Source: an uncultured Gammaproteobacteria bacterium (GTDB lineage: Bacteria; Patescibacteriota; Microgenomatia; JAMCZE01). Taken from it: a DNA stretch of 64,000 bases. The position numbers were made by a program, and so were the translations under genes. The number at the start of each line of letters is the position of its first letter. The stretch's first letter is position 1. Below are positions 1 to 64,000 of this stretch, one piece after another. The notes beneath the pieces were generated by a model. That model was not told the DNA's origin, did no database searches, and worked only from the letters and a program-made list of their open reading frames with translations. Location: the NCBI GenBank assembly GCA_964576435.1, contig CAZNUP010000001.1, forward strand, positions 98,345-162,344. The letters run 5' to 3'.

Positions 1-294
1 CAAAAAATTATATTTGAAAGTCCTGATCCAATTCTAAAAGCGGAAGCTTTGAAAAAGTTACAGTTTGTTGAAAGACAAAAACAAACACCATTAGATGCCA
101 GAAACGAATTAGTTTTTTGGCAATCACAAAATCAAAAGTATCCAGGAAGTAGAGACACATTACTAAAGATCGCTGTTTTAAATTGGAAACTTTATAGACT
201 TTTTGAAGCAAGCAAATTTTTAAATCTTGCAGCACAAATTGATCCAAATAATTCTTCTATTGAAAAGGTAAAAACAAACCTGGAGTTAAATTAA
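1..294 (+). CDS. 5'-truncated ORF (reading frame is open back to window position 1); C-terminal fragment of a hypothetical, possibly TPR-like helical repeat protein
   Basis: The frame of the listed ORF 49..294 is open back to position 1 with no stop. Its composition is alpha-helical repeat-like. The antisense ORF 8..247 looks like noise. Confidence 0.4.
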   Translation, partial: QKIIFESPDPILKAEALKKLQFVERQKQTPLDARNELVFWQSQNQKYPGSRDTLLKIAVLNWKLYRLFEASKFLNLAAQIDPNNSSIEKVKTNLELN

Positions 295-977
295 GTCTTT
301 GGTTCTGGAGCTTCTTCACCCTTTACTTCTCCGCCTTCTGCTGGAGCTTCTGTAGAACCTTCTGCACCTGCTTCTTCAGTCTTAGCTGCTTCTTCTGCTG
401 CCATCTCTTTAGCTGTATCTTCTGAAACTGCCGATCCAACGTTTACTACTGTTTCTTCTCCACTTGTCAAAACTTCAACACCCTTAGGCAGCTTAAGGTC
501 AGACACTTTAATTTGCTGTCCAACTTCCGTTAAACCATTAACGTCAGCCAAGACTTCTTCAGGAAGCTCAGTTGGCAATGCTTCAACTTCAATTTCATTA
601 AGTGTTTGAAGGAGAACTCCAACACCATCTTTAACTGCTGGTGACTCCCCTTCCAAGTGAACCGGAACGTTAGCTTTAATTTTGTCAGTGAGTTTAACAG
701 CATGAAGTTCAGCATGAAGTGGTTGTCTAGTTAGTGGGTGAATTTGAACGTTCGAAACAAGAACGTGTTGTGTTTTTCCGCCGTATTCAAGTTCAATAAG
801 TCCGGTCTCTCCAGCCTTGGCATAAATTGCCATGAATTCCTTAAGAGGAACTGACAATGATTCGGATTTAATTTCTTTACCAAACACTCCAACAGGCAAC
901 TTACCTTCTTTTCGAAGCTTTTTAACCTGCTTTCCGGTGATTTCTCGCTTTTCAGCTTTTAAATTAATCTTTTGCAT
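291..977 (-). CDS. rplY: 50S ribosomal protein L25 / general stress protein Ctc, with an acidic Ala/Glu-rich C-terminal tail
   Basis: The N-terminal 'KREITGKQVKKLRKEGKLPGVFG...' and overall layout are typical of the L25/Ctc family. The acidic low-complexity tail is common in Ctc-type L25. Confidence 0.85.
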   Translation of the reverse strand: MQKINLKAEKREITGKQVKKLRKEGKLPVGVFGKEIKSESLSVPLKEFMAIYAKAGETGLIELEYGGKTQHVLVSNVQIHPLTRQPLHAELHAVKLTDKIKANVPVHLEGESPAVKDGVGVLLQTLNEIEVEALPTELPEEVLADVNGLTEVGQQIKVSDLKLPKGVEVLTSGEETVVNVGSAVSEDTAKEMAAEEAAKTEEAGAEGSTEAPAEGGEVKGEEAPEPKT

Positions 978-3509
978 TTAGTTTTGTTTGAACTTAACCT
1001 CAAATGTCTTATCCGTATCCAGTACCGTATTATAAATGAGCTCTTGTGGATACACAATAGGGCTAGGTACAAACGGGCTTGTATCTATATTTGGCTTCAA
1101 AAAGGTAGGATATCCAATTATTACGTTAAGAGGATCAAATGTGCTCCCCGATTGTTTAAGAATTGTGAAACTATACTTGTCCTCACTCTTAGAAAAATCC
1201 AACTGGTTAGGCATTATATATTTGAAAACCACCGTCTTCTTGGTCTTTACAGGCACTTCCACAAGCATTCCGAAGCTTGTATAGCCACTTGAAGATGCAC
1301 TATCAGACCGAAGGACTTGTTCATTACTTTTATAAACTAAAAATTCTTTTGGAGCTACTTTACTAAGGACATCGGCAGTTAGAATTGATGACACACTCGC
1401 TTTCCTATCGTCTCCAATATCTAAACTAAGCATTTTTGCCTGGTGGGGCACAAGTAGTCTCAGATAATTTTTATATTTTCCTCCCGGCCAACTATCATTT
1501 GGACTTTGATTATCAAAAGTCAGAGAAACTGTATTAGTGACTCCCCCACCCTTGTCGATTGTACTATCAACTTTCATTTTCTTTTTAACAAAATAGTTAG
1601 CTTTATTTGCTCCAAAGTTGTCTTCGACCGCCATAAAACAGTTTTGTCCACTTGAGCAGTGGTCAGGAAAAATTGACCCAGCAAATTCACTGTCTTCCGC
1701 TGCGCTTTGAACTGCTGTTGAAGTGAAATACAACATTATGTCTTTTTCTTGAAGTGCATCAGAAAACCCTTTAGCCAGTCCATCATAGCTAAGATTCTGT
1801 TCACTAGTTATGCGCCCCAGAATTGCTTCCGCCACTTCTCCTAAAAAGTCTCTCTTTTGTGTAGATCCTGGAAAAAAGTTAATTTCAGAAGCGTATTCTG
1901 CTTTTTGGAAAAAGTTCTTCGCCGTTATTGACTCGTCCGAGGATTGAATCTTAACCTCCCCCATTGCTTCAATAATTTTTTCAACCGCCCCAATATTAAT
2001 TGCAATTACCCCATCAACTCTCTGATTGGTTTCTTTTTCTAAAAACCAAGCCAATCTCTTGGCTGATAACGGAAAATCAGGTGAAAAATTAGCATCCCTC
2101 ATAAACCAAGCTGGCTGGCCAAGATAATGTAGGATTTCATCAGGTGGCACAATTCTCCCTTTAAGTTGTCCGTCCACTGAGTAGATGTCATTAATTTTAA
2201 AATCAAGAAGCCTGCCGTTATCAACATGCACAATTGCATAAGACCCTATAAATCCCCCGCCTCCACGAAGCTCAGCGCTATTTTGAAAAACCAGAAGATA
2301 AGTTCTTTTCTTAGATTCAGTCAGTGTGCTATCAGATACCCCAAGAACTTGAGGAACAACTGGTGATAGTTCCCGACCCGCACGAGCTAAAAATCTCATT
2401 TTAGGAAGTTGCGCCAAATATTTACCAAGCCTTGTCCTATTAAATCCAAACCTTTCTGCAATGGGTGCAATATATTGGTAATCTTTAGCAATGATTGCTT
2501 CCATAAATCCTAAATTTTCTTCAATAACCCCGCTATCAACTGCCGCTGACTCAGAAAAAGTTTGTAAGTCAGGCGCTTGCCCATCGGGTGAAAAAAAAGC
2601 TCTCGATAAGTTAAGAAGTTGTCCTTGTAAGCCTGCTCCTCGGTAAGCAGTATCCGCTGTTAAAGCTAAACCTGAAAACCCTCCACAGATAGAATCCAAC
2701 TTGTCAAAAAAGGCTACACTCACACACACATCTTTCATAGTAGTAAACTGATCACGAGCAGATTCCGCTGACTTTCGGGCCTTCAAAAATTCCCCTCGGC
2801 TAATAGCAGTTTTCGCACTCCAGAGTTCCAAAGAAGCATTCAGTGTATAAATCCCAGCGAAAAACAAAGGAAGCGTCAAAATCACAACAAATATCAAAAG
2901 CCATGCTAAATCTCGTGCTCCCCTATTAATTGCTTTTTTCTTCTTATTTTCTTTTTTTGTAACTACCACCCCAGATTGTGTCTCTGTAAAAGTTGGCTTA
3001 AGTATTTCTTTTGAAAAATCCCCCACCACCAACCTCTCACCAGGTCGAAATGAAAGCGCCATTCGTACCACTTTTCCAGCTACCTCCTGTTGAAGATCCA
3101 AGGTTTCTATTTTCGATCTGACCTCAACCACACTAGGATTAACTCCAATTTCACTAAACAGTCGTTCTGTTTTCTGCAGGCTATCTAAAGACACCTGTTC
3201 AAAAACCACCACCAAATTACTTGTGTGTCTAATTGCTGTAGTAGCAAGCTTTTTTAAAAACACTTCCCCTTCATTCTCAATTTTTGCTTCGTCCAAAAAC
3301 AAAAACAGATATTTAGCCTCAAGAATAGAAGCCAACTCTTCAATAGATTTAGCCCATGACACTTTAATTCCCTGGTTGGCAATAAGTTCTGAAATTTGAA
3401 GCGCCAAAGCTCCCGTGCCTGAAAAAACTGCCGTTGCCATGCTCATATTTTCTTCTCTCTCAGTTCGCACCACCATCTTTTGGGGACTTTGATCCATAAT
3501 AATAAACAT
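978..3509 (-). CDS. Large membrane-anchored DUF4012-family envelope protein (843 aa) with one TM helix after a cytoplasmic N-terminal domain
   Basis: 'ELRGGGGFIGSYAIV' matches the DUF4012 signature (NELRPTGGFIGS-like). A single hydrophobic helix lies around aa 200-225. The protein is long and predicted extracytoplasmic. Confidence 0.6.
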   Translation of the reverse strand: MFIIMDQSPQKMVVRTEREENMSMATAVFSGTGALALQISELIANQGIKVSWAKSIEELASILEAKYLFLFLDEAKIENEGEVFLKKLATTAIRHTSNLVVVFEQVSLDSLQKTERLFSEIGVNPSVVEVRSKIETLDLQQEVAGKVVRMALSFRPGERLVVGDFSKEILKPTFTETQSGVVVTKKENKKKKAINRGARDLAWLLIFVVILTLPLFFAGIYTLNASLELWSAKTAISRGEFLKARKSAESARDQFTTMKDVCVSVAFFDKLDSICGGFSGLALTADTAYRGAGLQGQLLNLSRAFFSPDGQAPDLQTFSESAAVDSGVIEENLGFMEAIIAKDYQYIAPIAERFGFNRTRLGKYLAQLPKMRFLARAGRELSPVVPQVLGVSDSTLTESKKRTYLLVFQNSAELRGGGGFIGSYAIVHVDNGRLLDFKINDIYSVDGQLKGRIVPPDEILHYLGQPAWFMRDANFSPDFPLSAKRLAWFLEKETNQRVDGVIAINIGAVEKIIEAMGEVKIQSSDESITAKNFFQKAEYASEINFFPGSTQKRDFLGEVAEAILGRITSEQNLSYDGLAKGFSDALQEKDIMLYFTSTAVQSAAEDSEFAGSIFPDHCSSGQNCFMAVEDNFGANKANYFVKKKMKVDSTIDKGGGVTNTVSLTFDNQSPNDSWPGGKYKNYLRLLVPHQAKMLSLDIGDDRKASVSSILTADVLSKVAPKEFLVYKSNEQVLRSDSASSSGYTSFGMLVEVPVKTKKTVVFKYIMPNQLDFSKSEDKYSFTILKQSGSTFDPLNVIIGYPTFLKPNIDTSPFVPSPIVYPQELIYNTVLDTDKTFEVKFKQN

Positions 3510-3537
3510 TGTAGAAGTTAAGGAGTGAAAAACAATA

Positions 3538-3963
3538 CTACGCAGTTTGTGAAACTTGTTTGTCCAAAGTTTCGTTAACTATTTTGTCGGCTTCAAAATT
3601 CTTTTCCCTAGGTACATAAGCATATGTGATTTTATCAGAAATTTCTGCTTCTAGTGTCTTAATTATCAAATATTTCTCTTTAAGGCCAGAATCTTTAATT
3701 TTGAAAGTCCCATTTAACTGATTAACAACCAAATTTGAATCTAAAAGGAATTCTATTTCTAACTCTCCCCTACTAAAAGACTCTTTTGCCCATTCTAATG
3801 CTAGAATCACTCCCCCATATTCTGCCTGATTATTGGTTGTTTCACCCAAATATTTCCCGCGTTTTAAAAGCACAATCCCCGCGCTATCTTTAGCAACAAA
3901 AGCCGAAGCTGCTGGTCCTGGATTTCCTCTGGCTCCTCCATCAGTATTGATTGTTATTTTCAT
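3538..3963 (-). CDS. rnhA: Ribonuclease HI (RNase H type 1)
   Basis: 'INTDGGARGNPGPAA...NNQAEY' matches the RNase HI catalytic core (DGG-S/A-RGNPGP; the E of AEY is catalytic). Confidence 0.8.
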   Translation of the reverse strand: MKITINTDGGARGNPGPAASAFVAKDSAGIVLLKRGKYLGETTNNQAEYGGVILALEWAKESFSRGELEIEFLLDSNLVVNQLNGTFKIKDSGLKEKYLIIKTLEAEISDKITYAYVPREKNFEADKIVNETLDKQVSQTA

Positions 3964-5279
3964 GGTTTAAGTTTAAGATTTTTTAAGTATTCACCTCTTT
4001 TTTCAAAAAGTTCTTTGCCTGTCAAAAAAAGATCACGTGGTCCAAATCGAACATTCTCTGTTTTTCGTAAAATAATAACACTCAATATCATAATTGTACC
4101 CTCAGTTAGAAACGTATTAAATGCTGCGCCGTATAGTGAAAATCTTGGAATTAAAAGCAAATTGAGTGCCAAATTTGCTCCCAAAGCTAAGATTGCAATA
4201 ATAAATGAATACCACTGCTTGCCAAGAGCTATGATTGCATAACCATTAAGATGGTTAAAGTAGGAAACAACTATAGCTAGTGACAAAATTCTAAGAGCTA
4301 GCACTGACGGCTGAAATTCCGGTCCCCCAAGGATTAAAATCGCTAGGGGAGCAAAGATAAAATTTAAAATAGCTACGGTAACACCCATTCCTAAAAGCAC
4401 CACAAAACTTTTTACATATATTTGTCTAAATCGAGCCTGATCTTTATGAGCAAGATTTGAAAGTATAGGTAGGACCGAATTAGCAAAGTATGCTGCTCCT
4501 AAAACCAACACATCATACACTTTGTATGACGCTCCGTAAAATCCAACCGCTTCAGCCCCCTTCATATAACCAAGAATCACAATGTCCAGGCGGTTATAAA
4601 CTGTAAATAAAACTAGAAGTGATCCAACAGGTAGGGCAGCCTTAACTACCCTGGCCATAATTTCCTTATCAAACCCGAACTTCCATTTGACAAGTTTAAA
4701 CGCAAAAAACATCGCAAGAGCCAATGATGCTACCTGGCCAAGATTCATCGCCCATATAAACCCAGATATTCCTGAATCCTGTGTAATTAGGTACAAAACC
4801 AAGACAAGCCCTAATACATTCGCAGCTAGTTCCGAAATTGCCCAAAACTCCATTCTAAGTTTTGCATTAAAAACAATCTGGAAAGATGTCTTAAGAGAAA
4901 AAAGTACAATAAACACCGATCCAATGAGGATAAGACCCTCCATAGAAGGGGAGTGGGGGAGGACGCGAATAACAATGTTGGCAAGAATTGCCGCAAGGAA
5001 GGCCAAAACCAGTCTCAGCGTCAAAATATTTCCAGCAATTAGACCTTCCTTTTCAGGGTTTTTACTAACCTCATTGATTCCGACAAGATACAAACCCCAG
5101 TCAGCAATTGACCCAAACATCATCACAAATACAAGAACGAAGGTATAATCTCCATAACCCTTAGGACCAAGGTACCGAGTCAAAAAAATAGTAATTGCCA
5201 AACCAAGCCCAGTAGTAATGACTTTCCCCAGAAGTTGAATCCCAGTATTCCATGCAACTTTCCCTGAATGTGAACTCAT
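3960..5279 (-). CDS. Polysaccharide/oligosaccharide flippase, MOP superfamily (Wzx-like)
   Basis: About 12 predicted TM helices. The N-terminal 'NTGIQLLGKVITTGLGLAITIFLTRYLGPKGYGDY' is typical of Wzx/polysaccharide biosynthesis protein family. The 4-nt overlap with the upstream gene suggests an operon. Confidence 0.7.
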   Translation of the reverse strand: MSSHSGKVAWNTGIQLLGKVITTGLGLAITIFLTRYLGPKGYGDYTFVLVFVMMFGSIADWGLYLVGINEVSKNPEKEGLIAGNILTLRLVLAFLAAILANIVIRVLPHSPSMEGLILIGSVFIVLFSLKTSFQIVFNAKLRMEFWAISELAANVLGLVLVLYLITQDSGISGFIWAMNLGQVASLALAMFFAFKLVKWKFGFDKEIMARVVKAALPVGSLLVLFTVYNRLDIVILGYMKGAEAVGFYGASYKVYDVLVLGAAYFANSVLPILSNLAHKDQARFRQIYVKSFVVLLGMGVTVAILNFIFAPLAILILGGPEFQPSVLALRILSLAIVVSYFNHLNGYAIIALGKQWYSFIIAILALGANLALNLLLIPRFSLYGAAFNTFLTEGTIMILSVIILRKTENVRFGPRDLFLTGKELFEKRGEYLKNLKLKP

Positions 5280-6481
5280 TCCCTTATTCTAGCAAAAGCC
5301 AGCCCAAGAATTAGAGCGACAAGAAGTTGTCCCTGCTGTAAGGTGAAAAAGTAGTGGTCAACCATCCCTAAAAACAGAATAGATACCAAGCTGGCAACAA
5401 ACACCCATTCTTTGTGTCTCCATACTCGGTAAATTGCCAATCCGAAAACGGCCACTAATCCAATTAGTCCAAGCACTCCAGTTTCACCTAAACTCATAAG
5501 GTAAATGCTGTGCGTTGGCTGGTAACTAAGTGCGTAATTTTTAATTCTAATTTCCGGGTTTTTATATAACGGACTGGTTCCAAGTCCAGTTCCTAAAATA
5601 GGGGAGCGAACAAAGTTTTCCTCTGCAAGAACACTAAGTTGCCCTCGAACTTCAAGAGATTCAAGGCGACTTGGTAAACACATTGATAAAAGCCCAATAA
5701 TAATTGCCAAACAAACTAGAAATATCAATTTCTTCCCAGATTTTAAATACAAAACAATCGCTATTTGTGTAAGACCCACACTAATTGCTGCCCGGGACAT
5801 AGTTAAAAATAAGGTAGATAATCCAAACGCTAAAACCCCTGCGGTAATCTTGCGGAATTTATGCGGGAAATAATATAAAATTAAGGGTAGAGTAATCGCC
5901 AAAAAGCCTCCTAAAACGTTTGGATGAGAGAAAGTTCCATATGGCCTAAGAACTAGTTGTCCATCAAAACTAGTATTAGCAACTCCCGGAGTAATCGAAT
6001 TAAAAGATCTTTCGCCAAAAAGCCAAAACACTCCGCCAAGTGACCCAATTTTCCAAAATTGAAGAAATGAAAGAGCTGATTCAAAAAAAACTGGGATCAC
6101 TAAAAGTAGAGTAATCGTCCTAATTTTTATATTGCTTTGATAAATCCACCACACCAGAAACGCAAGTTCTAAGACTTTCAGCCATTTATAAATTGAAACA
6201 AAAGGGGATAGGGAAGTGGCTATATTTAATATAGCTACTAGGGCTATAACTCCAAAAATAATTAACCTTTTTCCAGAAAACCACTTAAAAAGTTTCTTAA
6301 ATGCGAGAAGGAAAAGAACAAAAACCAAAATATCAGTTAAGTATAAAGTAGGGGAGAAATAATCAACTCTAACTCCTGAAATAAATGCAAAGTCTGGCCA
6401 AAAATGCCGTCCCAACTGGCTAGGTAACAAAATTATCAGTAAATAAAATGTGTATGTTTGTAATTTTTTCAAGCTCGACAC
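5276..6481 (-). CDS. O-antigen ligase-like / Wzy_C-type polytopic membrane protein
   Basis: Polytopic membrane protein with a periplasmic loop region. It shares an operon with the flippase. The assignment rests on topology and context only. Confidence 0.5.
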   Translation of the reverse strand: MSSLKKLQTYTFYLLIILLPSQLGRHFWPDFAFISGVRVDYFSPTLYLTDILVFVLFLLAFKKLFKWFSGKRLIIFGVIALVAILNIATSLSPFVSIYKWLKVLELAFLVWWIYQSNIKIRTITLLLVIPVFFESALSFLQFWKIGSLGGVFWLFGERSFNSITPGVANTSFDGQLVLRPYGTFSHPNVLGGFLAITLPLILYYFPHKFRKITAGVLAFGLSTLFLTMSRAAISVGLTQIAIVLYLKSGKKLIFLVCLAIIIGLLSMCLPSRLESLEVRGQLSVLAEENFVRSPILGTGLGTSPLYKNPEIRIKNYALSYQPTHSIYLMSLGETGVLGLIGLVAVFGLAIYRVWRHKEWVFVASLVSILFLGMVDHYFFTLQQGQLLVALILGLAFARIRE

Positions 6482-6565
6482 AAACTCATACTACAATAGC
6501 GTCTACCAGAAACCAACAACAAAATAAATATAGACAAATTTAATTTGATAGTTTAAAAATGGGTT

Positions 6566-7150
6566 GTGATTAAAACTCAAACAGAAGAACTCCTAGATCT
6601 GGTAGCAGGTTTAAACCATCTTCCAATATCAAAACAGTTTCTCGAAAGACTATCAAAAGGAAACCCCACCCGTGACGAAAACCCAGAAAGTCATTTTTGT
6701 GTCTATTTTGTTGCTTTCGACCCAAAAGAGGAAAAAATATTTACAGGTTTGCACAAAAAATCTAATTTATGGCTTGTCAACGGCGGCCATTTAGACAAAG
6801 AGCCAGTTAAAAACGCAGCACCAAGAGAAATGGGTGAAGAATGGGGTTACAATCTTCCAGATGGATATGAATTAATTCCTCAATTTTTAACCATAGCAAA
6901 TATTACAGACAGGCCCCAGATTAAATGTCGCACTCATTATGATTTCTGGACTTTCGTTCCTGTTAATATGCATGAATTTAGTCCAGATCAAGAAAAATTG
7001 GCATCCGAATACCATAAAACAGCCTGGTTATCATTCGAAGAAGCAAAAAAAGTAACAACAGACCCAAGCAACTTGTTGGGCTTTGACTTTATCAAAAAGT
7101 ATTTACTACCCACAAAGCCCAAACCTCTCAAGCTTCTGCACATCTCTTGA
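6566..7150 (+). CDS. NUDIX hydrolase
   Basis: Nudix box 'GGHLDKEPVKNAAPREMGEEWGY' fits GX5EX7REUXEEXGU. Confidence 0.75.
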   Translation: MIKTQTEELLDLVAGLNHLPISKQFLERLSKGNPTRDENPESHFCVYFVAFDPKEEKIFTGLHKKSNLWLVNGGHLDKEPVKNAAPREMGEEWGYNLPDGYELIPQFLTIANITDRPQIKCRTHYDFWTFVPVNMHEFSPDQEKLASEYHKTAWLSFEEAKKVTTDPSNLLGFDFIKKYLLPTKPKPLKLLHIS

Positions 7151-7196
7151 AATAAATATAATCACATAATATAATCTATTTATACTTTAAGTTATA

Positions 7197-7955
7197 ATGA
7201 GTGACAATTTATTAACCATTAAAGAATCCGCCGAGCTTTTAAATATTCACTGGCAGACAGTGAGAAACCTTATAAAAAACGGTTCTCTGCCAGCCACCAA
7301 AATAGGGAAGAATGTTAGGGTAAAAAGAAGTGATATAGATAAACTGGTAAACAAAACCACCCAAAAAGACAAAATTGAGGTAGAAATCCGTTTTCTAACG
7401 AAAAATAGACAACAAGTTGAAAACAAATTAATTTCGATTGGTGCCAAAGTAACATACCATAGCCACATAATTGACCACTGGTTCGTCCCATATTACATAA
7501 AAAGTCTTTCTGAAAATGACGAATGGTTTGAATCCGCCAAAGGTTATGGTGTAAGGATCAGGGAACAAGACAATAACTATCAAGGAAAGGTCTCAACAAC
7601 TTTGGAGGTAAAACGCCTAACGTCAGCTAAAAACCACAATACCTGCATAGAGCACGAGCTTGACGTTCAAAATTACACTGAAGCCAGTAATCTCCTAAGA
7701 TTAATGGAATATAAAGAATTTATTACTATTGATAAAGATAGGGTAGTCTACACCTATAAAAACCTAAAAATTGCAGTGGATGAAATCAAAAACTTTGCTA
7801 CAGGTATTGAAATTGAAGCTAGTGGCGACCTAACAAGAGAAGAAGCACTAGCTGAAATTAGGATCTTTGCAGAAGTGTTAGGCTTAAAAAAATCAGAAGA
7901 GCTCGAAAAAACTGTCACCCATCTAGCCATGCAAAAGCTAGCTAAGTATTCTTGA
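7197..7955 (+). CDS. Fusion protein: N-terminal excisionase/MerR-type HTH (HTH_17-like) plus C-terminal CYTH (CyaB/thiamine-triphosphatase-like triphosphate tunnel) domain
   Basis: 'LLTIKESAELLNIHWQTVRNLIKNGSLPATKIGKNVRVKRSDIDKL' is a textbook excisionase-type HTH. It is followed by the CYTH N-terminal ExExK-like motif 'KIEVEIRF' and the C-terminal 'GIEIEASGD' acidic motif. Confidence 0.6.
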   Translation: MSDNLLTIKESAELLNIHWQTVRNLIKNGSLPATKIGKNVRVKRSDIDKLVNKTTQKDKIEVEIRFLTKNRQQVENKLISIGAKVTYHSHIIDHWFVPYYIKSLSENDEWFESAKGYGVRIREQDNNYQGKVSTTLEVKRLTSAKNHNTCIEHELDVQNYTEASNLLRLMEYKEFITIDKDRVVYTYKNLKIAVDEIKNFATGIEIEASGDLTREEALAEIRIFAEVLGLKKSEELEKTVTHLAMQKLAKYS

Positions 7956-7971
7956 TAGGTGAACAACAATA

Positions 7972-8247
7972 TCAAGGACGGGGAGTAATATTCTCTCTAG
8001 GAACTAGAAATCTATTTGAGTCAAAAAAACCATATCCGCCGCCAAAATTCGGAGTTTGAACTAAAGCATACGAACCTCTAAGTGCGATAACGTCAACCTG
8101 TAAACCATTGGGGCCTAGGCTGGACTGATCAAAAAAACCCAAATGATATTTCCCTTTTGCATCTCTTACAGAAACACTTCTTTCTGACGAAAACATTCCA
8201 GCAGAAACTTTACATTCAAGAAAGTAGTGTATTTCCTGAGAAGACAT
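7972..8247 (-). CDS. Hypothetical small protein (may not be a real gene)
   Basis: ORF only. It fills the gap between the CYTH gene and jag. No motif recognised. Confidence 0.2.
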   Translation of the reverse strand: MSSQEIHYFLECKVSAGMFSSERSVSVRDAKGKYHLGFFDQSSLGPNGLQVDVIALRGSYALVQTPNFGGGYGFFDSNRFLVPRENITPRP

Positions 8248-8258
8248 AAAACTTACTA

Positions 8259-8756
8259 TTAAGAAGCTTTAAGTTTAATAATGAGGCGACGCATATTGCC
8301 TTCACCTTCAGATTCAGTTACTACATCAGGGTGATCTTGAAGAGCCATGTGAATTATTCTTCTTTCAATTGGAGGTAAAGAGGGAAGTGCAATTGGTTGT
8401 CCTGTTTGAACTACTTGGTCAGCATAAGAAAGTGCCATTTGGGAAAGTTGTTCTTCTCTTTTAGCTCTATAGTCTCCAACCTCAACCACAATTCTCACCC
8501 ATTCGCCAACCTTCTTAGTCACAATTTGCCCAAGAATTAATTGGAATGCTGAAAGTGTTTCCCCGTGATATCCAATTAAAAGCCCTGATTCTTCAGTTTC
8601 GACATTTACTAAAAACACTTCTTCAGGTGAAGGTGTCACTAAAACTGCCGCAGGGATATCCATATTGGATAGTAGTTCCTCAGCACTGGCTTTGATTATT
8701 TCTTCTTTTGAATTGTTTTCTGTTTTTTTCTTAGGCATTTTTTTGTTCTTTCCCAA
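8259..8756 (-). CDS. jag: Jag/KhpB-like RNA-binding protein (KH + R3H domains)
   Basis: C-terminal R3H motif 'IERRIIHMALQDHPDVVTESEGEGNMRRL'. Conserved position downstream of yidC. Confidence 0.75.
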   Translation of the reverse strand: MGKNKKMPKKKTENNSKEEIIKASAEELLSNMDIPAAVLVTPSPEEVFLVNVETEESGLLIGYHGETLSAFQLILGQIVTKKVGEWVRIVVEVGDYRAKREEQLSQMALSYADQVVQTGQPIALPSLPPIERRIIHMALQDHPDVVTESEGEGNMRRLIIKLKAS

Positions 8757-9507
8757 TTAACTTACGTAATTTTACCACGTCCTGTCCCAATGAGCCAAGT
8801 CCCGTAATTCTATATTGTTGAGCGATTGCAATTGAGCTTGAAACTGTCCAATAAATAGCTAAACCTGCAGGCCATTTAGTACCTAAAAACAAGAAAATAA
8901 GAGGAAACATCCACACCATTGAACTCTGAGCATCAGCAAATTCACTCATAAAGTCACCCTTTTTCTCAGGTTCCCCTTTTTTAACGACTGCTTTAGCAGG
9001 TTTCGGAGCTTTTGCAGGCATCATCATTTTGGTTTGGATGTACTGAGTAATGGCTGCCGCAATAACTAAAAGACCAGGGATCGCAAATGGAGCTCCTGCA
9101 ATATGATATGCATTTGGCAAGGCAACATCCCACCACAAAAACTGTGTGTTAATGTTTTTCATTACTAAAATGTGATTCATTGCTCCCAAAAGTCCAAAAA
9201 GAACCACAATTTGAACTACAGCTGGTAAACATCCTCCCGCAGGATTAACTCCATGTTCCTTAAATAGTGCCATTTGAGCGCTAGCAAAAGCCTGTTGATC
9301 ACCTTTGTGTTTTTCTTTAAGAGCAGAAATGTGAGGCTGCAGGTCACTCATTTTCTTAGTGTAGTGTGCTTGTTGCTTAGCCAGTGGATAGAAGATAATC
9401 CTTGAAATTACGGCAATTTCAATAATGGCAACACCAAGGTTTTGAAAGGCTATCGTATTATAGACAAACAAAATTATCTGAAGAAAAATGTCTGAAAATA
9501 TTTGCAT
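8731..9507 (-). CDS. yidC: Membrane protein insertase YidC/Oxa1 family (short form)
   Basis: 'GGCLPAVVQIVVLFGL' and TM layout typical of YidC. Position in the rpmH-rnpA-yidD-yidC-jag operon. Confidence 0.85.
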   Translation of the reverse strand: MQIFSDIFLQIILFVYNTIAFQNLGVAIIEIAVISRIIFYPLAKQQAHYTKKMSDLQPHISALKEKHKGDQQAFASAQMALFKEHGVNPAGGCLPAVVQIVVLFGLLGAMNHILVMKNINTQFLWWDVALPNAYHIAGAPFAIPGLLVIAAAITQYIQTKMMMPAKAPKPAKAVVKKGEPEKKGDFMSEFADAQSSMVWMFPLIFLFLGTKWPAGLAIYWTVSSSIAIAQQYRITGLGSLGQDVVKLRKLIGKEQKNA

Positions 9508-9522
9508 AGTTTATTTTGGAAA

Positions 9523-9726
9523 TTAAGAGGGGACTGGGTCAAATCCACCTTTAAAAAACCCATTGCACCTAAGGATCCGTTTCACCCCTAAATAAGTTCC
9601 TCTGATTATACCATGTCGACCAACTGCCTGGAGCATATATTCACTACAAGTTGGGCTAAATCTACAAGTTCCCACAGGAAATGCATAAACCAAATACTTT
9701 CTATATATATTAATAAGTATGGTCAT
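9523..9726 (-). CDS. yidD: Membrane protein insertion efficiency factor YidD
   Basis: 'YRKYLVYAFPVGTCRFSPTCSEYMLQAVGRHGIIRGTYLGVKRILRCNGFFKGGFDPVP' is the conserved YidD (haemolytic domain) sequence. Confidence 0.85.
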   Translation of the reverse strand: MTILINIYRKYLVYAFPVGTCRFSPTCSEYMLQAVGRHGIIRGTYLGVKRILRCNGFFKGGFDPVPS

Positions 9727-10061
9727 ATAAGCTTTGCTCTTCTAAAAACACTCTCCACTTCTAATTTTAACTCTTCTTGTGTTGTTTTAGTTACCAAAGT
9801 CTTAGCTAAAAAAACAATTTCTACATTTTTAGAAAGTCTTGGTAAGAACCCAGAAACTGCATTACTTAGCTTACGCTTACATTCGTGCCTGGTAACAGAG
9901 GATTTACTTATCTTTTTGCTCACAATAAATGCGCATTTAGGCCCAATTTCTTTATCAAAGCTAACGATAATCCCAAAAGAAGGAGCATCATACACTTTTC
10001 CACCTTTGCGGATTCTTTCAAACTCTGAAGTAAGAGGAATTAGTTTTTTTCGAGCAAGCAT
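9723..10061 (-). CDS. rnpA: Ribonuclease P protein component
   Basis: Basic ~110 aa protein with 'FGIIVSKK...' layout. Canonical position between rpmH and yidD. Confidence 0.8.
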   Translation of the reverse strand: MLARKKLIPLTSEFERIRKGGKVYDAPSFGIIVSFDKEIGPKCAFIVSKKISKSSVTRHECKRKLSNAVSGFLPRLSKNVEIVFLAKTLVTKTTQEELKLEVESVFRRAKLI

Positions 10062-10064
10062 TTC

Positions 10065-10202
10065 TTAGATAGAAAGTTTCTTGCGACCCTTGGCCATTCT
10101 TCTTTTAATGACTTTTCGACCGTTTCTAGTAGAAGTCCGAGCCATAAAACCATGTTTTCTAGCTCTTTTTAATTTCTTTGGTTGATAAACTCTCTTTGGC
10201 AT
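10065..10202 (-). CDS. rpmH: 50S ribosomal protein L34
   Basis: '[45 protein letters not shown]' is near-universal L34. The true start is the internal Met of the 70-aa track ORF, so I trimmed the 5' end to 10202. Confidence 0.85.
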
Positions 10203-10249
10203 ACCTCCGATTATCCTACAAATTGACTCATTTGTACATATTGAAATAT

Positions 10250-10258
10250 TGTGGATAA
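10250..10258. promoter_or_regulatory. Perfect DnaA box (TGTGGATAA = reverse of TTATCCACA) in the rpmH-dnaA divergent spacer
   Basis: Exact 9-mer read in the sequence, 10 nt upstream of the dnaA start codon. Consistent with dnaA autoregulation. Confidence 0.6.
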
Positions 10259-10267
10259 CTTTTAGAA

Positions 10268-11653
10268 TTGGCCTCAATGGACTTAGAAAAAATTTGGCAC
10301 CAAGTTTTAGCCGAGCTTGAAGTTGAACTGGGTAAAAGTCAGTTTAGACTTCACTTCCAAAATTCCGAACTCATTTCCTTTGAAGATGGCATTGCTAAAA
10401 TCAGTTTTCCCAATAAAGGGATTGCTGACCAAGTTAACATTCGCTATTACACCCTCATTCAAAATTCACTTCAAAAAATCTCTTCAATAGACAAAGTTAG
10501 TCTTGTTTTTGAAGTTAAAGTAAAGCCACAAACTAAAACAGAAGACACAAATCCTGAAGAACTAGGTCCACTTTTTAACTCAGAAAGAGAGGACCAAGAA
10601 GAGTTCATTCAAGCGGTTAAGAGAAATGGTCTTCGCTCCGATTTTTCCCTAGATGAATTTTGTGTTTCAACAAGTAATCAGTTAGCTTTCGCCGCCGCTC
10701 AAGCAGTTATTAAAGATCCAGGCAGAAACTATAATCCATTTTTCATTTGGGGCGGAGTTGGAATTGGCAAAACTCACCTAATGCAAGCAATTGGCATAGA
10801 GATCTTGAGAAAAAACCCCAGAGCAAGAATTGTTTATGCTTCCTGCGAGCAATTTACAAATGAAATCATCCAAGGTATAAGGAGCAAAAACACTCATGAT
10901 TTCAAAGAAAAGTATCGTGGAGCAGACGCACTATTAATAGATGACATTCAATTTCTTTCCGGCAAAGACACAGCTCAAGAAGAGTTTTTCCATACTTTTA
11001 ATGCAATCCAACAAAGAGAAGGTCAAATAGTCATGACTTCAGATACTAAGCCTTCAGACATTAAAAATTTAGCTGACAGACTAAAGAGTCGTTTTGAAGG
11101 TGGATTAGTCGCAGACATATCTGCACCCGATTCTGAATTAAAAACAGCTATCTGTCTGCTAAAAGCTCGCAAAAGAGGAGTCGAATTATCCACAACGGTA
11201 GCATCTAGTATATCCAGTAATGTGGATAATATTCGTTCACTAGATGGTGCAATAAAATTAGTTATTTCAACAGCTTCTTCAGAAAATAAAGAAATAACTC
11301 CTGAGTTCGTATCTGAAGTTTTGAAAATTCCTTTAGAACAAGGGTCAGCTGGCAGGCAAACCCTTGATGCTAGAACTATTCTTGATGAGGTTTGTAACTA
11401 CTATGGTCTCTCAATTAAATTAATAAAGGGTGACAAAAGAGATAGACCAATAGCAGAACCTCGCCAAATCCTCATGTACCTCCTAAGGAAACAAACCAAA
11501 ATGACTTTAGATGAAGTCGCTGCCTTCCTTGGGGGAAGAGACCACTCAACTATTATTCATGGCGAAGACAAAATAGAAGCCCTTGTAGAAACAAACGACC
11601 GAATTAAAAAAGATGTCTCCGCTATTGAGCTTCGCCTAGGTGTGACTAACTAG
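10268..11653 (+). CDS. dnaA: Chromosomal replication initiator protein DnaA
   Basis: Walker A '[15 protein letters not shown]', AAA+ core, and C-terminal DnaA-box binding domain ('[38 protein letters not shown]'). Confidence 0.95.
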
Positions 11654-11924
11654 GTTTACAACTTTCAAAGAAATGGGGGATATGTGGATATTTTTTCGTG
11701 TCTATAAACATATCAACATTTATCCACAATTGTCCACAAAAGTTATCAACATCTCACCAAGTATTTTATCCACATCAATATTTTTATTTATCTACTAGCC
11801 CCAATCGTCTATCTGTCATTTTCATACCCATATCCACGCTACCTACTACTACTGCTACTAGTTAAAACAAAAGGAAACCGACGGTTGAAAAAAACACTTA
11901 ACCGAAATATTATGTGGGCAACCT
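11654..11924. promoter_or_regulatory. Candidate oriC: AT-rich dnaA-dnaN spacer with at least 6 DnaA boxes
   Basis: TGTGGATAT 11683-11691; TTATCCACA 11720-11728 (perfect); TTGTCCACA 11730-11738; TTATCAACA 11743-11751; TTATCCACA 11766-11774 (perfect); TATCCACG 11831-11838. Flanked by dnaA and dnaN. Confidence 0.75.
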
Positions 11925-13049
11925 ATGAAGCTAGAAGTCCTACAAGAAAACTTATCGTCCGCTTTGACAACTGCCACAAGAATTATTAGTTCCAAACCTC
12001 AACTTCCTATTCTAACTAATGTCTTCCTCAAGGCCTCAAAAGAGGGAAGTCTCTTAATTGCTTCAAATGTTGATTCTACAATTATTGTTCCGTTTGGATC
12101 TAAAATCATTGACGAAGGTGAAATCTGTGTCCCTGGTAGAACTTTCCAAGAATTAATTTCCTCTCTCCCAAGCGACAAAATAATTCTCGAAGCCAAAGAA
12201 ACCTCTTTAATTGTTAAGGAGTTAAAGTTCCAAGGAAAAATAACTTGCATGCCCGGAAGCGACTTTCCAACGCCTCCCAAAGAACCTAACGCAACAGTTT
12301 GGAAAATGTCAAAGAATACTTTTCAAACCGCACTCAGTGAAACTCTATTTTCAGCAGCTGTTGATGAAACAAGAGCAGTTTTAAACGGTGTTCTATTTAA
12401 ATTTGATGGAAGTGCACCTATGTTGGTTGCAACCGATGGTTTTAGACTCTCTAAATATACACTGGAGTCGGATTCTAAAATTCCCAAGGATTTAACTCAG
12501 TTAGTTCTTCCTTCTAAAGCGCTTCAAGAAGTTTCCAGATTGCTTTCCGATTCAAGTGTTGGTGATTTTGAAATTCATTTTGGAGAAACAAACACCGTTT
12601 CCTTTTTAATTGGAGAAATTGAATTCTATTCACAAACTATTGCTGGTAATTTTCCAAGTTTCGAAAAGATAATTCCCTCAACATTTGACATTAAGATTAA
12701 ATTAAACGCCGAAGAGTTATTAAAATCTATAAAAAGTGCCGCCATTTTCGCAAGAGAAAATGCCAACATTATTAATTTTAATATTCATGACAACACAATG
12801 ACCGTCCGGGCTCAAGGTGGGGAAGTCGGAGAAAATGAAACAGAACTTGATATTGAAGTAGAAAAGCCACCAGTTGGTAGTTTTAGTGTTTCTTTTAATT
12901 TTCGCTATGTTTTAGATTTCCTAGGGAGTTTAAATGGTGCTAAGGACATAACCCTGGAACTTGGTACACCCACTTCTGCTGCGCTTTTTAGACCTATAAA
13001 AGTAGATAATTACCTCCATATTATTATGCCTGTGAGAGTGCAAGGCTAA
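11925..13049 (+). CDS. dnaN: DNA polymerase III beta subunit (sliding clamp)
   Basis: 374 aa. The N-terminal 'MKLEVLQENLSSALTTATRIISSKPQLPILTNVFLKA' is typical of DnaN. Canonical position after dnaA. Confidence 0.9.
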   Translation: MKLEVLQENLSSALTTATRIISSKPQLPILTNVFLKASKEGSLLIASNVDSTIIVPFGSKIIDEGEICVPGRTFQELISSLPSDKIILEAKETSLIVKELKFQGKITCMPGSDFPTPPKEPNATVWKMSKNTFQTALSETLFSAAVDETRAVLNGVLFKFDGSAPMLVATDGFRLSKYTLESDSKIPKDLTQLVLPSKALQEVSRLLSDSSVGDFEIHFGETNTVSFLIGEIEFYSQTIAGNFPSFEKIIPSTFDIKIKLNAEELLKSIKSAAIFARENANIINFNIHDNTMTVRAQGGEVGENETELDIEVEKPPVGSFSVSFNFRYVLDFLGSLNGAKDITLELGTPTSAALFRPIKVDNYLHIIMPVRVQG

Positions 13050-13095
13050 TTTATCTCTCGATTTAAATAACCCATAGTATGATATAATTTAGTTT

Positions 13096-13941
13096 ATGTT
13101 ATTACATAGATTGCTGGGTATCTCTTCGGAAAGAAATTACTCTGACGAACAATTTTTGGCAATTGTGAAGCAAGAAGGGTTTCAAGATAAGATACTTCAG
13201 GAAGATCCAATTAGCAATCCTGATATATCAGAGGCTGCAAGAATCCTATTTTCCTTTATTCCTCCTGTTCCAAACGATCCACGATGGCTCCTCGCTCAAA
13301 AATTTTCTCAATTAAGAGATATGGAGGGAAGGAAACCTGGCTTTGCACTACATAATGGCTTAATGAGCATTTATCTTTCTAAAAATATAAGTTATAGAGA
13401 TGGGTTTGCTTCAACATTGTCCGAACCTAATATTCGCCAACATTGTCGCGCAATGTGGAACATGGAGTTTGCTAGAAAGCTTGAAATGTCTAACAGGCAA
13501 CAGCGCCTACAAATTTCAAATGAATTTTATCTACGGTATGCCCGCACAGAAAGTGTTCAGAGAGGTAAGGATGAAAAGGGAGTTACTGGATGTCCCGAAT
13601 CACTTTCTCAAGTTCAGGCGTTTTATGAGGGAAATTATATAGGTAGAGTAGGATTTAATGCACATATTGAGGGAAGCTCGACAATAATTTCAATTGTTAA
13701 CATGCAAGGTGTTCCCGGTGTTGATTATCGAGAATTTCAAGATCAAGCACAAATACCTATCTTCAATACTCTCGTTAAAGCTGTGAGTACTCTGAGTGAA
13801 ACATTAGATGGGACAAATTATATTGAACTTCGTGGGCTTAAGAACCCAAAAAATGGGGACAGTCGACTATATAACTCCGTGTTAAAAAGAGAAAAGATTG
13901 ACCGTTATCACTATAAGCATAAACAAAGAGTAACTAGTTAG
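13096..13941 (+). CDS. Hypothetical protein (281 aa), no recognisable motif
   Basis: Long ORF with protein-like composition. It occupies the slot where recF/gyrB usually follow dnaN, and is convergent with the VirB4-like gene. Confidence 0.4.
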   Translation: MLLHRLLGISSERNYSDEQFLAIVKQEGFQDKILQEDPISNPDISEAARILFSFIPPVPNDPRWLLAQKFSQLRDMEGRKPGFALHNGLMSIYLSKNISYRDGFASTLSEPNIRQHCRAMWNMEFARKLEMSNRQQRLQISNEFYLRYARTESVQRGKDEKGVTGCPESLSQVQAFYEGNYIGRVGFNAHIEGSSTIISIVNMQGVPGVDYREFQDQAQIPIFNTLVKAVSTLSETLDGTNYIELRGLKNPKNGDSRLYNSVLKREKIDRYHYKHKQRVTS

Positions 13942-15806
13942 GCTACTCTCACATTTCCAGCCTGAGGTGATGGTGGAGTCGATTTTGTCTTATCAAGTGG
14001 GTTAGTTGTAATTAGTTTGTATTCATCAGGTGAAGCAACTACTCTCATAGCGACATGTGACGCTCCCGCAAAAAATAGTCCCTCTCCAACATTTGCCGAT
14101 AAAAGCAAACTTTTCTCTCCTTCAGATAAATAGAATATGTCGGCCACTTTTTCAATTGCCGCAGGGGACTGTTTCATAAGAATCTGAATAGATGAGTTAG
14201 TGACAACTGTTTTTCCAAGATCCGTTGCCAAAAAATCCTCGATATCTTGAGTAATGGTTGTTAAACCAAGATAATATTTTCGAGCTCTCTTTGCAAAGTT
14301 CCATAAAAATTCTGCTGATGCCGGATCCTTCATTAAATACCACGCTTCATCCACAATTAAGATCCTCTTTTTAATTTCTCGCTTCATTGAGTTCCACATA
14401 AAGTCCATGATAATGAAAATCGCAATACTTCTAAGTTGGTCTTCAAGATTCTTGAAAGAAAAAGCGGTGAAGTTGTTATTAAGTTTGATATTGCTTCGCT
14501 GATTAAAAATCGTCCCAAAGCTTCCTTTAACAAACTTCTCAAGTCTAAGAGCAATATTTTGTGCCGCTGTGGTTTCCATTCCAACAAGTACCTTGTAGAG
14601 ATCTTCTAAGATAGGGGGTTCATTCTTATGTGTGGATGGATCAAAAGTAATTCCTTTCTGTCTGTATGTAAGTTCCAGTGCGTTGTGAAGAATTGCCTCT
14701 TCTTCAGCTGTCGTTGTCCCAACCATTAGCTTTAAAAGCCTAATAAGCGTAAATCCGATTTTGTACTGCAAATCATTTTCTTGTGGGTCATCGTTAGTTC
14801 CCGCCAGATCAAATGGATTAATGTGGGTATCACTTGAGAAAGAGAATGAAATATAGTCACCACCAACGCTTTCTGCTAAGGGCTTATATTCTTCTTCAGG
14901 ATCAATAATGATCACTCCCGCTCCAAACATTAGTGACCGAAGTGCCTCAAGTTTAACAAGGAAAGATTTTCCGCCTCCCGACTTTCCAAGCACAACCTCA
15001 TTAGCATTTTCCATGCTAAACCTATCAAAAATTATTAGTGAATCATTGTGCTCATTAATCCCATATAAAACACCTTGGTTAGCAGTAAGTTCTGATGAAG
15101 TAAATGGAAATGTTGTAGCCAGGGAAGTTGTGTCCATATTTCTTGTGATCATCAGTTTATCGACACAAAACGGTTGTGTTGTCTTAAATGCATCCTCCAT
15201 TTGAAGTGCTGATCTTTTTCCAATGAGAAGTAGGGAAGCAAGTGTTGACTCAACCTGTTTTGAAATTTGGTTAAGGTCAGGGAGATTTTCCGCTGACACC
15301 GTCACATATAAACCAAACTGGAAAAATCTCTCCGCCCCCTTGGCTAGTTGCTCCTGCATCGATAAAGCATCGTCAAGTGCTACTTGGACGGATGGATCAA
15401 TAACCCGGCCTCTTTTAATGTCACTTTCAATAGTCGCCTCCATCTCAGCAATCTTTCTCTTAAGATTGTTAAGAATATCTCTTGATTCAACTGGATATAT
15501 AAACATTGCCACATCCATCGAAGAGTCGAAATTGATAATAGGTGATAGCCAATTTGCTGCTACAAACCTTGGGTATCCAGATACAAACAGCGATCTATAG
15601 TAAGCGTTACCAATCTTCAAATAGTCAAAATCCACTTCTATGGATTCAGGGGCAATCAGATCAACAACCGGTGAATCTGGCATTTTAATTTGTGGACCTT
15701 TGTCTTTGATATCGCTCTGATTAACGCTCGCAAACGCTGGTCCCGCACTCTCAACTTGAGGTTTAGGAGGTGGGGCGCTTTTAGATAAAAATGTTGGTAA
15801 TTTCAT
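13938..15806 (-). CDS. VirB4/TrbE/PrgJ-like type IV secretion ATPase, central plus C-terminal ATPase part
   Basis: Walker A 'GKSGGGKSF', Walker B 'ILIVDEAWYLM'. The central 'YYRSLFVSGYPRFVAANWLSPII' region is typical of VirB4 (yxrtl.v..yP...). Size and layout match the CagE/TrbE/VirB4 family. Confidence 0.8.
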   Translation of the reverse strand: MKLPTFLSKSAPPPKPQVESAGPAFASVNQSDIKDKGPQIKMPDSPVVDLIAPESIEVDFDYLKIGNAYYRSLFVSGYPRFVAANWLSPIINFDSSMDVAMFIYPVESRDILNNLKRKIAEMEATIESDIKRGRVIDPSVQVALDDALSMQEQLAKGAERFFQFGLYVTVSAENLPDLNQISKQVESTLASLLLIGKRSALQMEDAFKTTQPFCVDKLMITRNMDTTSLATTFPFTSSELTANQGVLYGINEHNDSLIIFDRFSMENANEVVLGKSGGGKSFLVKLEALRSLMFGAGVIIIDPEEEYKPLAESVGGDYISFSFSSDTHINPFDLAGTNDDPQENDLQYKIGFTLIRLLKLMVGTTTAEEEAILHNALELTYRQKGITFDPSTHKNEPPILEDLYKVLVGMETTAAQNIALRLEKFVKGSFGTIFNQRSNIKLNNNFTAFSFKNLEDQLRSIAIFIIMDFMWNSMKREIKKRILIVDEAWYLMKDPASAEFLWNFAKRARKYYLGLTTITQDIEDFLATDLGKTVVTNSSIQILMKQSPAAIEKVADIFYLSEGEKSLLLSANVGEGLFFAGASHVAMRVVASPDEYKLITTNPLDKTKSTPPSPQAGNVRVA

Positions 15807-16471
15807 TATGTTTTAATTCCAGACATAGCCGCTTCATTTTTCCCAGCCACCTTGTCATGGTTATATATATCGTAGAAAAGTTCAATAAGCTCAGTTGTGG
15901 TCATTTGTCTTGCTCTAAGCCCCAGTCTTCCAACCTGCCTTAAGATGTGATCCCTTTTAGGAAGCAGTGATAATTTTGACTTCTCAAGTATCCGCTCCAA
16001 AGGAAGTGGCAATCCCTGTTTTTTCTTAATATTAAGGACACTTCCAGTAGCCGATCCAACCCCAAGTTCTAAAGAGCTAAATGGAATAACAATGTAAAAC
16101 TTTTTATCTAAAACATTATTATCTTTAACAGTTTGAACAATAAACTCTTTATATTTCTTAATCTGTTCCTTAAGAAGGGGATTAGTTTGTTTTCGTTCCT
16201 CGGTTTCCAAACTAGCGACATATTTGGAAATATCTTTTCTTTGACTTCGAACCACAATTTGAATCGAAAAATTAAGAGAATTTAAAAGTCCAGCATATGC
16301 AAAAATCATTGCCTCCTGTTCGGATTCGGATAACAGTCCAAAGTTAACTGCAGACACACGAATTACCAAGGCCACAGACCCATCTTTAAGAATCACCAAG
16401 TCGTCTCTAATATCAGCAACTTCCAAGTGATCTTGTGTCGTTCCTCTGATTGCAATTTTTGCTGTATCCAT
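15806..16471 (-). CDS. VirB4 N-terminal domain-like protein (separately encoded; translationally coupled to the downstream ATPase ORF)
   Basis: 'HLEVADIRDDLVILKDGSVALVIRVSAVNFGLLSESEQEAMIFAYAGLLNSL' follows the VirB4 N-terminal pattern (vdd..ltkdGsl.a.l.l.G.df..ls.eel...l..L). Its stop overlaps the next ATG as TAATG at 15804-15808. Confidence 0.5.
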   Translation of the reverse strand: MDTAKIAIRGTTQDHLEVADIRDDLVILKDGSVALVIRVSAVNFGLLSESEQEAMIFAYAGLLNSLNFSIQIVVRSQRKDISKYVASLETEERKQTNPLLKEQIKKYKEFIVQTVKDNNVLDKKFYIVIPFSSLELGVGSATGSVLNIKKKQGLPLPLERILEKSKLSLLPKRDHILRQVGRLGLRARQMTTTELIELFYDIYNHDKVAGKNEAAMSGIKT

Positions 16472-17910
16472 TAGTTTTGTACCTCCTGAGCTTTAGCTCT
16501 TATTTGAATTGGTTTAAGAACTGATCCGTCAAGTGCTATCTTCCAAACATCAAATACTTGTCCTGCTTTCTCAAGTTCCAAATAGTATTCTCCAGACGGA
16601 AGTGGAGTATTAGCAATGAAATTGCCCAGTCTACTTGTTCGGAGAGCCCTAACTGAATTTGCCTGCATGTCTTTAATTGTAATAATTACACCGTCAAGTG
16701 GCACTCCATTAGAATCATAAACGAGTCCATTAACTACATTTGGTTGACTAGTAAGTGCTACAGGCATCGGATCAGAAACAACTTGAGGTTTAGGTTTGGG
16801 AACTGCATTTGGATCTCTAAACGGTTCTTTATAAGCTGGTTGCGATAGAGGTGCTACTTTCTGAAGTGTCATTTCCTCTCTCGCCTTTCCAACTTCAGAG
16901 TAGACCTGGTTTTTTTCTTCAACCAATTTCTCAAGTTGTGGCATCAATTTTGAAGCATCTCCACCAGATTCGTTAATGTTATAAATCTGGTTTCTAAGTT
17001 CATCAACTTTCATCATGATTTCTTTATTCTTTTCTGAAAGCTCATTAAGTCGTGCTTCTTTCAGAGACAAATCACTATCGGATTTCTCCATTGTTGCTGT
17101 TGTTGTGTGTTCTCGCTGTGTCATAAGGTCATCAATTGTCATTGCTGGAGTTGGAGGTTCAGAATTTGTTGATTGTTGTCTTTGTTTTAAAAGCTCATCA
17201 ATTGACAAAGCTCCTGCTACTCCAGAATTAACCGGAGGTGTCGTCTCTATGTGGTTCGGTGTCACAGATTGTGGCGTTTGTTGTGTTTCTGTTTGTGGAA
17301 CAGGTTGAGGTGCAAGGACGGGCGCCATGGGTGTTTGTGGTGTAATGGGCGTAGGTGAAGGTGTTTGAATTGGCTGAATGGTCGGAGTTTCAGTGACTGG
17401 TGTACTAGACATCGTTGTTTGTTGTGCCTCGACAGGTTGTGTCGGCTGTACAACCGGTGCAACAGGTGTTAGTGGTGCAATTGGGGTTGGCGGGGGAGTA
17501 ACTGGAGTTGGTTTTGGTCCAACATTGTCAGCAGCCATTAAAGGTAGTGTTTCATTGTGAGTCCCAAGTGGCACAAATCCTTGTTTAACTTCAGGTGGTT
17601 TCTCAACAGATACTTGTTGTGCATCTTTTCTCCACGTAAAGTATGTTGGTCTGTAAATTGCCTTGAAGAAGTTGGCTAGCCAAACATCAAGTGGTCTTTC
17701 TTGAATTGGTAAAAACGCGAGTGCAACACCAAAGAAAGCAAAAAATATCACCAGTGGCCATTTGATTATCGGGTGGAGTCCTGAAGCAAAAAATAAATAT
17801 GCAAGAATCGCTCCTCCAGCTAATTCTCCAAACTGCTTAAGCGTCATGTCACCAACCAGTTTGAATTTGAACCCTGTAATATCTTGCGGTACTGCGTGCT
17901 GTTCCATCAA
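16471..17910 (-). CDS. PrgI/VirB3-like two-TM T4SS membrane protein with a long C-terminal extension (Pro/Thr-rich linker, coiled coil, C-terminal beta-sandwich-like domain)
   Basis: The N-terminal 'DITGFKFKLVGDMTLKQFGELAGGAILAYLFF' plus a second TM helix resembles the PrgI family (VirB3 analog). It sits immediately upstream of the VirB4 ORFs and overlaps the next gene by 1 nt. aa ~115-230 are PT-rich, aa ~280-350 coiled coil, and the C-terminal ~85 aa are beta-rich. Confidence 0.5.
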   Translation of the reverse strand: MMEQHAVPQDITGFKFKLVGDMTLKQFGELAGGAILAYLFFASGLHPIIKWPLVIFFAFFGVALAFLPIQERPLDVWLANFFKAIYRPTYFTWRKDAQQVSVEKPPEVKQGFVPLGTHNETLPLMAADNVGPKPTPVTPPPTPIAPLTPVAPVVQPTQPVEAQQTTMSSTPVTETPTIQPIQTPSPTPITPQTPMAPVLAPQPVPQTETQQTPQSVTPNHIETTPPVNSGVAGALSIDELLKQRQQSTNSEPPTPAMTIDDLMTQREHTTTATMEKSDSDLSLKEARLNELSEKNKEIMMKVDELRNQIYNINESGGDASKLMPQLEKLVEEKNQVYSEVGKAREEMTLQKVAPLSQPAYKEPFRDPNAVPKPKPQVVSDPMPVALTSQPNVVNGLVYDSNGVPLDGVIITIKDMQANSVRALRTSRLGNFIANTPLPSGEYYLELEKAGQVFDVWKIALDGSVLKPIQIRAKAQEVQN

Positions 17911-17927
17911 CTATACCCCGAAGATTA

Positions 17928-17957
17928 TTGTCAAAATTTCGGGCAGAAAAATAATAT
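17928..17957 (+). promoter_or_regulatory. Possible sigma70-like promoter (TTGTCA-18 nt-TAATAT) upstream of the NUDIX gene at 18039
   Basis: Hexamers read directly from the sequence. Spacing of 18 nt. AT-rich context. Purely a pattern match. Confidence 0.25.
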
Positions 17958-18038
17958 ACACAGATCATCCTAACAACCCAAATATGAAAAACAATAGGGG
18001 AGTGATTTTCACATACAATTAGTTATAATTTAGATATT

Positions 18039-18452
18039 GTGAATGAGGATATTTTCCACCTTGGAATAAAAGCCATTATTCGAGACGTAAATGGAAAAAT
18101 TTTATTGAACAAGAAAATTTCAGGACAATACTGGGATTTGCCTGGTGGTAGGATTTCAAAAGGGGAAACAGTCGAACAAACACTTAAAAGAGAGTTGAAG
18201 GAGGAAATTGGAGTGAACGAAATCAAGTCAATGTTTCCATTTTCCATGGTGATCTCCAATTTTAGACTCACCAAAGAAGGAGATGTTGGATTGATTTTAT
18301 CAATATATCTTTGCGAGCTGGAAAATATAAATAATATATCAGCTAAAGAACCTGAAACAGAAATATGTTGGTTTGAAGTATTGGAAGCGAGTAGGTTGTT
18401 AGAGGCAAAATATCCAAAGAATTTTACTGAGGAAATTAAAAAACTTAGATAA
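18039..18452 (+). CDS. NUDIX hydrolase
   Basis: Nudix box 'GGRISKGETVEQTLKRELKEEIGV'. Confidence 0.75.
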   Translation: MNEDIFHLGIKAIIRDVNGKILLNKKISGQYWDLPGGRISKGETVEQTLKRELKEEIGVNEIKSMFPFSMVISNFRLTKEGDVGLILSIYLCELENINNISAKEPETEICWFEVLEASRLLEAKYPKNFTEEIKKLR

Positions 18453-18454
18453 CT

Positions 18455-19138
18455 ATGGAAAAACCAATCTTTGATGAAGAAAAGTTCTCCAAAAGTGAGC
18501 AAAACGGGCTGGCGTTATTGGGTCAAGACGATCTAGTAATATTTGCACCTGGTGTAAGCACTGGCGGAATTGCCGAGATGAAAATGGCTTCTGGTAATAA
18601 TAAAAGGACCGTAATTGGGACAACAATTGATGAGGTAGGTGCAGAGCATGCGAGAGAAATGATAATAAAATATGGACTAGACGGACAGGTGCAAATCAAA
18701 GTTGAAGACGTATCAAAGCCACTCCCATATGCTTCGAACAGCTTTGACTTTATTTATGCAAGATTGGTTCTACATTACCTTTCTAAACAGGATTTAGATT
18801 CATCGCTTGCAGAACTCAATAGAGTGCTCAAACCCACAAAGAAAATATTTGTTGTAGTTAGATCAGATAAAAACGATGAAACCACCGCGCCAGACTCAGA
18901 ATATGATTCAGAAACTGGCTTCACATATGTGGTGTATAAAAATCCCAAAAATGGAGAAAAAGTCAAATCTAAAAGATATTTTCATTCAGAAGAAACGATC
19001 ACGAGTCACATAAAAGGCGCAGGCTTTTTAATTTCATCTATAAGCTCTTACGATGAGCAGTTATACATCGACTTTGAGCGCAAATTTATATCTCCAAAAA
19101 TAGACAACCTCATTGAGGTAATAGCTACAAAGCCATAA
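18455..19138 (+). CDS. Class I SAM-dependent methyltransferase
   Basis: Motif I-like 'LVIFAPGVSTGGIA' and Rossmann-type layout. Adjacent to the NUDIX gene (3-nt gap). Confidence 0.6.
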   Translation: MEKPIFDEEKFSKSEQNGLALLGQDDLVIFAPGVSTGGIAEMKMASGNNKRTVIGTTIDEVGAEHAREMIIKYGLDGQVQIKVEDVSKPLPYASNSFDFIYARLVLHYLSKQDLDSSLAELNRVLKPTKKIFVVVRSDKNDETTAPDSEYDSETGFTYVVYKNPKNGEKVKSKRYFHSEETITSHIKGAGFLISSISSYDEQLYIDFERKFISPKIDNLIEVIATKP

Positions 19139-19176
19139 CTTATCAGAAGAAACCTTTGTGATTACTATAATAATCA

Positions 19177-20403
19177 CTACAACACAAAAATAGCTACCGC
19201 CCCAATTGTCATTACAACTAATGTAATCACCGTTAATAAGTTTGTAAGTGGCCCATTTTTATATTTCCCCATAATTTTTTCATTGTTAGCAATAAGAAGT
19301 AGAAGAGCAATCATAATAGGGGAGACAAGACCATTTAAGACTGCCGAATAGAATAAATATTTCATTGGAGAAATTCCAAGAAGATTAAGTCCAAAACCAA
19401 TTAAGGTTGCCGCTGCAATTATTATGTAAAACCCGCGCGCTTGTTTAAATGTTTTGTTAAGTCCCTCGTGGAATCCAAACGCCTCAGATAAAGCATATCC
19501 TGCGGATCCCGCAAGAACTGGAATCGCTAAAATTCCAGTTCCAACAATTCCCACCGCAAAAAGAACAAAGGCCAAATCTCCAGCCAGTGGTCTGAGAGAC
19601 TGTGCTGCTTCAGCTGCCGTTTGTACATTATGTTGTCCAGCCATAAATAAAGTCCCAGCAGTTGTCGCAATAATAAAGTACATAATAAGATTAGATACTC
19701 CCATTCCAACTACCGTATCCTCCTTTTCAACTCGGAGACTATATCTACTAACACTCTTTCCTAAAAATTTTTCATTTTCTGCTTCATCAGATGTCTGCCA
19801 GAAAAATAGATACGGTGAGATTGTGGTCCCAAGTATGGCAAGAATCATTACAATATAAGCCTTATCAAAACTAAATTGTGGCAAGATAGTATTTTTTAAA
19901 ATTTCTGCATAGTCAGGCTGAGTTAAGAAAAACGCTACCACATAAGCAAATAGCGCTAAAGTCATCCATTTAAACACTTGGACAATTCTGTCGTACTTAA
20001 GTTTAATAATTAAGAAGATCATTCCAATTGCCACTGCAAGTCCCACTAAAAACTCAGGCAGGGGAACAAGAAGTCGAACTGCTGCTGTCATTCCTGAAAT
20101 GTCTGCTCCAATGTTAAATGTATTAGCTGCAAATAAAATTAAGGTGATAACTAGGACCACGGGGCGGGGATAGTGCTCTTTAGTAATTTGTGCAAGCCCC
20201 TTTTTAGTAACGAGTCCTATTCTTCCACAAGTTTCTTGGACTGCAGCCATGAGGGGAAATGAGAACAGAGCAGTCCAAAGTAGGGCATAGCCAAACTGAG
20301 CACCAGCTAGGGAATAGGTAGCGATTCCAGACGGATCATCGTCAGCAGCTCCAGTAATAAGTCCTGGTCCTAATTTTCCTAAAAAAACCCGAAACCTCTT
20401 CAT
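19177..20403 (-). CDS. mntH: NRAMP-family divalent metal (Mn2+/Fe2+) transporter
   Basis: 'GPGLITGAADDDPSGIATYSLAGAQFGYALLW' contains the NRAMP DPGN-region consensus. About 11 TM helices. Confidence 0.85.
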   Translation of the reverse strand: MKRFRVFLGKLGPGLITGAADDDPSGIATYSLAGAQFGYALLWTALFSFPLMAAVQETCGRIGLVTKKGLAQITKEHYPRPVVLVITLILFAANTFNIGADISGMTAAVRLLVPLPEFLVGLAVAIGMIFLIIKLKYDRIVQVFKWMTLALFAYVVAFFLTQPDYAEILKNTILPQFSFDKAYIVMILAILGTTISPYLFFWQTSDEAENEKFLGKSVSRYSLRVEKEDTVVGMGVSNLIMYFIIATTAGTLFMAGQHNVQTAAEAAQSLRPLAGDLAFVLFAVGIVGTGILAIPVLAGSAGYALSEAFGFHEGLNKTFKQARGFYIIIAAATLIGFGLNLLGISPMKYLFYSAVLNGLVSPIMIALLLLIANNEKIMGKYKNGPLTNLLTVITLVVMTIGAVAIFVL

Positions 20404-20448
20404 AATGTTATAGGATAATATGCTAGAGTAGAGGAGTCTGAAATAAAT

Positions 20449-20748
20449 TTACACCCCTTGGATTTCTTTTTCAATAATTTCTAAATCACTGACATTTTCA
20501 AGTTTAACCCGAAACATCTCACTAGTCATAATTTCACATACTATAGGAACCACCTGTCCCTTATATTTAAATTCTTTGTTTTTACTTGGAGTTTTTAATT
20601 TTTTAACTACCAAGGCTTCCCCGCCGTTGTCGATTGTAATTTCTAAAGCCAGGTCCCCCATTTCTAAACTAGCTTGAAGAATGTTGTCAGAAATAGTTGT
20701 CTCAAAACCTTTATTGCTTAATTCTGTCTGTAACATCAACAAAGTCAT
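20449..20748 (-). CDS. Hypothetical small protein
   Basis: ORF only. Overlaps the upstream gene by 38 nt. Confidence 0.3.
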   Translation of the reverse strand: MTLLMLQTELSNKGFETTISDNILQASLEMGDLALEITIDNGGEALVVKKLKTPSKNKEFKYKGQVVPIVCEIMTSEMFRVKLENVSDLEIIEKEIQGV

Positions 20749-22237
20749 AAAGATGCTTAAGATCAGGGAGTATATAACTTCTGTCAGGTAATATTGGAAA
20801 ATTGGTACCTAAATATCTATTAAATATCACTCTAAATGAGTTAACTGGTGTAATTGACTCATAAAGTCCACTGGATCCACTAGCCTCAGGCAAATAGTAG
20901 GCATTAAACACTGGAAATTTTTCTTGAAGAAGTGAAAGTGGTGCTTTCCCCCACGAATCAGGAGGTGTCATTTCCTCAGCTAAAAACGGTGCCCCCTCAT
21001 CAGATTGAATGATAATTACGGGTGGTTTTTTTGAATTCTTTAAAATTTCATTAACTGTCCCCTCAAGTTTCTGGTTCACGCAATTTAAATGATCAACATA
21101 TTTTGGCACCTCTTGCCTCCTTTTCCGGGTATCTAAGTTCTGAAATTTGCAGTTTTTATCATAAAAATATGGCTCATGTGGTGCAATCACATGTGCAAAT
21201 ACAAATTTAGGTCCGGGTTCATTTGCTAACTTCCCTAGTTGCTCAAATTGGTAGTTTGCCCTATTCATTCGGTCCCGGTCAGAATCCCCAACCGTCAAAC
21301 TAGGTAAAAACTTGTCAATTAATGGGTCAACAATTGTTGACTGTAAAACTATGTAGTCAAATTGGCTCATTGGAATTGCATTTTCATTTTCCAAAATTAC
21401 ATTTTGGTAAGCATTCTTGTTTGTGTGTGTAGCCCCCCACCAAGACCCCAGGTGATAATATTTGTATCCAGCAGAAGTTAGAAACTTCACCACATTATTG
21501 TCCTCAAGAAGTGGGTCTACTTTAGTTAAATCAGATGAATTTTTGAATTTAGACAAGTAGTCTAGATACTCCATGTTAAGTGATGACCCAAGTGACAAAA
21601 ACGTCTTTGGATAATTTGAAGCACTATCAGAAGCTATAAAAAATCCTTTTTCAGTGAGGAAATTCAAAAACTGGCTATTATCAAAGTTGTAATACTTAAA
21701 AAGGCTCTTTGAAGCTGAATAGCTATCAGGCACAATGTAGTAGATATCAGGCACGTCCGCCTTACTTGTCGTTGAACTAACTACGGGAAGTTTAAGTGGG
21801 CTAGAAATCACAGGTTCATTACTTTTCTTTATTTCGTACTGAGTAATTCTAAAAACTGCAATTCCAAAAAGAAGTAGCGACGTGATTAAAAAAAACTTTC
21901 CTAAACTATCAAGATTTCGTTTAGTTCTTTTAAGAAAGATAAAAGCCAGAACTACCAAGGCTATTCCAATAGCTAAAACAAACTCCTGGTTCATTTTGGG
22001 TAGCACATCACGAAGTGCAAAAAACAAAATTACAAACAAAGAAGCGAGAGTAACTCCTTTAGTTTTATTTCGAAGAAGAAGTGAACTAATAATCGTTATT
22101 ACTAAACTCACTAAAATTGCAGAAGTAACAGGCGTAACTAAGCTACTTAAAAAAAGTTCGCTTATGTTTCCTATATAAAGGTTGAGGATAAAGCCAATAG
22201 CAAAAATTGTTGGAGCTAGTTGAGTAAGTCTCTTCAT
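20711..22237 (-). CDS. Membrane-anchored sulfatase/alkaline-phosphatase superfamily protein (LtaS/phosphoglycerol- or phosphoethanolamine-transferase-like)
   Basis: Five N-terminal TM helices followed by an extracytoplasmic domain about 330 aa long. This architecture is typical of the LTA-synthase family. Catalytic residues were not verified. Confidence 0.5.
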   Translation of the reverse strand: MKRLTQLAPTIFAIGFILNLYIGNISELFLSSLVTPVTSAILVSLVITIISSLLLRNKTKGVTLASLFVILFFALRDVLPKMNQEFVLAIGIALVVLAFIFLKRTKRNLDSLGKFFLITSLLLFGIAVFRITQYEIKKSNEPVISSPLKLPVVSSTTSKADVPDIYYIVPDSYSASKSLFKYYNFDNSQFLNFLTEKGFFIASDSASNYPKTFLSLGSSLNMEYLDYLSKFKNSSDLTKVDPLLEDNNVVKFLTSAGYKYYHLGSWWGATHTNKNAYQNVILENENAIPMSQFDYIVLQSTIVDPLIDKFLPSLTVGDSDRDRMNRANYQFEQLGKLANEPGPKFVFAHVIAPHEPYFYDKNCKFQNLDTRKRRQEVPKYVDHLNCVNQKLEGTVNEILKNSKKPPVIIIQSDEGAPFLAEEMTPPDSWGKAPLSLLQEKFPVFNAYYLPEASGSSGLYESITPVNSFRVIFNRYLGTNFPILPDRSYILPDLKHLYDFVDVTDRIKQ

Positions 22238-23631
22238 TTAAGGGTCATAAAATAAAGCGTTCTCTTGGATTCAGGAAGCGCTATTTTCTTAGAAACCTTG
22301 AAATATTTTCCAAACTCTTCTTCAAAATCCTTTTGTGTGTAGCTTGTAAAAATGTCTTCCCTACTTCGAAGAAGTCTCTGTGTTTGCGGATCCTCTTTAG
22401 GTACAAACTCAATGATTAAATTTTTGCTAAGTTTACTGAAAAATTCAGCAAGCCTTGGCATTGGTAAATTGGCACTAATTGCCAAATGGTGAATAAGAGC
22501 CAAAGCCATCACAAGGTCAGGTTTGGTTCTATCCAAAAAAGAATCTCTTTCTTTGTTCTCAAATCCAATTCCAGGTGTTGGGTTAGCAAGGTCTACGTAT
22601 AAAGGTAAAATATTTTCTTCCCCACTTTCCTTGACAAAGTTATACCCCTGTTCAATAACTGTTGGATCCCCATCGACTGCTACCGTAAAAATACCTTTAC
22701 TTGCAGCAATCCGACTATAATTTCCGGTATTAGCTCCAAGATCCCAGGCAGTCTTTGGCGAAGCAACATCAAGAAGCTCACCCACCAATTTCTTTTTAAC
22801 TTCCAGTGTTTTTTTGGAATAGCTTTCAAAATAGTCGTCTGCCCCATAATCTGTCCAAGTCATCTTTGGGATCTTCCACTGCAACCCTTTAACAGTTCTT
22901 TCAAGGCTATCAATCAGTCCGAGCATTGCATTCTTATTAACCGCTCCACCAGTTGATGACTTTGAGGTTGGTTTGTCATCAGCATGTTTTTTTTGGCTCC
23001 CAGCATGTAAAACCACATGCATTAAAATCCCTGGATTAATTTTTGCTTTAATTGGTATTAGTTTTGCTGCAAGGTCAAGTGGAATCCCATTTATAAATGG
23101 AATAAGTAGTTCATTTAAACGTACATCAGTGTACGAAGTGACAGCTAAAGGTGCTAGAAACTGTTCGCAAAACTGCTTATAAGCTACCCACGGTTTTCCC
23201 TCCTCAAGCTTTTCGAATGACAAAGTGTCAATAAAGATTGGTTTTCCTCGAAGAAACTGCACATTAAAGCTTGTCGCATCCTTAAGACTCATTCCATGGT
23301 TAACTGCAATTTTTTGAATCTCTAAAGTTAAAACCGCGGCATCTTTAAGTTGAGAAAATGACCACTCATAAGGGTAAGAAATAAACGGAATCATTTCTGG
23401 CTCAATAACTCCGTCGCCTTTTTCTTTGTGACCAATAAGCAATCCCTTGTTGGTAAGTTCCTCGTAAAGCCCTGAACTTTTCAAAAGTTCATAATTTTCC
23501 ATATAAGGGGGATTAATCTGGCGAAATACCTTATTATTCTCAAAAAAAACAAACCCACTTGGGTCTCTGAAAGATGAAGCGTGACTATTAGAATTATTTT
23601 TTTGTTTTGGAGGTTTTTGTTGGTTTTTCAT
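22234..23631 (-). CDS. Class I SAM-dependent methyltransferase with a long N-terminal domain
   Basis: 'AWDLGANTGNYSRIAASKG' (GxGxG motif I) and 'DLVMALALIHHL' (motif-post-II-like) in the C-terminal half. Confidence 0.55.
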   Translation of the reverse strand: MKNQQKPPKQKNNSNSHASSFRDPSGFVFFENNKVFRQINPPYMENYELLKSSGLYEELTNKGLLIGHKEKGDGVIEPEMIPFISYPYEWSFSQLKDAAVLTLEIQKIAVNHGMSLKDATSFNVQFLRGKPIFIDTLSFEKLEEGKPWVAYKQFCEQFLAPLAVTSYTDVRLNELLIPFINGIPLDLAAKLIPIKAKINPGILMHVVLHAGSQKKHADDKPTSKSSTGGAVNKNAMLGLIDSLERTVKGLQWKIPKMTWTDYGADDYFESYSKKTLEVKKKLVGELLDVASPKTAWDLGANTGNYSRIAASKGIFTVAVDGDPTVIEQGYNFVKESGEENILPLYVDLANPTPGIGFENKERDSFLDRTKPDLVMALALIHHLAISANLPMPRLAEFFSKLSKNLIIEFVPKEDPQTQRLLRSREDIFTSYTQKDFEEEFGKYFKVSKKIALPESKRTLYFMTLK

Positions 23632-23854
23632 CTGCCTTTTTTGGAGTTTCCTCCTTTTTATTTTTGCTAAATTTATTTTTTATTTTGTCAAAATATCCCC
23701 TAAAGAAAAACATACTTCCAAGAAGTCCAGCAATCACAAATTGAAACAAATAACTTCCAGTTCCTGGATCAATGTATGCGTGTGCTTCTTTAGGAAAAAG
23801 TACAAACCCTAAAATCACCAAATAAACAAAAACCTTTAAATTAGTTCTAAACAT
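23594..23854 (-). CDS. Hypothetical small membrane protein with a Lys-rich tail
   Basis: N-terminal hydrophobic helix. Overlaps the methyltransferase 5' end in another frame, so either this ORF or the methyltransferase start call may be wrong. Confidence 0.3.
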   Translation of the reverse strand: MFRTNLKVFVYLVILGFVLFPKEAHAYIDPGTGSYLFQFVIAGLLGSMFFFRGYFDKIKNKFSKNKKEETPKKADEKPTKTSKTKK

Positions 23855-23859
23855 AGGTA

Positions 23860-24879
23860 TTATTCGATTTTAGTCGACTCCTCCCCATTTTGCCAGTCCT
23901 CATTAAATACTTCTTGTACCTTAGAAATAATATCTCCTTGAGAATAAATAATCCCCAGTTCTCTATTCAAATCCATTGATGAACTTGTAAAATTAACAGA
24001 TCCCGAATACGCTCTCACTCCGTCAACAATAATTAATTTCGCATGAATATAAGGGTTAGATAGTGTTCTAATTTTAGCCCCCGCTTTAGTCAATTTGTCA
24101 GCATCAACTCTATTTGCAGTAATCCTGTCAAATTCAGGTAGCACGATTCTAACTGGGACCTCCTGAGCTTTTTCTGAGAGAACATCTACTATTTCATCAT
24201 CTTGGATAACTTCCATTTCAATATCAATTGAATACTTCGCCGATTTTAAAAGTGAGGTCAACTTATCTCTCGAATTAACTGGGCTAACTACTAGGTCTTT
24301 TTCAACAGGGTTTATCCCCGTTCTTTCCCAATCCGCTTCAAATATTTGAACCACTTCTGAAATATGATTTTTGTTGTAATCAATAATGTTAAATTCTCGG
24401 TTGTGATCAAATGCACTCTCAGTTAGGTTTTGGTTAAGGATAAATAACATTTCCCGGTCAATAACAATAGATTTTTGATGTGACAAAGCAAACGTGGGGT
24501 TGGTCCATTTAAAATTAATTCCTGATTTCTTAAGTCTTTCCGCAGTAGTCTTATAAATGTTCCCTCCCCCAAACGGGTGCCCCTCCATCATTACTCGTAC
24601 GTTAACCCCACGGTTATGTGCTTCCTCAATAGCAGTTAATATTTCATTATCAGATAGAAGGTAGACTTGAACTAAAATCTCACTTTTTGCTTCCTTAATT
24701 GCATCAACAATAGGCTGTTCCGAAGCTTCTGGTTCTACAAAAATGGCCAAATTTGTTTGTGCTCCGGCTACTTCACCTGGTGTGTATTCTTTCCTGACAG
24801 GTGCTCCAAAAAATGCCGCTGTTAAGGTTAAAATTCCAAAGCCAAGTAGGTATAAAGCGATTTTCCACTGTTTACTCAT
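23860..24879 (-). CDS. Phospholipase D-family protein (two HKD motifs), secreted or membrane-anchored
   Basis: HKD motifs 'LSHQKSIVIDREMLFILNQNLT' and 'YIHAKLIIVDGVRAYSGSVNFT'. N-terminal signal/TM helix. Confidence 0.75.
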   Translation of the reverse strand: MSKQWKIALYLLGFGILTLTAAFFGAPVRKEYTPGEVAGAQTNLAIFVEPEASEQPIVDAIKEAKSEILVQVYLLSDNEILTAIEEAHNRGVNVRVMMEGHPFGGGNIYKTTAERLKKSGINFKWTNPTFALSHQKSIVIDREMLFILNQNLTESAFDHNREFNIIDYNKNHISEVVQIFEADWERTGINPVEKDLVVSPVNSRDKLTSLLKSAKYSIDIEMEVIQDDEIVDVLSEKAQEVPVRIVLPEFDRITANRVDADKLTKAGAKIRTLSNPYIHAKLIIVDGVRAYSGSVNFTSSSMDLNRELGIIYSQGDIISKVQEVFNEDWQNGEESTKIE

Positions 24880-24903
24880 GTCATCAATATATAATATGAA
24901 CGT

Positions 24904-26832
24904 ATGTTTACCTATGACCTACTATTAGGAGGCCAGCTCTGGTTATTGCTTTTCATCTTTGGTTTGGTATCTCTTCCAATAACTAACAAACTTTTTGTTC
25001 CACTTTTTGACAAGGGTTATTTCCTGGGCAAGCTAATTGGTATCTTTGTTATTTCCTACGTTCTTTTTCTTTTGTCGTCACTAAAAGTCCTTCCTCTTGG
25101 TTTTAATTCGCTCCTTTTCCTGTCTATGATTTGGGCAGGAGTTAATTTCTTTGTTTGGAGAAAAAATAAAAAACTAGATATGCCCTGGAAAAGAGCTGTT
25201 TTGGAAGAAATAATCCTTGTCCTCCTGGTTGGATTATTCATTTTCATTAAAGGTCACCAACCTGAAATCTATCAAATCGAACGCTTCATGGATTTCGGTT
25301 TTATTAAAGCTCTAACACAGACTAAATTTTTACCCCTTGAGGACATTTGGAGAACCGGTGGGCCACTAAACTACTACTATTTTGGCCACTTTCTAGCCTA
25401 CGTTCTAATTGTTTTATCTAAAATCCCAATTATTGCAGGTTTCTTTGTGGTTCAATGTTTCATATTTGGAGTTTCTGGTGTCCTAGCTTTTATTTTTGGA
25501 GCTACTCTAGTTAGCAAATTTAACCCAAAAGTTAAATTTTCCATTCTTGCTGGTCTACTGTCCCTTTTTGCCACCATCTTTGCCGGTGACTGGCAAACTC
25601 TAAATAACGCTAAGTTTTGGTATCCAGATCCAACAAGGATTATTCCAGGAACAATTTCAGAAATTCCAATCTATTCTTTTATTGTTGCTGACCTTCATGC
25701 TCATGTCTGGGGATTTCTTTTGGGTGCTGTGATTCTTTTAACACTTCTTTCAATTTGGTATCAAAAAGAAAAATTTACCCCTGTCTTAGCCTGGCTATCA
25801 TTTTTGCTAGGTCTTTGCATAATGACAAATACTTGGGACTTTTTAACTCTTGGTTCAATTGTTGGTCTAACTCTCTTGTTCAAATTCCGCCGTCTTTTGC
25901 CAAGTGTCGTTTGCCTGGGAGTTGGTTTTTTCTTGTCTCTTCCCTGGTTAATTAATTTCACTCCACCACTTGGTGGCCTTGGTTTAGTTACAAGTTGGTC
26001 CCCGATTGTTCCTTGGCTTTTATTTTGGGGCCCGTCAATATTCCTAGTTGTTCTCTATTTGCTAAGTAAAATTAAGCACAAGTTAGATTTCCAAAAAGAA
26101 GGCCTGATTTTGATCCTCTTCTTCTTGGTAATTTTTTGGCTTGCCTTCCTTGAAATTTTCTACATAAAAGACATCTTAAGTGGAGGTGAATGGTTTAGAG
26201 CAAATACCTACTTCAAAGTTTCTTTGCAAGTTCTTCTTTGGGTGGGATTATGTACAGGCCCCGTAATTTTTATTCTTCTTTCAAAAACCAAAGGCTTTGC
26301 TAAATATTTTGTCGCCCTTGTTTTAACTATTTGGCTCCTAACTAGGGCAGTATACCCGATTAGGGCAGTCCACCAATCAAGTTTAGAAAATAAAACATAC
26401 ACTGGTCTTTCGAGTGGTTTAGATTTTTGGAAAACTCGCTATCCAGATGATTTCAAAGCCTACCAGTTTTTACAAACCCAACCTAAAGGGGTTGTTTTAG
26501 AAGCCGACGGTGATTCCTACCAAGACACATCCTTTTTCTCTACATTTTTAGGTTGGCCAACAGTCTCCGGTTGGGCAGTGCATGAATGGACCTGGCACGG
26601 AAGCTATGACGATGTTGGTAAAAGAGCAAGGGAGGTAAAAGAAGTTTATACCGGAAAAGATTTAAATCTTACAAAAGATATTCTAAAAAAGTACAACGTC
26701 AAATACATTATTATAGGTTCAGCTGAAAAGCGCAAGTATGCTCAAGCGCTTGATCTAAACAAACTAAAAAAACTTGGTAAAGTCATCTATCAGCCAAATC
26801 TCAGCTCCACTGTTGTAATATCCAGGCAATGA
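24904..26832 (+). CDS. Large polytopic membrane protein (about 14 TM helices) with a C-terminal soluble domain; possibly DUF2298/YfhO-like glycosyltransferase-type
   Basis: Topology only. The C-terminal ~150 aa are hydrophilic. No catalytic motif confirmed. Confidence 0.4.
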   Translation: MFTYDLLLGGQLWLLLFIFGLVSLPITNKLFVPLFDKGYFLGKLIGIFVISYVLFLLSSLKVLPLGFNSLLFLSMIWAGVNFFVWRKNKKLDMPWKRAVLEEIILVLLVGLFIFIKGHQPEIYQIERFMDFGFIKALTQTKFLPLEDIWRTGGPLNYYYFGHFLAYVLIVLSKIPIIAGFFVVQCFIFGVSGVLAFIFGATLVSKFNPKVKFSILAGLLSLFATIFAGDWQTLNNAKFWYPDPTRIIPGTISEIPIYSFIVADLHAHVWGFLLGAVILLTLLSIWYQKEKFTPVLAWLSFLLGLCIMTNTWDFLTLGSIVGLTLLFKFRRLLPSVVCLGVGFFLSLPWLINFTPPLGGLGLVTSWSPIVPWLLFWGPSIFLVVLYLLSKIKHKLDFQKEGLILILFFLVIFWLAFLEIFYIKDILSGGEWFRANTYFKVSLQVLLWVGLCTGPVIFILLSKTKGFAKYFVALVLTIWLLTRAVYPIRAVHQSSLENKTYTGLSSGLDFWKTRYPDDFKAYQFLQTQPKGVVLEADGDSYQDTSFFSTFLGWPTVSGWAVHEWTWHGSYDDVGKRAREVKEVYTGKDLNLTKDILKKYNVKYIIIGSAEKRKYAQALDLNKLKKLGKVIYQPNLSSTVVISRQ

Positions 26833-27506
26833 GGGTTCTAGTTGTTGAAGACGAGCACAAAATTGCTAACTCCATTAAAAAGGGACTTGAACAAGAATCC
26901 TTTGCTGTTGATGTTGCCTACGATGGCGAAGAAGGCTATGACCTAGCTTCTGGTGAAACTTATGACGTCATTGTCCTTGACCTCATGCTTCCAGGCCTGC
27001 CAGGTTTAGAAATTTGTAAAAAACTAAGACAAGAAAAAAACCACACTCCAATTTTAATTCTCACCGCTAAAGGTCAACTTGACGAAAAAGTTGATGGACT
27101 AAATTCTGGCGCCGATGATTATCTAGTTAAGCCCTTTGCTTTTGCTGAGCTTTTAGCAAGAATTAAAGCTCTTTCAAGAAGGCCAAAAGATAGTGTTGGT
27201 TCAAAGCTTCAAGTTGAAGACCTCGTTTTGGATACTGTCACCTATGATGTAACTAGACAAGGGAAAAATATTTCCCTTTCAAGAAAAGAATTTGCCCTTT
27301 TAGAATATCTCATGCGCCACGCTGGAAAGACATTACCTAAAGACACAATTATAAGTAGTGTTTGGAGTTATGAAGCAGACGTTCTGCCAAATACTGTTGA
27401 AGTCTATATTGGCTATCTAAGAAACAAGATTGACAAGCCATTTAAAGGCAGTCCCGCTCTAATTCACACTATTCGAGGCTTTGGGTATAAAATAGGTCTA
27501 AATTAA
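26829..27506 (+). CDS. OmpR-family response regulator
   Basis: 'RVLVVEDEHKIA...VIVLDLMLPGLPG' receiver domain, and a winged-helix C-terminal domain 'VEVYIGYLRNKID'. Confidence 0.85.
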   Translation: MRVLVVEDEHKIANSIKKGLEQESFAVDVAYDGEEGYDLASGETYDVIVLDLMLPGLPGLEICKKLRQEKNHTPILILTAKGQLDEKVDGLNSGADDYLVKPFAFAELLARIKALSRRPKDSVGSKLQVEDLVLDTVTYDVTRQGKNISLSRKEFALLEYLMRHAGKTLPKDTIISSVWSYEADVLPNTVEVYIGYLRNKIDKPFKGSPALIHTIRGFGYKIGLN

Positions 27507-28535
27507 ATGGTCGCCCCACAACTACCAAATTTCCCAAGTGTCATGTTCACATCCGCCAGGGTAAAGCTCACTATCTGGTATCTCTTCATCATCATGGTTG
27601 TAAGTGTCCTTTTTAGTTTTGCCATTTATACCGGTATCAATACTGAGCTCCAACGCTTTGAACGCCTAACCATGGTCAGAAGAGAAGACGACTTCTTTGG
27701 TACAAGAATTCAAAGACAACCCGCCTTCGATCCAACTATGATTTCAGGAACCAGGAATAAATTAATCCTCACTCTAGTTCTAATTAATCTTGGCATTTTT
27801 ATAACCTCAGGTATCAGTGGTTACGTCTTAGCTGGTAAAACGTTAAAACCAATTGAAGACATGGTGGAAGATCAAAAAAGATTTATAGCTGACGCCTCGC
27901 ACGAATTAAGAACACCTCTAACTGCAATGAAAACAGAAATTGAAGTAGCTCTAAGAGATAAGAGCATGACCTTGGCTGATGCCAAGAAACTTCTAAAAAG
28001 TAATCTCGAAGAAGCAGATAAAATGCAATCTCTTTCAAATTATCTTTTGTCTCTCTCTCGCTATCAAAATAACACTAGCACCTTCCCTCTAGAAAAATTT
28101 AGCCTAACCGAACTCTTAAAGGAGGTTGTCGATAAACTTCAAATAACTGCAAATGCGAAAGATATTGTCCTAAAAACTGAAATGAAAGAAGTTGAAGTTA
28201 GTGGAAATAGAGACAGTCTAAGAGAGCTCTTCACTATTCTAGTTGATAATGCCATTAAGTATAGTGGCAATGGAAAAGAAGTAATTGTTAAAGCAGTTAA
28301 AAAGGATAAACATGCAGTTGTTCAAGTTCAAGACTTTGGTGTTGGTATCAAAGCCTCAGAAATTCCCCACATCTTTGACAGATTCTATAGAGCTGACAGT
28401 TCTCGTAGTAAATCAACAGTAGAAGGCTATGGCTTAGGTCTTTCAATAGCCAAATCAATTGTCGATCTCCATCATGGAAAAATCGACGTCAAATCCACCC
28501 CCGGCCAAGGTACCACCTTCACTGTGATGATATAA
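27507..28535 (+). CDS. Sensor histidine kinase (2 TM, HisKA + HATPase_c)
   Basis: H-box 'ADASHELRTPLTAM'. G-boxes 'DFGVGI' and 'GYGLGLSIAKSIVDLHHGKIDV'. Start codon abuts the RR stop. Confidence 0.85.
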   Translation: MVAPQLPNFPSVMFTSARVKLTIWYLFIIMVVSVLFSFAIYTGINTELQRFERLTMVRREDDFFGTRIQRQPAFDPTMISGTRNKLILTLVLINLGIFITSGISGYVLAGKTLKPIEDMVEDQKRFIADASHELRTPLTAMKTEIEVALRDKSMTLADAKKLLKSNLEEADKMQSLSNYLLSLSRYQNNTSTFPLEKFSLTELLKEVVDKLQITANAKDIVLKTEMKEVEVSGNRDSLRELFTILVDNAIKYSGNGKEVIVKAVKKDKHAVVQVQDFGVGIKASEIPHIFDRFYRADSSRSKSTVEGYGLGLSIAKSIVDLHHGKIDVKSTPGQGTTFTVMI

Positions 28536-28542
28536 TTCCACC

Positions 28543-28980
28543 ATGAAACCCATAAAATTTGCCTTAGCTGTAGTAATCAAGAATCCAAAAAACCCGGATG
28601 AGGTGCTTGCTGTCCTTAGGCCACCAGACGCAAAAAGCTTACCTAATATTTGGGGGTTGCCAGCAGTCTCTCTGAAAGAAAACGAAACTCCTGAGGTGGC
28701 AATTGTAAGGCTGGGCAAAGAAAAGCTCGCTACTACCATAGTGCCCAAAGAATTTATTGGTGTAGATACTGATGAACGAGATTCACACCAACTAGTTCTA
28801 ATGGATATTGAGGTCGAGGTGACAGGACCAGAGCCAGAAGTTCAAAAAGGCACTACGAATGATACAAAATATACAGGGCAAAAATGGACCAGTGATTATT
28901 CTGTTTTCATCCCTGGTGCACAAAAAGGTTCCGTTTGTGATCGAGTTTTCCTAAAGTCCAGAGGCATTTCCTGGCAATAA
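28543..28980 (+). CDS. Hypothetical protein, possibly a degenerate NUDIX-fold protein
   Basis: 'GLPAVSLKENETPEVAIVRLGKEKLA' loosely resembles a Nudix box but does not satisfy REx2EE. Treat as hypothetical. Confidence 0.35.
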   Translation: MKPIKFALAVVIKNPKNPDEVLAVLRPPDAKSLPNIWGLPAVSLKENETPEVAIVRLGKEKLATTIVPKEFIGVDTDERDSHQLVLMDIEVEVTGPEPEVQKGTTNDTKYTGQKWTSDYSVFIPGAQKGSVCDRVFLKSRGISWQ

Positions 28981-29042
28981 ATCTCCTAAGCAACTTTTCA
29001 AAAGTTATTAAATTAAAACCTTGTTATAATTATTAAGGGTGA

Positions 29043-29246
29043 TTGCTAATGGAAAAATATGTCGGCTACGGAAATCTTAAGGTCTACGATCTCTTTGTTA
29101 TTTTACTTATTGCTGTATTAACAATACTGGTGGCGTTTGTAAATGGGGCGTTTCAACTAAACTTAAATGCTTGGGTAATTACAATCTTTGTTGTTGGTAT
29201 TGAACTCGCTTATATTTTCGGGGTAGTAAATAAAAGGAAAAAATAG
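29043..29246 (+). CDS. Hypothetical small two-TM membrane protein
   Basis: Two hydrophobic helices. Followed by a strong terminator. Confidence 0.3.
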   Translation: MLMEKYVGYGNLKVYDLFVILLIAVLTILVAFVNGAFQLNLNAWVITIFVVGIELAYIFGVVNKRKK

Positions 29247-29304
29247 TACTAAGCAACTTCTCAGGAACCTTTGTTAATATCCTAATCAAACCGCAGTCTG
29301 AGAA

Positions 29305-29333
29305 AAAACCCCGATTTTTATCGGGGTTTTTGT
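29305..29333. terminator. Rho-independent terminator (A-tract, GC stem CCCCGAT/ATCGGGG, T-tract); potentially bidirectional
   Basis: 'aaaaaaCCCCGATttttATCGGGGtttttg' read directly from the sequence. Confidence 0.7.
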
Positions 29334-29394
29334 TACACTAAATGCATTGTTAATTTAAGCCGATTCTAAGAAACGGCTCATACAATGAAAATAC

Positions 29395-30678
29395 ATGGAC
29401 AAACTCAAAGGGTTTATTAGTCGCCACAAAAAACTTTTAGTTGTTTTGGTTCTCGTAGTTGTCGTTGGTTTAATTGGTTTTAAATTCTTTGGTCCAAAAC
29501 AAGCTTCTGTTCAAACCCAAACGGTAACTGTTGAAAGAGGGACTATTGTTTCGGGGGTCTCTGCCTCAGGAGCTGTTTTGTCAGCCAACTTCACACCCAT
29601 TAATACTAAAGCTAGTGGCACAGTAGCCGCAGTCTACGTAAAAGATGGAGACACAGTAACTAGTGGTCAAAAAATCGCTGAAGTTACACTAAGTGCTGAA
29701 GGCCAGCAAGCAAATGCTTCCGCTTGGGCTAACTATCAAAATGCTGTTTCTAATTTAGCTTCCGCCAATGCAACCGCCTATTCACTAAAATCAGCCATGC
29801 TTTCAAGTTGGGATGACTTTAAATCACTTGCTGAAAGTGGCGCTTACACAAATGGCGATGGTTCAGCAAATTCCGGAAATCGTGCCGCACCAGAATTCGC
29901 AACAGCAGAGGCCGATTGGCAAGCAGCTGAAGCAAAATATAAAAATCAACAAACGGCAATTGCTGCTGCTCAAAGTTCCCTAAATAGTTCTTATCTAACT
30001 TACCAGCAAACTTCAGGAACAGTTGTGGCTGCAGCAGCTGGTGAAATTGATAGTGTCACAGTTGCCCCGGGGATGGTCATTAACTCGGTCGCTTCAACTT
30101 CAACAACAGATACTGGTTCCACACAGCGCGTCGCCATAATTAAAAACACCAATGAACCAATTGTCAGTGCCAACGTTTCTGAAGTCGACGTTCAAAAAGT
30201 AAAGGCTGGCCAAAAGGCTACAGTCACATTAGATAGTATTGCTGACAAAACTTTTACTGGCAAAGTTGTAAGTGTGGATAGAATTGGAGAAACTTCAAGT
30301 AACGTCACAAATTACCCAGTCTTAATTCAACTGGATACTGGTAGCGATTCACTTCTTCCAAATATGGCAGCCTCAGCAAATATTATTTTAAGTACAAAAG
30401 CTGATGTGTTAGTTGTGCCTACAGGAGCAGTCCAAACTCAAAATGGCACTTCGACTGTTAGAGTGCAAAGGGGTGGCAAAGAAATTCAAGTTGAAGTAAA
30501 AACTGGTTTAGTAGGTGACACGCAAACTGAAATAACCTCGGGACTAAAAGAAGGCGATGTTGTTATTACTGGAACGACAACAACTGGAACAGGTTCAACT
30601 ACAAGGTCAGTCTTTAGTGGAAATAGTAGCTTCGGTGGTGGCAGTTTTGGTGGTGGAACCAGAATAAATCGCCAATGA
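29395..30678 (+). CDS. Periplasmic adaptor / membrane fusion protein (HlyD/MacA-like) with a Gly/Thr-rich tail
   Basis: N-terminal TM anchor, biotinyl-lipoyl-like 'GTVAAVYVKDGDTVTSGQKIAEV', and a long helical hairpin region. Operon with the MacB-type ABC genes. Confidence 0.7.
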   Translation: MDKLKGFISRHKKLLVVLVLVVVVGLIGFKFFGPKQASVQTQTVTVERGTIVSGVSASGAVLSANFTPINTKASGTVAAVYVKDGDTVTSGQKIAEVTLSAEGQQANASAWANYQNAVSNLASANATAYSLKSAMLSSWDDFKSLAESGAYTNGDGSANSGNRAAPEFATAEADWQAAEAKYKNQQTAIAAAQSSLNSSYLTYQQTSGTVVAAAAGEIDSVTVAPGMVINSVASTSTTDTGSTQRVAIIKNTNEPIVSANVSEVDVQKVKAGQKATVTLDSIADKTFTGKVVSVDRIGETSSNVTNYPVLIQLDTGSDSLLPNMAASANIILSTKADVLVVPTGAVQTQNGTSTVRVQRGGKEIQVEVKTGLVGDTQTEITSGLKEGDVVITGTTTTGTGSTTRSVFSGNSSFGGGSFGGGTRINRQ

Positions 30679-31352
30679 TTAGTCTCTCTCACATTTCAAA
30701 AATCTATTCTAATGACGGAACTGAAACCATTGCCTTAAAAGACATTTCTTTTGAAGTCAAAAAAGGTGAGTTCGTTGCTATCATGGGTCCTTCCGGCTCA
30801 GGCAAATCAACTTTAATGCACATTATTGGCGCTTTAGATAAGCCCACCTCAGGCACCTATATCTTAGATGGGGAAAATGTTGAAAAACTTTCTGACGATA
30901 AGCTTGCTGACATTAGAAATAGAAAAATTGGTTTCATTTTCCAAGCATTTAACCTTTTGCCAAGAACTTCAGCTCTGAAAAACGTCATGCTGCCAATGAG
31001 CTATGCAGGGATTTCAAAAAAAGAACGGCAGGAACGCGCTGAAAAATTTCTCACCATGGTTGGTCTAAAAGATCGGATGGACCACACGAGTAGTCAATTG
31101 TCGGGAGGTCAACAGCAACGCGTAGCCATAGCAAGAGGTTTGGCAATGAACCCAGCTATCCTTCTTGCTGATGAACCAACTGGGAATATAGCCAGTAACC
31201 AAGCAGAAGAAATAATGGATATCTTTAAAAAGCTAAATAAAGAAGGTCACACAATTGTCATGATTACCCATGAGCCAGATATCGCTGCTCACGCTGGTAG
31301 AACTATCACCATTAAAGATGGAGAAATAATTAGTGATAAAAAAAATAAATAG
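30675..31352 (+). CDS. ABC transporter ATP-binding protein (MacB/LolD-type)
   Basis: Walker A 'GPSGSGKSTL', signature 'LSGGQQQRVAIARGL', Walker B 'ILLADEPTGN'. Confidence 0.9.
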   Translation: MISLSHISKIYSNDGTETIALKDISFEVKKGEFVAIMGPSGSGKSTLMHIIGALDKPTSGTYILDGENVEKLSDDKLADIRNRKIGFIFQAFNLLPRTSALKNVMLPMSYAGISKKERQERAEKFLTMVGLKDRMDHTSSQLSGGQQQRVAIARGLAMNPAILLADEPTGNIASNQAEEIMDIFKKLNKEGHTIVMITHEPDIAAHAGRTITIKDGEIISDKKNK

Positions 31353-31354
31353 CT

Positions 31355-32575
31355 ATGGATTTATCTGAAATCATTTCTGAAGCAATTAGTACGTTAACGG
31401 TAAATAAACTAAGAACAATTTTAGCTACCCTTGGTGTTGTTATAGGAATTGGCAGTGTCATCGCCTTAATTTCTTTAGGTCAAGCAAGTCAGCAAGCAGT
31501 TCAAAACCAAATTCAATCTCTTGGATCAAACCTCTTAACAGTTATTCCAGGAAGTACCCAAGCTGGGGGAATTAGGGGAGCAATTGGTGGGGGAACCACT
31601 TTAACCTATGATGATGCCAAAGCTATAACCACTGCAAACCTTTCTTCAGTTAAAAATATTTCTCCAGAATACACCAGCCGTGCCCAAGTTGTAGCTGGAA
31701 GAAATAATACCAACACTCAAGTCATTGGTGCGACCCCAGCCTATGCTGATGTTAGGAAGCTTGAACTAAAAGAAGGCCAGTTCATAACAAACACCGATGT
31801 CGCAGGCATAGCAAAAGTCGCTGTTCTTGGACCTCAGGTTGTAACTGATCTTTTTGGTGAAGGCACAAATCCAATAGGTCAGTCAATTAGAATCAACGGC
31901 ACTTCATTGAAAGTTGTTGGGGTCACAGTAGCAAAAGGCGGTAGTGGTTTTCTAAACCAAGATGACAGAATTTATGTTCCATTAACTACTGCCCAAAAAC
32001 AACTCTTTGGCTCAACAAACGTTAGTTCAATTGCAATTGAAGCAACGAGCGCCGACACTATGACTCAAGCACAAGACCAAATTGGCTATCTCCTTCTTGG
32101 AAGGCACAAGCTAACCGATCCAACTGACGCTGATTTTACAATCCAATCACAAAATGACATTTTGGACACTGCGTCTTCAATAACAGGCACCTTTACAGCT
32201 CTCCTTTCAGGAATCGCTGCCATATCCCTCGTAGTTGGAGGAATTGGAATTATGAACATCATGTTAGTTACGGTAACAGAACGGACAAGAGAAATTGGTC
32301 TAAGAAAAGCTCTTGGTGCGAAGAAAAATACCATCATCACCCAATTTTTAGTTGAAACAATTATCTTAACTTTTGCAGGTGGCGTCTTAGGGATGATAAT
32401 TGGAATAACTGCCTCGTTTATTATCTCCAGCCTAATTGGTCTACCATTTACAATTTCTATTCAAGCAATTGGTTTAGCAATTGGCGTCTCAGGAGGAATC
32501 GGTCTAATCTTTGGTCTTTATCCCGCAAGAAAAGCCGCCAATCTTCAACCAATCGAAGCTCTTAGATACGAGTAA
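31355..32575 (+). CDS. ABC transporter permease, FtsX/MacB family
   Basis: N-terminal TM helix, large periplasmic domain, C-terminal 3 TM helices with 'MNIMLVTVTERTREIGLRKALGA'. Confidence 0.85.
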   Translation: MDLSEIISEAISTLTVNKLRTILATLGVVIGIGSVIALISLGQASQQAVQNQIQSLGSNLLTVIPGSTQAGGIRGAIGGGTTLTYDDAKAITTANLSSVKNISPEYTSRAQVVAGRNNTNTQVIGATPAYADVRKLELKEGQFITNTDVAGIAKVAVLGPQVVTDLFGEGTNPIGQSIRINGTSLKVVGVTVAKGGSGFLNQDDRIYVPLTTAQKQLFGSTNVSSIAIEATSADTMTQAQDQIGYLLLGRHKLTDPTDADFTIQSQNDILDTASSITGTFTALLSGIAAISLVVGGIGIMNIMLVTVTERTREIGLRKALGAKKNTIITQFLVETIILTFAGGVLGMIIGITASFIISSLIGLPFTISIQAIGLAIGVSGGIGLIFGLYPARKAANLQPIEALRYE

Positions 32576-32596
32576 CTTCTAAGTAATTCCTCAGTT

Positions 32597-33052
32597 TTGA
32601 GGAGGAAAATAAATCAAGTGAAAAATACCAACCTCATTATTATTGGAATTGTCGCCCTATTAATTGGTGGGGGAATTGGATTTTTTGGCGGCATGACCTA
32701 TCAAAAATCTCAAACACAATCCAGTATGCCTGGAAATTTCCAGGGTGGTCAGTTCCAAGGCAGGCAAGGAGGGAATCGCACTTTTGGCAATGGAACAGGC
32801 ATTCGTCCAGTCTCTGGTGAAATTCTCTCAACTGATTCAGGTTCAATTACAGTTAAACTCCAAGACGGTAGTTCAAAAATAATTCTCATTACCGATAAAA
32901 CTACGATTGGAAAATCTGCATCTGCTTCGGCAAGTGATTTAAAACAAGGTGAGCAAGTCGCCGCTTTTGGATCAGAAAATGAAGGCGGCTCAATTACAGC
33001 TACCAATATTCAAATTGGTGGAGGTGCATTTAGAGTTCGTACTAGTCAATAA
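32597..33052 (+). CDS. Hypothetical membrane-anchored Gly/Gln-rich protein (DUF5666-like?)
   Basis: N-terminal TM helix. 'ITVKLQDGSSKIILITDKTTI' is a repeat-like beta motif often found after MacAB operons. Confidence 0.35.
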   Translation: MRRKINQVKNTNLIIIGIVALLIGGGIGFFGGMTYQKSQTQSSMPGNFQGGQFQGRQGGNRTFGNGTGIRPVSGEILSTDSGSITVKLQDGSSKIILITDKTTIGKSASASASDLKQGEQVAAFGSENEGGSITATNIQIGGGAFRVRTSQ

Positions 33053-33755
33053 GTTTTACTTGCGGAATTTTTTGCCCATTTATCCCATTAAACATTAAGT
33101 TTTGATAGCCACTACTTATTACTGCCGTTTTGCTAGTTGGTGAATATAAGAATTGATAAGCTGCGTTTAACCAACAACTTCCCCCTGGGTTCCCAGCATC
33201 TCCTTGTCCTCTGAGCGCAATTTTGTATGTGTCTTTGGTGCCTTTTACAAATTCTTTTGAAGAAATCTGACAGTCAGTTACTCCTAAATTCTTTTCTCCA
33301 AAAGCAAGAAGTGCGCTATCAGTCGAAACCTTGGCGTAAGAAAAACTCATTGCAGTTGCAGGAAGATTATCTCTAATTGTTCCAAGCGTAGTTGTCACAT
33401 TTTGACATGAGTTATCTTGGCCAATTTTTACAGTCTTAGTATCGGAAACATAAATCCTACTATTTTTGGAGTCCTTAAAAACTTCCACATTAACTGGAGA
33501 TTCTTTGCTTTCTTTCCAAACTTCACAATTTGCCATATAGGTCATATCCACTTTTGGATAAGTCACCTCAAATCCATATTGGTGATTAATATATTTTCCA
33601 GTTTTGCTATCAACTGAAACAGATTCTTCGTTTGGTGGGTCATTAAGTGGAGAAGAATTTAAAACTGCCTGTGGCTTAGGAAGGTTAGTGTAAATGATTG
33701 CAGCACCAAGGCTTATGACTACTCCAACAATCAAAATAATGAAGTACGGCTTCAT
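33042..33755 (-). CDS. Hypothetical secreted, Cys-containing protein
   Basis: N-terminal signal/TM helix. No motif recognised. Confidence 0.4.
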   Translation of the reverse strand: MKPYFIILIVGVVISLGAAIIYTNLPKPQAVLNSSPLNDPPNEESVSVDSKTGKYINHQYGFEVTYPKVDMTYMANCEVWKESKESPVNVEVFKDSKNSRIYVSDTKTVKIGQDNSCQNVTTTLGTIRDNLPATAMSFSYAKVSTDSALLAFGEKNLGVTDCQISSKEFVKGTKDTYKIALRGQGDAGNPGGSCWLNAAYQFLYSPTSKTAVISSGYQNLMFNGINGQKIPQVKLID

Positions 33756-33761
33756 AATTTA

Positions 33762-34238
33762 ATGATACCACGGTATACTCGGCGTATGATGCCACCCGAA
33801 AGTGACTATATGGGCCTCCTGCCGCTCTTTTTCTTGTCTTTCCTATCGGAAATATTAATTCCTATCCCCATAGGACTAATTCTGATTGCCATGATCATTG
33901 CTGGCTTTGCAGCTGGTCCCGTGGTAATTGTTAGCATGCTTGGTTTTACTCTGGGAGCAATTGTCGATTACAGTGTTGGACGCTACGGTCTCCATAGGCT
34001 TGACTGGTTTAAAAGGCACCAGGACTCAAAAACCTATGCACGAACCAAAAAAATATATGACCGCTATGGTCCATGGTCACTTTTAGGGGTTTGGGTTCCG
34101 GCGGTAGGAAAGTATATCGCACCAGTAGCTGGTATTATGAAACTACCATGGAAAAAATTTCTCCCACTCTATGTCATAGGAAAAATCATCTACTTCATCC
34201 CTCTCGCCCTTGTTATTCTCGTTCTAAGTAGGTTTTAA
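33762..34238 (+). CDS. DedA/VTT-domain (YqaA-like) membrane protein
   Basis: 'LLGVWVPAVGKYIAPVAGIMKLPWKKFL' resembles the VTT/SNARE-associated domain. Confidence 0.5.
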   Translation: MIPRYTRRMMPPESDYMGLLPLFFLSFLSEILIPIPIGLILIAMIIAGFAAGPVVIVSMLGFTLGAIVDYSVGRYGLHRLDWFKRHQDSKTYARTKKIYDRYGPWSLLGVWVPAVGKYIAPVAGIMKLPWKKFLPLYVIGKIIYFIPLALVILVLSRF

Positions 34239-34447
34239 CCTTTTTTCTGAATCATCCAATCAGCTAAGAAGCCAACAACGACGACCAAAACGCCAAGAAC
34301 TAATGCGTTATTCATAAGACTTGGAACAAAGGACAAAACGATCATGCCAACACCCACGCCCATAAGGATGTGAACCAAAGAATGGGGAGTAAAACACTCC
34401 TCAAGCATTTTTTCAAAACTCATTCCTCCACTTTTTTTGCTTGCCAT
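34235..34447 (-). CDS. Hypothetical small membrane protein
   Basis: Two hydrophobic helices. Confidence 0.3.
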   Translation of the reverse strand: MASKKSGGMSFEKMLEECFTPHSLVHILMGVGVGMIVLSFVPSLMNNALVLGVLVVVVGFLADWMIQKKG

Positions 34448-34474
34448 AACTTAATTCACCCCCAATCAGTATAT

Positions 34475-34681
34475 TTACTTTTTCGGTTTATAAATTCCAA
34501 CTTTCTTGGCTATCCACAACAAAACTCTCAAAATCACCATTATTACAACCGCTGTAATGAAAAAGTTAAAAAGAAAGTAAAAAATTCCGTTCCTAATAAG
34601 TCCATAAGTTAGTAGAAGCGAAATTACAGCTCCAATTCCAAGTAATATCCCATCAGTTTTTCCAAATGGAGAAATTTTCAT
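34475..34681 (-). CDS. Hypothetical small membrane protein
   Basis: Two hydrophobic helices. Confidence 0.3.
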   Translation of the reverse strand: MKISPFGKTDGILLGIGAVISLLLTYGLIRNGIFYFLFNFFITAVVIMVILRVLLWIAKKVGIYKPKK

Positions 34682-34711
34682 CTTTGTTACTTCCTGTCTA
34701 ATATCAGAATA

Positions 34712-35323
34712 CTAAGGTTTTGATCTCTTTTGCAACTCCCCAAATTCTTTTGCACTAAGTTCTTTTATCTCTGGTAAATTTTGATAATGATTATTAGCTA
34801 CAAACGACACCCTGCCATCTTTATTAACAAGGTAATATGCCATTCCTTGTAATTTTTCGATTACTGCGTAATCAGATGGATCATGTCCTTCTCTCCAGTT
34901 GTCATATAAAACTAGTGGTTCGTTTGAAATATTTGACCACGAATGTCCATAATCCCACGGAATTGTAATTTCGTCTCCAGGCTCTCCATGAACTGCCAAA
35001 ACTTCAGACACTGTTTCCATAAGCCACATTTTTTTATCAAATGCCTTTTTCTGAAGCAAAAATATCCCCTTACCAGAAACTACATGATATTTTTCGGGAA
35101 CATCCACCCCATGGTAATGCCCAAATGTCTTTGAAAACTCCCCATCAAACATACCTGGAGCGATGACTGTCATGTTAGCTGGACCTGAAGGGTCTAAGGA
35201 GATATGGTTAAACATGAAATAAACTGGGTCAGGCCCCGTAGCTTCTTTGTTCATTAAAACTGGTTGGATACCCATAAGGTCCCGGACAGAACCAAGTCTC
35301 ATATATAAAAGTATATAATACAT
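34712..35323 (-). CDS. Cupin-type glucose-6-phosphate isomerase (archaeal-type cPGI); true start probably an internal Met
   Basis: 'TFGHYHGVDVPEKYHVVSGKG' matches the cPGI metal-binding signature (TxGHxHx7-9ExY). Divergent from zwf. Confidence 0.65.
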   Translation of the reverse strand: MYYILLYMRLGSVRDLMGIQPVLMNKEATGPDPVYFMFNHISLDPSGPANMTVIAPGMFDGEFSKTFGHYHGVDVPEKYHVVSGKGIFLLQKKAFDKKMWLMETVSEVLAVHGEPGDEITIPWDYGHSWSNISNEPLVLYDNWREGHDPSDYAVIEKLQGMAYYLVNKDGRVSFVANNHYQNLPEIKELSAKEFGELQKRSKP

Positions 35324-35326
35324 TTC

Positions 35327-36754
35327 ATGGAAAATTTCGCCCTAGTTATCTTCGGCATCACCTCAAACCTAGTCCAAATTAAACTCCTGCCAGCTCTCTA
35401 TGATTTAGCCGAAAAAGGTCTCCTGCCAAAAGACATGGTAGTAATTGGTATAGCCAGAAGAAACCTCTCTGAAGCAGACTTCAAAGGCCACATTCACAAG
35501 TCTTTGCATACTCAAAACATTCACCACAAACACGAAGTAAAACAGGATGTGGCTGGAAAGCTTCTTGATCATTTTCACTATCTACAGGGCAATTTTGATG
35601 ACACCAGTGAGCAAAGTGTCTACGAACATCTATCAGAAGTACTAAAAGAACACAACGTAAAAAACCGTCTATTTTATCTAGCTACCTACCCAGATCTTTA
35701 TGCAGGTATTTTTGAATCCCTTAGTAAATATCATTTAAATAAAAGTACCTCTGGTTGGACAAGACTAATTATTGAAAAACCCTTTGGTAATAACGAAGAA
35801 ACTGCCAAAACATTAGACACGCTTTTGCATAAACACTTTAAAGAAGAACAGGTTTTCAGGCTCGATCACTATCTTGGTAAAGAAACCTTGCAAAATATCA
35901 TTACTTTTAGATTTGCTAACGAAATCTTTGAACACATAATTGACAATAAGCACTTAGACCACATTCAAATAACAGCTAGTGAAGATATTGGAATTGGTAA
36001 GAGGGGCGGTTACTACGATTTAGTAGGTGCTCTAAAAGATGTGGGGCAAAACCATGAGCTCCAATTAATTACATCTGTCACCATGGACGCTCCAAAAGCA
36101 TTTACGAATAAAGATGTAACTAAAGAACGAATCAAAATTCTCAAAAAATTAGTTCCCATGCCACAAGACCTAGTCTTGGGCCAGTATAATGGCTACCTTT
36201 ATGAAGAAAACGTCAAAGAAAATTCCAATACTGAGACGTTTTTTGCTCTAAAAACTGAAATTGATAACCCTCGTTTTAAAGGTGTGCCAATTTATGTTAG
36301 AGCCGGTAAAAAACTTGCTAGGTATGCTACAGAAATTAATTTGGTTTTCAAGTCTCCTCACAATCGTTTGTTTTCCCATTTGGACATGGGTACCATGCCC
36401 AATATTTTGACTTATCGAATCTTCCCAGATGAAGGAGTAGGTCTTCAAGTTCTAACTAAAAGCCCAACTCATGAGTGGCGACTAGATATCGATCACATGA
36501 ACTACAAATACAAACAAGGAGAAAATTCCATTCCTGACGCCTACGAAAAACTTCTTTATGATGCCATAAAGGGGGACCAAACTTTCTTTAATGATGCGCC
36601 TGAAATTGAAGCGCAGTGGCATTTTACTGACGAGCTTTTAAAAAACCCACCCAAAGTAGTTTCCTATGAACCAGGAACCTGGGGTCCTAAAGAAGCAAAT
36701 GATTTAATCGAAAAAGACGGCCGTAAGTGGCTTGAGCCAAAGGAGGAATTTTAA
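35327..36754 (+). CDS. zwf: Glucose-6-phosphate 1-dehydrogenase
   Basis: 'EKPFGNNEETAKTLDTLLHKHFKEEQVFRLDHYLGKETLQNI' contains the G6PD active-site RIDHYLGKE motif. Confidence 0.9.
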   Translation: MENFALVIFGITSNLVQIKLLPALYDLAEKGLLPKDMVVIGIARRNLSEADFKGHIHKSLHTQNIHHKHEVKQDVAGKLLDHFHYLQGNFDDTSEQSVYEHLSEVLKEHNVKNRLFYLATYPDLYAGIFESLSKYHLNKSTSGWTRLIIEKPFGNNEETAKTLDTLLHKHFKEEQVFRLDHYLGKETLQNIITFRFANEIFEHIIDNKHLDHIQITASEDIGIGKRGGYYDLVGALKDVGQNHELQLITSVTMDAPKAFTNKDVTKERIKILKKLVPMPQDLVLGQYNGYLYEENVKENSNTETFFALKTEIDNPRFKGVPIYVRAGKKLARYATEINLVFKSPHNRLFSHLDMGTMPNILTYRIFPDEGVGLQVLTKSPTHEWRLDIDHMNYKYKQGENSIPDAYEKLLYDAIKGDQTFFNDAPEIEAQWHFTDELLKNPPKVVSYEPGTWGPKEANDLIEKDGRKWLEPKEEF

Positions 36755-36904
36755 ATGCCAATGTACGGATTAAAATATGATGTTTCTTTTTATGAACTTC
36801 TCATTTTTATTTCCCTTGCATTTGTGGCGGGGCTTTTGACCTGGGTGTTCATTAGTTGGCTTAAAGAAAGGGTGAAACCAAGTAGTAAAATAAAGAAGAA
36901 ATGA
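36755..36904 (+). CDS. Hypothetical 49-aa single-TM peptide (not in the provided ORF track)
   Basis: ATG at 36755 follows the RBS-like 'aggagg'. One hydrophobic helix. The stop overlaps the next ATG (ATGA). Confidence 0.25.
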   Translation: MPMYGLKYDVSFYELLIFISLAFVAGLLTWVFISWLKERVKPSSKIKKK

Positions 36905-37227
36905 TTGGCGCCATACTTTTTGTTCTAATAGCCCTCTGGTTTTTAGGTTTTGTTAATCTACCGTTTTTCCCAATCGCCAACACCACCCTTATAACTCTTC
37001 TGGGAATCCCAATAACCCTATATGACATTCTAGTTTTCTTGGTTATTATTTGGTTAATTGGTATTTTGCCAAGACCATTTAGGATGGTTGCCACAGTCCT
37101 CTTAGGTCTTTGGCTCCTATCATTTTTTGGTCTGATAAGTATTGCCGGTATTTCACTACCAAATATTGTTGTTCTAGTAATTATCTTTAGTCTCGTCTAT
37201 TATCTACTAACTCAGAAATCCGAATGA
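36901..37227 (+). CDS. Hypothetical small membrane protein (3 TM)
   Basis: Hydrophobic ORF coupled by ATGA overlaps to both neighbours. Confidence 0.35.
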   Translation: MIGAILFVLIALWFLGFVNLPFFPIANTTLITLLGIPITLYDILVFLVIIWLIGILPRPFRMVATVLLGLWLLSFFGLISIAGISLPNIVVLVIIFSLVYYLLTQKSE

Positions 37228-37913
37228 AAAATAGTTGGCCCATTATTGGAATTGTCGCCGTAATAATCTTAGCTATTTGCGGTTTCCTATTTTTCCAAAC
37301 TCAAGGTTCCCAGCCTCAATCGTCTAGTCTTTCTAACTACAGCACAAATCAAAATCCTATTGTCACTCCTGAAGTTTCCCAGGTTGTCATTAGGAATGAA
37401 AATAGCGATAATAAAGACATGCCAGCAATGGAAATTGACCAGTCAAAATCTTATGTAGCAGTCTTAAAAACAACAGATGGGGATATCACCATTGCTTTAA
37501 ACGCTAAACAAACTCCAATTACAGTAAATAATTTCGTTACCCTAGCCAAAAAGAACTTTTACGATAACACCATTTTCCATAGAACCATTAAAGGTTTTAT
37601 GATCCAAGGTGGCGATCCAACAGGAACTGGAACTGGTGGTCCAGGTTATAAATTTGATGATGAGCCATTTACGGGTGAGTACACTAAAGGCACGGTAGCG
37701 ATGGCCAATGCTGGCCCAAACACAAATGGTAGTCAGTTCTTCATTATGCATGGTGACATGGCTCTTCCAAAAAACTACGTCATCTTTGGAAAAGTAACTA
37801 GTGGGATGGATGTTGTTGATAAAATTGCCACTGCTCCAACAGAACCAGGTGGGGAAGGGTCTTCTCCAGTTAACCCAGTTAAGATAACTTCGGTAACAAT
37901 CGAAGAAAAATAA
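37224..37913 (+). CDS. Cyclophilin-type peptidyl-prolyl cis-trans isomerase, membrane-anchored
   Basis: 'FHRTIKGFMIQGGDPTGTGTGGPGYKFDDE...MANAGPNTNGSQFFI' is the cyclophilin signature. N-terminal TM helix. Confidence 0.85.
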   Translation: MKNSWPIIGIVAVIILAICGFLFFQTQGSQPQSSSLSNYSTNQNPIVTPEVSQVVIRNENSDNKDMPAMEIDQSKSYVAVLKTTDGDITIALNAKQTPITVNNFVTLAKKNFYDNTIFHRTIKGFMIQGGDPTGTGTGGPGYKFDDEPFTGEYTKGTVAMANAGPNTNGSQFFIMHGDMALPKNYVIFGKVTSGMDVVDKIATAPTEPGGEGSSPVNPVKITSVTIEEK

Positions 37914-37915
37914 AA

Positions 37916-38398
37916 TTAGTGATCTCTTTTATTTGCAGTCTTCACTAGTCTTGCACTATAAACAATCTCCCGAAGCTCTCCTTCAGCATCTTCAAATTCC
38001 CGGGAGCCTGTAATTTTGGCATATTCCTGTAAATAGCTTGATAGTGCTTCTCGCATATCTTTAACTGACTGACTCATTTCTTTAACTTTTTCGGCTAGTT
38101 CCTTAAGAGTCGGTTGTTTTAAGATTTGTTGTTTAGTCGAATTTCTGATCTTAACTACTTCTTTAACTTTCTCTTCATGTTCCCTATAGGTGGGATCATT
38201 TGCAAATGCGTCAGTAAGCATTTGCTTGTGAGCCTTCATTTCTTCTTGTGCTCTATCTAAGTTTCCAATGTAACTTTGAATCAGATTGGTAATAGTAATT
38301 AAATCGTTAGCAGCTCCACTATCTTGAACTGGTTCAGAAACCTCTTGAACGGTTTCGACTACTTCGCCCTCAACAATTTTTTTATCGTCTGGATCCAT
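37916..38398 (-). CDS. Hypothetical coiled-coil protein (start trimmed to the internal Met 'MDPDDKK')
   Basis: ORF with helical composition. The first 19 codons of the track ORF look like an unlikely hydrophobic leader. Confidence 0.35.
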   Translation of the reverse strand: MDPDDKKIVEGEVVETVQEVSEPVQDSGAANDLITITNLIQSYIGNLDRAQEEMKAHKQMLTDAFANDPTYREHEEKVKEVVKIRNSTKQQILKQPTLKELAEKVKEMSQSVKDMREALSSYLQEYAKITGSREFEDAEGELREIVYSARLVKTANKRDH

Positions 38399-38428
38399 AG
38401 AGCTAAAATATATTACAATTGAATAAGA

Positions 38429-38716
38429 ATGAGCAAGTATCAAAAATATTACCAACTAATGTTAGAGCAAAACACTGAGCTTTTTGCCAATTTTAAGGTG
38501 ATTCATGATAAATACGCAACTGATGCTGTAAAATATCAAAAGGAATTAAATGACATAGGACGAGATGTTCAAGATGTAATAAGGGATTGGGAAGGTAGAC
38601 TTTGTGGCCATTCTGAGAATAGTGGCTACGGGAAATTTTCGACTAGTCTATCGGACAAATTTTGGGACGAAGTAAGAAAGTCATTTCCAAAGGTAGACCA
38701 CATTGGCCTCCTATAG
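38429..38716 (+). CDS. Hypothetical protein
   Basis: ORF only. Confidence 0.3.
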   Translation: MSKYQKYYQLMLEQNTELFANFKVIHDKYATDAVKYQKELNDIGRDVQDVIRDWEGRLCGHSENSGYGKFSTSLSDKFWDEVRKSFPKVDHIGLL

Positions 38717-38736
38717 ATTACTAAAAATAACGAGTT

Positions 38737-40149
38737 ATGATTCAAAAGAAAACAAAAATTGTTGCCACCTTAGGTCCTGCCACTGTTGACTCAAAAACAA
38801 TTGAAGAACTAGCCAAAGCTGGTATGAATGTTGCTAGGCTCAACTTTTCTCATGGCACTCATGAGCAAATGGCCACTTTTATTCAAACTGTACGAAAAAT
38901 ATCACAAGATCTAAATTTACCTCTCGCAGTTCTTGCTGACCTTCAAGGTCCCAAAATGCGTCTTGGCAAATTTGAGGGGAAAAGAACACTAACTAAAGGA
39001 AAAACAGTATCACTTTCAATTAGTCCAAAAGGTGACGAACTCCCAATCCAGTTTGATTTGTCCCGCTTTGTAGTTGAAGGTCAACGCATTTTTATAAACG
39101 ACGGCCTAATTGAATTAGTAGTCACAAAAGTTGATGGTCAGACAATTGAAACTGACATCAAAAGTACTGGAGAAGTATCCTCAAATAAAGGCCTAAACAT
39201 CCCAGATACAAAAATTGGAGTAGCCGCTTTTACAGATAAAGACAAAGCAGATGCCGAGTTTTCCTTAAAGCAAGGCGTCGACTATGTGGCCTTGTCTTTT
39301 GTCGAATCAGGGACTGATTTAGACCCTCTTAAAGAAATGATTGCACGATTAAGTCCTGATACTAAAACCATAGTTAAAATAGAACGCCGTGAAGCTCTTG
39401 TCAATCTTGACTCCATTTTAGCTGCAGCGGACGCAGTCATGGTGGCCCGTGGTGATTTAGCAACCGAGACCTCTCCAGCAGAAATTCCAGTTTTCCAACA
39501 AAAAATTATCAGATTAGCAAGACAAGCACACAAGCCGGTGATAGTTGCTACTCAAATGCTTGAATCAATGACGGAAAACCCAAGGCCAACCAGAGCCGAA
39601 GCATCAGATGTGGCGAATGCCGTTTTTATTCAAGCTGACGCTGTAATGCTTTCAGCCGAATCCGCCTCAGGCAAGTACCCTGTTGAAGCGGTCCAAACCA
39701 TGACCGACATCATAACTTCAGTTGAAGAACATCCAGATTTCAAACAATACATCAAGATTAATTGGGACACATTTATTGGCAAAAATTTGGAGATGGGCGC
39801 CATTGCCTCATCTGCTGCAGCCCTCGCCTATAGATTAAATTCCCCGTTGATTGCAGTCGCAACTGCAACAGGCAGAACCGCCAGTTTAATTTCTTCATTT
39901 AGGCCGAGTGCAAATATTGTTGCGATAACTCATGATGACAAAACTAAAAACCAATTAGCTCTATTCTGGGGTGTAACGCCAGTTGTCGTTAAACCTGTAC
40001 CAGAAACAGATATATTTTGGCAAAACATACTGACGACCATTTCTGAAGGGAATTATATTGAAAAAGAGAACACCATTGTTCTTGTGGGTGGTAGTGGAAA
40101 TATCGGTGTTTCAGGTGCCACCGACACCATAAAAATTGTTCGGGTCTAG
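38737..40149 (+). CDS. pyk: Pyruvate kinase
   Basis: 'KIVATLGPATVDSKTIEELAKAGMNVARLNFSHGTHEQ' and 'MVARGDLATE' are diagnostic. Confidence 0.9.
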   Translation: MIQKKTKIVATLGPATVDSKTIEELAKAGMNVARLNFSHGTHEQMATFIQTVRKISQDLNLPLAVLADLQGPKMRLGKFEGKRTLTKGKTVSLSISPKGDELPIQFDLSRFVVEGQRIFINDGLIELVVTKVDGQTIETDIKSTGEVSSNKGLNIPDTKIGVAAFTDKDKADAEFSLKQGVDYVALSFVESGTDLDPLKEMIARLSPDTKTIVKIERREALVNLDSILAAADAVMVARGDLATETSPAEIPVFQQKIIRLARQAHKPVIVATQMLESMTENPRPTRAEASDVANAVFIQADAVMLSAESASGKYPVEAVQTMTDIITSVEEHPDFKQYIKINWDTFIGKNLEMGAIASSAAALAYRLNSPLIAVATATGRTASLISSFRPSANIVAITHDDKTKNQLALFWGVTPVVVKPVPETDIFWQNILTTISEGNYIEKENTIVLVGGSGNIGVSGATDTIKIVRV

Positions 40150-41236
40150 TCTTTTGGTGTATTATAAAAGTGTGCTGTCCAACAAATTTATTCTCCATTT
40201 GTCTGACATAACCCCAACCGACAAACATCTTGTAGGTAGTGACATTTTGTATCTAGCAACTCTTAAGGAATCAGGATTCAATGTTTCAGATGGATTCGTG
40301 CTAACTACTAACTTTTTTGATCATTTTCTAAAATCAAATAAACTTGATCAAAAAATTAACACCATTTTAAATTTACAAAACAACACTGATCCACAAGACA
40401 AACTCCTAAAATCCCTTGAGGTTAAAAGGTTGATAGAGGAATCTCATTTCCCCAAAGATCTAGAAAATGAGCTCTTAACAAGTTTTTTGTCTCTTGGCTC
40501 TGGAAGCCTCATTGCCAAAGATGTTTATGGACATAAAGTTGAGATTCAAGGTGAATCAAACTTGGCGGAATTTATTAAGTCTCATTATAAGAGGCAATTC
40601 GATCCAGATTACACAAAAAAACCCTATCTTTTGATTCAGAAAAAACTTCCAGCAACTAACTTTGTTGAAATACATTCTTTCGACACAAATACTCTTGATA
40701 AAACCAAGGTAATTTTTAAATCAGAATCCGACATAAAAATTATAGACCGCATAAATCCGGGAGATGTTAATGCTTTTGTTGAAACTTTCCTACAGTTAGA
40801 ACGCCACTATTTTTTCCCTCTTAAAGCTAAGTTTGAACTTGTTAAAGGTTTAATCTATTTAACAGACATTTCCCCCTTAACATTCGTTTCCCCAAAGGAG
40901 TCTATAAAGCGGCCAGAACTAGAATCAACTAAAACTAATGAAGCTAAAAATGTTTTCCGCGGTATCCCCACGAGTCCAGGTAGAAAAACTGCTCCAGTAA
41001 GACTTGGCAAGCCATTAAGTCATGGCGATATTCTTTATGTCGAAGAAACAAATAACACCTTGCTAGTCGAAATGCACAAAGCCTCAGCAATAATCACAAG
41101 AAAAGGTCACAAACACTCTCATGCAGCAGTTTTTGCAAAGAAAAGAGGAATTCCCTCGCTAGTAATTGAAGACATAACATTAAAAAATGGTCAGGTTATA
41201 ACAGTTGATGGAATAACAGGGGAGGTGATAACTTGA
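40136..41236 (+). CDS. PEP-utilizing enzyme-like protein: ATP-grasp-like N-terminal domain plus phospho-histidine swivel (mobile) domain; lacks the C-terminal PEP-binding TIM barrel
   Basis: 'GIPTSPGRKTAPVRLG...ILYVEETNNTLLVEMHKASAIITRKGHKHSHAAVFAKKRGIPSLV' matches the PEP-utilizers mobile domain (GGxTSHAAIxAREhGIP). Overlaps the pyk 3' end by 14 nt. Confidence 0.55.
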   Translation: MFGSSLLVYYKSVLSNKFILHLSDITPTDKHLVGSDILYLATLKESGFNVSDGFVLTTNFFDHFLKSNKLDQKINTILNLQNNTDPQDKLLKSLEVKRLIEESHFPKDLENELLTSFLSLGSGSLIAKDVYGHKVEIQGESNLAEFIKSHYKRQFDPDYTKKPYLLIQKKLPATNFVEIHSFDTNTLDKTKVIFKSESDIKIIDRINPGDVNAFVETFLQLERHYFFPLKAKFELVKGLIYLTDISPLTFVSPKESIKRPELESTKTNEAKNVFRGIPTSPGRKTAPVRLGKPLSHGDILYVEETNNTLLVEMHKASAIITRKGHKHSHAAVFAKKRGIPSLVIEDITLKNGQVITVDGITGEVIT

Positions 41237-41436
41237 AATCCGTAAAATATCTTCATAAATATTTCTCTGAGCATATTTGGTATGCTAAGCTTGTTTACAT
41301 TCTAGCAGGCATGGGTCTTGGAGTTTTAATAGTCTATCCAATTGTTGGTGTTCATCCAGTCCGTTGGGGTATTGGCCTTTTAGTTATTGCAGCCATTCTC
41401 CAATTCCTGCCTCTTTTAATGAAAGGTAAGAAGTAA
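41233..41436 (+). CDS. Hypothetical small two-TM membrane protein
   Basis: Hydrophobic ORF with ATGA overlap. Confidence 0.3.
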   Translation: MKSVKYLHKYFSEHIWYAKLVYILAGMGLGVLIVYPIVGVHPVRWGIGLLVIAAILQFLPLLMKGKK

Positions 41437-42120
41437 GTGGTAAAGTCAAAAACACCTGAAAATAGGTTGCGAGACATAATTCTCGGCGGCCAGGATGGCT
41501 TAGTTAATGTTCTTGGTATTGTTCTTGGTGTTGCTGTTGCAACTAACGATATTGGCATTTTAATTACAGCAGCTCTCTCGGCAGCTTTTGCCGAGGCAAT
41601 CTCCATGGGGGCAGTTGCTTATACATCGGAAATTTCCGATCACGACAGATATTTGAAAGAAAGAACTAAAGAACTAAAAGGAACTGAAACTAATCCCGAA
41701 GAAGAAAAAGCTGAAATCAGGGAAATCTATATGGCAAAAGGTTTTTCCGGAAAGATTCTTGACGACATTGTTGAAACGATTACCTCAAATAAAAAAGTTT
41801 GGGTCGACACCATGATGGAAGAAGAACTAAAGATTCAGGATATTTCGCCAAAAACTGTTTTTCTTTCCTCAACTGTTGTAGGTATCGCTTCTCTCATCGG
41901 AGCATTAATTCCGGTCATTCCATTTTTTATATTCCCAAAAGATCAAGCAATTCCAATTTCTTTAGTCTTAAGTTGTGTTGCACTCTTCAGTGTTGGTGTC
42001 TATGAAGCAAAAACCTATGTAGGTGTTTGGTGGAAGAACGGCTTAAGGATCAGTCTAATTGGTATGGGCGCTGCTGCAGCTGGCTACGCAATTGGCTTAA
42101 TCTTCGGGTCTCAATTTTAG
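41437..42120 (+). CDS. VIT1/CCC1-family iron/manganese transporter (GTG start)
   Basis: 'ILGGQDGLVNVLGIVLGVAVA' is the VIT-family N-terminal motif. C-terminal TM helices. Confidence 0.7.
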   Translation: MVKSKTPENRLRDIILGGQDGLVNVLGIVLGVAVATNDIGILITAALSAAFAEAISMGAVAYTSEISDHDRYLKERTKELKGTETNPEEEKAEIREIYMAKGFSGKILDDIVETITSNKKVWVDTMMEEELKIQDISPKTVFLSSTVVGIASLIGALIPVIPFFIFPKDQAIPISLVLSCVALFSVGVYEAKTYVGVWWKNGLRISLIGMGAAAAGYAIGLIFGSQF

Positions 42121-42155
42121 TAAAGTCGACTTTACTAGACTTTCTTTAAAATTAG

Positions 42156-42863
42156 TTGAAAATACGAGTCATGGAACTAAAAATTCATGACTTTCAAATA
42201 TTAATTCTGAGAGAACTACTTTTTAAACCAGGTGCACGGTTTAGTGATCTTAAGAAAGTCGATGTCACCAATGACCATTTTTCCTTTCATATAAACCATC
42301 TTCTAAAAGAAAACCTAATTAAAAAAGAAAATGGGAAATATTTCTTAACTACCGAAGGTAAGGAGTTTGCAAACCGCATGGATACTGACTCCTTAAAGCT
42401 AGAAAAGCAAGGAAAGTTGGCAATTGCTATCCATGCTGTCCGAACTAAAGACGGCAAAAAAGAATACCTGATTCACAAAAGACTAAAGGAACCATTTTTT
42501 GGTTGGTATGGTTCCCAAAGTGGCAAAATTCGTTGGGGAGAAAATCCGCTTGACTGTGCCAAAAGAGAATTCCTTGAGGAGACAGGGCTGACTGGCGATT
42601 TTACATTGAAGAAAATCCACCACGATTTTGTTTTAGATAAATCAGGCAAAATTTTAGAAGATAAATATTTCTGGGTTTATCGTGTGGACAATGTTAGTGG
42701 AAAGTTAAAGGAAAAGATTAAAGAAGGAGAAAATATATGGGTAACAAAAGAACAATATAAAAAACTAAAAAATGTATTTGCTTCTTTTGAATCAATGTCA
42801 GAAACCATTGAAAGCGACATTCTATTTTATTCAGATAAAACTTCAGTAGCTGATAAATTCTAA
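42156..42863 (+). CDS. Winged-helix (HTH) domain fused to a NUDIX hydrolase domain
   Basis: N-terminal 'ILILRELLFKPGARFSDLKKV...HINHLLKENLIKKENGKYFLTTEG' is wHTH-like. Nudix box 'GSQSGKIRWGENPLDCAKREFLEETGL'. Confidence 0.6.
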   Translation: MKIRVMELKIHDFQILILRELLFKPGARFSDLKKVDVTNDHFSFHINHLLKENLIKKENGKYFLTTEGKEFANRMDTDSLKLEKQGKLAIAIHAVRTKDGKKEYLIHKRLKEPFFGWYGSQSGKIRWGENPLDCAKREFLEETGLTGDFTLKKIHHDFVLDKSGKILEDKYFWVYRVDNVSGKLKEKIKEGENIWVTKEQYKKLKNVFASFESMSETIESDILFYSDKTSVADKF

Positions 42864-42875
42864 ATTGGACTAACT

Positions 42876-43814
42876 CTATTGAAGTAATTTCTTCAATTTT
42901 TCCAAAGCATCAAAGTCGTGAATTGAAACCGGTAGTACTTTTTTCTTTGTAGCTTTCAAAATCTCAATTTTTTTCTCAACTTCTTCTTTTGAAACCATAT
43001 CAGTCTTTGTTAAAAGGATTATTTCTCTCTTTTTAACCATTTCAGGATTAAAGCTCTTAAGTTCATTTCTAATAACTTTATAATCTCCAATCGGGTCTTC
43101 ACTTGTTGCCGCGATGCAGTGGAGAAGAACAGGAACTTTTTCAATATGCTTCAAAAATTTTATCCCTAAACCCTTTCCCAGTGATGCTCCCTCAATAAGG
43201 CCCGGGATATCAGCAAGAACTTTTGTGTTAAATACTCCAAGATTTGGTTCAAGTGTTGTGAATGGATAATCAGCTGTTTTTACATTTGCTGCAGTCAGTT
43301 CATTAAGTAAACTACTTTTTCCAGCATTAGGAAGTCCAATAAAACCAAAATCAGCAATGTATTTAAGGGCTAGATCTAAATCTCGCCTTTTTCCAGGAAG
43401 TCCAACTTGTGCTTTCATTGGCGTTGTATTTCTGGCTGAGCGCAATTGATAATTTCCAAGCCCTCCAAGTCCACCCTGACAAATTAGAAGTCGTTCATCA
43501 TTCCTGTCAAAACTCCACACCTCTCCAGTCTGAATATCAGTCATTTCAGTCCCTGCAGGAACTACAATTTCTAAATCATTAGCATTCCGTCCCGATTTTT
43601 GATTGCTCATTCCCATTTGTCCATCTTCTGCTTTAAAGTAGGTTTGCCCCTTGAATCTGCTAAGTGCTGTTAAGTCAGAAACAACTCGAATATAAACATC
43701 CCCACCACGTCCTCCATTTCCTCCGTCTGGTCCAATGCCTTTTTTGAAAAACGACACCTTCCCAGGTCCTCCATGACCTGCTTCGAGTGTAATTTGCGCT
43801 TCATCAACTAACAT
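42876..43814 (-). CDS. obg: GTPase Obg (short form lacking the C-terminal OCT/TGS extension)
   Basis: Obg fold glycine-rich N-terminus 'GHGGPGKVSFFKKGIGPDGGNGGRGGDVY'. G1 'GLPNAGKSSLL', G3 'DIPGLIEGA'. Confidence 0.85.
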   Translation of the reverse strand: MLVDEAQITLEAGHGGPGKVSFFKKGIGPDGGNGGRGGDVYIRVVSDLTALSRFKGQTYFKAEDGQMGMSNQKSGRNANDLEIVVPAGTEMTDIQTGEVWSFDRNDERLLICQGGLGGLGNYQLRSARNTTPMKAQVGLPGKRRDLDLALKYIADFGFIGLPNAGKSSLLNELTAANVKTADYPFTTLEPNLGVFNTKVLADIPGLIEGASLGKGLGIKFLKHIEKVPVLLHCIAATSEDPIGDYKVIRNELKSFNPEMVKKREIILLTKTDMVSKEEVEKKIEILKATKKKVLPVSIHDFDALEKLKKLLQ

Positions 43815-43924
43815 ATATAGGTATTTTACTCTATTTGAAACTTATAGTGACAAATTGTGGTTAAAGCCACAAAAAATCAAATACCAATTGTTAATACGCT
43901 TTATCTGTGATAAAGTGTTAGTAC

Positions 43925-44203
43925 TTGATTACACAAACTTCTTCTTTTGTTAATCCCTGCCCCCGGTGCGGAAAAGCTCGTGTCACCGGTAAGACTTGGA
44001 CGGAAGAGATCACCACTCTTTCGGGTGTTTCTCTTGTGACCCACACTCAAACTCTTTGCCCAGATGATGCCTGTCAAAAGCTGGTTGAAGAAAAGTTCAA
44101 CTTAGAAAAAGTTAAAAGTGATCAAATCAAAGAAGCTTTTGAAAAAAGAGCCGCCGAGAAGAAAATAGCCAGAGCTAAAGCCAAAAAAACAGTCCATGCC
44201 TGA
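43925..44203 (+). CDS. Hypothetical small protein with a possible zinc ribbon (CPRC...C..C) and a basic C-terminal tail
   Basis: 'CPRCGK' ... 'CPDDAC'. Overlaps the next gene by 8 nt. Confidence 0.35.
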   Translation: MITQTSSFVNPCPRCGKARVTGKTWTEEITTLSGVSLVTHTQTLCPDDACQKLVEEKFNLEKVKSDQIKEAFEKRAAEKKIARAKAKKTVHA

Positions 44204-45278
44204 TCAGATCATTACTTGTCCTCACTGCCAACATGATTTTCCTCTCCAAGAAGCCTTCAAACATCAAATTGAAGAACAGGCTACCCTAAAAGTGCGTAAA
44301 GAAATAGAAGAAAAAACTAAGCTTGAACTAGAAGATCTTGAAAAACAACTATCAGAAAAAGATAAAAAGGTCGAAGAGATGCAAAAGTTTGAACTAGAGC
44401 TAAGAAAAGAAAAAAGACAAATTGAGGATGAGAAAAAACAACTAAAGCTGGAGGTTGAAAGACAACTAGACGAGCAAAGGAAAAAAATTGAAGAGTCAGT
44501 CACGAAACAAATTCTTGACGAACATAGACTCAAAGAAGCTGAAAAAGATAAATTGATTACTGATTTAAAAACGGCCCTTGAAGATGCCCAAAAAAAAGCT
44601 TCTCAAGGCTCACAGCAAACTCAAGGTGAAGTCCTGGAGTTAGAATTAGAAACGCTCCTAAAAAAAGAGTTTCCGCTCGACAATATAACTGAAGTAAAAA
44701 AGGGAATTAGGGGGGCTGATATTTTGCATGAAGTTGTTGATAGGAATGGCCGTGTTTGTGGAAGAATTCTTTGGGAATCCAAAAACGCTGAATGGAGTCA
44801 AACCTGGGCCCCAAAACTTAGGGAAGACCAAAGAGAAGCAAAAGCCGATTTGGCAGCTTTAGTTAGTGTCAAAATGCCAGACGGAGTAACTACATTTGTC
44901 TTTAAAGACAATGTCTGGATAACAACCCTTAATTGTTTTTTAGCTCTTGCCTACGCATTAAGGTTTAATTTAGTTCAAACTCAGCAAATTAAACTGGCAG
45001 CTTCTTCAAAAGGGGAAAAGAAAGATGAACTTTACGACTATATTACTGGCATGGAATTTAAACATAGAGTTGAATCAATGGTGGAAAGCTACACAACTCT
45101 TTTAGATGATATCGAAAAAGAAAAACGCTGGTTTACTGCTAAATGGTCGAGGCAAGAAAAAAGCTTAAGAAATCTCCTTGACCAAACAGGCTCTTTCCAT
45201 GGAGAGCTTGAATCAATAGTCGGTGCCAAACTTCCTCCGGTCAAAAATTTTTCTCTTGAAGACGGCAGCCTTGAGTAA
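44196..45278 (+). CDS. Zn-ribbon / coiled-coil / DUF2130-like C-terminal domain protein
   Basis: 'ITCPHCQHDF' zinc-ribbon half-site. About 130 aa of E/K-rich coiled coil. The globular C-terminal domain resembles DUF2130-family proteins in layout. Confidence 0.45.
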   Translation: MPDQIITCPHCQHDFPLQEAFKHQIEEQATLKVRKEIEEKTKLELEDLEKQLSEKDKKVEEMQKFELELRKEKRQIEDEKKQLKLEVERQLDEQRKKIEESVTKQILDEHRLKEAEKDKLITDLKTALEDAQKKASQGSQQTQGEVLELELETLLKKEFPLDNITEVKKGIRGADILHEVVDRNGRVCGRILWESKNAEWSQTWAPKLREDQREAKADLAALVSVKMPDGVTTFVFKDNVWITTLNCFLALAYALRFNLVQTQQIKLAASSKGEKKDELYDYITGMEFKHRVESMVESYTTLLDDIEKEKRWFTAKWSRQEKSLRNLLDQTGSFHGELESIVGAKLPPVKNFSLEDGSLE

Positions 45279-45349
45279 TGTAGATGAAGTCACATGTCAA
45301 AAAGTCGTGGGTATTTTTAACTGAAATGTAGCCAATTCTAAGTAAAAAT

Positions 45350-45961
45350 TTACTGTCCTCTAAGTAATTTTAATGCTACAGGAAAAATCTCCTTCTCCCA
45401 AAGTGCATACTCTTTGGCTGCTGGATGGAGCCCGTCATTTGAGACAAGTTCTGGATCATTTTTCATTCCTTTCGAAATTGGAAACAGATCAACAACAGGT
45501 AATCCTCGCTCCTGTCCCTCTTTAAAAATTATTTGATTATATTCCTGTATCCCTTTTTCTGTATCTTTCTCTCCAGCAAGAATCTCTCCAATTTGTGTCA
45601 CAGAAAAATCGGGGATAGTAAGAAGGATTAATTTATTAGGATCAGTTAAAACTTTTTGCATCCGGTCAATTATTGTTTTTAGATTCGCAGAAAATTCAGA
45701 AATCGAAACATCCTGCACAAAATCATTAGATCCAATTAAAAGCGTTGAAAAATTAGGGTGATATTGTTCAAAAAGAGGTAGTTCAAGTTCAATTACGTGT
45801 CCAGTCATCCACCCTGTCTTAGCTGGGTTTGCAGTTAATTCAATATCAACCCCACTTTCTTTAAGGTGAGAAGTAAGAAGAAGCGGCCAAGATTCCTCTT
45901 TAGTCGCTCCTTCACATTTTGTATATGAGTCTCCAACAGGAACAAATTTAATCATACTCAC
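45350..45961 (-). CDS. SGNH/GDSL-family hydrolase
   Basis: Block I 'FVPVGDSYT'. Block V 'DGLHP'. Confidence 0.65.
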   Translation of the reverse strand: MSMIKFVPVGDSYTKCEGATKEESWPLLLTSHLKESGVDIELTANPAKTGWMTGHVIELELPLFEQYHPNFSTLLIGSNDFVQDVSISEFSANLKTIIDRMQKVLTDPNKLILLTIPDFSVTQIGEILAGEKDTEKGIQEYNQIIFKEGQERGLPVVDLFPISKGMKNDPELVSNDGLHPAAKEYALWEKEIFPVALKLLRGQ

Positions 45962-45964
45962 AAG

Positions 45965-46177
45965 TTACATCGCTGGCCACCCAAGTGCCATCAACACCTC
46001 ATCAGCATTATTCCATGTTTTCCCAGGTTGTGTCATCATCTTCTGTTTCGCTTGATCCATAAGACCCGGATCTACATCTTTCCAGTTCTCACATGCTGCC
46101 ATTAGTTGTTCTGTTGCTGTTGGGTAAGTGACATGAGTTTTAACATGTTCAACAGCGGTTTTTACTTTGTCATCCAT
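45965..46177 (-). CDS. Hypothetical small protein
   Basis: ORF only. Overlaps msrA by 8 nt. Confidence 0.3.
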   Translation of the reverse strand: MDDKVKTAVEHVKTHVTYPTATEQLMAACENWKDVDPGLMDQAKQKMMTQPGKTWNNADEVLMALGWPAM

Positions 46178-46682
46178 TATCCTTCACCTCCTTCTTAAAT
46201 TCTTCCATAAGTTTATGAACCTTCGGATCGATAATCAACCTACAATAAGGGTAACTTTTATTTCGGTCATAAAAATCCTGATGATAATCCTCAGCTGGAT
46301 AAAAATTCTTAAGTTCCAATATTTCCGTTACAGCGTCTTTAGGTTTTGCTTCTTCGGCAGCGTTTTTTTGCTCGCTACTTGTGTAGTAAATTCCTGACCT
46401 ATATTGTGTCCCAACGTCATTTCCTTGTCTATTTAGTGTTGTGTAGTCATGTGTTCTAAAAAATATTTCTAGAATCTTACTAAGAGGAATAATTTTTGGA
46501 TCAAATGTTATTTGCAAACTTTCCGCTGCTCCTGTGTCTCCCCCACACACGTCGTCATAACTGGGGTTAGAGATGTTGGAATTTGCGTAACCCGAGACCA
46601 CTTTGGAGACCCCTTTAAGTCTTTTAAAAATTGCTTCTGTGCACCAAAAGCATCCATTCGCCAGTGTGATTGTTTCTTCCAC
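46170..46682 (-). CDS. msrA: Peptide methionine sulfoxide reductase MsrA
   Basis: Active-site 'GCFWCTEAIF'. Confidence 0.85.
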   Translation of the reverse strand: MEETITLANGCFWCTEAIFKRLKGVSKVVSGYANSNISNPSYDDVCGGDTGAAESLQITFDPKIIPLSKILEIFFRTHDYTTLNRQGNDVGTQYRSGIYYTSSEQKNAAEEAKPKDAVTEILELKNFYPAEDYHQDFYDRNKSYPYCRLIIDPKVHKLMEEFKKEVKDNG

Positions 46683-47101
46683 AAAAGTTAGTATATACTA
46701 CTTTTGTGTCAGAAAAAGCAATTGGATACACCCTACTTGTTATTGGAATAGTCCTAATAGTTTTTGCGCTTGTTCGTATGTTTCTTGTTTTTACAGGCAC
46801 CATCCCTCCAGTGGACCTTTTTAATACTGGCGGCATATCTTTTGACCCCAGTTCCTTAATGAGTGCAACATCCATAAGTCCGACCACCGCCACAACTCCA
46901 GTTTCAGCTGCTAAACCTCAAGAATTAGTTTCAGCCGACTATTTAAACTTAACATCTAATATTTTTGCCGAACTGATTTTAATGGGTTTTGTCGCAAGTA
47001 TAGGTCAAAAGCTTGCCTCAACTGGTACTAGCCTAATTAGGCCCATAACTGTTAAACTCAAAGCTAAAGATGGTACTGAATATGTTGCCGACAAAAAATG
47101 A
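46670..47101 (+). CDS. Hypothetical membrane protein
   Basis: Two to three hydrophobic helices. ATGA overlap with the cupredoxin gene. Confidence 0.35.
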   Translation: MFLPQKLVYTTFVSEKAIGYTLLVIGIVLIVFALVRMFLVFTGTIPPVDLFNTGGISFDPSSLMSATSISPTTATTPVSAAKPQELVSADYLNLTSNIFAELILMGFVASIGQKLASTGTSLIRPITVKLKAKDGTEYVADKK

Positions 47102-47484
47102 GTGACACAAAAAAAATGATTTTAGCAGGGGTAGCAGTGATTGTTTTGGTGCTTGGTATGTATATTGGATCTAAAAACAATTACATCACATTTCCTGAAG
47201 CAGTCAAAAATGCTACTGAAAAGGCGGATCAACAAAATAAAAATATCATTGTTATGGAAGATAATACCTATTCTCCAGCCAACCTAATAGTTAAAAATGG
47301 TCAAACTGTCACCTGGGAAAATAAGGGCACCATGGATCATACTGCAACAGCAGACGATGGCTCCTTTGACACCAGAACTATTGTTCCTGGCCAAAAAGTG
47401 GTTTTGGAATTTAATACTCCGGGGACTTATTCCTACCATTGTTCTTTTCATCCAGACATGGTTGGAACCATAGTTGTCGAATGA
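47098..47484 (+). CDS. Membrane-anchored cupredoxin (plastocyanin/amicyanin-like type-1 blue copper protein)
   Basis: Type-1 Cu ligand spacing 'H(37)...YHCSFHPDMVG' (His, Cys-x2-His-x2-Met). N-terminal TM anchor. Confidence 0.7.
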   Translation: MSDTKKMILAGVAVIVLVLGMYIGSKNNYITFPEAVKNATEKADQQNKNIIVMEDNTYSPANLIVKNGQTVTWENKGTMDHTATADDGSFDTRTIVPGQKVVLEFNTPGTYSYHCSFHPDMVGTIVVE

Positions 47485-49313
47485 AAAAAATATTCCTAAT
47501 TTTGTTTTTTCTCCCACTTTTTCTTTTCTTTGGAAAGAGTGTTGAAGCAAAAAGTTTCTATTTTCCAAACGTTGATATAGAAGCTAAGATAAATTCTGAT
47601 TCCTCAGTCAACTTTATTGAAAAACGCACCTTTGATTTTGATGGCAGTTTTACTCAAGTCTATTGGGACATACCGTTAACTGGTAATCAACAAATTTCTG
47701 ATGTAAAAATTGAAGAAGTTGGTTACGGCCCTTACGAAGAAATTGATTTTATAGATCCAAATCGACCAACCAATAAATATGCAGCTAGAAGGCAAGGGGA
47801 CACTGAACACATTGAAGCCTGGCATTCGTCACAAGATGAGATAAAGACATTTGTTTTAAGCTATAAAGTCACTGGTGCCGTTCAAAAGTACCAAGATGTT
47901 GCCGAGTTCTATTGGCAGATGATTGGTGACGGTTGGGGCTCTCAAACTGAAAATGTAAAAGTCTTAGTCACTCTCCCAAGCACTGTAAATAAAAAACAGA
48001 TTTACGTTTGGGGCCATGGCCCATTAAATGGACAAGCAAAAATTTTAAATGAAACAACCACTGAATTTACAGCAACCAACCTAAGCCCCAATACTTTTTT
48101 TGAAATTCGTGAACTTTTCCCAAGTAGCCTTATAGAAGGACCAGCTATAAGTAAAAATCACCTACAAGAAATCAAAGATGAAGAAGCAGGATTCCAACGA
48201 CAAACAGTAATTTCTGGTTGGTTAGCAGTGAGTTTCGCAATTTTGGTTTTAGGTGGATTAACCGCTTGGGTAATTTTCTGGTGGCGTATTTGGGTCAAAT
48301 ACGGTAAAGAATATCCGGTTGAAGTTCCAAAATATGTTCACTTCCCTCCAAGCAAGTTGGCTCCCGCATTAGTTGAAGCGCTTGTAAATCAGGAACAGAC
48401 AGTTTCTGTAACCTCATTTACCGCAACACTTCTTGACCTTGCTCGAAGGAAATATCTAAAAATTGAATCTAACGAGTCCTATTCCAAAGGTGTTCTTGGT
48501 ATAGGTAGTAAAAAAGTCTATTCCTATATTCTTCATAAATTACCGAAAGAAGATGGGTTAGAAGACTTTGAAAAAGACGTTTTAGATTTCGTCTTTGAGT
48601 TTTCTGATGACGGTAAAACATTATCCTTTGACATTCTAAAAAGTGAAATGAAAAGTTCACCGTCAAAAACCAAAAAGTTCTTTGATGCTTGGAAAAATAA
48701 AGTTACCAAAAAAGCAGATTCCTTAGATTTCGTTGATGAAGAAAGTAAAGTGTGGAAAAAACGCTTTACGGTAAGTAATGCGGTTCTTCTATCTCTTTTC
48801 TTTGTTTCTCTAGTTGTTTACTTCCACATTTGGGGAGCAATCATTCATGCCATAATTTTCCCATTAGTATTTGGCGGAATTTTCCTTAGCGTCCTTGGAC
48901 GCTTCATGCTTAGATGGAAAAAAGATAAAGCCTTAGAAGCGAAACAATGGTTAGCTTTTAAAAAGTTTCTAGAAGATTTCTCGCACTTTAAGGATGAGTT
49001 GCCTCAAGCTCTCATTATTTGGGAAGATATGTTAGTTTATGGCACAGCTCTTGGTGTTGCTTCTAAAGTTAGTGAGTATTTACCTCTAATTCTAAAGCAA
49101 GAAGGTGCATCCTCTCACTATCCGTCCTGGTACTACATGACTGGGGTAAGTGGTGCAAATAACAATTTCTCTTTTGATTTTACCTCTTCTCTAACTCAAA
49201 GCTTTGCCTCTGTCGCAACAGCTGCCAGCACTTCTATGAGTTCGGGTGGGGGTGGAGGTTTCTCAGGAGGCGGTGGCGGAGGAGGCGGTGGCGGCGGTGG
49301 TGGAGCCAGTTAA
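47481..49313 (+). CDS. DUF2207-like membrane protein with a C-terminal poly-Gly tail (start moved to the Met 'MKKIFLILFF')
   Basis: Signal peptide, an extracellular domain about 230 aa long, several TM helices, and a terminal 'SGGGGGFSGGGGGGGGGGGGGAS'. This architecture is typical of DUF2207. Confidence 0.5.
   Translation: MKKIFLILFFLPLFLFFGKSVEAKSFYFPNVDIEAKINSDSSVNFIEKRTFDFDGSFTQVYWDIPLTGNQQISDVKIEEVGYGPYEEIDFIDPNRPTNKYAARRQGDTEHIEAWHSSQDEIKTFVLSYKVTGAVQKYQDVAEFYWQMIGDGWGSQTENVKVLVTLPSTVNKKQIYVWGHGPLNGQAKILNETTTEFTATNLSPNTFFEIRELFPSSLIEGPAISKNHLQEIKDEEAGFQRQTVISGWLAVSFAILVLGGLTAWVIFWWRIWVKYGKEYPVEVPKYVHFPPSKLAPALVEALVNQEQTVSVTSFTATLLDLARRKYLKIESNESYSKGVLGIGSKKVYSYILHKLPKEDGLEDFEKDVLDFVFEFSDDGKTLSFDILKSEMKSSPSKTKKFFDAWKNKVTKKADSLDFVDEESKVWKKRFTVSNAVLLSLFFVSLVVYFHIWGAIIHAIIFPLVFGGIFLSVLGRFMLRWKKDKALEAKQWLAFKKFLEDFSHFKDELPQALIIWEDMLVYGTALGVASKVSEYLPLILKQEGASSHYPSWYYMTGVSGANNNFSFDFTSSLTQSFASVATAASTSMSSGGGGGFSGGGGGGGGGGGGGAS
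49243..49310 (+). repeat. GGN codon-repeat tract encoding the poly-glycine tail
   Basis: 'ggtgggggtggaggtttctcaggaggcggtggcggaggaggcggtggcggcggtggtgga' is low-complexity and prone to slippage. Confidence 0.6.
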
Positions 49314-50059
49314 TCAGTTACTACTAATCTAAAAGATTCGAATCTTTTACCTTCGGGATAATCTTCAGACAAAGTAAAGAAATCTGCAGACTCTTGTGCT
49401 CCTTCTAAACTGTATTGAGATTTGTGCGTTGCGTGAGCTTTAATTCTCGTCTGAACTGTTTCGCTGACGTCAATGTGAACTGTGTCTGGGTCGCCGTAGA
49501 AGTCGACGAGTAAAAATTCTTTTACTGAATGAGAAGCTGCTTCTGGATTATTAAAGTGTTCCGGAAAAAATAATATGTCCCGGCTATACGGATAAGCTGC
49601 ATCCAAAACTGCTTGACCAGTTGACCTGTGGTCGCGATGATTAACCCAACTGTCACCCGACGTATGGCGAATAATTACATTTTCCGGATTGTGTGTGATT
49701 ATTATTTCAGGTTTAAAAAGTCTTATTTGTAAGGCAATTTTCCCAATAATCTCCAAGCTGTCCTGAATTTCACCGTCTGGAATATGTAAATAAATATTAT
49801 CTTCCTCCTTTACCCCAAGTATTTTCATTGCATCAGCGTCTTCCTGTTCACGGGTTTCAAGTAGTTTTTTTGAAGTGATTTTTTGTTGTTTAGATCCCTT
49901 ATCTCCACTTGTCATTTTTACAACTCTGACTCTTTTGCCATCATTAATAAGTCTTGCAATTGTTCCTCCACAATATAATTCCGCATCATCAGGGTGAGCA
50001 AATATAACCATTATTCGACCTTTATCGCCAAAGACCTTTTTATACTCGTCTTGAACCAT
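49310..50059 (-). CDS. PIG-L/LmbE-family N-acetylglucosaminyl deacetylase
   Basis: 'IMVIFAHPDDAELYCGGTIARL' is the LmbE zinc-binding motif (AHPDDE). Confidence 0.75.
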   Translation of the reverse strand: MVQDEYKKVFGDKGRIMVIFAHPDDAELYCGGTIARLINDGKRVRVVKMTSGDKGSKQQKITSKKLLETREQEDADAMKILGVKEEDNIYLHIPDGEIQDSLEIIGKIALQIRLFKPEIIITHNPENVIIRHTSGDSWVNHRDHRSTGQAVLDAAYPYSRDILFFPEHFNNPEAASHSVKEFLLVDFYGDPDTVHIDVSETVQTRIKAHATHKSQYSLEGAQESADFFTLSEDYPEGKRFESFRLVVTD

Positions 50060-50128
50060 GTGAAGCTATTATATCTATTAATTAATATAACCAAAACCCT
50101 CTCCGGTGGGAGCCGGAGAAGATTGAGA

Positions 50129-50932
50129 TTATTGAGCCATTGCCCCAGACGGGCTAGCGCTCACTGCTGGTGAGGCAGTTACCAGTGTTGGTCCACTAAC
50201 TACGTCATAAGTTATATGTCCATCACTAAGTCCTGTGACTTTTATTTGAATTGCCACCTCTTTGCCAAGCATTGTATTCTTAATTTGTGTTGACGTTGCT
50301 TGGTTGAACTCAAAATAGTATTTCTTACCTTCGTTTGTTGTTAAGGTAAAAACACTTCCTCCAAAGACAGAATCATCGGATACAAAGGCAAGCGTCCCTT
50401 GTAATGTTATTCCTTGTCCAATCTTAGATGTAGTATCACTAACACTTGTCGCTACAGATGTCTTAAGTGCTGCTATCTTGGTCTTTAAATTTGCTACAGC
50501 CTGTGAAACTTCAGCTGGAAGTTGTGGTTGCTTTTGAGTAAGAACAACTGGTTGTTTTTCAACAAAAACAACAATGGTATTCAAATCATTTTTCCCAGCG
50601 GTATCAAGTGCGGAGCTAATTTTATTGACATAAGCTTTAGTCAAAGCCAGTCTAACAACAGGGTTATTGATATCATCAATTGCCCCGGCAACATTTTGAG
50701 CCCCTTCTTTCATCGCATCAACTGCGTCCATTTTTGCTTCTTGAGACTCTTTTTGTACATCCTCGACCTGACTCTTTGTCTGAGCCAGCTGATCTGATAG
50801 TTGGTTAATGCTGTTTCTATTAACAAACCAAAGACCAACTAAGCCGATTATTATGACTAAACCAACGACCCCAACCACCATTCCGGTTGAGCTTTTCTTA
50901 GATTGACTGCTACTGCTATTACTTTCATCCAT
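50129..50932 (-). CDS. Hypothetical membrane-anchored coiled-coil protein
   Basis: N-terminal Ser-rich segment followed by a TM helix, about 150 aa of helical Q/A/K-rich sequence, and a C-terminal beta-rich domain. Confidence 0.4.
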   Translation of the reverse strand: MDESNSSSSQSKKSSTGMVVGVVGLVIIIGLVGLWFVNRNSINQLSDQLAQTKSQVEDVQKESQEAKMDAVDAMKEGAQNVAGAIDDINNPVVRLALTKAYVNKISSALDTAGKNDLNTIVVFVEKQPVVLTQKQPQLPAEVSQAVANLKTKIAALKTSVATSVSDTTSKIGQGITLQGTLAFVSDDSVFGGSVFTLTTNEGKKYYFEFNQATSTQIKNTMLGKEVAIQIKVTGLSDGHITYDVVSGPTLVTASPAVSASPSGAMAQ

Positions 50933-50985
50933 TAATTCTCACCTCCTTACGTTTCTTTAGGCACATTGTAAACATTTCTGCTTGT

Positions 50986-52275
50986 TTGTCAAAGAAAAAA
51001 ATATTAATATCTGGACTAGTGTCAAAAAACACAAAACCACCCGAGATCGCGAACCACCCTAAATTGTGGCACATAATCTTAATTGCCTTTATTGCCATAG
51101 CTTTTACCGCCTTCTGGCTAGGTGGTTATGAAATCATAAATAATCTAATTTGGGGGAATACTTTTGTTCAAGCTAATAGGTGGGTGTTCCCGGTTTTAGC
51201 TATATTTTTCTCTCTGATTGTAGGCCTTGCTCAAAAATACCTGAGTGCACCCAATGTAATTAATGGGGGAGCAATGGATGCATTTAAGGGAAATCCGGGT
51301 AGCGACGAGGAAAAGAAAATTCCCTTTGTTGGCACTCTCATTACTTCTTTTGCCTCACTTTTGTCAGGTGCCAGTGTTGGCCCAGAAGGCTCCCTTGGCA
51401 CACTAGTTGGTCAGATATCCAAATTTACCAGGAAAAAATTAAAGCTAAGTGATTCTGAAGCGCTTGGGTTCGATTCTGCTGCTATGGCCTCAGCCTATAA
51501 CGGTATAATAGGTAGTCCACTTTTTACTGCGGTTTTAGCAACTGAACTCCGCTCCGGATCTTCTTCTCCTCTTTCATTTTTAACTTGGAATTTGCTAGCC
51601 GGTGCCATTGGTTTTATATTCTTTGTTACCCTGGGTCTTCCAGAATTTGCTAAGTACATCCCTTTTACCCCAATTGAAAGTTTAGAGCCCACCTATATTT
51701 TTTGGTCAGTTGCTATGGGACTCATTGGCACTCTTATTGCCATATTTACCATGGTTCTTTTTAAAAAAGCTCAAGAGATTAACACCAAAATATTTGGTAC
51801 AAAAGTAGTTGCCAGAGCTCTAGCTGTTGGAGTGATTGTTGGAATAGTGGGTTATTTCTTTCCAGAAGTAATGTTTGCAGGAGAAACTCAAATCTTCCCC
51901 ATGCTTCAAAACCCAGCTGCCTATGGAGTAGCACTCCTTATTTTCTTTGGCCTTTTAAAAATTGTCCTTTTAGCAATTTCTTTTAAAGGAGGTTTCCTCG
52001 GTGGCCCAACTTTCCCAATTCTTTTTGCTTGCACCATGATTGGTCTAGCGCTAAGTTTAATTTTCCCAACCATACCAATCTCCATTTTTGTTCTGGGAAT
52101 TGAAGCAGCCACTATAACCTTGGTTTTGAATGCACCCTTAACCGCCATTCTTCTTGTAGGAATTGTTGGTACGGCTGATTCAAATACCGTAGTTCTTCTT
52201 GTTCTGTCCTCAGTAACCGCCATGTTTTTGGGTGAGGCTCTAAAGAAAAGAAGTGTGTTAAGATTGAAAAAATAA
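50986..52275 (+). CDS. ClC-family chloride channel / H+-Cl- antiporter
   Basis: 'GASVGPEGSLGTLVGQI' (GxEGP selectivity motif) and 'GFLGGPTFPILF' (GxFxP). Confidence 0.75.
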   Translation: MSKKKILISGLVSKNTKPPEIANHPKLWHIILIAFIAIAFTAFWLGGYEIINNLIWGNTFVQANRWVFPVLAIFFSLIVGLAQKYLSAPNVINGGAMDAFKGNPGSDEEKKIPFVGTLITSFASLLSGASVGPEGSLGTLVGQISKFTRKKLKLSDSEALGFDSAAMASAYNGIIGSPLFTAVLATELRSGSSSPLSFLTWNLLAGAIGFIFFVTLGLPEFAKYIPFTPIESLEPTYIFWSVAMGLIGTLIAIFTMVLFKKAQEINTKIFGTKVVARALAVGVIVGIVGYFFPEVMFAGETQIFPMLQNPAAYGVALLIFFGLLKIVLLAISFKGGFLGGPTFPILFACTMIGLALSLIFPTIPISIFVLGIEAATITLVLNAPLTAILLVGIVGTADSNTVVLLVLSSVTAMFLGEALKKRSVLRLKK

Positions 52276-52291
52276 AAGGAGGTGATTTCAG

Positions 52292-52552
52292 ATGATTATG
52301 ATGAGAAGAGGTCGACCAATCATGGCAGCTGCCGCAACAGCATCCATGGTAAGTACTGCACGCACAAATAGAGCAGTCAGAAAAAATATCGAAGGCCAAA
52401 ATGTCGCTCAAGATGCTCAAACGCAACAACAAGCAGCACCTGCTCAAGACGACACCACAGCTGAATTGGAAAAGTTGAAAGGCCTTTTGGATCAAGGTTT
52501 GATTTCCCAATCCGACTACGATGCCAAAAAGAAACAACTTTTAGGTCTTTAA
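52292..52552 (+). CDS. SHOCT-domain small protein
   Basis: The C-terminal 'ELEKLKGLLDQGLISQSDYDAKKKQLLGL' is the SHOCT motif. Confidence 0.5.
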   Translation: MIMMRRGRPIMAAAATASMVSTARTNRAVRKNIEGQNVAQDAQTQQQAAPAQDDTTAELEKLKGLLDQGLISQSDYDAKKKQLLGL

Positions 52553-52623
52553 TAAGTAGTTATAAAACAAAGCTCTTCTACCAATTGGTGGGTAAGGAGC
52601 TTTGTTTAGTTTTAAAGGAGATT

Positions 52624-53298
52624 CTATTTTTTCTTGGGCTGAAGAAATGCAGTTGCTAAAAAACCACTTAATGTTCCGAAAAGTCCAATTCCCACAAGCA
52701 TCACAACCACTCCAATTATTCGTCCCCAATTGGTAACTGGATACCTATCTCCATACCCAACAGTTGTAATAGTTACGATTATCCACCACAAAGCATCTGA
52801 TGGAGTCTTAATATTAGCTGCTGATGAAAAAGACTCTACATGTAAAATCAATATTCCTCCAAATTCCAAAACCAAAATAGCGAGGAAAAAAATTGTCAAA
52901 AGAGCACTGCTTCCTCTATTTGCTAAAAATTCCAAGACCAATCTTTTTGTGTGATATTTCCTCATAATTCGGACTGCCCGTAGTAGTCTAAAAAATAAAA
53001 GAATCTTAAGTTCGGGGAAGGGTAAACTTGCCAATAGGTCCGCCCATCCATATCTGTGAATAAAGTATTCTTTTTTTGTTTTGTTACCAAAAAATCGTAT
53101 CGAGAAGTCAGCCAGGAAAATTAAATCAAACACCACATTCATTATCACAACGACCCCAGCAATATCCTCTGACTTAACAAAATATAGAAGAAATACATTA
53201 ATAACAGACAATATCGATAAAGCAGCTATAAAAAGCTCGTAAGTTATTGAGCCAATTTGGTCGGGAGATTTGCTTTCTTTTTTATTTTTTACTGCCAT
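52624..53298 (-). CDS. Potassium channel (pore-loop with TVGYG selectivity filter), 4-6 TM
   Basis: 'ALWWIIVTITTVGYGDRYPVT' is the canonical K+ selectivity filter. Confidence 0.8.
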   Translation of the reverse strand: MAVKNKKESKSPDQIGSITYELFIAALSILSVINVFLLYFVKSEDIAGVVVIMNVVFDLIFLADFSIRFFGNKTKKEYFIHRYGWADLLASLPFPELKILLFFRLLRAVRIMRKYHTKRLVLEFLANRGSSALLTIFFLAILVLEFGGILILHVESFSSAANIKTPSDALWWIIVTITTVGYGDRYPVTNWGRIIGVVVMLVGIGLFGTLSGFLATAFLQPKKK

Positions 53299-53354
53299 TA
53301 CAATTTATTTTTAGGCAGTGCGTGCTATTTTAGCACGTTTTTAAGGGTGTGGGG

Positions 53355-53792
53355 CTACAAAGCAAACAAAATGACACTCATTACAAGAAGACTAACTAAG
53401 TAGTAGCCAGTATCGATTGCAAGAAGACTCCAAGGTTTTTTCTCAACATTAAATAGAAACTTTGAAAATGCGTACATCGCAATAAATCCAATCCATGCCC
53501 AAACAGCCGTTTTCATTGCAATAAAGAGTGTTAAATACCCAGGTGCTGCATACCAAATAAAGTGAGCAAGGACATAGGCCATAACTAGCGATGAAACAAA
53601 CATTAACCCATAAGCTTTTGGCATCTCTTTCTTAGTAGTCTCCTCCTTTTCTTTAGTAAGTCCAACCATCTTCGACCATTTCTTGCCAAATAGGGGACCA
53701 TACCATAAATATCCAAGGATCATAGCAGCTACCCCACAAAGAAGAATTGCAAAATAGTTAATTGGTACCATGAAGAAGTTTCCAAGTTCCAT
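53355..53792 (-). CDS. DUF1761-family membrane protein
   Basis: 'GYLWYGPLFGKKW' is typical of DUF1761. Four TM helices. Confidence 0.5.
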   Translation of the reverse strand: MELGNFFMVPINYFAILLCGVAAMILGYLWYGPLFGKKWSKMVGLTKEKEETTKKEMPKAYGLMFVSSLVMAYVLAHFIWYAAPGYLTLFIAMKTAVWAWIGFIAMYAFSKFLFNVEKKPWSLLAIDTGYYLVSLLVMSVILFAL

Positions 53793-53811
53793 ATAATTTA
53801 TATTAGTCTAA

Positions 53812-54825
53812 TTAGTTTCCTTTAATCAAGCTCCAAGTTGCATATTCTTCTCGCTTAAGGTCAAACCTGTCTTTAGGCTGTCTTTTAAGTGAGTGGGCAA
53901 AGTGAGGTATTAGTTCTTTCCCTTCATAGCTTTTTATTATTTTTGGATGAATGTAATAAGTCCTGCAAACCGTTTTTGTATTTCCAAGAAGCTTCGAGAC
54001 TTCAGATACAGCGTCAATTATGTTCTTTTTTATCCCTTTAGCATCCTCTCCGTTACCCTTGGTGTAAAGTGATTCACCAGCCATAACGCTTCCTCCCCAG
54101 GTTCTAAAATCTTTTGCTGAAAAATCAGACCCCGCATAGGTTTGTAAGTATTCATTTACATCAGCTGAGTCAATTGTTTGTGGTTGTTTATTCTCATCTA
54201 TATATTGGAAAAGTTCATACCCAGGCAAATCAATACATTTCTTAACTGTTTTAGCTACAGTTGGGTGTGTTACTCCAAGTTCATGATCGACTCCACTTTT
54301 CCCCCTAAAGCTAAATGTCACTTTGTTTCCCACAACATCAACGTGTTTGTTTCTCATTGTGGTAAGTCCATAAGATTGATTCTCTTCAGCATAAACTTTA
54401 TTCCCAACTCTTATAAATGTATGTTCAAGAAGCCACACGACAGTAGCAACTATCCTATTTCTAGTTAAAGTTGGGTCTTTCATGTGTCCATCAACTGTTT
54501 TTCTGAGTTCTGGGAGTGCTTCACCAAAACTCACCATCTGTTCAAACTTGTGCTTCTGGTTGTGTTTAACTAGGTCTGGGTGATAAATATATTGTTTCCG
54601 CCTCTTTGCGTCGGTTCCAATAACTTGAATATAAGATAGTGGGTCAGATGCAATTAAAACTTCAGTCCAAGCGGGTGGAATTGCAAACTCTAAAATTCTT
54701 TCTCTATCTTTTTCAGAAACGACTTTTCCGTCTTCATCTACAAAACTGAAGCTATCACCGTTTTTTCTGCGCCTTAAATTTAAGTTTAAATTTTTAGGAT
54801 AGTGAAGTGTCATTGTCCTTCCCAA
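53812..54825 (-). CDS. Type IB DNA topoisomerase (poxvirus/eukaryote-like TopIB)
   Basis: 'FRGKSGVDHE', 'DFSAKDFRTWGGSV' and the C-terminal 'TVCRTYYIHPKII' (catalytic Tyr in an SKxxY-like context) match the bacterial TopIB layout of about 330 aa. Confidence 0.7.
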   Translation of the reverse strand: MGRTMTLHYPKNLNLNLRRRKNGDSFSFVDEDGKVVSEKDRERILEFAIPPAWTEVLIASDPLSYIQVIGTDAKRRKQYIYHPDLVKHNQKHKFEQMVSFGEALPELRKTVDGHMKDPTLTRNRIVATVVWLLEHTFIRVGNKVYAEENQSYGLTTMRNKHVDVVGNKVTFSFRGKSGVDHELGVTHPTVAKTVKKCIDLPGYELFQYIDENKQPQTIDSADVNEYLQTYAGSDFSAKDFRTWGGSVMAGESLYTKGNGEDAKGIKKNIIDAVSEVSKLLGNTKTVCRTYYIHPKIIKSYEGKELIPHFAHSLKRQPKDRFDLKREEYATWSLIKGN

Positions 54826-55169
54826 GGGGTCATAAGCTGGAAATAGTTTCCATCAGGATCAGAAAGAGTTGCAATCCAAGCACCTTGCATTTCATAAGGT
54901 TCTTTAACTGAAATTGCACCTGCTTTAACCATTCTGTCAAACTCTTCTTTAACTTCTTTTGTTTCAAAATTAAACATCATTCGTGCTGGTTCTTTTGATT
55001 GCCCTTTAACTTCTGAATGTGGACCCACTGAGAAAAATGTGTCTCCCGCTTTCCATCCTGTCCAATCTCCATCTTGCATCATAGGTTCCATGCCAAGGAC
55101 TTTTGTATAAAACTCTGATAACACTTTTGGCTGACTTGACCCGATCATTATTGAATTTAAATTAATCAT
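54810..55169 (-). CDS. VOC/glyoxalase-family protein
   Basis: About 120 aa with paired beta-alpha-beta-beta-beta modules. 'DPDGNYFQL' is a typical VOC C-terminal motif. Confidence 0.65.
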   Translation of the reverse strand: MINLNSIMIGSSQPKVLSEFYTKVLGMEPMMQDGDWTGWKAGDTFFSVGPHSEVKGQSKEPARMMFNFETKEVKEEFDRMVKAGAISVKEPYEMQGAWIATLSDPDGNYFQLMTPWEGQ

Positions 55170-55186
55170 ATAATTTTATTCTATCA

Positions 55187-55591
55187 CTACTTTGGTGCTT
55201 TAGTTTCATCAATATAAGTTAGTTCCCAAATATGTCCATCGATATCAGAGATACTTTGTGAATACATCCATCCATAATCATCAACTGGCCTGTTTATTTT
55301 TCCACCATTTTCGACTGCAAGTTTACTAAGTTCATCAACTTTTTCTTTACTATCAAATGAAATGGCATTAATAACTTCAACGTTTTGAAAACTATCAACA
55401 ATATTTTTATTTGTAAAAGTTTTAAAAAACTCTTCTTTGAGAAGCATTGCAAAGATATTGTCACCTAAAGTCAAAGCGGCTGCCTTCTCATCAGTAAATG
55501 TCTTATTAAAGCTAAACCCAAGATTCGTCCAAAAGTTCATTGTTTTAGAAAGATCTTTAACAGGAAGATTAACAAATATTTGCTTAACCAT
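55187..55591 (-). CDS. VOC/glyoxalase-family protein
   Basis: 'DIDGHIWEL' is a VOC-type C-terminal motif. Size about 134 aa. Confidence 0.55.
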   Translation of the reverse strand: MVKQIFVNLPVKDLSKTMNFWTNLGFSFNKTFTDEKAAALTLGDNIFAMLLKEEFFKTFTNKNIVDSFQNVEVINAISFDSKEKVDELSKLAVENGGKINRPVDDYGWMYSQSISDIDGHIWELTYIDETKAPK

Positions 55592-55807
55592 AGATATATT
55601 TTAACAACTTGATAAAATATTTTCTATACAAAAGATATTCAATTTTTGTGGTTTGACACCCATTTCTACTAGAAGTAACTATTTGTACGTTTATAAATCC
55701 AAGTTTAAAAAAATAAATCTCTAGGTTTGAATTGGCTATATTTTAATTTGTTGGAGCTATTCCCTAGGAGTAGTGCCCCATATTTAGCCGTAAGCTAAAT
55801 TTAGATA

Positions 55808-56209
55808 TTATCCACGTGGATTTGGTTGAAGTGTTCCCACTCTATTTCCTTCAGAATCTTCAATTGCGACGTATTTTCCAATTCCCGGAATATCCATAGG
55901 TTCTCCCAAGATTTTTCCTCCCGCCTTCTTTACCATTTCCATGCTGGTGTTAATGTCTTCAACTGCAATCACAACTGAGGGCATTTGAAATCCAGGTTTA
56001 TCGGCTTTTGGAAAAAACCCACCATTAATTGTTCCAGGAGTTTTAACCATTCCGTTCTCGTCAGTATCAGAGGTCTGGGCCATTACATATCCGCCGTATT
56101 CTTCACCAGCAATTTGCATTTTCCATCCAAACGCTTCCTCATAAAATTTAACTACTCGAGCTTTGTCAGACGCTGGCATCTCAAAATGAACTACTGGGTT
56201 TGGTTTCAT
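55808..56209 (-). CDS. VOC/glyoxalase-family protein
   Basis: 'HFEMPASDKARVVKFYEEAFGW' and 'DSEGNRVGT' are typical of VOC. Confidence 0.65.
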   Translation of the reverse strand: MKPNPVVHFEMPASDKARVVKFYEEAFGWKMQIAGEEYGGYVMAQTSDTDENGMVKTPGTINGGFFPKADKPGFQMPSVVIAVEDINTSMEMVKKAGGKILGEPMDIPGIGKYVAIEDSEGNRVGTLQPNPRG

Positions 56210-56223
56210 ATACCTATTTTAAC

Positions 56224-56601
56224 TTACCCTTTGATAGTTTTTAAACCATCAAGGTCTTCGTTTAATTTAGCTTGTCCCTTAATCAATTTTTTTATTAGAT
56301 CAGTTTGCAATTTCTCACTAAGAGGCAGTTGAATTGTGCCTTTGGTCATTTCATATCCCTTAAGTTCCTTTTCAAACTCTTTTCTAACCGGTTCTTTTAT
56401 TCCATAAAGTCCAATATGTTTTTCCCAAAAAGCAAAATAGGCAAGCCACCCATGATATTTATAAGCAGGCATTGAATAACTAATTCTCTCCTCAGCACTG
56501 GGGACCACGTCCTTTATAATTTTCCTAATTTCTTGAAGTCTTCCTTGGATTTCTTTTGGAGCCAAAGCTATGTATTGGTCAACATTTTTGAAGGAATTCA
56601 T
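56224..56601 (-). CDS. DUF1801 (YdhG-like) family protein
   Basis: 'YSMPAYKYHGWLAYFAFWEKHIGLY' resembles the DUF1801 core. Confidence 0.5.
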   Translation of the reverse strand: MNSFKNVDQYIALAPKEIQGRLQEIRKIIKDVVPSAEERISYSMPAYKYHGWLAYFAFWEKHIGLYGIKEPVRKEFEKELKGYEMTKGTIQLPLSEKLQTDLIKKLIKGQAKLNEDLDGLKTIKG

Positions 56602-56622
56602 CTGTGGAGTATATCAAAAAAC

Positions 56623-56660
56623 AAAAAACTCCGAGCACCCTTTGTAACTCGGAGTTTTCT
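56623..56660 (-). terminator. Rho-independent terminator downstream of the cold-shock gene (stem CTCCGAG/CTCGGAG flanked by A- and T-tracts)
   Basis: 'aaaaaaCTCCGAGcaccctttgtaaCTCGGAGttttct' read directly. Confidence 0.65.
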
Positions 56661-56670
56661 TAAATAAGCC

Positions 56671-56868
56671 TTAAGCTAATTTAACGTTTTTAGCACTTGG
56701 CCCTTTTTCTCCGTCAACGACGTCGAAAGTAACGGCTTGGCCAACTTGCAAAGCTTCAAAAGTAACACCGACCAAATCTTTCGAATGAAAGAAAAGATCT
56801 TTTGTTTCGCCTTCTCTGGCGATAAATCCAAAACCTCGATCTGTTTTGGTTTTGATTGTCCCTGTCAT
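56671..56868 (-). CDS. Cold-shock protein (CspA family)
   Basis: 'GTIKTKTDRGFGFIAREGETKDLFFH' contains the RNP1/RNP2 motifs. Confidence 0.85.
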   Translation of the reverse strand: MTGTIKTKTDRGFGFIAREGETKDLFFHSKDLVGVTFEALQVGQAVTFDVVDGEKGPSAKNVKLA

Positions 56869-56963
56869 ATATTTTTTTAGAATAATTAATTAACCCTGGA
56901 CTATGCGAGCAGTATATCACACTCTTGCTACTCTTACCTTACCTGTCCTGTTAAAATGAAAAT

Positions 56964-57650
56964 ATGGTCGAAAGAATGGTCAAAATTGGAGGACTCTTTT
57001 CACTTTTCGGGGGTATCGCTTTTGTGGGAGTGTTCACATACCTGGCAATTAATTTTCATTATCCAGATATTTTGGATGGTGACGCCTATCATGTATTACC
57101 CAAGGTTATTGCGGGCGGCCAAGAAATGCGTACAGTCTGGGCTATCTACGCTTTTCTCCCATTAACTCTCATCTTTGCAGCACTTGGAACCTATTCGTAT
57201 TTAAAAGATAAGTTTAACTCTCTAGCTGTAGCTGGATTAGTTTTTGCCACAATCTCTGCATTTGCAAATATGCTGGGCCTCCTGCGCTGGCCAAGTATCA
57301 ATTGGGTATTAGCGGAAAAATTTGTAACAGCAACAACTAGTCAAAAAGAAATTATTAATGCAGTTTTCCTAGGTCTAAATTCTTATCTAGGAAACTACAT
57401 TGGCGAATTCCTAGGAGAGTTAACTCTCAATATTTGGTTTCTAACAATTGGACTCGCTCTTATAACAATAAAAGGTAAATTAAAATATCTTGGCTACCTC
57501 GCTTTATTAACAGCTATTCTTGGTTTCATTGGTGGATTCAGAAATGTAACTGGAGTTGTAAGTATTGCAGCCGAAATCAACAACTATCTCTTACCACTAT
57601 TCTTAATTGTTCTAGGTGTATTTCTTCTTCAGGTTAAAAAATCTCTTTAA
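56964..57650 (+). CDS. Hypothetical polytopic membrane protein (about 6 TM)
   Basis: Hydrophobicity pattern only. Confidence 0.4.
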   Translation: MVERMVKIGGLFSLFGGIAFVGVFTYLAINFHYPDILDGDAYHVLPKVIAGGQEMRTVWAIYAFLPLTLIFAALGTYSYLKDKFNSLAVAGLVFATISAFANMLGLLRWPSINWVLAEKFVTATTSQKEIINAVFLGLNSYLGNYIGEFLGELTLNIWFLTIGLALITIKGKLKYLGYLALLTAILGFIGGFRNVTGVVSIAAEINNYLLPLFLIVLGVFLLQVKKSL

Positions 57651-57672
57651 GTCTCCCTTATTTTAATAGTTA

Positions 57673-58212
57673 TTAGAAATCTTGAATACTAGTTTTTCCC
57701 TCAATCAAAACTCCTTTGTAAATTGTCGGACTATCAATTTTATGTTTGGATGTATTACTAATCTCGCGCTGATGTTTTAAGTTTAATATCGTCTCCTTTT
57801 GCTTACTAGATACATTCCTCAACAACTTTTCAAGTTTTGCATCAACATCCCCACTTGGTAATTTTTTATCAAACCATATTTCTATTTCCCATTTTCTGCC
57901 TTTAAATTCATGTATGAGGACAATAATAGTACCCTGAGGTCTACCCTCAAGTGGAAATTTAATAAAATCCCCAAATTGATATTTTCGAAATTTCCCTTGA
58001 TTAATAAAATCGTTTAAAGCCTTATGCGAAGCTTGTTCGGGGTCACTAGGTAAAACAGTTATGTCAATGTCCGGTCCCCACATCAAGTCGTAGCTATAAC
58101 TACCACTTAAAATCACCTTTCCATATTTGGAGAGAGTTTCCAAAACATTCCCATAAGCTAAAAGGCTGTCAGCTTCCGCCTTTGTCCTTTGAGAAAATTC
58201 CATTACATCCAT
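57673..58212 (-). CDS. Nucleotidyltransferase-fold protein (pol-beta superfamily), possibly a small-molecule nucleotidyltransferase
   Basis: 'LSGSYSYDLMWGPDIDITVL' fits [GS]-x9-13-D-x-[DE] of minimal nucleotidyltransferases. Confidence 0.45.
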   Translation of the reverse strand: MDVMEFSQRTKAEADSLLAYGNVLETLSKYGKVILSGSYSYDLMWGPDIDITVLPSDPEQASHKALNDFINQGKFRKYQFGDFIKFPLEGRPQGTIIVLIHEFKGRKWEIEIWFDKKLPSGDVDAKLEKLLRNVSSKQKETILNLKHQREISNTSKHKIDSPTIYKGVLIEGKTSIQDF

Positions 58213-58313
58213 AAAAGAATAATATCATAGGTTCAAATGACCTATTCGGATGGTGACCATCGTACTGTCTAGCTTTAGAAGAGTCTAAGTCCAAAAAAAG
58301 CAGATACCCCAAC

Positions 58314-58787
58314 TTGGTCACCCAAACAATTTCTAAGAGGACTATAATAAAACAAATTAATAAACAATCATTTTCTATTGGGTTTTTATACCACGCAGAT
58401 TCTGCTCGGTTCCTTCTTCAAAAAGACCATGAAAGTGGGCCTTCCAATTGGAAGCTGATGGGCTCCAAATGTCTTACCAAATTTAGTGCCCAAAGCTTCA
58501 AGAATTTAGTGCAAAAACAGCTAAATCTCGAGATTCAAACACTTTCTATTCACCATATCTATGATTACTACCAACGTGACTTGGGCCGGGACAATTTTGT
58601 CTCGTATGCCGAAGTCGAAAGTTTAAAAGATTTTCCTGAAATATTAAATCAAACATTCGCCTGGTTCACTCTAAAAGAAATCTCTAAACTTTCACTCTCC
58701 CAACAGACCAAACAAGACCTTATTGTTGGTCAAAGGGTGATTGACTCCGATAACAGAAGAAAAACTGGTGAAAGAACAATCGGCTAA
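58314..58787 (+). CDS. Hypothetical protein
   Basis: ORF only. Confidence 0.3.
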   Translation: MVTQTISKRTIIKQINKQSFSIGFLYHADSARFLLQKDHESGPSNWKLMGSKCLTKFSAQSFKNLVQKQLNLEIQTLSIHHIYDYYQRDLGRDNFVSYAEVESLKDFPEILNQTFAWFTLKEISKLSLSQQTKQDLIVGQRVIDSDNRRKTGERTIG

Positions 58788-58808
58788 TCGGGGATTATTA
58801 ATATTTCT

Positions 58809-59309
58809 TTATTCACCAGCCCTTTTAATTGTTTCTAGGTCAAGTTTCTTCATTGGCAAAAAAGCAGCACTAACAGCATCAGCTTTTTGAGGATCTCTCA
58901 TAAGCTCATCCAAAATCCTTGGGGTTATCTGCCACGTGATACCAAATTTGTCTCTACACCATCCGCACTGTTCAGCGGAAGGGTCAGCTGAAAGTTTTTC
59001 CCAAAAGAAATCAATTTCTTCTTGCGTCTCGCACTCAACCATAAAAGATGTAGATCCATTAAGTTTGTACTCACCAAAAGGACCACCATTAAGAAGCATA
59101 AAACTAATTCCATCAAGTTCACACTCAGCAGTCATGATAGAGCCCTCAGGTCTACCAGAAACTTTTTCAGTTGCTTTGGGAACTTTTGTGATATCTCCAA
59201 GTTTTGCTTCATGATTACCAGGAGCTGAATTAAAAGTATCTATGTAGTATTTTGCTGCCTCTTCTCCATTGTTGTTAACAAACCAGATGCATGTAATTAG
59301 TCTACTCAT
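58809..59309 (-). CDS. VOC-superfamily protein of the PhnB/3-demethylubiquinone-9 3-methyltransferase-domain type
   Basis: 'CGWCRDKFGITWQI' and 'CIWFVNNNGEEA' are typical of the PhnB-like family. Confidence 0.6.
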   Translation of the reverse strand: MSRLITCIWFVNNNGEEAAKYYIDTFNSAPGNHEAKLGDITKVPKATEKVSGRPEGSIMTAECELDGISFMLLNGGPFGEYKLNGSTSFMVECETQEEIDFFWEKLSADPSAEQCGWCRDKFGITWQITPRILDELMRDPQKADAVSAAFLPMKKLDLETIKRAGE

Positions 59310-59394
59310 TTAATTATTCTAACATGTCGTGGAAATTTTCATTAGGATCGCTAGTTGGGTGATTTACGAACCTTTCGCATAAATCCAAGTTCTT

Positions 59395-60048
59395 CTAGTC
59401 ATTTCCAATTGTTAATTTGATAATCCCTAGATCCAGCTCCCTAAGAGTTAGTCTTCCGAAGTCCCAAAATCTATAATTAAGTTTTTGCAAGTTCGCAAAC
59501 ATTTTGGATTTAAATCCTTCTATGCCATTGCTTCTCTTTTCTAAATACTTTACCGAATACAATCGGGCACCTCTTTCGACAAGGTGATAGGACTCGGGTG
59601 GTTTTTCTTCCGCAGCTCTCATAAGAGTCCGTTTAAATCTACCTAACTGCCAAAGATGATATATCTCGTGCGCCATAGCTTCTCGTAGTTGATTTTCCGC
59701 ATGCCAGGAAGTTATCGGGTTGTCTAGACTTCGAGCCGTTTGTATCAAAAAGTGTTCTGAAAAAATAATACTTGGACGGTTCTTAAAATTACGAGGTACA
59801 ACAAGATGTGCTTTCACATCATTTTCTTCCATTATTCGTTGTCTCGAAGCCTCTATTTTACAGTTTTCAATCTTTCTTTCTTGAGACACAGACAAATACG
59901 AGTCTGCAATTATGAGTGCAATTTTTTGACGAGTTTCGTCGTTAAACTTCCGGAGTCGTCTATCAATTTGAAGTTGTTTTTTTACCCAAATTTGTTTCTC
60001 CGATAAATCTCTTGCATCCGATTTTATCCATTTTCGTTCCAAATACAT
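59395..60048 (-). CDS. Putative Zn-dependent metallopeptidase-like protein (HExxH)
   Basis: 'AMAHEIYHLWQLGRF' plus a downstream Glu run 'AAEEKPPE' as a possible third ligand. No further family assignment possible. Confidence 0.4.
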   Translation of the reverse strand: MYLERKWIKSDARDLSEKQIWVKKQLQIDRRLRKFNDETRQKIALIIADSYLSVSQERKIENCKIEASRQRIMEENDVKAHLVVPRNFKNRPSIIFSEHFLIQTARSLDNPITSWHAENQLREAMAHEIYHLWQLGRFKRTLMRAAEEKPPESYHLVERGARLYSVKYLEKRSNGIEGFKSKMFANLQKLNYRFWDFGRLTLRELDLGIIKLTIGND

Positions 60049-60157
60049 CTCCTTAGACTTTAGTCGTTTTTAATAAGGACTATTCGCTCCGCCTCATAGA
60101 AGATGAGAGAACTTACTTTCTCAACCAAAAACAACTAGTCCCACTATATATGCCGTC

Positions 60158-60817
60158 TTAATTATTTGAAATCTTCTCTGATATGTAAGCGTATTTCATA
60201 TCGTAGGGGTCGTTCTTCTTATCGTACACATCACTTAGTTTATAAAATTGCATGTACTTGTAGGGGTAACCAAAAAATAATAATCTTTTCCAAAACTTCC
60301 AGTGTGTTCTACCTTTAAAATGACAATAAATTAGTGGGACATATCCATATTCGTCACCTTCTGGGTCAATATACTCTATCCACTCATAAGGAATAATTCC
60401 AACAGGGTAAACATTAAATAGTTTGTTTTTCTTTTCTCCCTTGAAGGTAAGTCTGGAATCTGATTTTTTGTATACTTCTTTTGGCATTTCAGCAAAGAAT
60501 TCAATGCCATCAAATCTAGTTGCCTTAATATCTGCTCGAATGTGTGAGTAGCCAGAGAATCTTTTTTCCTTATTAGAGGGATAGTCTTTGAAATATCTAT
60601 TAATATTAACTAGATAAACCTTTGGACTTAATCCCTTACTATGAATATCGCGTAAAATCTTCTCAGCCTGTTCTTTGAGCTTCTCTCTGTGTTCTAATTT
60701 TGATTTAGTCGACAGTCTTTTTGACAAAAAGAATATATGATAAGCAATAAAGCTTTGTACTATCAAACTTAAAATCCAACCATAATTTGCTTGTATCCAT
60801 TCCATATACATAATCAT
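60158..60817 (-). CDS. Hypothetical N-terminally membrane-anchored Tyr/Lys-rich protein
   Basis: One TM helix ('WILSLIVQSFIAYHIFFL'). Sits between the 945-aa protein gene and the HExxH gene on the same strand. Confidence 0.35.
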   Translation of the reverse strand: MIMYMEWIQANYGWILSLIVQSFIAYHIFFLSKRLSTKSKLEHREKLKEQAEKILRDIHSKGLSPKVYLVNINRYFKDYPSNKEKRFSGYSHIRADIKATRFDGIEFFAEMPKEVYKKSDSRLTFKGEKKNKLFNVYPVGIIPYEWIEYIDPEGDEYGYVPLIYCHFKGRTHWKFWKRLLFFGYPYKYMQFYKLSDVYDKKNDPYDMKYAYISEKISNN

Positions 60818-60946
60818 ATTATAACCCGTGTATACCCGTGTATTTGTCCTTTTAAATATTTATAGAAATACTCGTTTTTAAGGCTAAAAATTGCACTTTT
60901 TTGATAGAACATAAAAATATTATGAGCATTCTCATGGGTCTCTAGC

Positions 60947-63784
60947 CTAATGACGGTCTTTTTCGGCTATTAACTTAAACTTACCTGTTATTGTTCCATC
61001 GCAATTTAAGATATAAGCACCTGAAATTTGTTGAATTTTCCCATTGCCATGTCCGCCACCCAATACCGCTTTTTCCCCAACTAAAGTCCAAACTAATGAC
61101 AATTTATTCTTTTTAAGGAACTCTAAGAATTTCCCCTTTTTAACCGCTAACACTGACTTACCGCCTTCATTTAAGGATAGGTCACCGCAAATTATTTCGC
61201 CTTTATTGTTTACCCAAAAACCATCTTGATTCGCATGGTTGATTTTCATGCCTTCGACTAGCCACTTAGAAGGTAACGAAATGCTAAACGATTCTTCAAC
61301 TGACTTGTCTCTACTTGCGTTTGTGATTGAAAACTCGTCATTAACCTCCATAATGCCATGCGGCATTTTGCTTCTACCCATACGCGCCCATACTTTTGTA
61401 ATCCAACCATCGGGTGGGGTGTCATAGCTGGAATAAATTGCTTGATAAATCTCTGAATCGGGATATTCCCTAAAGAAACATTCTTTTGAACCATCTCGAA
61501 CTTCGGGCATCCACCTTCCATAAAAATTCTGTCTTTCAAACCACTTAAAAAAATCTTCCGCGGTATCTTCCTTTACCAAATACGAGTAAAGCAAGTAAAA
61601 TATATCTCTGCTAGGAAATTCATATTTTTCTTCTTCTGGTGGCGTATCTTGTTCCCATTTAAAGTAAGAATTCAGAATATACCATTCAGTACCGTCGGGG
61701 TCTTTATAAGCCGTGAGTAATAGCGGGTCAGGTAAATCAGCCCTTCTTTTAATCCATTTTTCGCTCGATTCTTTCGCTTTCCAGGCGTCGTATTTGGGTT
61801 GCCATGGGGAATTATCAAAACTTGGCTTGTGTAGTGCTATGCAAGTAGGATCAATATCTCGAATGTTAATTTGCCAAGCACCTTTATAGTTACCACATTC
61901 TGGCGGGTAATCCTTTTCGAGAAACCTAAAGTTATCAGCAAGATAACCAATCAACTCATGTAAGGCAATCCATTGATATTTTTTACCAATTCTTTCTATT
62001 GGGTGGTCATCTCTACCGTTGTCATAATGTGTAGCTCGCATGCCGTCAAAATATCCATGGAGTTTTGGGTCATATAATTCAAATACTCTTTTAATTATCC
62101 AGCGTTTGGCAATTTCAGGGTTAAAGCTTACTCCACGACGAGTTCGTGGGTGTTTTTGAATTTTCTGGTATTGTTTCTTTTGATCTACGCCTAATGAGCG
62201 CCAAAAATCTCGTTTTACAGACTCTATTGCATTCGCGAGCCTTTTTTCCTCTGCGGCTTTTTTCTTTTCTTCTTCTGTTTGATTTTCGCCTTCTTCTTTA
62301 AGATAACTTAATATACTAATAAAAGGCCTGAATTCTTTGATTTGTTTGTACGATTTTCTTTGTGCGCGATTTAAACTTGCTTCAAAACTATTTTCAAGTT
62401 CTTTAAGCGTGGGCGGACAGGGCTCATACATTTTAATAGCCGTCCAATGACCTATGGCAGGTTCAACAACATATCTGAAAAAGTCTGCAATACCATCAAA
62501 GGAGTTCCATATTGCCCTCACGCCTCGATCTTCATAAGACGCTTTATCCCAACTGAAAGCCTTCGGTTCAAATTTATCTTCTAAGTCCTTCATTGTGGGT
62601 AGTCTTTTAGGCCATTTAGTGTTTTGAATAGAACTTACTTTTGTTAGATCAGGTATGACATAAGCCTTTTGTTTTGCCAATAAATCGAGTATGCACTTTG
62701 CGTAATCTCTAATAAGGATATGTGACACAGACTTTTTTGCCAAAAAGACACTTTCATAGATTACTTTTCCCATTTTTGGTAAAGAAGGGTCTTTATAATG
62801 ATTCAAACGTAAAACAACACCGTATGTCACGGCATACAATCTCTCTAAAATATAGGGGTCATCTACACCGCTAAATATGTTATTAAGTTCAAGTAGTTCT
62901 TCTGGTGAATTATCTAAAAGAATTACTAATGCTTTAGTCGATTTGTCTCGAATCGAACGGTTTGACGTTGCAAGAAACCAAGTTAATATTATCCCCATTA
63001 ATAACTTAGATTGACTAGAAATAGCTTTGTTAAAGCTTGCAGATAGTACCCAATGCAATAATCTATCGACAGAACCGTTGTTCCCGTAGTTGTAATGAAG
63101 GAAAGTCGAAGACCATAGGTTATCCCTTGAAGCCATTCCTAGGTTCATCAAGTAACTATGTAGCTTTAGCGCGTTGAACGGGTGGTCTGGCACACCAGCC
63201 ACGTTTAGAACAGTAGAAAAGAACTTAGAGTGACCTTCGTCGAAGGGTAGAACCAATCTGTTGATTATATTAATCGTCTTTACAGGCCGTCCTTTACTAT
63301 TCAGGTAAAAGGCATCGGGCTTACGCCAAATAATGCTTTCCAAAAAAGGTTCTTCAAGAATCTGTTGAGCCCATGGTGCCAAATCAATTAATTCTTCGTT
63401 CAGCCATTCAGGGATTTGAATTGATAACGCATTCATTACCCCTTTGAAAGAATAGTCATAAAAATGTCTGCCTATCGTTCCTGTTTTTCTTAATGCCTTT
63501 TTTATATTATTTTTAGCACCTGCTTCTCCAAATTTATTCTTATCTGCGTACTTGTTCATTAGGTAGCGAGAAATTAAATGGTCGCTAAATCTTTGGTAGG
63601 TAAATCTGTAATCAAACCCTGTTCTATTGCCTTTTTTTCCATAATGAGGAACTCTAATAAGTAAATGATTTTTCTCCAAACTAGAAGTAAGTAATACAAA
63701 GTCGACGCCTGGCAATTCTTTAGCTAAGAACTTTTTAAATTGTCCTTCGCTAATCTTATCTTTATTCCCCCTACCATTTACCAT
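60947..63784 (-). CDS. Large (945 aa) Trp-rich hypothetical protein, complete ORF; unassigned
   Basis: An in-frame stop 58 codons upstream of the ATG, with no alternative start, shows the ORF is complete. The product is soluble, with no TM helix and no Walker A. It has more than 20 Trp and a C-terminal Gly-rich 'GGGHGNGK'. No family recognised by eye. Confidence 0.5.
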   Translation of the reverse strand: MVNGRGNKDKISEGQFKKFLAKELPGVDFVLLTSSLEKNHLLIRVPHYGKKGNRTGFDYRFTYQRFSDHLISRYLMNKYADKNKFGEAGAKNNIKKALRKTGTIGRHFYDYSFKGVMNALSIQIPEWLNEELIDLAPWAQQILEEPFLESIIWRKPDAFYLNSKGRPVKTINIINRLVLPFDEGHSKFFSTVLNVAGVPDHPFNALKLHSYLMNLGMASRDNLWSSTFLHYNYGNNGSVDRLLHWVLSASFNKAISSQSKLLMGIILTWFLATSNRSIRDKSTKALVILLDNSPEELLELNNIFSGVDDPYILERLYAVTYGVVLRLNHYKDPSLPKMGKVIYESVFLAKKSVSHILIRDYAKCILDLLAKQKAYVIPDLTKVSSIQNTKWPKRLPTMKDLEDKFEPKAFSWDKASYEDRGVRAIWNSFDGIADFFRYVVEPAIGHWTAIKMYEPCPPTLKELENSFEASLNRAQRKSYKQIKEFRPFISILSYLKEEGENQTEEEKKKAAEEKRLANAIESVKRDFWRSLGVDQKKQYQKIQKHPRTRRGVSFNPEIAKRWIIKRVFELYDPKLHGYFDGMRATHYDNGRDDHPIERIGKKYQWIALHELIGYLADNFRFLEKDYPPECGNYKGAWQINIRDIDPTCIALHKPSFDNSPWQPKYDAWKAKESSEKWIKRRADLPDPLLLTAYKDPDGTEWYILNSYFKWEQDTPPEEEKYEFPSRDIFYLLYSYLVKEDTAEDFFKWFERQNFYGRWMPEVRDGSKECFFREYPDSEIYQAIYSSYDTPPDGWITKVWARMGRSKMPHGIMEVNDEFSITNASRDKSVEESFSISLPSKWLVEGMKINHANQDGFWVNNKGEIICGDLSLNEGGKSVLAVKKGKFLEFLKKNKLSLVWTLVGEKAVLGGGHGNGKIQQISGAYILNCDGTITGKFKLIAEKDRH

Positions 63785-64000
63785 GCCTTCAGCCAGAGGT
63801 TTTATTAACTTAACCCATACGTCCCCCGCTGAACCGATTTTAAATTCTTTACCAACGTTTTCAGAAACACCTTTAATAAAATCTTCAAAAATTGACGTTG
63901 AACCTTCATGTCCTCTAAAGAGTTGCTTGCCTTTCTTCTTAGCTCGTTTTTGTCGTGATTTACAAAAAAGTAATAAGAAAAGGGGGACGGAAAATTCGGG

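Follow-up and report, generated by a model that had tools for sequence, protein, structure and literature searches.

The CYTH/triphosphate tunnel (TTM) enzymes are ancient and ubiquitous, but their physiological role in prokaryotes has been called 'largely elusive' (PMC8233210). In structure and sequence, the protein analysed here is best matched by SaTTM (Saci_0718) and the other archaeal 'cluster 3' TTMs (1yem from P. furiosus; 2dc4 and 2een from P. horikoshii), which are single-domain proteins of about 165 to 198 aa without a DNA-binding domain. SaTTM is a PPPi-preferring triphosphatase. Published data show that it is a dimer in solution, dimerisation being typical of CYTH proteins, and that it passes from an open to a closed state on ligand binding, with an N-terminus (M1-E5) that is disordered in the open state and ordered in the closed one. 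The class IV adenylate cyclase CyaB (Y. pestis 2fjt/3n0y; TIGR00318) has the same fold and often carries the same database name. Vogt et al. (2021, PMC8233210) separated these enzymes by a small number of residues. Class IV cyclases (AC-IV) have an HF motif four residues ahead of ExExK (HFxxxxExExK), a small neutral residue in place of the first Arg of xRxR, and ExA in strand 8. TTM-type enzymes have a small residue at the W/Y position of W/Y-x-R-x-R, both arginines, and ExE in strand 8, of which the second Glu binds metal 2. In thiamine triphosphatase, the aromatic W/Y of this motif stacks on the thiazolium ring (PMC8233210). A published sequence-similarity-network survey of CYTH proteins reported no HTH-CYTH cluster, and we found no paper describing such a protein.

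There are precedents for accessory domains on CYTH proteins, namely YgiF (CYTH-CHAD) and plant TTM1/2 (P-loop kinase-CYTH), but these domains bind polyphosphate or nucleotides and not DNA. Trigger enzymes such as BirA, NadR and NrtR (the Nudix-related transcriptional regulator) combine an HTH with an enzyme or enzyme-like domain, and substrate occupancy controls their DNA binding. The protein described here may follow the same logic by analogy, although the catalytic folds are unrelated.

Results

The window, by which we mean the whole 64-kb stretch of DNA that was analysed, probably comes from a tiny-genome host of the Patescibacteria group. It contains an HTH_17-CYTH fusion gene with a NUDIX ORF upstream, both on the + strand and separated by a spacer of 46 nt (7151-7196). 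An earlier sequence-only reading had placed the two ORFs at this distance on the same strand, and we find them at the coordinates that it gave. The features are as follows.

6566-7150, + strand: NUDIX hydrolase ORF, 194 aa, GTG start (PF00293, 27.7 bits against a cut-off of 21.1)
6782-6850, + strand: Nudix box GX5EX7REUXEEXGU at aa 73-95, a perfect match, GGHLDKEPVKNAAPREMGEEWGY (regular expression on the translation)
7147-7175, + strand: sigma-70-type promoter-like site, TTGAAA-17 nt-TATAAT (11 of 12 matches)
7197-7955, + strand: HTH_17-CYTH fusion gene, 252 aa, ATG start
7209-7355, + strand: excisionase/MerR-like HTH_17 winged helix-turn-helix, aa 5-53 (PF12728, TIGR01764 and structural model)
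7248-7277, + strand: recognition helix, H18-W19-Q20-T21 followed by V/I and R (conservation in 38 relatives)
7356-7376, + strand: variable linker, aa 54-60 (low model confidence; mean pairwise identity 13%)
7377-7955, + strand: CYTH/triphosphate-tunnel domain, including the C-terminal plug helix at aa 240-248 (PF01928, structural model and Foldseek)
7377-7391, + strand: ExExK/R hallmark E61-V-E63-I-R65 in strand 1 (conservation in 38 relatives)
7548-7562, + strand: G118-x-R120-x-R122, a small residue and then both phosphate-binding arginines, the TTM signature (criteria of PMC8233210)
7809-7817, + strand: metal-binding ExE, E205-x-E207, in strand 8 (38/38; aligns to E135/E137 of SaTTM)

The presence of an HTH_17-CYTH fusion in a single ORF was confirmed. 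Both models of the N-terminal domain scored above their cut-offs, HTH_17 (PF12728) over aa 5-53 with 52 bits against 27 (E=8.6e-14) and TIGR01764 'excise' with 54 bits against 28.8 (E=1.6e-14), in line with the HTH_17 assignment made from the letters alone. CYTH (PF01928) matched aa 60-236 with 33.4 bits (gathering score 23.2; E=5.1e-8), covering profile positions 2-175 of 179, and the complete domain spans aa 61-252. An AlphaFold2 model of the protein (mean pLDDT 92, pTM 0.73) consists of a winged HTH (helices at aa 8-15, 19-27 and 44-51, with a beta wing at 34-43), a disordered linker (pLDDT below 50 at aa 54-56), the eight strands expected of a tunnel, and a C-terminal helix (aa 240-248). 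The disordered linker and a pTM of 0.73 set against a pLDDT of 92 leave the relative orientation of the HTH and CYTH domains undefined. Foldseek placed aa ~60-250 on solved CYTH/TTM structures, with 1yem (E=3.6e-12, TM 0.85) and SaTTM 7ns9 (E=1.3e-11) among the matches, as well as the Yersinia cyclase YpAC-IV (2fjt). These scores are far above chance. The N-terminal 50 residues are a strong sequence and fold match to excisionase/HTH_17 proteins (TIGR01764; Gp37, 4j2n), and the HTH resembles small phage HTH proteins among the BFVD structures (TM 0.7-0.88); no BFVD protein matched both the HTH and the CYTH domain.

The catalytic residues are conserved throughout the family. E61, E63, R120, R122, K139, E152, K180, R182, D195, E205 and E207 are invariant in all 38 relatives; position 65 holds R (36 proteins) or K (2), position 118 holds G (35), S (2) or A (1), and K238 and T241 are conserved in the C-terminal part. 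The segments 'EVEIRF' and 'IEIE', which had been singled out as CYTH hallmarks, correspond to E61-x-E63-x-R65 and contain E205-x-E207, respectively, and both are catalytic. No relative has an HF motif at positions 55-56, where variable linker residues are found (38/38), and all keep the gatekeeper Arg120 and ExE in place of ExA. Since HF is absent, G-x-R-x-R is intact and strand 8 carries ExE, the CYTH domain is, by the published discriminators, of the TTM (triphosphatase) type and not a class IV adenylate cyclase. The aromatic residue of thiamine triphosphatase is missing, the W/Y position being G, S or A across the family (G118 here). The intact motifs predict that the product is a catalytically competent phosphohydrolase-type TTM, which probably acts on inorganic triphosphate, short polyphosphate or the gamma-phosphate of an NTP. 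A fully intact active site also suggests that catalysis, and not mere ligand binding, is under selection.

The fusion is rare, conserved and unstudied. Among 1.84 billion representatives the architecture forms about 60 clusters at 90% identity and about a dozen at 50%, with HTH_17-CYTH kept in all of the ~60, and 185,579 species genomes yielded 11 loci. The earlier question of whether the architecture is already common and annotated is thus answered: its members carry only generic automatic names, and the named carriers are Patescibacteria (WWE3, Dojkabacteria). In the sampled tree all fusions group together in a clade of their own within the standalone Patescibacterial CYTH proteins, and as none of 91 standalone proteins falls inside it, no loss of the HTH is seen. 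This topology shows a single evolutionary origin, in which a TTM of one Patescibacterial lineage gained the HTH at its N-terminus. The standalone proteins (~195 aa; e.g., UniRef100_A0A1F5KIX3 of Candidatus Daviesbacteria) lack the HTH but belong to the same subfamily, being 25-40% identical over aa 56-252, and share with the fusion its catalytic set, an invariant D93 and H147, and the C-terminal KSxT..M..A.F. Relative to the archaeal TTMs, which are only ~20% identical, the Patescibacterial subfamily adds the invariant H147, and the fusion family further adds H94, E123, Y128 and a longer beta2-beta3 insert. A kinase-like AAA_18-CYTH fusion also exists in this subfamily (P0117).

Relatives share 41-78% identity with the window protein. 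Mean pairwise identity is 57% in the HTH and 49% in the CYTH domain, reaching 76% in the recognition helix, which shows purifying selection on both domains. H18, W19 and Q20 are invariant (38/38) and T21 nearly so (at least 90%), while H-W-Q-T is absent from all other HTH_17 matches and is thus family-specific. As it is more constrained than the enzyme domain and carries a family-exclusive H-W-Q-T, the HTH is, on this pattern of conservation, functional, and its target is probably a conserved one. The window has no other CYTH gene and no other gene of the HWQT type. For a local regulator, an invariant recognition helix across relatives of this divergence is unusual; such a helix could instead reflect a structural target or a nucleic-acid target other than an operator.

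The sequence-only reading had joined the fusion to the NUDIX gene in a two-gene nucleotide-signalling cassette. We examined this linkage by tblastn of the upstream NUDIX protein (NUDIX-194), NUDIX-148 and a wHTH-NUDIX fusion encoded in the same genome (42156-42863) against all loci, with reciprocal context look-ups, and no linkage to any of the three proved to be conserved. The family of NUDIX-194 is Patescibacterial and small, with 12 clusters. Of the 13 other distinct loci, only that of the closest relative (L003) has a homolog next to the fusion; there it is 44% identical to the NUDIX-194 of the window whereas the fusion is 77% identical, and this locus also carries a wHTH-NUDIX gene directly downstream of the fusion. 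In the reciprocal direction, no CYTH gene lies beside NUDIX-194 homologs elsewhere. A NUDIX gene of any type is found within 6 kb on either side of the fusion in 4/13 loci, which is about the level expected by chance given how common NUDIX genes are in this genome, with three in the 64 kb of the window. All-against-all clustering of 184 ORFs from the 13 loci detected no recurrent neighbour family, with local synteny between close relatives only.

The fusion gene has its own near-consensus promoter-like site in the spacer, with a -35 element that overlaps the NUDIX stop codon and a -10 element that ends 21 nt ahead of the fusion ATG; there is no terminator between the two genes. We looked for enriched 6- and 7-mers in the 150 nt upstream of the fusion gene in 14 distinct loci, relative to AT-matched background windows, and the only enriched words were those of the -10 box (TATAAT, TATAATC and ATATAAT). 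The gene's own upstream region in these 14 loci showed neither a conserved operator nor a conserved inverted repeat, and autoregulation is therefore unsupported. A hairpin between an upstream 'TATCAC(T)' and the first codons 'ATGAGTGATA', which had been suggested by eye (8/8 in L018 and 11/13 in L014), was rejected as chance, as the mean best complementarity was 7.64/10 for the observed and 7.45/10 for shuffled sequences and TATCAC occurs upstream in just 5/14 loci. No cis-regulatory RNA was matched when 6000-8600 was scanned against Rfam by E-value.

Discussion

Our results describe a gene in which a predicted triphosphatase and an HTH are joined in one polypeptide, with both domains under selection, as in a one-component regulator. 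The promoter-like site and the lack of a recurrent neighbour fit a self-contained unit of this kind. We favour, though tentatively and at a little short of an even chance, the view that the fusion is a single-gene 'trigger enzyme', and so retain as the best reading the earlier proposal of a transcription factor with a phosphorylated ligand that it senses or consumes. By analogy with SaTTM, the CYTH core would dimerise and so present two HTHs to DNA, and substrate binding would close the tunnel and order the segment just ahead of the ExExK strand. As the HTH would be tethered to this segment by a linker of ~7 residues, occupancy of the tunnel may change the geometry of the HTHs and hence their affinity for DNA, and hydrolysis of the ligand would reset the switch. 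Because no operator was found, this mechanism is one that we infer in each of its parts (dimerisation, DNA binding, the identity of the ligand and the coupling of ligand to DNA), with dimerisation and coupling extrapolated from an archaeal homolog that is ~20% identical.

There are several other explanations for this architecture. The HTH may deliver the enzyme to DNA or RNA for a local substrate without any control of transcription, for example to take the gamma-phosphate off transcripts or primers with 5'-triphosphate ends, in the manner of Cet1-type RNA triphosphatases, or to clear PPPi or NTPs near a specific site. The fully intact active site is consistent with this idea, as is the TTM fold of Cet1-like RNA triphosphatases, mRNA capping enzymes being among the viral fold matches. 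The combination of an invariant recognition helix and no detectable operator would fit a conserved target that is not an operator, and the Bacillus CYTH protein YjbK is known to cross-link robustly to RNA (PMC12234827). However, the closest solved enzymes favour free PPPi ~19-fold over NTPs, genes for RNA processing or replication show no consistent linkage to the fusion, and the HTH profile matches the small HTH protein Gp37. To our knowledge, HTH_17/excisionase-type domains are binders of double-stranded DNA in every characterised case. We consider delivery to a nucleic-acid substrate unlikely. A plain metabolic triphosphatase, in which the HTH mediates protein-protein contacts or oligomerisation, or binds DNA without specificity for localisation to the nucleoid, with no regulatory output, would also account for the missing operator. 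Patescibacteria commonly encode standalone CYTH proteins that have the same catalytic set, and this suggests that the enzyme function is older than the HTH. Against this view, the HTH is the better conserved domain, its invariant residues sit where the recognition helix begins and bases are contacted, and no loss of it is seen in the sampled tree; a role for the HTH of this type has, in our estimate, a low probability.

Other readings would change the ligand, the partner or the origin of the fusion. A DNA-bound class IV adenylate cyclase of the CyaB type, making cAMP, is suggested by the name 'predicted adenylyl cyclase CyaB' that several sources give to the family, by a Foldseek match to YpAC-IV about as good as those to TTMs, and by a weak match to TIGR00318. 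This match (36.7 bits) is nevertheless below the cut-off of the CyaB equivalog (57.95), none of HF, a small residue for Arg120 and ExA occurs in any of the 38 relatives, and SaTTM, which is similarly annotated, produces no cyclic nucleotide. The cyclase option of the sequence-only reading is therefore disfavoured as highly improbable. A part in a mobile element or defence system, with an excisionase-like or MADS-Mad1-like HTH joined to a nucleotide-depleting effector, has no better prospects. The HTH does match excisionase, mad1 and phage HTH models, jumbo phages carry CYTH triphosphatases, and the gene neighbourhood differs in almost every genome. Yet PADLOC and PHROGs match the HTH only and leave the whole protein unmatched, genes for an integrase, a methyltransferase or defence do not consistently lie nearby, the surroundings are of a housekeeping nature (yidC, jag, rnpA and dnaA in the window), and the dip in GC is merely modest (0.35 at 6001-8000, with ~0.38 for the window). 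A true excisionase is a small protein that stands alone and acts together with an integrase, whereas this HTH is fused to an enzyme and has no integrase or recombinase beside it in the window or the other distinct loci. The annotations 'adenylyl cyclase CyaB' and 'excisionase' on this family are probably both wrong. The two-gene cassette, in which the NUDIX protein would feed or degrade the same nucleotide, can draw on co-directional genes 46 nt apart with no terminator between them, an intact Nudix box, and the sister locus, which retains NUDIX-194 upstream and wHTH-NUDIX downstream. The absence of NUDIX-194 from the other 12 distinct loci, its lower identity than the fusion in the one locus that has it, the lack of reciprocal or recurrent neighbours, the chance-level frequency of NUDIX genes of any type and the promoter-like site in the spacer all argue against it. 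The synteny data largely refute this cassette, which we regard as very unlikely, and on present comparisons the neighbouring NUDIX gene is a bystander and not a conserved partner.

In its fullest form, the trigger-enzyme reading implies a previously undescribed, self-resetting transcriptional switch, in which a dimeric TTM would pass the closure of its tunnel to tethered HTHs, such that expression tracks the level of PPPi, short polyphosphate or an NTP while the sensor hydrolyses its own ligand. We put forward this complete version as a somewhat doubtful possibility. If true, it would provide the first regulatory output, and hence a physiological role, for a bacterial TTM, and would add a new sensor fold to the bacterial one-component regulators. 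Fusion to a well-conserved HTH of apparent sequence specificity offers a direct experimental route to the role of these enzymes, as the DNA target of the HTH would reveal the genes that respond to the ligand of the enzyme. Such a switch would also show how Patescibacteria, with their reduced genomes, merge sensing and metabolism in one protein.

RESULTS

Domain content and fold

In the product of the fusion gene, Pfam assigns aa 5-53 to HTH_17 (E = 8.6e-14) and aa 60-236 to CYTH (E = 5.1e-8, exceeding the gathering score); TIGR01764 'excise' also matches (E = 1.6e-14). AlphaFold2, run with 38 relatives, gave a model (mean pLDDT 92) in which a winged HTH of three helices is followed by a disordered linker (aa 54-56), eight beta strands and a C-terminal helix. 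Its C-terminal ~190 residues were aligned by Foldseek with solved CYTH/TTM structures, the top match being 1yem (E = 3.6e-12, TM 0.85), followed by YpAC-IV 2fjt, SaTTM 7ns9, 2dc4 and 2een. The complete tunnel set of acidic and basic residues is kept throughout the family (n = 38): E61, E63, D93, H94, R120, R122, E123, Y128, K139, H147, E152, K180, R182, D195, E205 and E207 are invariant, position 65 is R or K, and E154 is nearly invariant. The sequence-only reading, which had described an excisionase-type HTH fused to a CYTH triphosphate-tunnel domain, is therefore factually correct at every point, given the profile matches, the model and the structural alignments.

Within the family, mean pairwise identity reaches 57% over the HTH as a whole and 76% over its recognition helix, against 49% over CYTH and 13% over the linker. 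The recognition helix opens with an invariant H18-W19-Q20 and a nearly invariant T21 (38 members aligned), and this HWQT motif occurs in no other HTH_17 protein recovered, many multi-HTH_17 proteins included. Among the profile-search matches were proteins of 3-8 tandem HTH_17 domains, an unusual poly-HTH architecture; one of these (P0095, 479 aa) has eight copies and scores 321 bits to PF12728.

Rarity and origin

A word-indexed search across 5.8 billion clusters yielded 62 proteins, almost all 247-257 aa long and almost all with both HTH_17 and CYTH; named carriers are candidate division WWE3, Candidatus Dojkabacteria and 'Patescibacteria group'. Databases label them generically or inconsistently, as 'excisionase family DNA-binding protein', 'CYTH domain-containing protein' or 'predicted adenylyl cyclase CyaB'. 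When 1.84 billion representatives at 50% identity were searched exhaustively with a profile, only about a dozen proved to be full-length fusions. Below them ranked many standalone CYTH proteins of ~195 aa, which match only profile positions ~56-252; some at least come from Patescibacteria (Candidatus Daviesbacteria), and the catalytic set, H147 and a C-terminal KSxT..M..A.F motif are common to them and the fusion. Just 11 fusion loci were present in 185,579 species-representative genomes. A neighbour-joining tree built from the CYTH region grouped the 40 fusion proteins in one clade, with none of 91 standalone proteins inside it; the HTH was therefore gained once by this CYTH lineage, with no loss in the sampled tree.

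CHAD and phosphoribulokinase-type domains are the only accessory domains listed in a survey of CYTH sequence-similarity networks, and the searchable literature yielded no account of an HTH-CYTH protein. The combination, whose novelty the sequence-only reading had left to a survey, is thus rare, lineage-restricted, strongly conserved and undescribed in that literature. One MAG (SRP342105_co1_447) has two diverged copies on different contigs (L018 and L020), about 53% (aa 1-211 matched) and 44% identical to the window protein. The same Patescibacterial CYTH subfamily includes a 405-aa fusion (P0117/P0220) of an AAA_18 P-loop kinase-like domain to CYTH, paralleling the kinase-CYTH architecture of plant TTM1/2.

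Locus and NUDIX neighbour

The gene lies in the chromosomal origin region (window positions 1-13,000; window GC ~37%). L25, a DUF4012 protein, RNase H, a polysaccharide flippase and a Wzy-like ligase precede the NUDIX/fusion pair, in that order; an orphan ORF, jag, yidC, yidD, rnpA, rpmH, dnaA and dnaN follow it.

Features of the window
6566-7150 (+), NUDIX hydrolase, 194 aa (NUDIX-194); Pfam NUDIX above threshold; textbook Nudix box at aa 73-95
7197-7955 (+), HTH_17-CYTH fusion, 252 aa; starts 46 nt past NUDIX-194
7972-8247 (-), orphan ORF, 91 aa; convergent with the fusion, stop codons 16 nt apart
13096-13941 (+), ORF of unknown function, 281 aa
13938-15806 (-), VirB4-like ATPase, 622 aa (TraG-P-loop/AAA_10/DUF87)
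15806-16471 (-), ORF of unknown function, 221 aa

The orphan ORF matched nothing in Pfam, NCBIfam, PADLOC or PHROG, and none of the related loci has a homolog; on L027, an independent contig, it is likewise predicted as a gene. The stretch immediately past dnaN (13096-16471) may be a T4SS or pilus-like module.

The closest relative (L003) has the same origin-proximal synteny; its fusion is 77% identical to that of the window, its upstream 194-aa NUDIX homolog only 44%. NUDIX-194 is absent from the remaining 12 distinct loci, where the surroundings are unrelated, and all-against-all clustering of 184 neighbouring ORFs gave no recurrent neighbour family beyond two local synteny pairs. The NUDIX-194 family is small and extends to Candidatus Uhrbacteria; its homologs elsewhere have no CYTH neighbour. 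Three ORFs in the 64-kb window have intact Nudix boxes (6566-7150, 18006-18449 and 42156-42863), an unusually high density of NUDIX genes for this small genome. Counting NUDIX genes of every type, 4 of 13 loci have one within 6 kb of the fusion on either side, approximately what this density predicts.

The third of these ORFs (42156-42863, +, 235 aa) is a wHTH-NUDIX protein (HTH_45 24.5 bits, just below the cut-off; NUDIX 45.9 bits), a second HTH-phosphohydrolase fusion of this genome. It is NrtR-like in content but has the reverse domain order. Its ortholog in L003 (6804-7517; 40% identity, E = 7e-50) lies directly downstream of the HTH-CYTH gene, whereas in the window the two are 35 kb apart.

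Upstream sequence

The 46-nt spacer contains TTGAAA-17-TATAAT (11 of 12 matches), and TATAAT was the sole word enriched upstream of the fusion gene across loci; the gene thus appears to have its own promoter. The poorly conserved NUDIX pairing, the lack of a recurrent neighbour and this promoter together indicate that the fusion is a self-contained single-gene unit. The NUDIX/CYTH nucleotide-signalling cassette proposed from the adjacency of the two genes is therefore unsupported, and such a cassette is unlikely.

In four other loci (L018, L019, L020 and L006), only 6-7 nt separate a TATAAT or TATAAA box from the downstream ATG, which implies that their mRNAs are leaderless; the -10 box of the window gene stops 21 nt short of the start codon, leaving a short leader with no obvious Shine-Dalgarno sequence. 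Unbiased k-mer enrichment under controls found no operator upstream of the fusion, and a specific inverted-repeat idea for this region did not survive controls. The Ser of the conserved M-S-D start (window 7200-7202) is AGT, one of six Ser codons, in all 10 loci having it. A nucleotide-level constraint is possible; an inverted repeat was tested as its cause and rejected.

DISCUSSION

Three sequence discriminators within PF01928 separate the enzyme types. Class IV cyclases are marked by HFxxxxExExK, a small residue for the first Arg of xRxR, and ExA on strand 8; thiamine triphosphatases by W/Y-x-R-x-R; and TTMs by ExE together with both arginines preceded by a small residue (Vogt et al. 2021, PMC8233210). 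In all 38 fusion members the HF motif is absent, its position falling in the variable linker, both arginines of G/S/A118-x-R120-x-R122 are retained, and strand 8 carries E205-x-E207. Profile alignment places these motifs on A54/R56/R58 and E135/E137 of SaTTM, and D93-x-W95 on its water-placing DxY motif. TIGR00318 cyaB gives 36.7 bits against a cut-off of 57.95. This TTM signature and the low TIGR00318 score therefore predict an active phosphohydrolase, and a class IV adenylate cyclase, which the sequence-only reading had allowed, is unlikely. SaTTM, the closest biochemically characterised protein, hydrolyses PPPi at ~19 times the rate of NTPs and yields no cyclic nucleotide. H147 is invariant across the wider Patescibacterial CYTH subfamily, and H94, E123 and Y128 are so in the fusion family; none of the four has an equivalent in SaTTM or 1yem, and the preferred substrate may therefore differ from that of SaTTM.

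CYTH proteins are typically dimers, and the SaTTM tunnel passes from open to closed on ligand binding; residues M1-E5, just ahead of ExExK, are disordered in the open state and ordered in the closed. It is exactly to this N-terminal segment that the HTH is joined, via about seven variable residues. We tentatively infer, with somewhat less than even confidence, that the fusion acts as a 'trigger enzyme': a dimeric CYTH core would offer two HTHs to DNA, a triphosphate, short polyphosphate or NTP in the tunnel would alter HTH geometry or mobility and hence DNA affinity, and hydrolysis of the ligand would reset the switch. Such logic would parallel that of BirA, NadR and NrtR. The absence of a found operator is the weakest point of this trigger-enzyme reading. 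The main rival, which we consider improbable, is a triphosphatase tethered to nucleic acid and working on 5'-triphosphate ends or a local substrate; in its favour, the TTM fold is common to Cet1-type RNA triphosphatases, and Bacillus YjbK cross-links to RNA. A component of a mobile element or defence system is unlikely; no viral predicted structure matched both the HTH and the CYTH domain.

Both domain families are already well known and the sequences are public under generic names. Nonetheless, two probably misleading annotations of the family are corrected, and through the fusion the physiological role of bacterial TTMs could be approached concretely by experiment.

Follow-up and report, generated by a model that had tools for sequence, protein, structure and literature searches.

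What is a type IV secretion system (T4SS)-like module doing beside the replication origin of a very small bacterium, in a window (the whole 64,000-nucleotide stretch analyzed here) that holds no other sign of conjugation? The sequence-only reading had proposed a PrgI/VirB3-like plus VirB4 module in a CPR organism, a reduced or minimal apparatus that might have been repurposed. The host is indeed a CPR bacterium, belonging to the Microgenomatia, and the module is a genuine one of T4SS type, but it comprises three genes rather than two. Taken as a whole, the locus is best explained, we believe with good confidence, as the VirB3-like anchor and two-piece VirB4 motor of the known patescibacterial chromosomal T4SS. 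The three genes and their neighbors are as follows.

13938-15806, minus strand: virB4 gene, 622 aa, encoding the rest of the N-terminal domain and the RecA-like ATPase domain
15806-16471, minus strand: trsD-like gene, 221 aa, encoding the VirB4 N-terminal domain's first part, detached from the rest
16471-17907, minus strand: prgI/virB3-like gene, 478 aa, encoding a membrane anchor, linker, helical hairpin and C-terminal beta-sandwich
10268-11653: dnaA, context gene
11925-13049: dnaN, context gene, with its stop at 13049
11683-11774: DnaA-box cluster and probable oriC in the dnaA-dnaN spacer, five boxes with at most one mismatch

The middle gene, which the sequence-only reading had left unidentified, encodes a TrsD-like VirB4 N-domain protein and is all that separates the prgI-like gene from virB4. 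A TAATG stop/start overlap at both junctions (minus strand, 13938-17907) couples the three genes translationally, and a GGAGG precedes the trsD start. For the prgI-like gene, the start was called at the ATG of position 17907, for a length of 478 aa; the open reading frame listing offers an alternative of 479 aa from a TTG (16471-17910). The identical database protein, P0243, has 478 aa and carries precomputed PF12666 and PF13620 annotations. All three reading frames are intact, and their G+C of 0.39-0.40 falls inside the range of the window, with no anomaly.

Placement near oriC, as claimed earlier, is borne out by the gene order rpmH-rnpA-yidD-yidC-jag / dnaA / dnaN and by the five DnaA boxes, about 2.2 kb from which the module starts; GC skew does not turn at this site. 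The distance from dnaN needs correcting: instead of lying some 2 kb beyond it, the module occupies the stretch from 0.9 to 4.9 kb after the dnaN stop, with the virB4 stop only 0.9 kb away.

The ATPase is a VirB4, as had been read from its motifs, and searches with profile models upheld this assignment. It scores 382 bits against NCBIfam NF045971 ("VirB4-like conjugal transfer ATPase, CD1110 family"; cut-off 325), matches Pfam P-loop_TraG PF19044 at 1.5e-32, and over residues 242-600 resembles the solved VirB4 C-terminal domain 4AG5 (E=1.6e-46). Both nucleotide-binding motifs are in place.

14964-14987, minus strand: Walker A, GKSGGGKS, VirB4 aa 274-281
14340-14363, minus strand: Walker B, ILIVDEAW, VirB4 aa 482-489

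Homologues number 7992 at E<=1e-10. Those listed are 63-100% identical, and where they are named for an organism, the name is nearly always Patescibacteria, Gottesmanbacteria, Woesebacteria or Shapirobacteria. What the 622-aa polypeptide lacks is a complete N-terminal domain: the NF045971 alignment covers profile positions 186-751 only, and the approximately 185 absent positions are supplied by the separate 221-aa TrsD-like protein. The latter adopts the fold of the first part of a VirB4 N-terminal domain. Its resemblance to the VirB4 N-terminus and its position between the virB3-like gene and virB4 mark it as TrsD-like (TrsD/TraD NF041427 / PF26593 TraC-like), although its match to NF041427 is far below the cut-off of 200 (25.7 bits, E=8.8e-6). 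Together the two proteins tile a full-length monoderm VirB4, and the ATPase is therefore made as two polypeptides.

This split bears on which conjugation gene order the trio resembles. The order had been matched to the Gram-positive PrgI-PrgJ. In PrgI-PrgJ of the Enterococcus plasmid pCF10, the gene for a PrgI-family anchor immediately precedes and overlaps that for VirB4, and a 1:1 complex is predicted (PMC12857230). However, the pCF10 system is conjugative, its PrgI has just 117 residues, and it has no separate trsD gene since TrsD is confined to the pGO1-type subclass of MPF_FATA (PMC12102498). Because VirB4 is split here, with a TrsD-like gene in between, the order is closer to TrsC-TrsD-TrsE of pGO1: a two-helix protein comes first, followed by a VirB4-N-like one (about 220 aa) and a VirB4 of about 620-670 aa without that part, in the same gene order (TrsD per PMC12102498). 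pGO1 differs in being a plasmid conjugation system with a relaxase, coupling protein and oriT; its TrsC-type proteins are small, without the 380-aa extension described below, and the TrsD/TraD score falls short here. Also comparable is R388 TrwM/TrwK (VirB3/VirB4; structures 7O41-7O43), a diderm system with an outer-membrane complex and a single 823-aa VirB4 of about 13% identity.

The closest counterpart has already been described, including its dnaA/dnaN location and lack of relaxase, in papers of 2023-2025 (PMC12102498, PMC10633639). Quinonero-Coronel et al. 2025 (PMC12102498) reported adjacent VirB4, TrsD and PrgI in Patescibacteria, with a VirB4 clade nested in MPF_FATA, few or no relaxases and proximity to dnaA/dnaN in Microgenomatia—the class of the present host—and Paceibacteria, and proposed co-option. 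The locus has in common with it a chromosomal VirB3(PrgI)-TrsD-VirB4 by dnaA/dnaN, without relaxase, and with a monoderm, MPF_FATA-related VirB4. Wang et al. 2023 (PMC10633639) found a homologous T4SS and pilins to be essential in S. epibionticum (SEML1_0006-0019), placing the Patescibacteria T4SS among the small number of machines with a demonstrated essential role in how these very small bacteria live as epibionts; essentiality and pili were demonstrated for Saccharimonadia only, a class other than that of our host. The locus is thus nothing categorically new, but a clean Microgenomatia example of this system. One difference is that in this lineage the pilin array, VirB6-type protein, hydrolase and coupling protein are not beside the trio.

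Comparison across 80 Microgenomatia species genomes, in which 78 related loci were analyzed, shows that the trio adjoins dnaN/dnaA in most of the species. TrsD sits next to VirB4 in 66 of the 78 loci and the full trio, with the PrgI-like gene adjacent, occurs in 60. The sequence-only reading had suggested asking whether the trio is conserved beside oriC; 54 of the loci place dnaN 0-5.3 kb downstream, and just 56 of the 78 extend 8 kb or more in that direction. VirB4 and TrsD reach median identities to the window of 63% and 55%, whereas the medians for DnaA and DnaN are 42% and 36%. In all 51 comparable loci VirB4 and TrsD are each more conserved than DnaA, and VirB4 more than DnaN, while dN is 0.13-0.17 for virB4 versus 0.30-0.33 for dnaA. 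The trio is therefore fixed next to dnaN/dnaA class-wide under stronger constraint than DnaA or DnaN, and the VirB4/TrsD core evolves more slowly than either. VirB4 and DnaA identities are also correlated (rho 0.43, p 0.002), which, with the fixed adjacency, high identity, low dN and ordinary G+C, suggests vertical, core-like inheritance.

The window itself offers nothing further. Pfam searches of about 66 other open reading frames in the 64 kb returned no relaxase, coupling protein, VirB6, pilin, hydrolase, integrase or transposase; ARAGORN found no tRNA; and accessory-gene HMMs built from related loci matched none of the window's open reading frames of at least 40 aa, so that the accessory families are absent up to 46 kb from the trio within the window. 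These searches agree with the earlier statement that the window has no other T4SS or mobility genes. About a dozen open reading frames lack any Pfam match, and highly divergent components may therefore still be among them.

In relatives the picture is richer. T4SS_pilin PF18895 (VirB2-like) arrays adjoin the trio in 12 loci (44 genes), and a protein some 500 aa long, with about 10 helices, does so in 19. Relatives also carry beside the trio an M23-domain protein of some 900 aa (profile E=1.4e-18) and a TrwB/TraG-D-like, coupling-protein-like ATPase. The partner-bearing loci belong to the more distant Microgenomatia; in the nearest relatives (L003-L008 and L014) no accessory family occurs within about 10 kb of the trio. 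The suggestion that partners are elsewhere or novel can thus be sharpened: they adjoin the trio in more distant relatives and are therefore either missing here or elsewhere, presumably in the rest of the genome. The idea of a distinct minimal or reduced apparatus was rejected, the trio being the conserved VirB3-TrsD-VirB4 core of a phylum-wide Patescibacteria T4SS; in this lineage and those closest to it, it is only the arrangement of genes that is stripped.

The VirB3-like subunit has the family's N-terminus but not its small size. Its N-terminus passes the Pfam PrgI threshold (PF12666, 28.4 bits over aa 7-85; gathering score 27), and AlphaFold2 places a helical hairpin at 23-41 and 46-65 followed by a helix at 73-96, so the two-transmembrane, PrgI/VirB3-like N-terminus noted earlier holds good. 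Two transmembrane helices followed by a helix, in the neighborhood of virB4, are as expected of this family; the size is not, at 478 aa with about 380 aa beyond the PrgI domain. VirB3 proteins are 10-15 kDa with short cytoplasmic ends only (PMC12857230), and no characterized VirB3 has a counterpart of this long extension. The protein divides into four parts.

17620-17907, minus strand: PrgI/VirB3 domain, aa 1-96, with a conserved N-terminal motif, transmembrane helices 23-41 and 46-65, and amphipathic helix 73-96
17212-17619, minus strand: linker, aa 97-232, Pro/Thr/Val/Gln-rich, low complexity, unconserved and predicted to be disordered
16843-17202, minus strand: helical region, aa 236-355, including a long antiparallel hairpin (258-313 and 321-355)
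16474-16770, minus strand: C-terminal prealbumin/transthyretin-like beta-sandwich (CarboxypepD_reg-like), aa 380-478, by PF13620, AlphaFold2 and Foldseek

The PrgI/VirB3 domain was detected in 66 of 70 family members. The linker (24% Pro, 17% Thr; pLDDT <50) has no homologue matches at all, and the helical region, modeled at pLDDT >90, is recognizable by sequence in 28 of 70 relatives. By contrast, the beta-sandwich, also at pLDDT >90, occupies the extreme C-terminus in 70 of 70, even as total length ranges from 263 to 959 aa and the Pro/Thr-rich tether to it from about 100 to 800 residues. Its match to PF13620 is below threshold (26.1 bits; gathering score 32.3), and Foldseek relates it to carboxypeptidase D and CnaB2 domains at about 1e-5. 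Elsewhere, the domain's nearest carriers are giant proteins that repeat it in tandem and are built from surface-adhesin-type domains.

With these data in hand, other explanations can be weighed. An integrative conjugative element was rejected, as the sequence-only reading had leaned toward: the window has no integrase, relaxase, coupling protein or tRNA, the G+C is ordinary, and the place beside dnaN is fixed (54 of 78 related loci). A decaying remnant of such an element beside the origin might be imagined from the presence of three T4SS genes only, and from the best-scoring VirB4 families, which are the ICE and plasmid conjugation ATPases of Firmicutes and Mycoplasma. Yet the reading frames are intact and coupled, no integrase, relaxase, tRNA or compositional break accompanies them, and dozens of species share the same position with conservation above that of DnaA and DnaN; this account is already contradicted and highly improbable. 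It is also very improbable that the partners were lost and the trio works alone or with unrecognized proteins, the beta-sandwich of the PrgI-like protein replacing pilins or adhesins. The accessory families are missing for about 10 kb around the trio in the window and its nearest relatives, and for 46 kb in the window; the beta-sandwich is invariant; and VirB6 is scarce in Microgenomatia (PMC12102498). Nonetheless, relatives with pilin arrays, the 10-helix protein and the M23 protein beside the trio carry the same beta-sandwich, which therefore does not replace these partners. Moreover, pilin arrays are especially abundant in Microgenomatia, and 2,918 of 3,035 genomes encode coupling proteins, for the most part at a distance from virB4 (PMC12102498).

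A different proposal concerns what the machine moves. The VirB4 core might power the import of molecules such as host DNA, in the manner of H. pylori ComB or archaeal Ced, which likewise use VirB4-family ATPases without relaxase and for nonconjugative ends. Uptake has been considered possible, since Patescibacteria are unable to synthesize nucleotides and S. epibionticum can do without comEC (PMC11665869, PMC12857230), and neither relaxase nor coupling protein is encoded nearby. The matches to the archaeal import ATPases are weak, however: CedB gives 49.9 bits (1.9e-13) against a cut-off of 700 and CedD 20.7 bits (1.4e-4) against 600, the top families are conjugative VirB4s, and no ComB or Ced partner genes were found here. 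Import thus seems doubtful, and it would alter only the direction of transport, the parts list being identical.

On the preferred reading, that of an anchor and motor of the patescibacterial T4SS, analogy with R388 and pCF10 suggests that the PrgI-like hairpin and the helix after it would bind the TrsD/VirB4 N-domain 1:1, in keeping with the VirB3 topology and VirB4 binding described in PMC12857230, and that the anchor would keep a VirB4 hexamer on the membrane. By hydrolyzing ATP, VirB4 could then drive assembly of a channel and of VirB2-type pilins, with the partners—pilin arrays, a polytopic VirB6-type protein, an M23 hydrolase and a coupling-protein-like ATPase—presumed to be elsewhere in the genome of about 710 kb. 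By analogy with Saccharibacteria, the machine would be nonconjugative and may build a pilus or conduit where the cell meets its host, a structure needed for growth.

The VirB3/VirB4 motor model leaves the C-terminal extension of the PrgI-like protein unaccounted for, and the locus draws attention to a conserved, unexplained domain that receives no mention in the main text or two supplementary files of PMC12102498. We tentatively put forward that the Microgenomatia VirB3-like subunit is more than an anchor, its beta-sandwich being either an extracellular contact element or a cytoplasmic docking module. In 40 homologues the flanks have K+R counts of 1.7 and 4.8, the loop 0, and both ends are therefore predicted to be cytoplasmic; in that case the domain could be a tethered module that recruits substrates or partner ATPases. 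Were it extracellular, the topology would differ from that of canonical VirB3, and the domain could span the wall, contact the host or form part of the pilus base in the T4SS. The subunit also lies beside virB4 far more often in Microgenomatia than published HMM counts suggest: the proportion of adjacent genes given above (60 of 78 loci) compares with 22.6% of Microgenomatia VirB3 homologues reported near virB4 in PMC12102498.

Three genes set head to tail on the minus strand beside the chromosomal origin encode a PrgI/VirB3-like protein, a TrsD-like protein and a VirB4 ATPase, in the following order.

Upstream, minus strand (gene order): rpmH, rnpA, yidD, yidC and the jag/KhpB gene
10268-11653, plus strand: dnaA
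11925-13049, plus strand: dnaN
13096-13941, plus strand: 281-aa ORF with no family match, filling the gap between the dnaN and virB4 stops
15806-13938, minus strand: virB4, third ORF of the trio
16471-15806, minus strand: trsD-like gene, second ORF, 221 aa
17910/17907-16471, minus strand: prgI/virB3-like gene, first ORF

The trio genes are translationally coupled: both junctions are TAATG, in which the stop codon and the next start codon share one base, and GGAGG lies upstream of the trsD-like start. The start of the first gene was called as the ATG at 17907, the resulting 478-aa product being entry P0243 of the protein collection, from which a 479-aa version beginning at the TTG (17910) is absent. 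Scanning 13000-18600 for promoters and terminators returned counts no different from chance (13 vs 14.5 expected, and 3 vs 3.4). A hairpin at 13950-13926 spans the virB4 stop codon and was not counted as evidence. The dnaA-dnaN spacer holds a cluster of five DnaA boxes, none with more than one mismatch, at 11683-11774. Because the cumulative GC skew of the window (1-64000) falls on through dnaA and dnaN without a turn, the evidence for the origin is gene order together with these boxes. The 281-aa ORF, whose stop codon shares four bases with that of virB4, is limited to this lineage (loci L001 and L002); in the closest species outside it, the 3' ends of virB4 and dnaN overlap by 25 nt. On its other side, the trio is flanked by genes for a NUDIX hydrolase, a methyltransferase and an Nramp transporter. 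Four separate NUDIX-domain genes occur in the 64 kb (6566-7150, 18039-18452, 28543-28980 and 42156-42863).

The sequence-only reading had proposed a PrgI/VirB3-like plus VirB4 module here, and profile searches bear this out. The first gene product reaches 28.4 bits on PF12666 (PrgI; gathering score 27) over aa 7-85. VirB4 scores 382 bits on NF045971, the VirB4-like conjugal transfer ATPase of the CD1110 family (cut-off 325), with the Mycoplasma ICE VirB4 and TraC families as runners-up; it also matches Pfam P-loop_TraG (1.5e-32), and its aa 242-600 align to 4AG5, the solved C-terminal domain of Thermoanaerobacter VirB4 (E=1.6e-46). Its Walker motifs, GKSGGGKS at aa 274 (A) and ILIVDEAW at aa 482 (B), are intact.

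The two-gene PrgI-PrgJ order suggested by the same reading does not hold, as a separate 221-aa TrsD-like gene lies between the prgI-like gene and virB4. The VirB4 alignment to the CD1110 profile starts only at position 186 of 752, and it is the 221-aa protein that aligns to the N-terminal portion of VirB4 profiles, at positions 15-121 of CD1110 and 112-233 of Mycoplasma VirB4. Its match to TrsD/TraD (NF041427) is far under the family cut-off (E=8.8e-6), and PF26593 (TraC-like) is assigned by precomputed annotation to this protein and all 120 of its homologues listed. Neither the TrsD-like nor the PrgI-like protein gave a meaningful match when its sequence was searched against the PDB, leaving fold comparisons as the informative route. 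In one related locus, L068, a single 820-aa ORF (4174-6636) reads as TrsD (6-204) followed by VirB4 (230-803), which may be either a genuine fusion or the product of a frameshift in the assembly; the two are separate genes in every other locus where both were seen. Together, the profile matches and the L068 ORF establish that VirB4 is made in the window as two polypeptides, with the 221-aa protein supplying the missing N-terminal part.

Could the trio be the remnant of an integrative conjugative element (ICE)? Searching about 66 ORFs throughout the 64 kb against Pfam recovered housekeeping, transport and envelope genes, about a dozen ORFs lacking any match, and no relaxase, coupling protein, VirB6, VirB1, VirB8, pilin, integrase or transposase; nor does the window contain a tRNA. 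Of 8000 candidates scored, 7992 are VirB4 homologues at E≤1e-10; those listed are 63-100% identical, and those named are nearly all Patescibacteria, Gottesman-, Woese- or Shapirobacteria. With each species represented by a single genome, 80 loci were recovered, all Microgenomatia-type, of which 78 were analyzable. TrsD lies directly upstream of VirB4 in 66 of the 78, and 60 have all three genes, the exceptions being mostly contig ends, together with two inversions (L070, L073) and the L068 fusion. The trio is also retained next to oriC: dnaN lies 0-5.3 kb downstream in 54/78 loci, of which set only 56 have 8 kb or more of sequence in that direction. In L070 and L073, PrgI-TrsD and VirB4 stand on opposite flanks of a dnaN-dnaA-yidD-yidC-jag block, apparently by inversion around the origin, so that the three genes are not necessarily a single operon.

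Not only is the position fixed, but the sequences are strongly constrained. In all 51 loci with the four genes, VirB4 and TrsD exceed DnaA, and VirB4 exceeds DnaN, in identity to the window (medians: VirB4 63%, TrsD 55%, DnaA 42%, DnaN 36%), and VirB4 identity correlates with that of DnaA (rho 0.43, p 0.002). Since dS is saturated or undefined even against the closest loci, dN and amino acid identity relative to DnaA/DnaN were used instead of dN/dS; in comparisons with the three closest loci, virB4 has a dN of 0.13-0.17 and dnaA one of 0.30-0.33. Conservation above that of DnaA and DnaN, tracking of DnaA by VirB4, and low dN together mark a core function that is inherited vertically. As judged from these sequence comparisons, the trio is such a function, not a mobile element or its remnant. 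An ICE remnant is rejected on this conservation, on the fixed origin position, and on the lack of integrase, relaxase and tRNA in the window; a repurposed apparatus, as the earlier reading had suggested, also agrees with the literature (PMC12102498, PMC10633639).

Some features of individual relatives deserve mention. The best species-representative match to the window is at 88%, and in this representative (L014 10001-11856) virB4 reads as two ORFs of 179 and 448 aa, which could reflect a frameshift, a pseudogene or an assembly error. Record titles are unreliable: many representative MAGs titled "uncultured Gammaproteobacteria," "Pseudomonadales," "Nevskiaceae" or "Bathyarchaeia" (e.g., L004-L009, L026, L047) carry the Microgenomatia dnaA-dnaN-virB4 synteny. 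In Gottesmanbacteria-type loci (L036, L051, L061, L062, L066, L067, L076, L078, L082), a divergent clpB lies directly upstream of the prgI-like gene.

The bare layout of the window, PLD-Nramp-PrgI-TrsD-VirB4-dnaN, recurs in its nearest relatives (L003-L008 and L014; VirB4 77-88% identity). In more distant Microgenomatia, extra genes adjoin the same trio. These include arrays of about-120-aa proteins matching T4SS_pilin PF18895 (44 genes in 12 loci), and a family built here from trio neighbors, f10, whose members are about 500 aa long and have about 10 predicted helices (19 loci). By size, helices and position, f10 is a candidate VirB6 analogue, and so for the "missing" VirB6 of Microgenomatia. 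It accompanies the pilin arrays, up- or downstream of the trio, in L018, L019, L025, L069, L015, L041, L042, L044 and L054. Directly after virB4 in L018 (11782-14478) and 11 other loci comes f14, an about-900-aa membrane protein that ends in an M23 peptidase (profile vs PDB, E=1.4e-18), likely a VirB1-type wall hydrolase of the kind found with monoderm T4SSs. It is followed by f18, of about 346 aa with one helix, and nine loci have, in divergent orientation, a gene for an ATPase of some 730 aa that bears TrwB and TraG-D signatures. Neighbor families f10, f18, f29, f47, f27, f33 and f17 have no Pfam or NCBIfam match, and the f10 and f18 profiles no PDB sequence match. HMMs of all partner families (pilin, f10, f14, f18 and ATPase) find no match in the window, which, with the Pfam scans, upholds the claim that other T4SS and mobility genes are lacking there. 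The presence of partners beside the trio in relatives and their absence here suggest that the trio is the constant part of a larger system, whose remaining genes would be dispersed in the window's lineage.

The module is real, ordinary for its phylum and already described. VirB4 occurs in 2,417 of 3,035 Patescibacteria genomes as a clade nested within MPF_FATA; its commonest companion is TrsD, PrgI-type VirB3 adjoins it, relaxases are very few, and in Microgenomatia VirB6 is scarce and pilin arrays abundant (PMC12102498). Moreover, dnaA, dnaN, rnpA and rpmH are among the most frequent virB4 neighbors in Microgenomatia and Paceibacteria (PMC12102498). Differences from this published system are minor: the layout is stripped in the window's lineage, and PrgI-VirB4 adjacency in Microgenomatia, at 60/78 loci, is much above the published 22.6% (PMC12102498). 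Two further minor differences are that VirB4/TrsD are conserved above DnaA and DnaN, and that the VirB3-like subunit carries an invariant sandwich at its C-terminus. What novelty is left lies in this unexplained extension, and the combination of PrgI with a C-terminal sandwich is not mentioned in the main text or two supplementary files of PMC12102498.

AlphaFold2 modeling of the PrgI-like protein from 40 sequences, combined for the disordered stretch with composition, gives the following architecture.

aa 23-41 and 46-65: membrane hairpin
aa 73-96: helix
aa 98-232: disordered stretch, 24% Pro and 17% Thr
aa 258-355: long helical hairpin
aa 393-470: beta-sandwich, confidently predicted

By Foldseek, the structural neighbors of the sandwich are the carboxypeptidase D transthyretin-like domain, CnaB2 and pilin domains (E about 1e-5). 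The related loci supply 70 family members, 263 to 959 aa in total length. Of these, 66 have the N-terminal PrgI domain and all 70 the 90-residue sandwich, invariably at the extreme end, with no conservation of the linker between them. The extension as a whole, a prealbumin-like sandwich on a Pro/Thr-rich linker, covers aa 97-478 (window 16474-17619) and recurs in loci L003-L082. An exhaustive search with the 99-residue sandwich domain returned 2082 cluster representatives at E≤0.001. Among the 150 matches listed, proteins of up to about 1000 aa carry one C-terminal copy at 42-66% identity, and proteins of about 860-3900 aa carry 8-22 tandem copies at about 25-34% identity. The single-copy carriers are PrgI-like orthologues, the shortest probably being fragments. 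CarboxypepD_reg, SdrD_B and SpaA repeats, of a type typical of cell-surface proteins, occur in five of six tandem-copy proteins sampled. Lys plus Arg around the membrane hairpin (1.7 and 4.8 in the flanks, 0 in the loop) predicts both ends to be cytoplasmic, in agreement with canonical VirB3 topology (PMC12857230). A surface-protein-type sandwich would therefore sit on the predicted cytoplasmic side. A cytoplasmic C-terminus is more likely than an outside one, because long Pro-rich cytoplasmic tethers exist, such as the FtsK linker.

With gene identities, a split VirB4, a fixed place by the origin and strong constraint in hand, a mechanism can be sketched by analogy with R388 and pCF10 (PMC12857230). 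The hairpin and helix of the PrgI-like protein would bind the TrsD/VirB4 N-domain 1:1, the anchor would keep the VirB4 hexamer at the membrane, and VirB4 would power pilin and channel assembly. In Saccharibacteria, where a relaxase is not recognised, the T4SS and its pilins are essential for growth on the host (PMC10633639), and the same may hold here. The role of the system has been called "completely unknown" (PMC11665869), with effector delivery and uptake of host molecules among the suggestions (PMC11665869, PMC12857230). An origin-proximal position may increase gene dosage (PMC12102498).

Elsewhere in the window, four ORFs lacking a Pfam match occupy the right end (58314-63784), interrupted by one annotated gene (58809-59309, PF06983) and including one for a 945-aa protein (60947-63784, minus strand). 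At 53812-56601, a type IB topoisomerase gene (PF01028) is followed by three glyoxalase/bleomycin-resistance-like genes and a DUF1801 gene.

Follow-up and report, generated by a model that had tools for sequence, protein, structure and literature searches.

A large open reading frame at the window edge is very probably the 3' two-thirds of an effector-less Avs2 gene with two unrelated small neighbours

The stretch of DNA analysed here (hereafter the window) is 64,000 nucleotides long, and close to its end lie three minus-strand open reading frames of 945, 219 and 217 amino acids, separated by gaps of 129 and 109 nt (Table 1). An initial annotation, made from the sequence by eye, proposed that they form a three-gene module. 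The three frames are real, and several of the features described for them were seen again in our analysis: the 945-aa piece contains more than 20 Trp (26 were counted) and the Gly-rich GGGHGNGK near its C-terminus, the 219-aa protein is a single-pass membrane protein with one hydrophobic segment, and the 217-aa protein carries an HExxH motif with downstream Glu residues (E151 and E157) that are conserved in its sole homologue.

Table 1. Features of the locus, with positions in the window
Feature	Position	Strand	Remark
Avs2 3' part (codons 349-1365 and stop)	60947..64000	(-)	Cut by the window edge
945-aa ORF from first ATG	60947-63784	(-)	Truncated piece of the Avs2 gene
Avs2 coding sequence, aa 349-420	63785..64000	(-)	Translates without a stop; aligns with EcAvs2 from residue 505
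Avs2 C-terminal beta-rich sensor region, aa 1062-1357	60974..61861	(-)	Aligns with EcAvs2 1184-1479
Gly-rich GGGHGNGK, in the Avs2 C-terminal sensor region	61037-61060	(-)	
219-aa membrane-anchored protein with cytoplasmic beta-rich domain	60158..60817	(-)	Family unnamed, horizontally spread
TM of the 219-aa protein	aa 13-31, nt 60725-60781	(-)	Single hydrophobic segment
217-aa near-orphan HExxH protein	59395..60048	(-)	Zincin-like motif
HEIYH of the 217-aa protein	aa 127-131, nt 59656-59670	(-)	
166-aa PF06983 (3-dmu-9_3-mt / PhnB-like) gene	58809..59309	(-)	Downstream of the HExxH ORF

The 945-aa ORF had been described as complete, with an in-frame upstream stop at 63959-63961, but the ATG at 63784 shares its frame with base 64000 and no stop lies between them; in frame, positions 63961-63959 read AAA, and the TAA occupies 63962-63960, one base out of frame. 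The sequence from 63785 to 64000, regarded as upstream non-coding DNA with a stop, rather consists of Avs2 codons (aa 349-420). Upstream of the ATG, the Avs2 homology extends as far as the gene's first codon in the window, where PEFSVPLFLLLFCKS is aligned to PEFKNPLFLKLLCEG at residue 505 of PDB 9o4e, the cryo-EM structure of E. coli Avs2 (EcAvs2; PMC13601566), and the PADLOC Avs2 score rose from 746.6 to 801 bits once the 63785..64000 coding stretch was added to the 945-aa piece. Even this piece, which was said to match nothing, matched PADLOC Avs2 at E = 1.7e-224. The open frame up to base 64000 matched the PADLOC model PDLC02164 at E = 6.5e-241 (profile positions 513-1498 of 1504), and residues 505-1479 of 9o4e_A matched the window-encoded part at E = 2.6e-103.

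The sequence past base 64000 was taken from a public, metagenome-derived contig (L001), which matches 11,539 nt of the window at 100% identity and contains one full gene of 1,365 aa, and from an NCBI protein record that matches exactly (P0244), in which the gene is intact at 1,367 aa. Against PDLC02164 the full-length protein scored 1110.9 bits. Against NCBIfam NF041813, the equivalog family HMM for Avs2 with a curated cut-off of 1000 bits, it reached 1037.8 bits and covered profile positions 4-1311 of 1317; the 945-aa piece alone scored 715.3 bits with this HMM, and only its truncation keeps it under the cut-off. On L001, the 348 codons past the end of the window encode the helical extension together with Walker A (GVTGIGKT, aa 186-193) and Walker B (FFIIIDA, aa 258-264), so the reported absence of a P-loop was an artefact of truncation. 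Matches of the full-length protein to STAND Pfam families (nSTAND6, NACHT and NB-ARC) were sub-threshold; its NTPase region aligns with the EcAvs2 ATPase. The sensor parts specific to Avs2 are also present, as seen in continuous alignment with 9o4e_A over residues 169-513 and 505-1479, and aa 1062-1357 matched EcAvs2 residues 1184-1479 at E = 3.1e-29. The impression of helical repeats in the initial annotation fits the TPR-like sensor of Avs2.

Very likely, the large ORF represents the 3' two-thirds of one intact Avs2 (AVAST type 2) gene that continues past the window end, and both downstream genes are unrelated neighbours. The large gene is a described single-gene antiphage system, not an undescribed one, and thus the suggestion of a phage-defence system holds for this gene but neither for the small genes nor for the word "undescribed". 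A one-base frame slip at the window edge made a textbook defence gene look like a mystery with no P-loop and no known family, and the locus is a cautionary case of an edge-touching ORF taken as complete.

By alignment, the Avs2 helical extension spans aa 1 to ~175, and the STAND NTPase begins at aa ~176, its first part up to aa ~350 including Walker A and B; the residues after aa ~350 comprise the remaining ATPase subdomains, an alpha-helical TPR-like sensor and, C-terminally, a beta-rich sensor. An N-terminal effector domain was not found in the protein, aa 10 of which corresponds to EcAvs2 aa 169 and to PADLOC profile position 172; there is no room for one upstream of Avs2 either, because the HTH gene there ends only 66 nt before the Avs2 start. 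The NF041813 model itself has no effector and the short form is common to hundreds of Avs2-named proteins, so that the absence of the effector is the mark of a subtype and no argument against Avs2 membership. This effector-less class of ~1,360-1,400 aa comprises hundreds of proteins from many phyla (36-73% identity, 98-100% coverage), and NCBI calls its members from Caldicellulosiruptor, Thermoleophilia and Ratteibacteria "Avs2". The window's Avs2 belongs to a small subclade, in which the relatives are 54-73% identical and all come from metagenomes. As the published tripartite Avs architecture has an effector (PMC13601566), its absence could be taken to mean that the gene is a decaying remnant whose function went with the effector domain; we regard this as extremely improbable, since the ORF is intact at 1,365-1,367 aa, both Walker motifs are intact, and the same length class recurs in so many proteins and phyla, which indicates selection on this architecture. 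The locus thus adds one more member to a large Avs2 group that has sensor and NTPase without effector; the cited Avs2 papers do not account for how these proteins stop phage.

If the window's protein works as EcAvs2 does (PMC13601566), its sensor and helical extension would wrap the ATPase domain of the phage large terminase, the ATP-bound NTPase domains would then tetramerise as in the EcAvs2-terminase complex, and infection would be aborted or blocked. Judged from its sequence, the window's Avs2 may therefore be a sensor of the large terminase. Nine residues have been functionally probed in EcAvs2; five are kept or conservatively replaced in the window's protein (D981, T1128, R1132, E1444, and W1266 replaced by Y) and four are changed (R1130 to N, E1362 to N, E1364 to S and E1462 to Q). 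This partial loss of the probed contact residues counts against terminase sensing by the window's protein.

The Avs2 gene sits on a mobile element. Upstream of it lie genes for an XRE-type HTH control protein, which matches PADLOC capH (5e-14) and Control_protein (2.6e-23), and for DUF5659, together with a replication-initiator-like gene; orthologues of Avs2 adjoin R-M methylases, HinfI, BREX, NERD and AbiE, a context of defence islands and mobile elements.

The proposed module of a large protein, a membrane protein and a metalloprotease failed the co-conservation test in both directions. Neither small gene is present in the neighbourhoods of other Avs2 genes (0/8). The closest Avs2 orthologues (65-69% identity) show five different downstream contexts, one of them with a convergent gene immediately downstream, and no relative of the 219-aa or 217-aa protein lies near them, while distant Avs2 members adjoin BREX and NERD, type IIG R-M and AbiE, or an SMC-like ATPase, with no shared partner. 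In the other direction, none of 107 loci of the 219-aa family (27 genome and 80 metagenome loci) carries Avs2 or a relative of the HExxH protein, about half of the 80 metagenome loci being shorter than 6 kb, so that the absence of Avs2 there is weak evidence; Avs2 is also absent from the sole locus of the HExxH homologue (P0242).

Could the trio nevertheless be a real module, in which the membrane protein, the HExxH protein or both act in trans as effector or accessory once Avs2 oligomerises? The window's Avs2 has no effector domain of its own, which, in this one genome, could leave neighbouring genes a part to play; all three genes lie closely spaced on one strand, with no clear terminator between them; and there are precedents in KpAvs2, which needs Avap1 and Avap2 (PMC11564622), and in VcAvs2, which cleaves an adjacent MBL-fold effector (bioRxiv 10.1101/2025.11.14.688446). 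We think it very unlikely, because the co-occurrence counts above are zero on all sides, the orthologues at 65-69% identity do without such genes, Avs2 has no adaptor segment in common with either small protein, the membrane gene has its companion in the 166-aa gene, and the published trans cases involve Avs2 with a fused protease or nuclease, absent here. A multi-gene Avs2 operon of the KpAvs2/Avap or VcAvs2/MBL kind was rejected for want of co-conserved accessory genes. The 219-aa and 217-aa genes neighbour Avs2 by juxtaposition, and the locus loses its place as the strongest candidate for an undescribed three-gene system, Avs2 being known and its neighbours not being co-conserved with it.

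The 219-aa protein is horizontally mobile and membrane-anchored, and is not an Avs2 partner. Its family has a wide distribution over phyla, with high identity, and Pfam, NCBIfam and PADLOC have no model for it; fold searches gave no informative PDB match, and the family is absent from viral contigs, which is neutral as to a role in defence. The gene travels with the 166-aa PF06983 gene, not with Avs2: the 166-aa gene is 82% identical in protein and 83% in nucleotide sequence to the gene beside a 219-aa homologue in L013, and 80% and 81% identical to that in L015.

Other homologues of the 219-aa gene lie inside R-M operons, between Mod and Res of type III systems (L027, L030, L036 and L037) and between HsdS and HsdR of type I systems (L028, L032 and L033), with spacing of 0-13 nt or overlap; more homologues embedded in type I R-M were found in metagenomes (L067, L080-L082, L085, L097, L098 and L109). 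Serine recombinases adjoin the family's genes in 8 + 17 loci, and at least 10 loci have an XRE HTH directly upstream. A reading complementary to ours is that the 219-aa protein is a component of a separate, undescribed function associated with defence, accompanies R-M, often with an XRE regulator of its own, and only happens to sit next to Avs2 on a defence/mobile island. The embedding in both types of operon, the dominance of R-M families among the neighbours, the recombinases, the upstream HTH and the wide high-identity spread all speak for it, yet only ~30-40% of the loci show R-M genes, the nearest relatives of the window's copy adjoin detox-type or recombinase genes instead of R-M, and PADLOC and fold searches gave no support; we take it as a tentative possibility that falls short of even chances. 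It seems somewhat more doubtful still that this undescribed family is an accessory or stand-alone defence component, wedged into HsdS-X-HsdR and Mod-X-Res arrangements, which here might also serve Avs2. While we keep to the reading that the gene is an unrelated neighbour of Avs2, the R-M-embedded membrane-protein family is the only fresh lead from the locus, and a modest one.

The 217-aa gene is a lineage-restricted ORF between the 219-aa gene and its usual neighbour, the 166-aa gene; L013 has both flanking genes but no such ORF between them. A word-indexed search with the protein returned only itself, and an exhaustive phmmer search gave one more match (P0242, 28% identity, E = 2.2e-4), encoded at a locus with genes for SmpB, a ComF-like protein and GNAT. 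The pair conserves MAHExYHLW in addition to the two Glu residues, and the composition of the 217-aa protein would give ~0.014 HExxH motifs by chance. No peptidase match was obtained in Pfam, NCBIfam, PADLOC or PHROG, hhalign against YgjP-like proteins aligned 17 columns at 8.5% probability, and the AF2 model (pLDDT 40) was too poor for a fold search. The protein is thus a putative metallopeptidase by its motif only.

Compared with known systems, EcAvs2 residues 169-1479 align continuously with aa 10-1357 of the window's protein, through the helical extension, the STAND NTPase, the TPR-like sensor and the C-terminal sensor; the Walker motifs match and several of the contact residues for bridging ATP and terminase are conserved, whereas the window's protein lacks the ~165-aa N-terminal effector found in EcAvs2 and the overall similarity is moderate. 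With the effector-less Avs2 clade (NF041813; PADLOC PDLC02165), whose members are stand-alone genes in defence islands, the window's protein has its length class and full-length coverage in common, although the named effector-less Avs2 proteins are only 36-39% identical to it. In the KpAvs2/Avap operon, too, a pair of small accessory genes follows Avs2 in the same orientation, but there Avs2 is fused to an Mrr-type nuclease, Avap1 belongs to the radical-SAM proteins and the operon has been conserved from genome to genome, whereas the window's small proteins have no such domains and are not co-conserved with Avs2.

In CapH/CapP-type pairs, an XRE HTH protein and an ImmA/IrrE-type HExxH peptidase control defence operons, and here a capH-matching HTH lies just upstream of Avs2 while an HExxH protein stands in the same gene row. 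Such a pair was rejected, because the HExxH protein has no CapP or M78 match, its gene is two genes away from the HTH, and it is absent from the orthologous locus L006, where the HTH is kept. The anticodon nuclease PrrC is encoded by a gene embedded in type I R-M operons. The 219-aa family has no known sequence or fold similarity to the described embedded defence genes, but it takes up a comparable position between hsdS and hsdR, and differs from PrrC-type genes in being membrane-anchored and in lying also between type III mod and res.

The three minus-strand genes were found at the positions given by the initial annotation, separated by 129 and 109 nt in the ORF listing, and the features seen in them by eye were recovered: 26 Trp were counted in the 945-aa piece, a single hydrophobic segment spans aa 13-31 of the 219-aa protein, and HEIYH occupies aa 127-131 of the 217-aa protein. 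Although the largest gene had been taken as a complete 945-aa ORF bounded by an in-frame stop at 63959-63961, its frame runs without a stop for 216 nt (72 codons) from the ATG at 63784 through base 64000, the last of the window; the codon at 63961-63959 is AAA, and a TAA at 63962-63960 lies one base out of frame. The ORF lister starts this ORF at the first ATG despite a frame that stays open up to the window end. Its entry is therefore no proof of completeness, and for window 60947-64000 it reproduces the initial reading of the 945-aa gene as complete. An explicit frame check is called for wherever an ORF begins close to a window end.

The 945-aa piece matched the PADLOC Avs2 (AVAST type 2) profiles at E = 1.7e-224, limited to profile positions 612-1498 of 1504. 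When the translation was extended to the window edge, the start of the match moved to profile position 513 and the score rose, and the alignment with the cryo-EM structure of E. coli Avs2 (EcAvs2, PDB 9o4e) began at the first window codon, with PEFSVPLFLLLFCKS facing PEFKNPLFLKLLCEG at residue 505. A public 14.5-kb contig (L001) is identical to window 52462-64000 (100% identity over 11,539 nt, 0 mismatches) and continues 2,960 nt beyond it; there the gene forms a single 1,365-aa ORF in which Walker A occupies aa 186-193 (GVTGIGKT) and Walker B aa 258-264 (FFIIIDA). A 709,729-nt contig of an NCBI assembly encodes the same protein, longer by two residues at the N-terminus, so that a deposited genome carries the gene in intact form. 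The full-length protein scored 1037.8 bits against the NCBIfam Avs2 equivalog (cut-off 1000; positions 4-1311 of 1317) and 1110.9 bits against PADLOC PDLC02164, while Pfam gave weak STAND matches, as expected. That neither a P-loop nor a recognisable family was noted from the window is therefore an artefact of the truncation: the motifs lie beyond the window end, and the Avs2 matches are strong. Judged by its sequence, NTPase and sensor features, the large gene is an Avs2. Very probably, the locus is a described single-gene antiphage sensor that the window edge truncates, and the two genes after it are unrelated to it.

The predicted domain order is a helical extension, a STAND NTPase, a TPR-like sensor and a C-terminal sensor. 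Residue 10 corresponds to residue 169 of EcAvs2 and, in the main PADLOC profile, to position 172; the ~165-aa effector of EcAvs2 is absent. Nor would an effector fit upstream, where an XRE-type HTH gene stops 66 nt before the Avs2 start codon. One possibility is that the gene is a decay product, but this was ruled out, since nearly all of the best 120 of 530 strong homologues are 1,340-1,410 aa long with 98-100% query coverage; several short forms among these 120 bear the NCBI name Avs2. Although the tripartite description of Avs2 includes the effector, its absence is a trait common to a large named subgroup. Effector-less Avs2 of ~1,360-1,400 aa were numerous across phyla in the homologue list and occurred in defence islands as single genes lacking a recurrent partner (L040-L042). 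The output of such proteins after sensing, for which the cited Avs2 papers offer no explanation, is one residual point of interest.

In EcAvs2, the helical extension, the TPR domain and the beta-rich C-terminal sensor form a pocket for the terminase ATPase domain, and a C4 tetramer of ATP-bound ATPase domains gathers the N-termini; terminase recognition is redundant and shape-driven in the authors' view (PMC13601566). By homology, we infer that the present Avs2 would sense the phage large terminase. Among the nine probed EcAvs2 residues, D981, T1128, R1132 and E1444 are retained in the alignment, W1266 is replaced by Tyr, and R1130, E1362, E1364 and E1462 differ. Such partial retention of contact residues would fit shape-driven recognition but is no proof of terminase sensing here.

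Upstream of the HTH-Avs2 pair, beyond the window end, L001 carries a 124-aa ORF, a DUF5659 gene and an HTH_36 gene that resembles replication initiators and has PHROG matches to replication initiation. Because DUF5659 recurs near its orthologues in L006 and L007, Avs2 appears to be carried by a small mobile element; neither the window nor L001 contains a tRNA integration site. A terminator-like hairpin (GCCCCT-TCTAGT-AGGGGT, then TTTTT) separates the HTH stop from the Avs2 start. Its 3' arm overlaps the likely Shine-Dalgarno (AGGGG) of Avs2, with a TATAAT box just upstream; this hairpin could mediate attenuation or translational control. A small DNA-binding regulator lies directly upstream in every close orthologue and differs in kind (XRE on the same strand, divergent HTH_17, or divergent LexA-like S24 repressor), a hint of convergence in the transcriptional control of this subclade.

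Coordinates of the features compared (L numbers are contigs or loci)
Feature	Location	Remark
Avs2 gene, portion from first ATG	window 60947-63784 (-)	945 aa
Membrane-protein gene	window 60158-60817 (-)	219 aa
HExxH gene	window 59395-60048 (-)	217 aa
PF06983 gene	window 58809-59309 (-)	166 aa
Membrane-protein gene with PF06983 gene	L013:7998-9581; L015:8001-12756	
124-aa ORF, DUF5659 and HTH_36 genes	L001:40-1575	
Hairpin before Avs2	L001:1851-1916	
Regulators upstream of Avs2	L001:1641-1850; L004:5347-5943; L006:5676-5885; L007:5759-5935; L009:1787-1963; L010:5758-5934	
XRE HTH upstream of membrane-protein gene	L043:50-289; L056; L057; L060; L068; L069/L020; L079; L083; L093; L095	
YgjP-like PF01863 gene	L025:2237-2941; L032:8876-9442; L033:10827-11396	two of three loci also embed a membrane-protein gene

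The initial annotation had put forward the large gene and the two small genes as a three-gene module and a candidate undescribed system. We examined co-conservation from the sides of Avs2, the membrane protein and the HExxH protein, and it was lacking from all three. The closest Avs2 orthologues (65-69% identity; L004-L011) occupy five distinct neighbourhoods with differing downstream genes: a 55-aa ORF then an aminotransferase, DUF5677, a convergent methyltransferase, an ArsR/thioredoxin/ArsP set, or a 155-aa ORF. When both small proteins were compared with all six-frame ORFs of these loci, only noise was obtained (best E = 0.18). Three distant effector-less Avs2 adjoin BREX and NERD, type IIG R-M and AbiE, and an SMC-like ATPase, respectively, with no recurrent partner and neither small protein. 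Conversely, a relative of Avs2 or of the HExxH protein was seen in none of 27 reference-genome loci of the membrane protein and none of 80 metagenome loci, the latter with at most 8 kb of flank and about half of the contigs below 6 kb. We also looked for an adaptor (EAD-like) segment common to Avs2 and either small protein and found none. In the loci compared, neither small gene is thus co-conserved with Avs2, an outcome that the initial annotation had itself named as counting against its proposal, and we consider the module very unlikely. A promoter/terminator scan of 58700-61100 gave chance-level results and favours no particular operon structure.

Neither small protein had a significant match in Pfam, NCBIfam, PADLOC or PHROG. 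The membrane protein has 165 homologues (52-80% identity), and its gene is found between Mod and Res in type III loci (L027, L030, L036, L037) and between HsdS and HsdR in type I loci (L028, L032, L033), with spacings of 0-13 nt or overlapping codons; further type I cases occur in metagenomes, and R-M families predominate among 142 neighbouring ORFs in a bulk scan. Large serine recombinases adjoin the gene in many loci, and the family was not found in viral contigs. This unnamed family embedded in restriction-modification operons is the other residual point of interest. In at least 10 loci an XRE HTH lies immediately upstream on the same strand, which suggests a two-gene unit of regulator and membrane protein; their identity to the 69-aa HTH adjacent to the window is only ~31-39%. 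We dropped the idea that insertion of Avs2 had split an ancestral pair of HTH and membrane gene, since the HTH beside the closest membrane-gene relative is 37% identical to ours, a generic XRE similarity.

L013 and L015 belong to two MAGs whose labels name unrelated taxa (Gammaproteobacteria and Levyibacteriota). In both, the membrane-protein gene adjoins a close homologue of the window's 166-aa PF06983 (PhnB-like) gene with 80-82% protein and 81-83% nucleotide identity, while the membrane-protein gene itself is 71% identical in nucleotides to the window copy. The same pairing in both indicates that the membrane gene here belongs with the 166-aa gene and not with Avs2, and the sequences suggest that the two may form a small horizontally transferred cassette. 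The GC content of the membrane-protein gene (31.8% vs 37.9% for the window) suggests import.

Compared with L013 and L015, the HExxH ORF lies between these two genes in this genome only, its position in L013 being taken by a 440-nt spacer. A word-indexed search of 5.8 billion clustered proteins returned the protein itself alone, and exhaustive phmmer over 1.84 billion representatives added one match (28% identity), which sits among SmpB, ComF-like and GNAT genes and keeps MAHExYHLW and two downstream Glu. The protein is a lineage-restricted ORF and could be a small zincin. Its reading as metallopeptidase-like draws on the motif and downstream Glu; no peptidase family was matched in Pfam, NCBIfam, PADLOC or PHROG. 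An AF2 model from 2 sequences was unusable (pLDDT 40). In three type I R-M loci a YgjP-like HExxH metallopeptidase lies directly 3' of hsdR; kinship of the HExxH pair with these peptidases near the membrane-protein family was considered and set aside, the alignment being limited to the motif.

Control of the CapH/CapP kind (HTH plus HExxH peptidase) was entertained because the HTH upstream of Avs2 matches capH at 5e-14, but was rejected because the HExxH protein matches neither CapP nor M78 models, does not adjoin the HTH and is missing from L006, an orthologous locus that retains the HTH. Unlike the Avs2 described here, which has neither feature, KpAvs2 of the KpAvs2/Avap operon (PMC11564622) carries a fused enzyme together with conserved partners, and VcAvs2 of the VcAvs2/MBL protease-effector pair (bioRxiv 10.1101/2025.11.14.688446) likewise combines a fused enzyme with a conserved partner.
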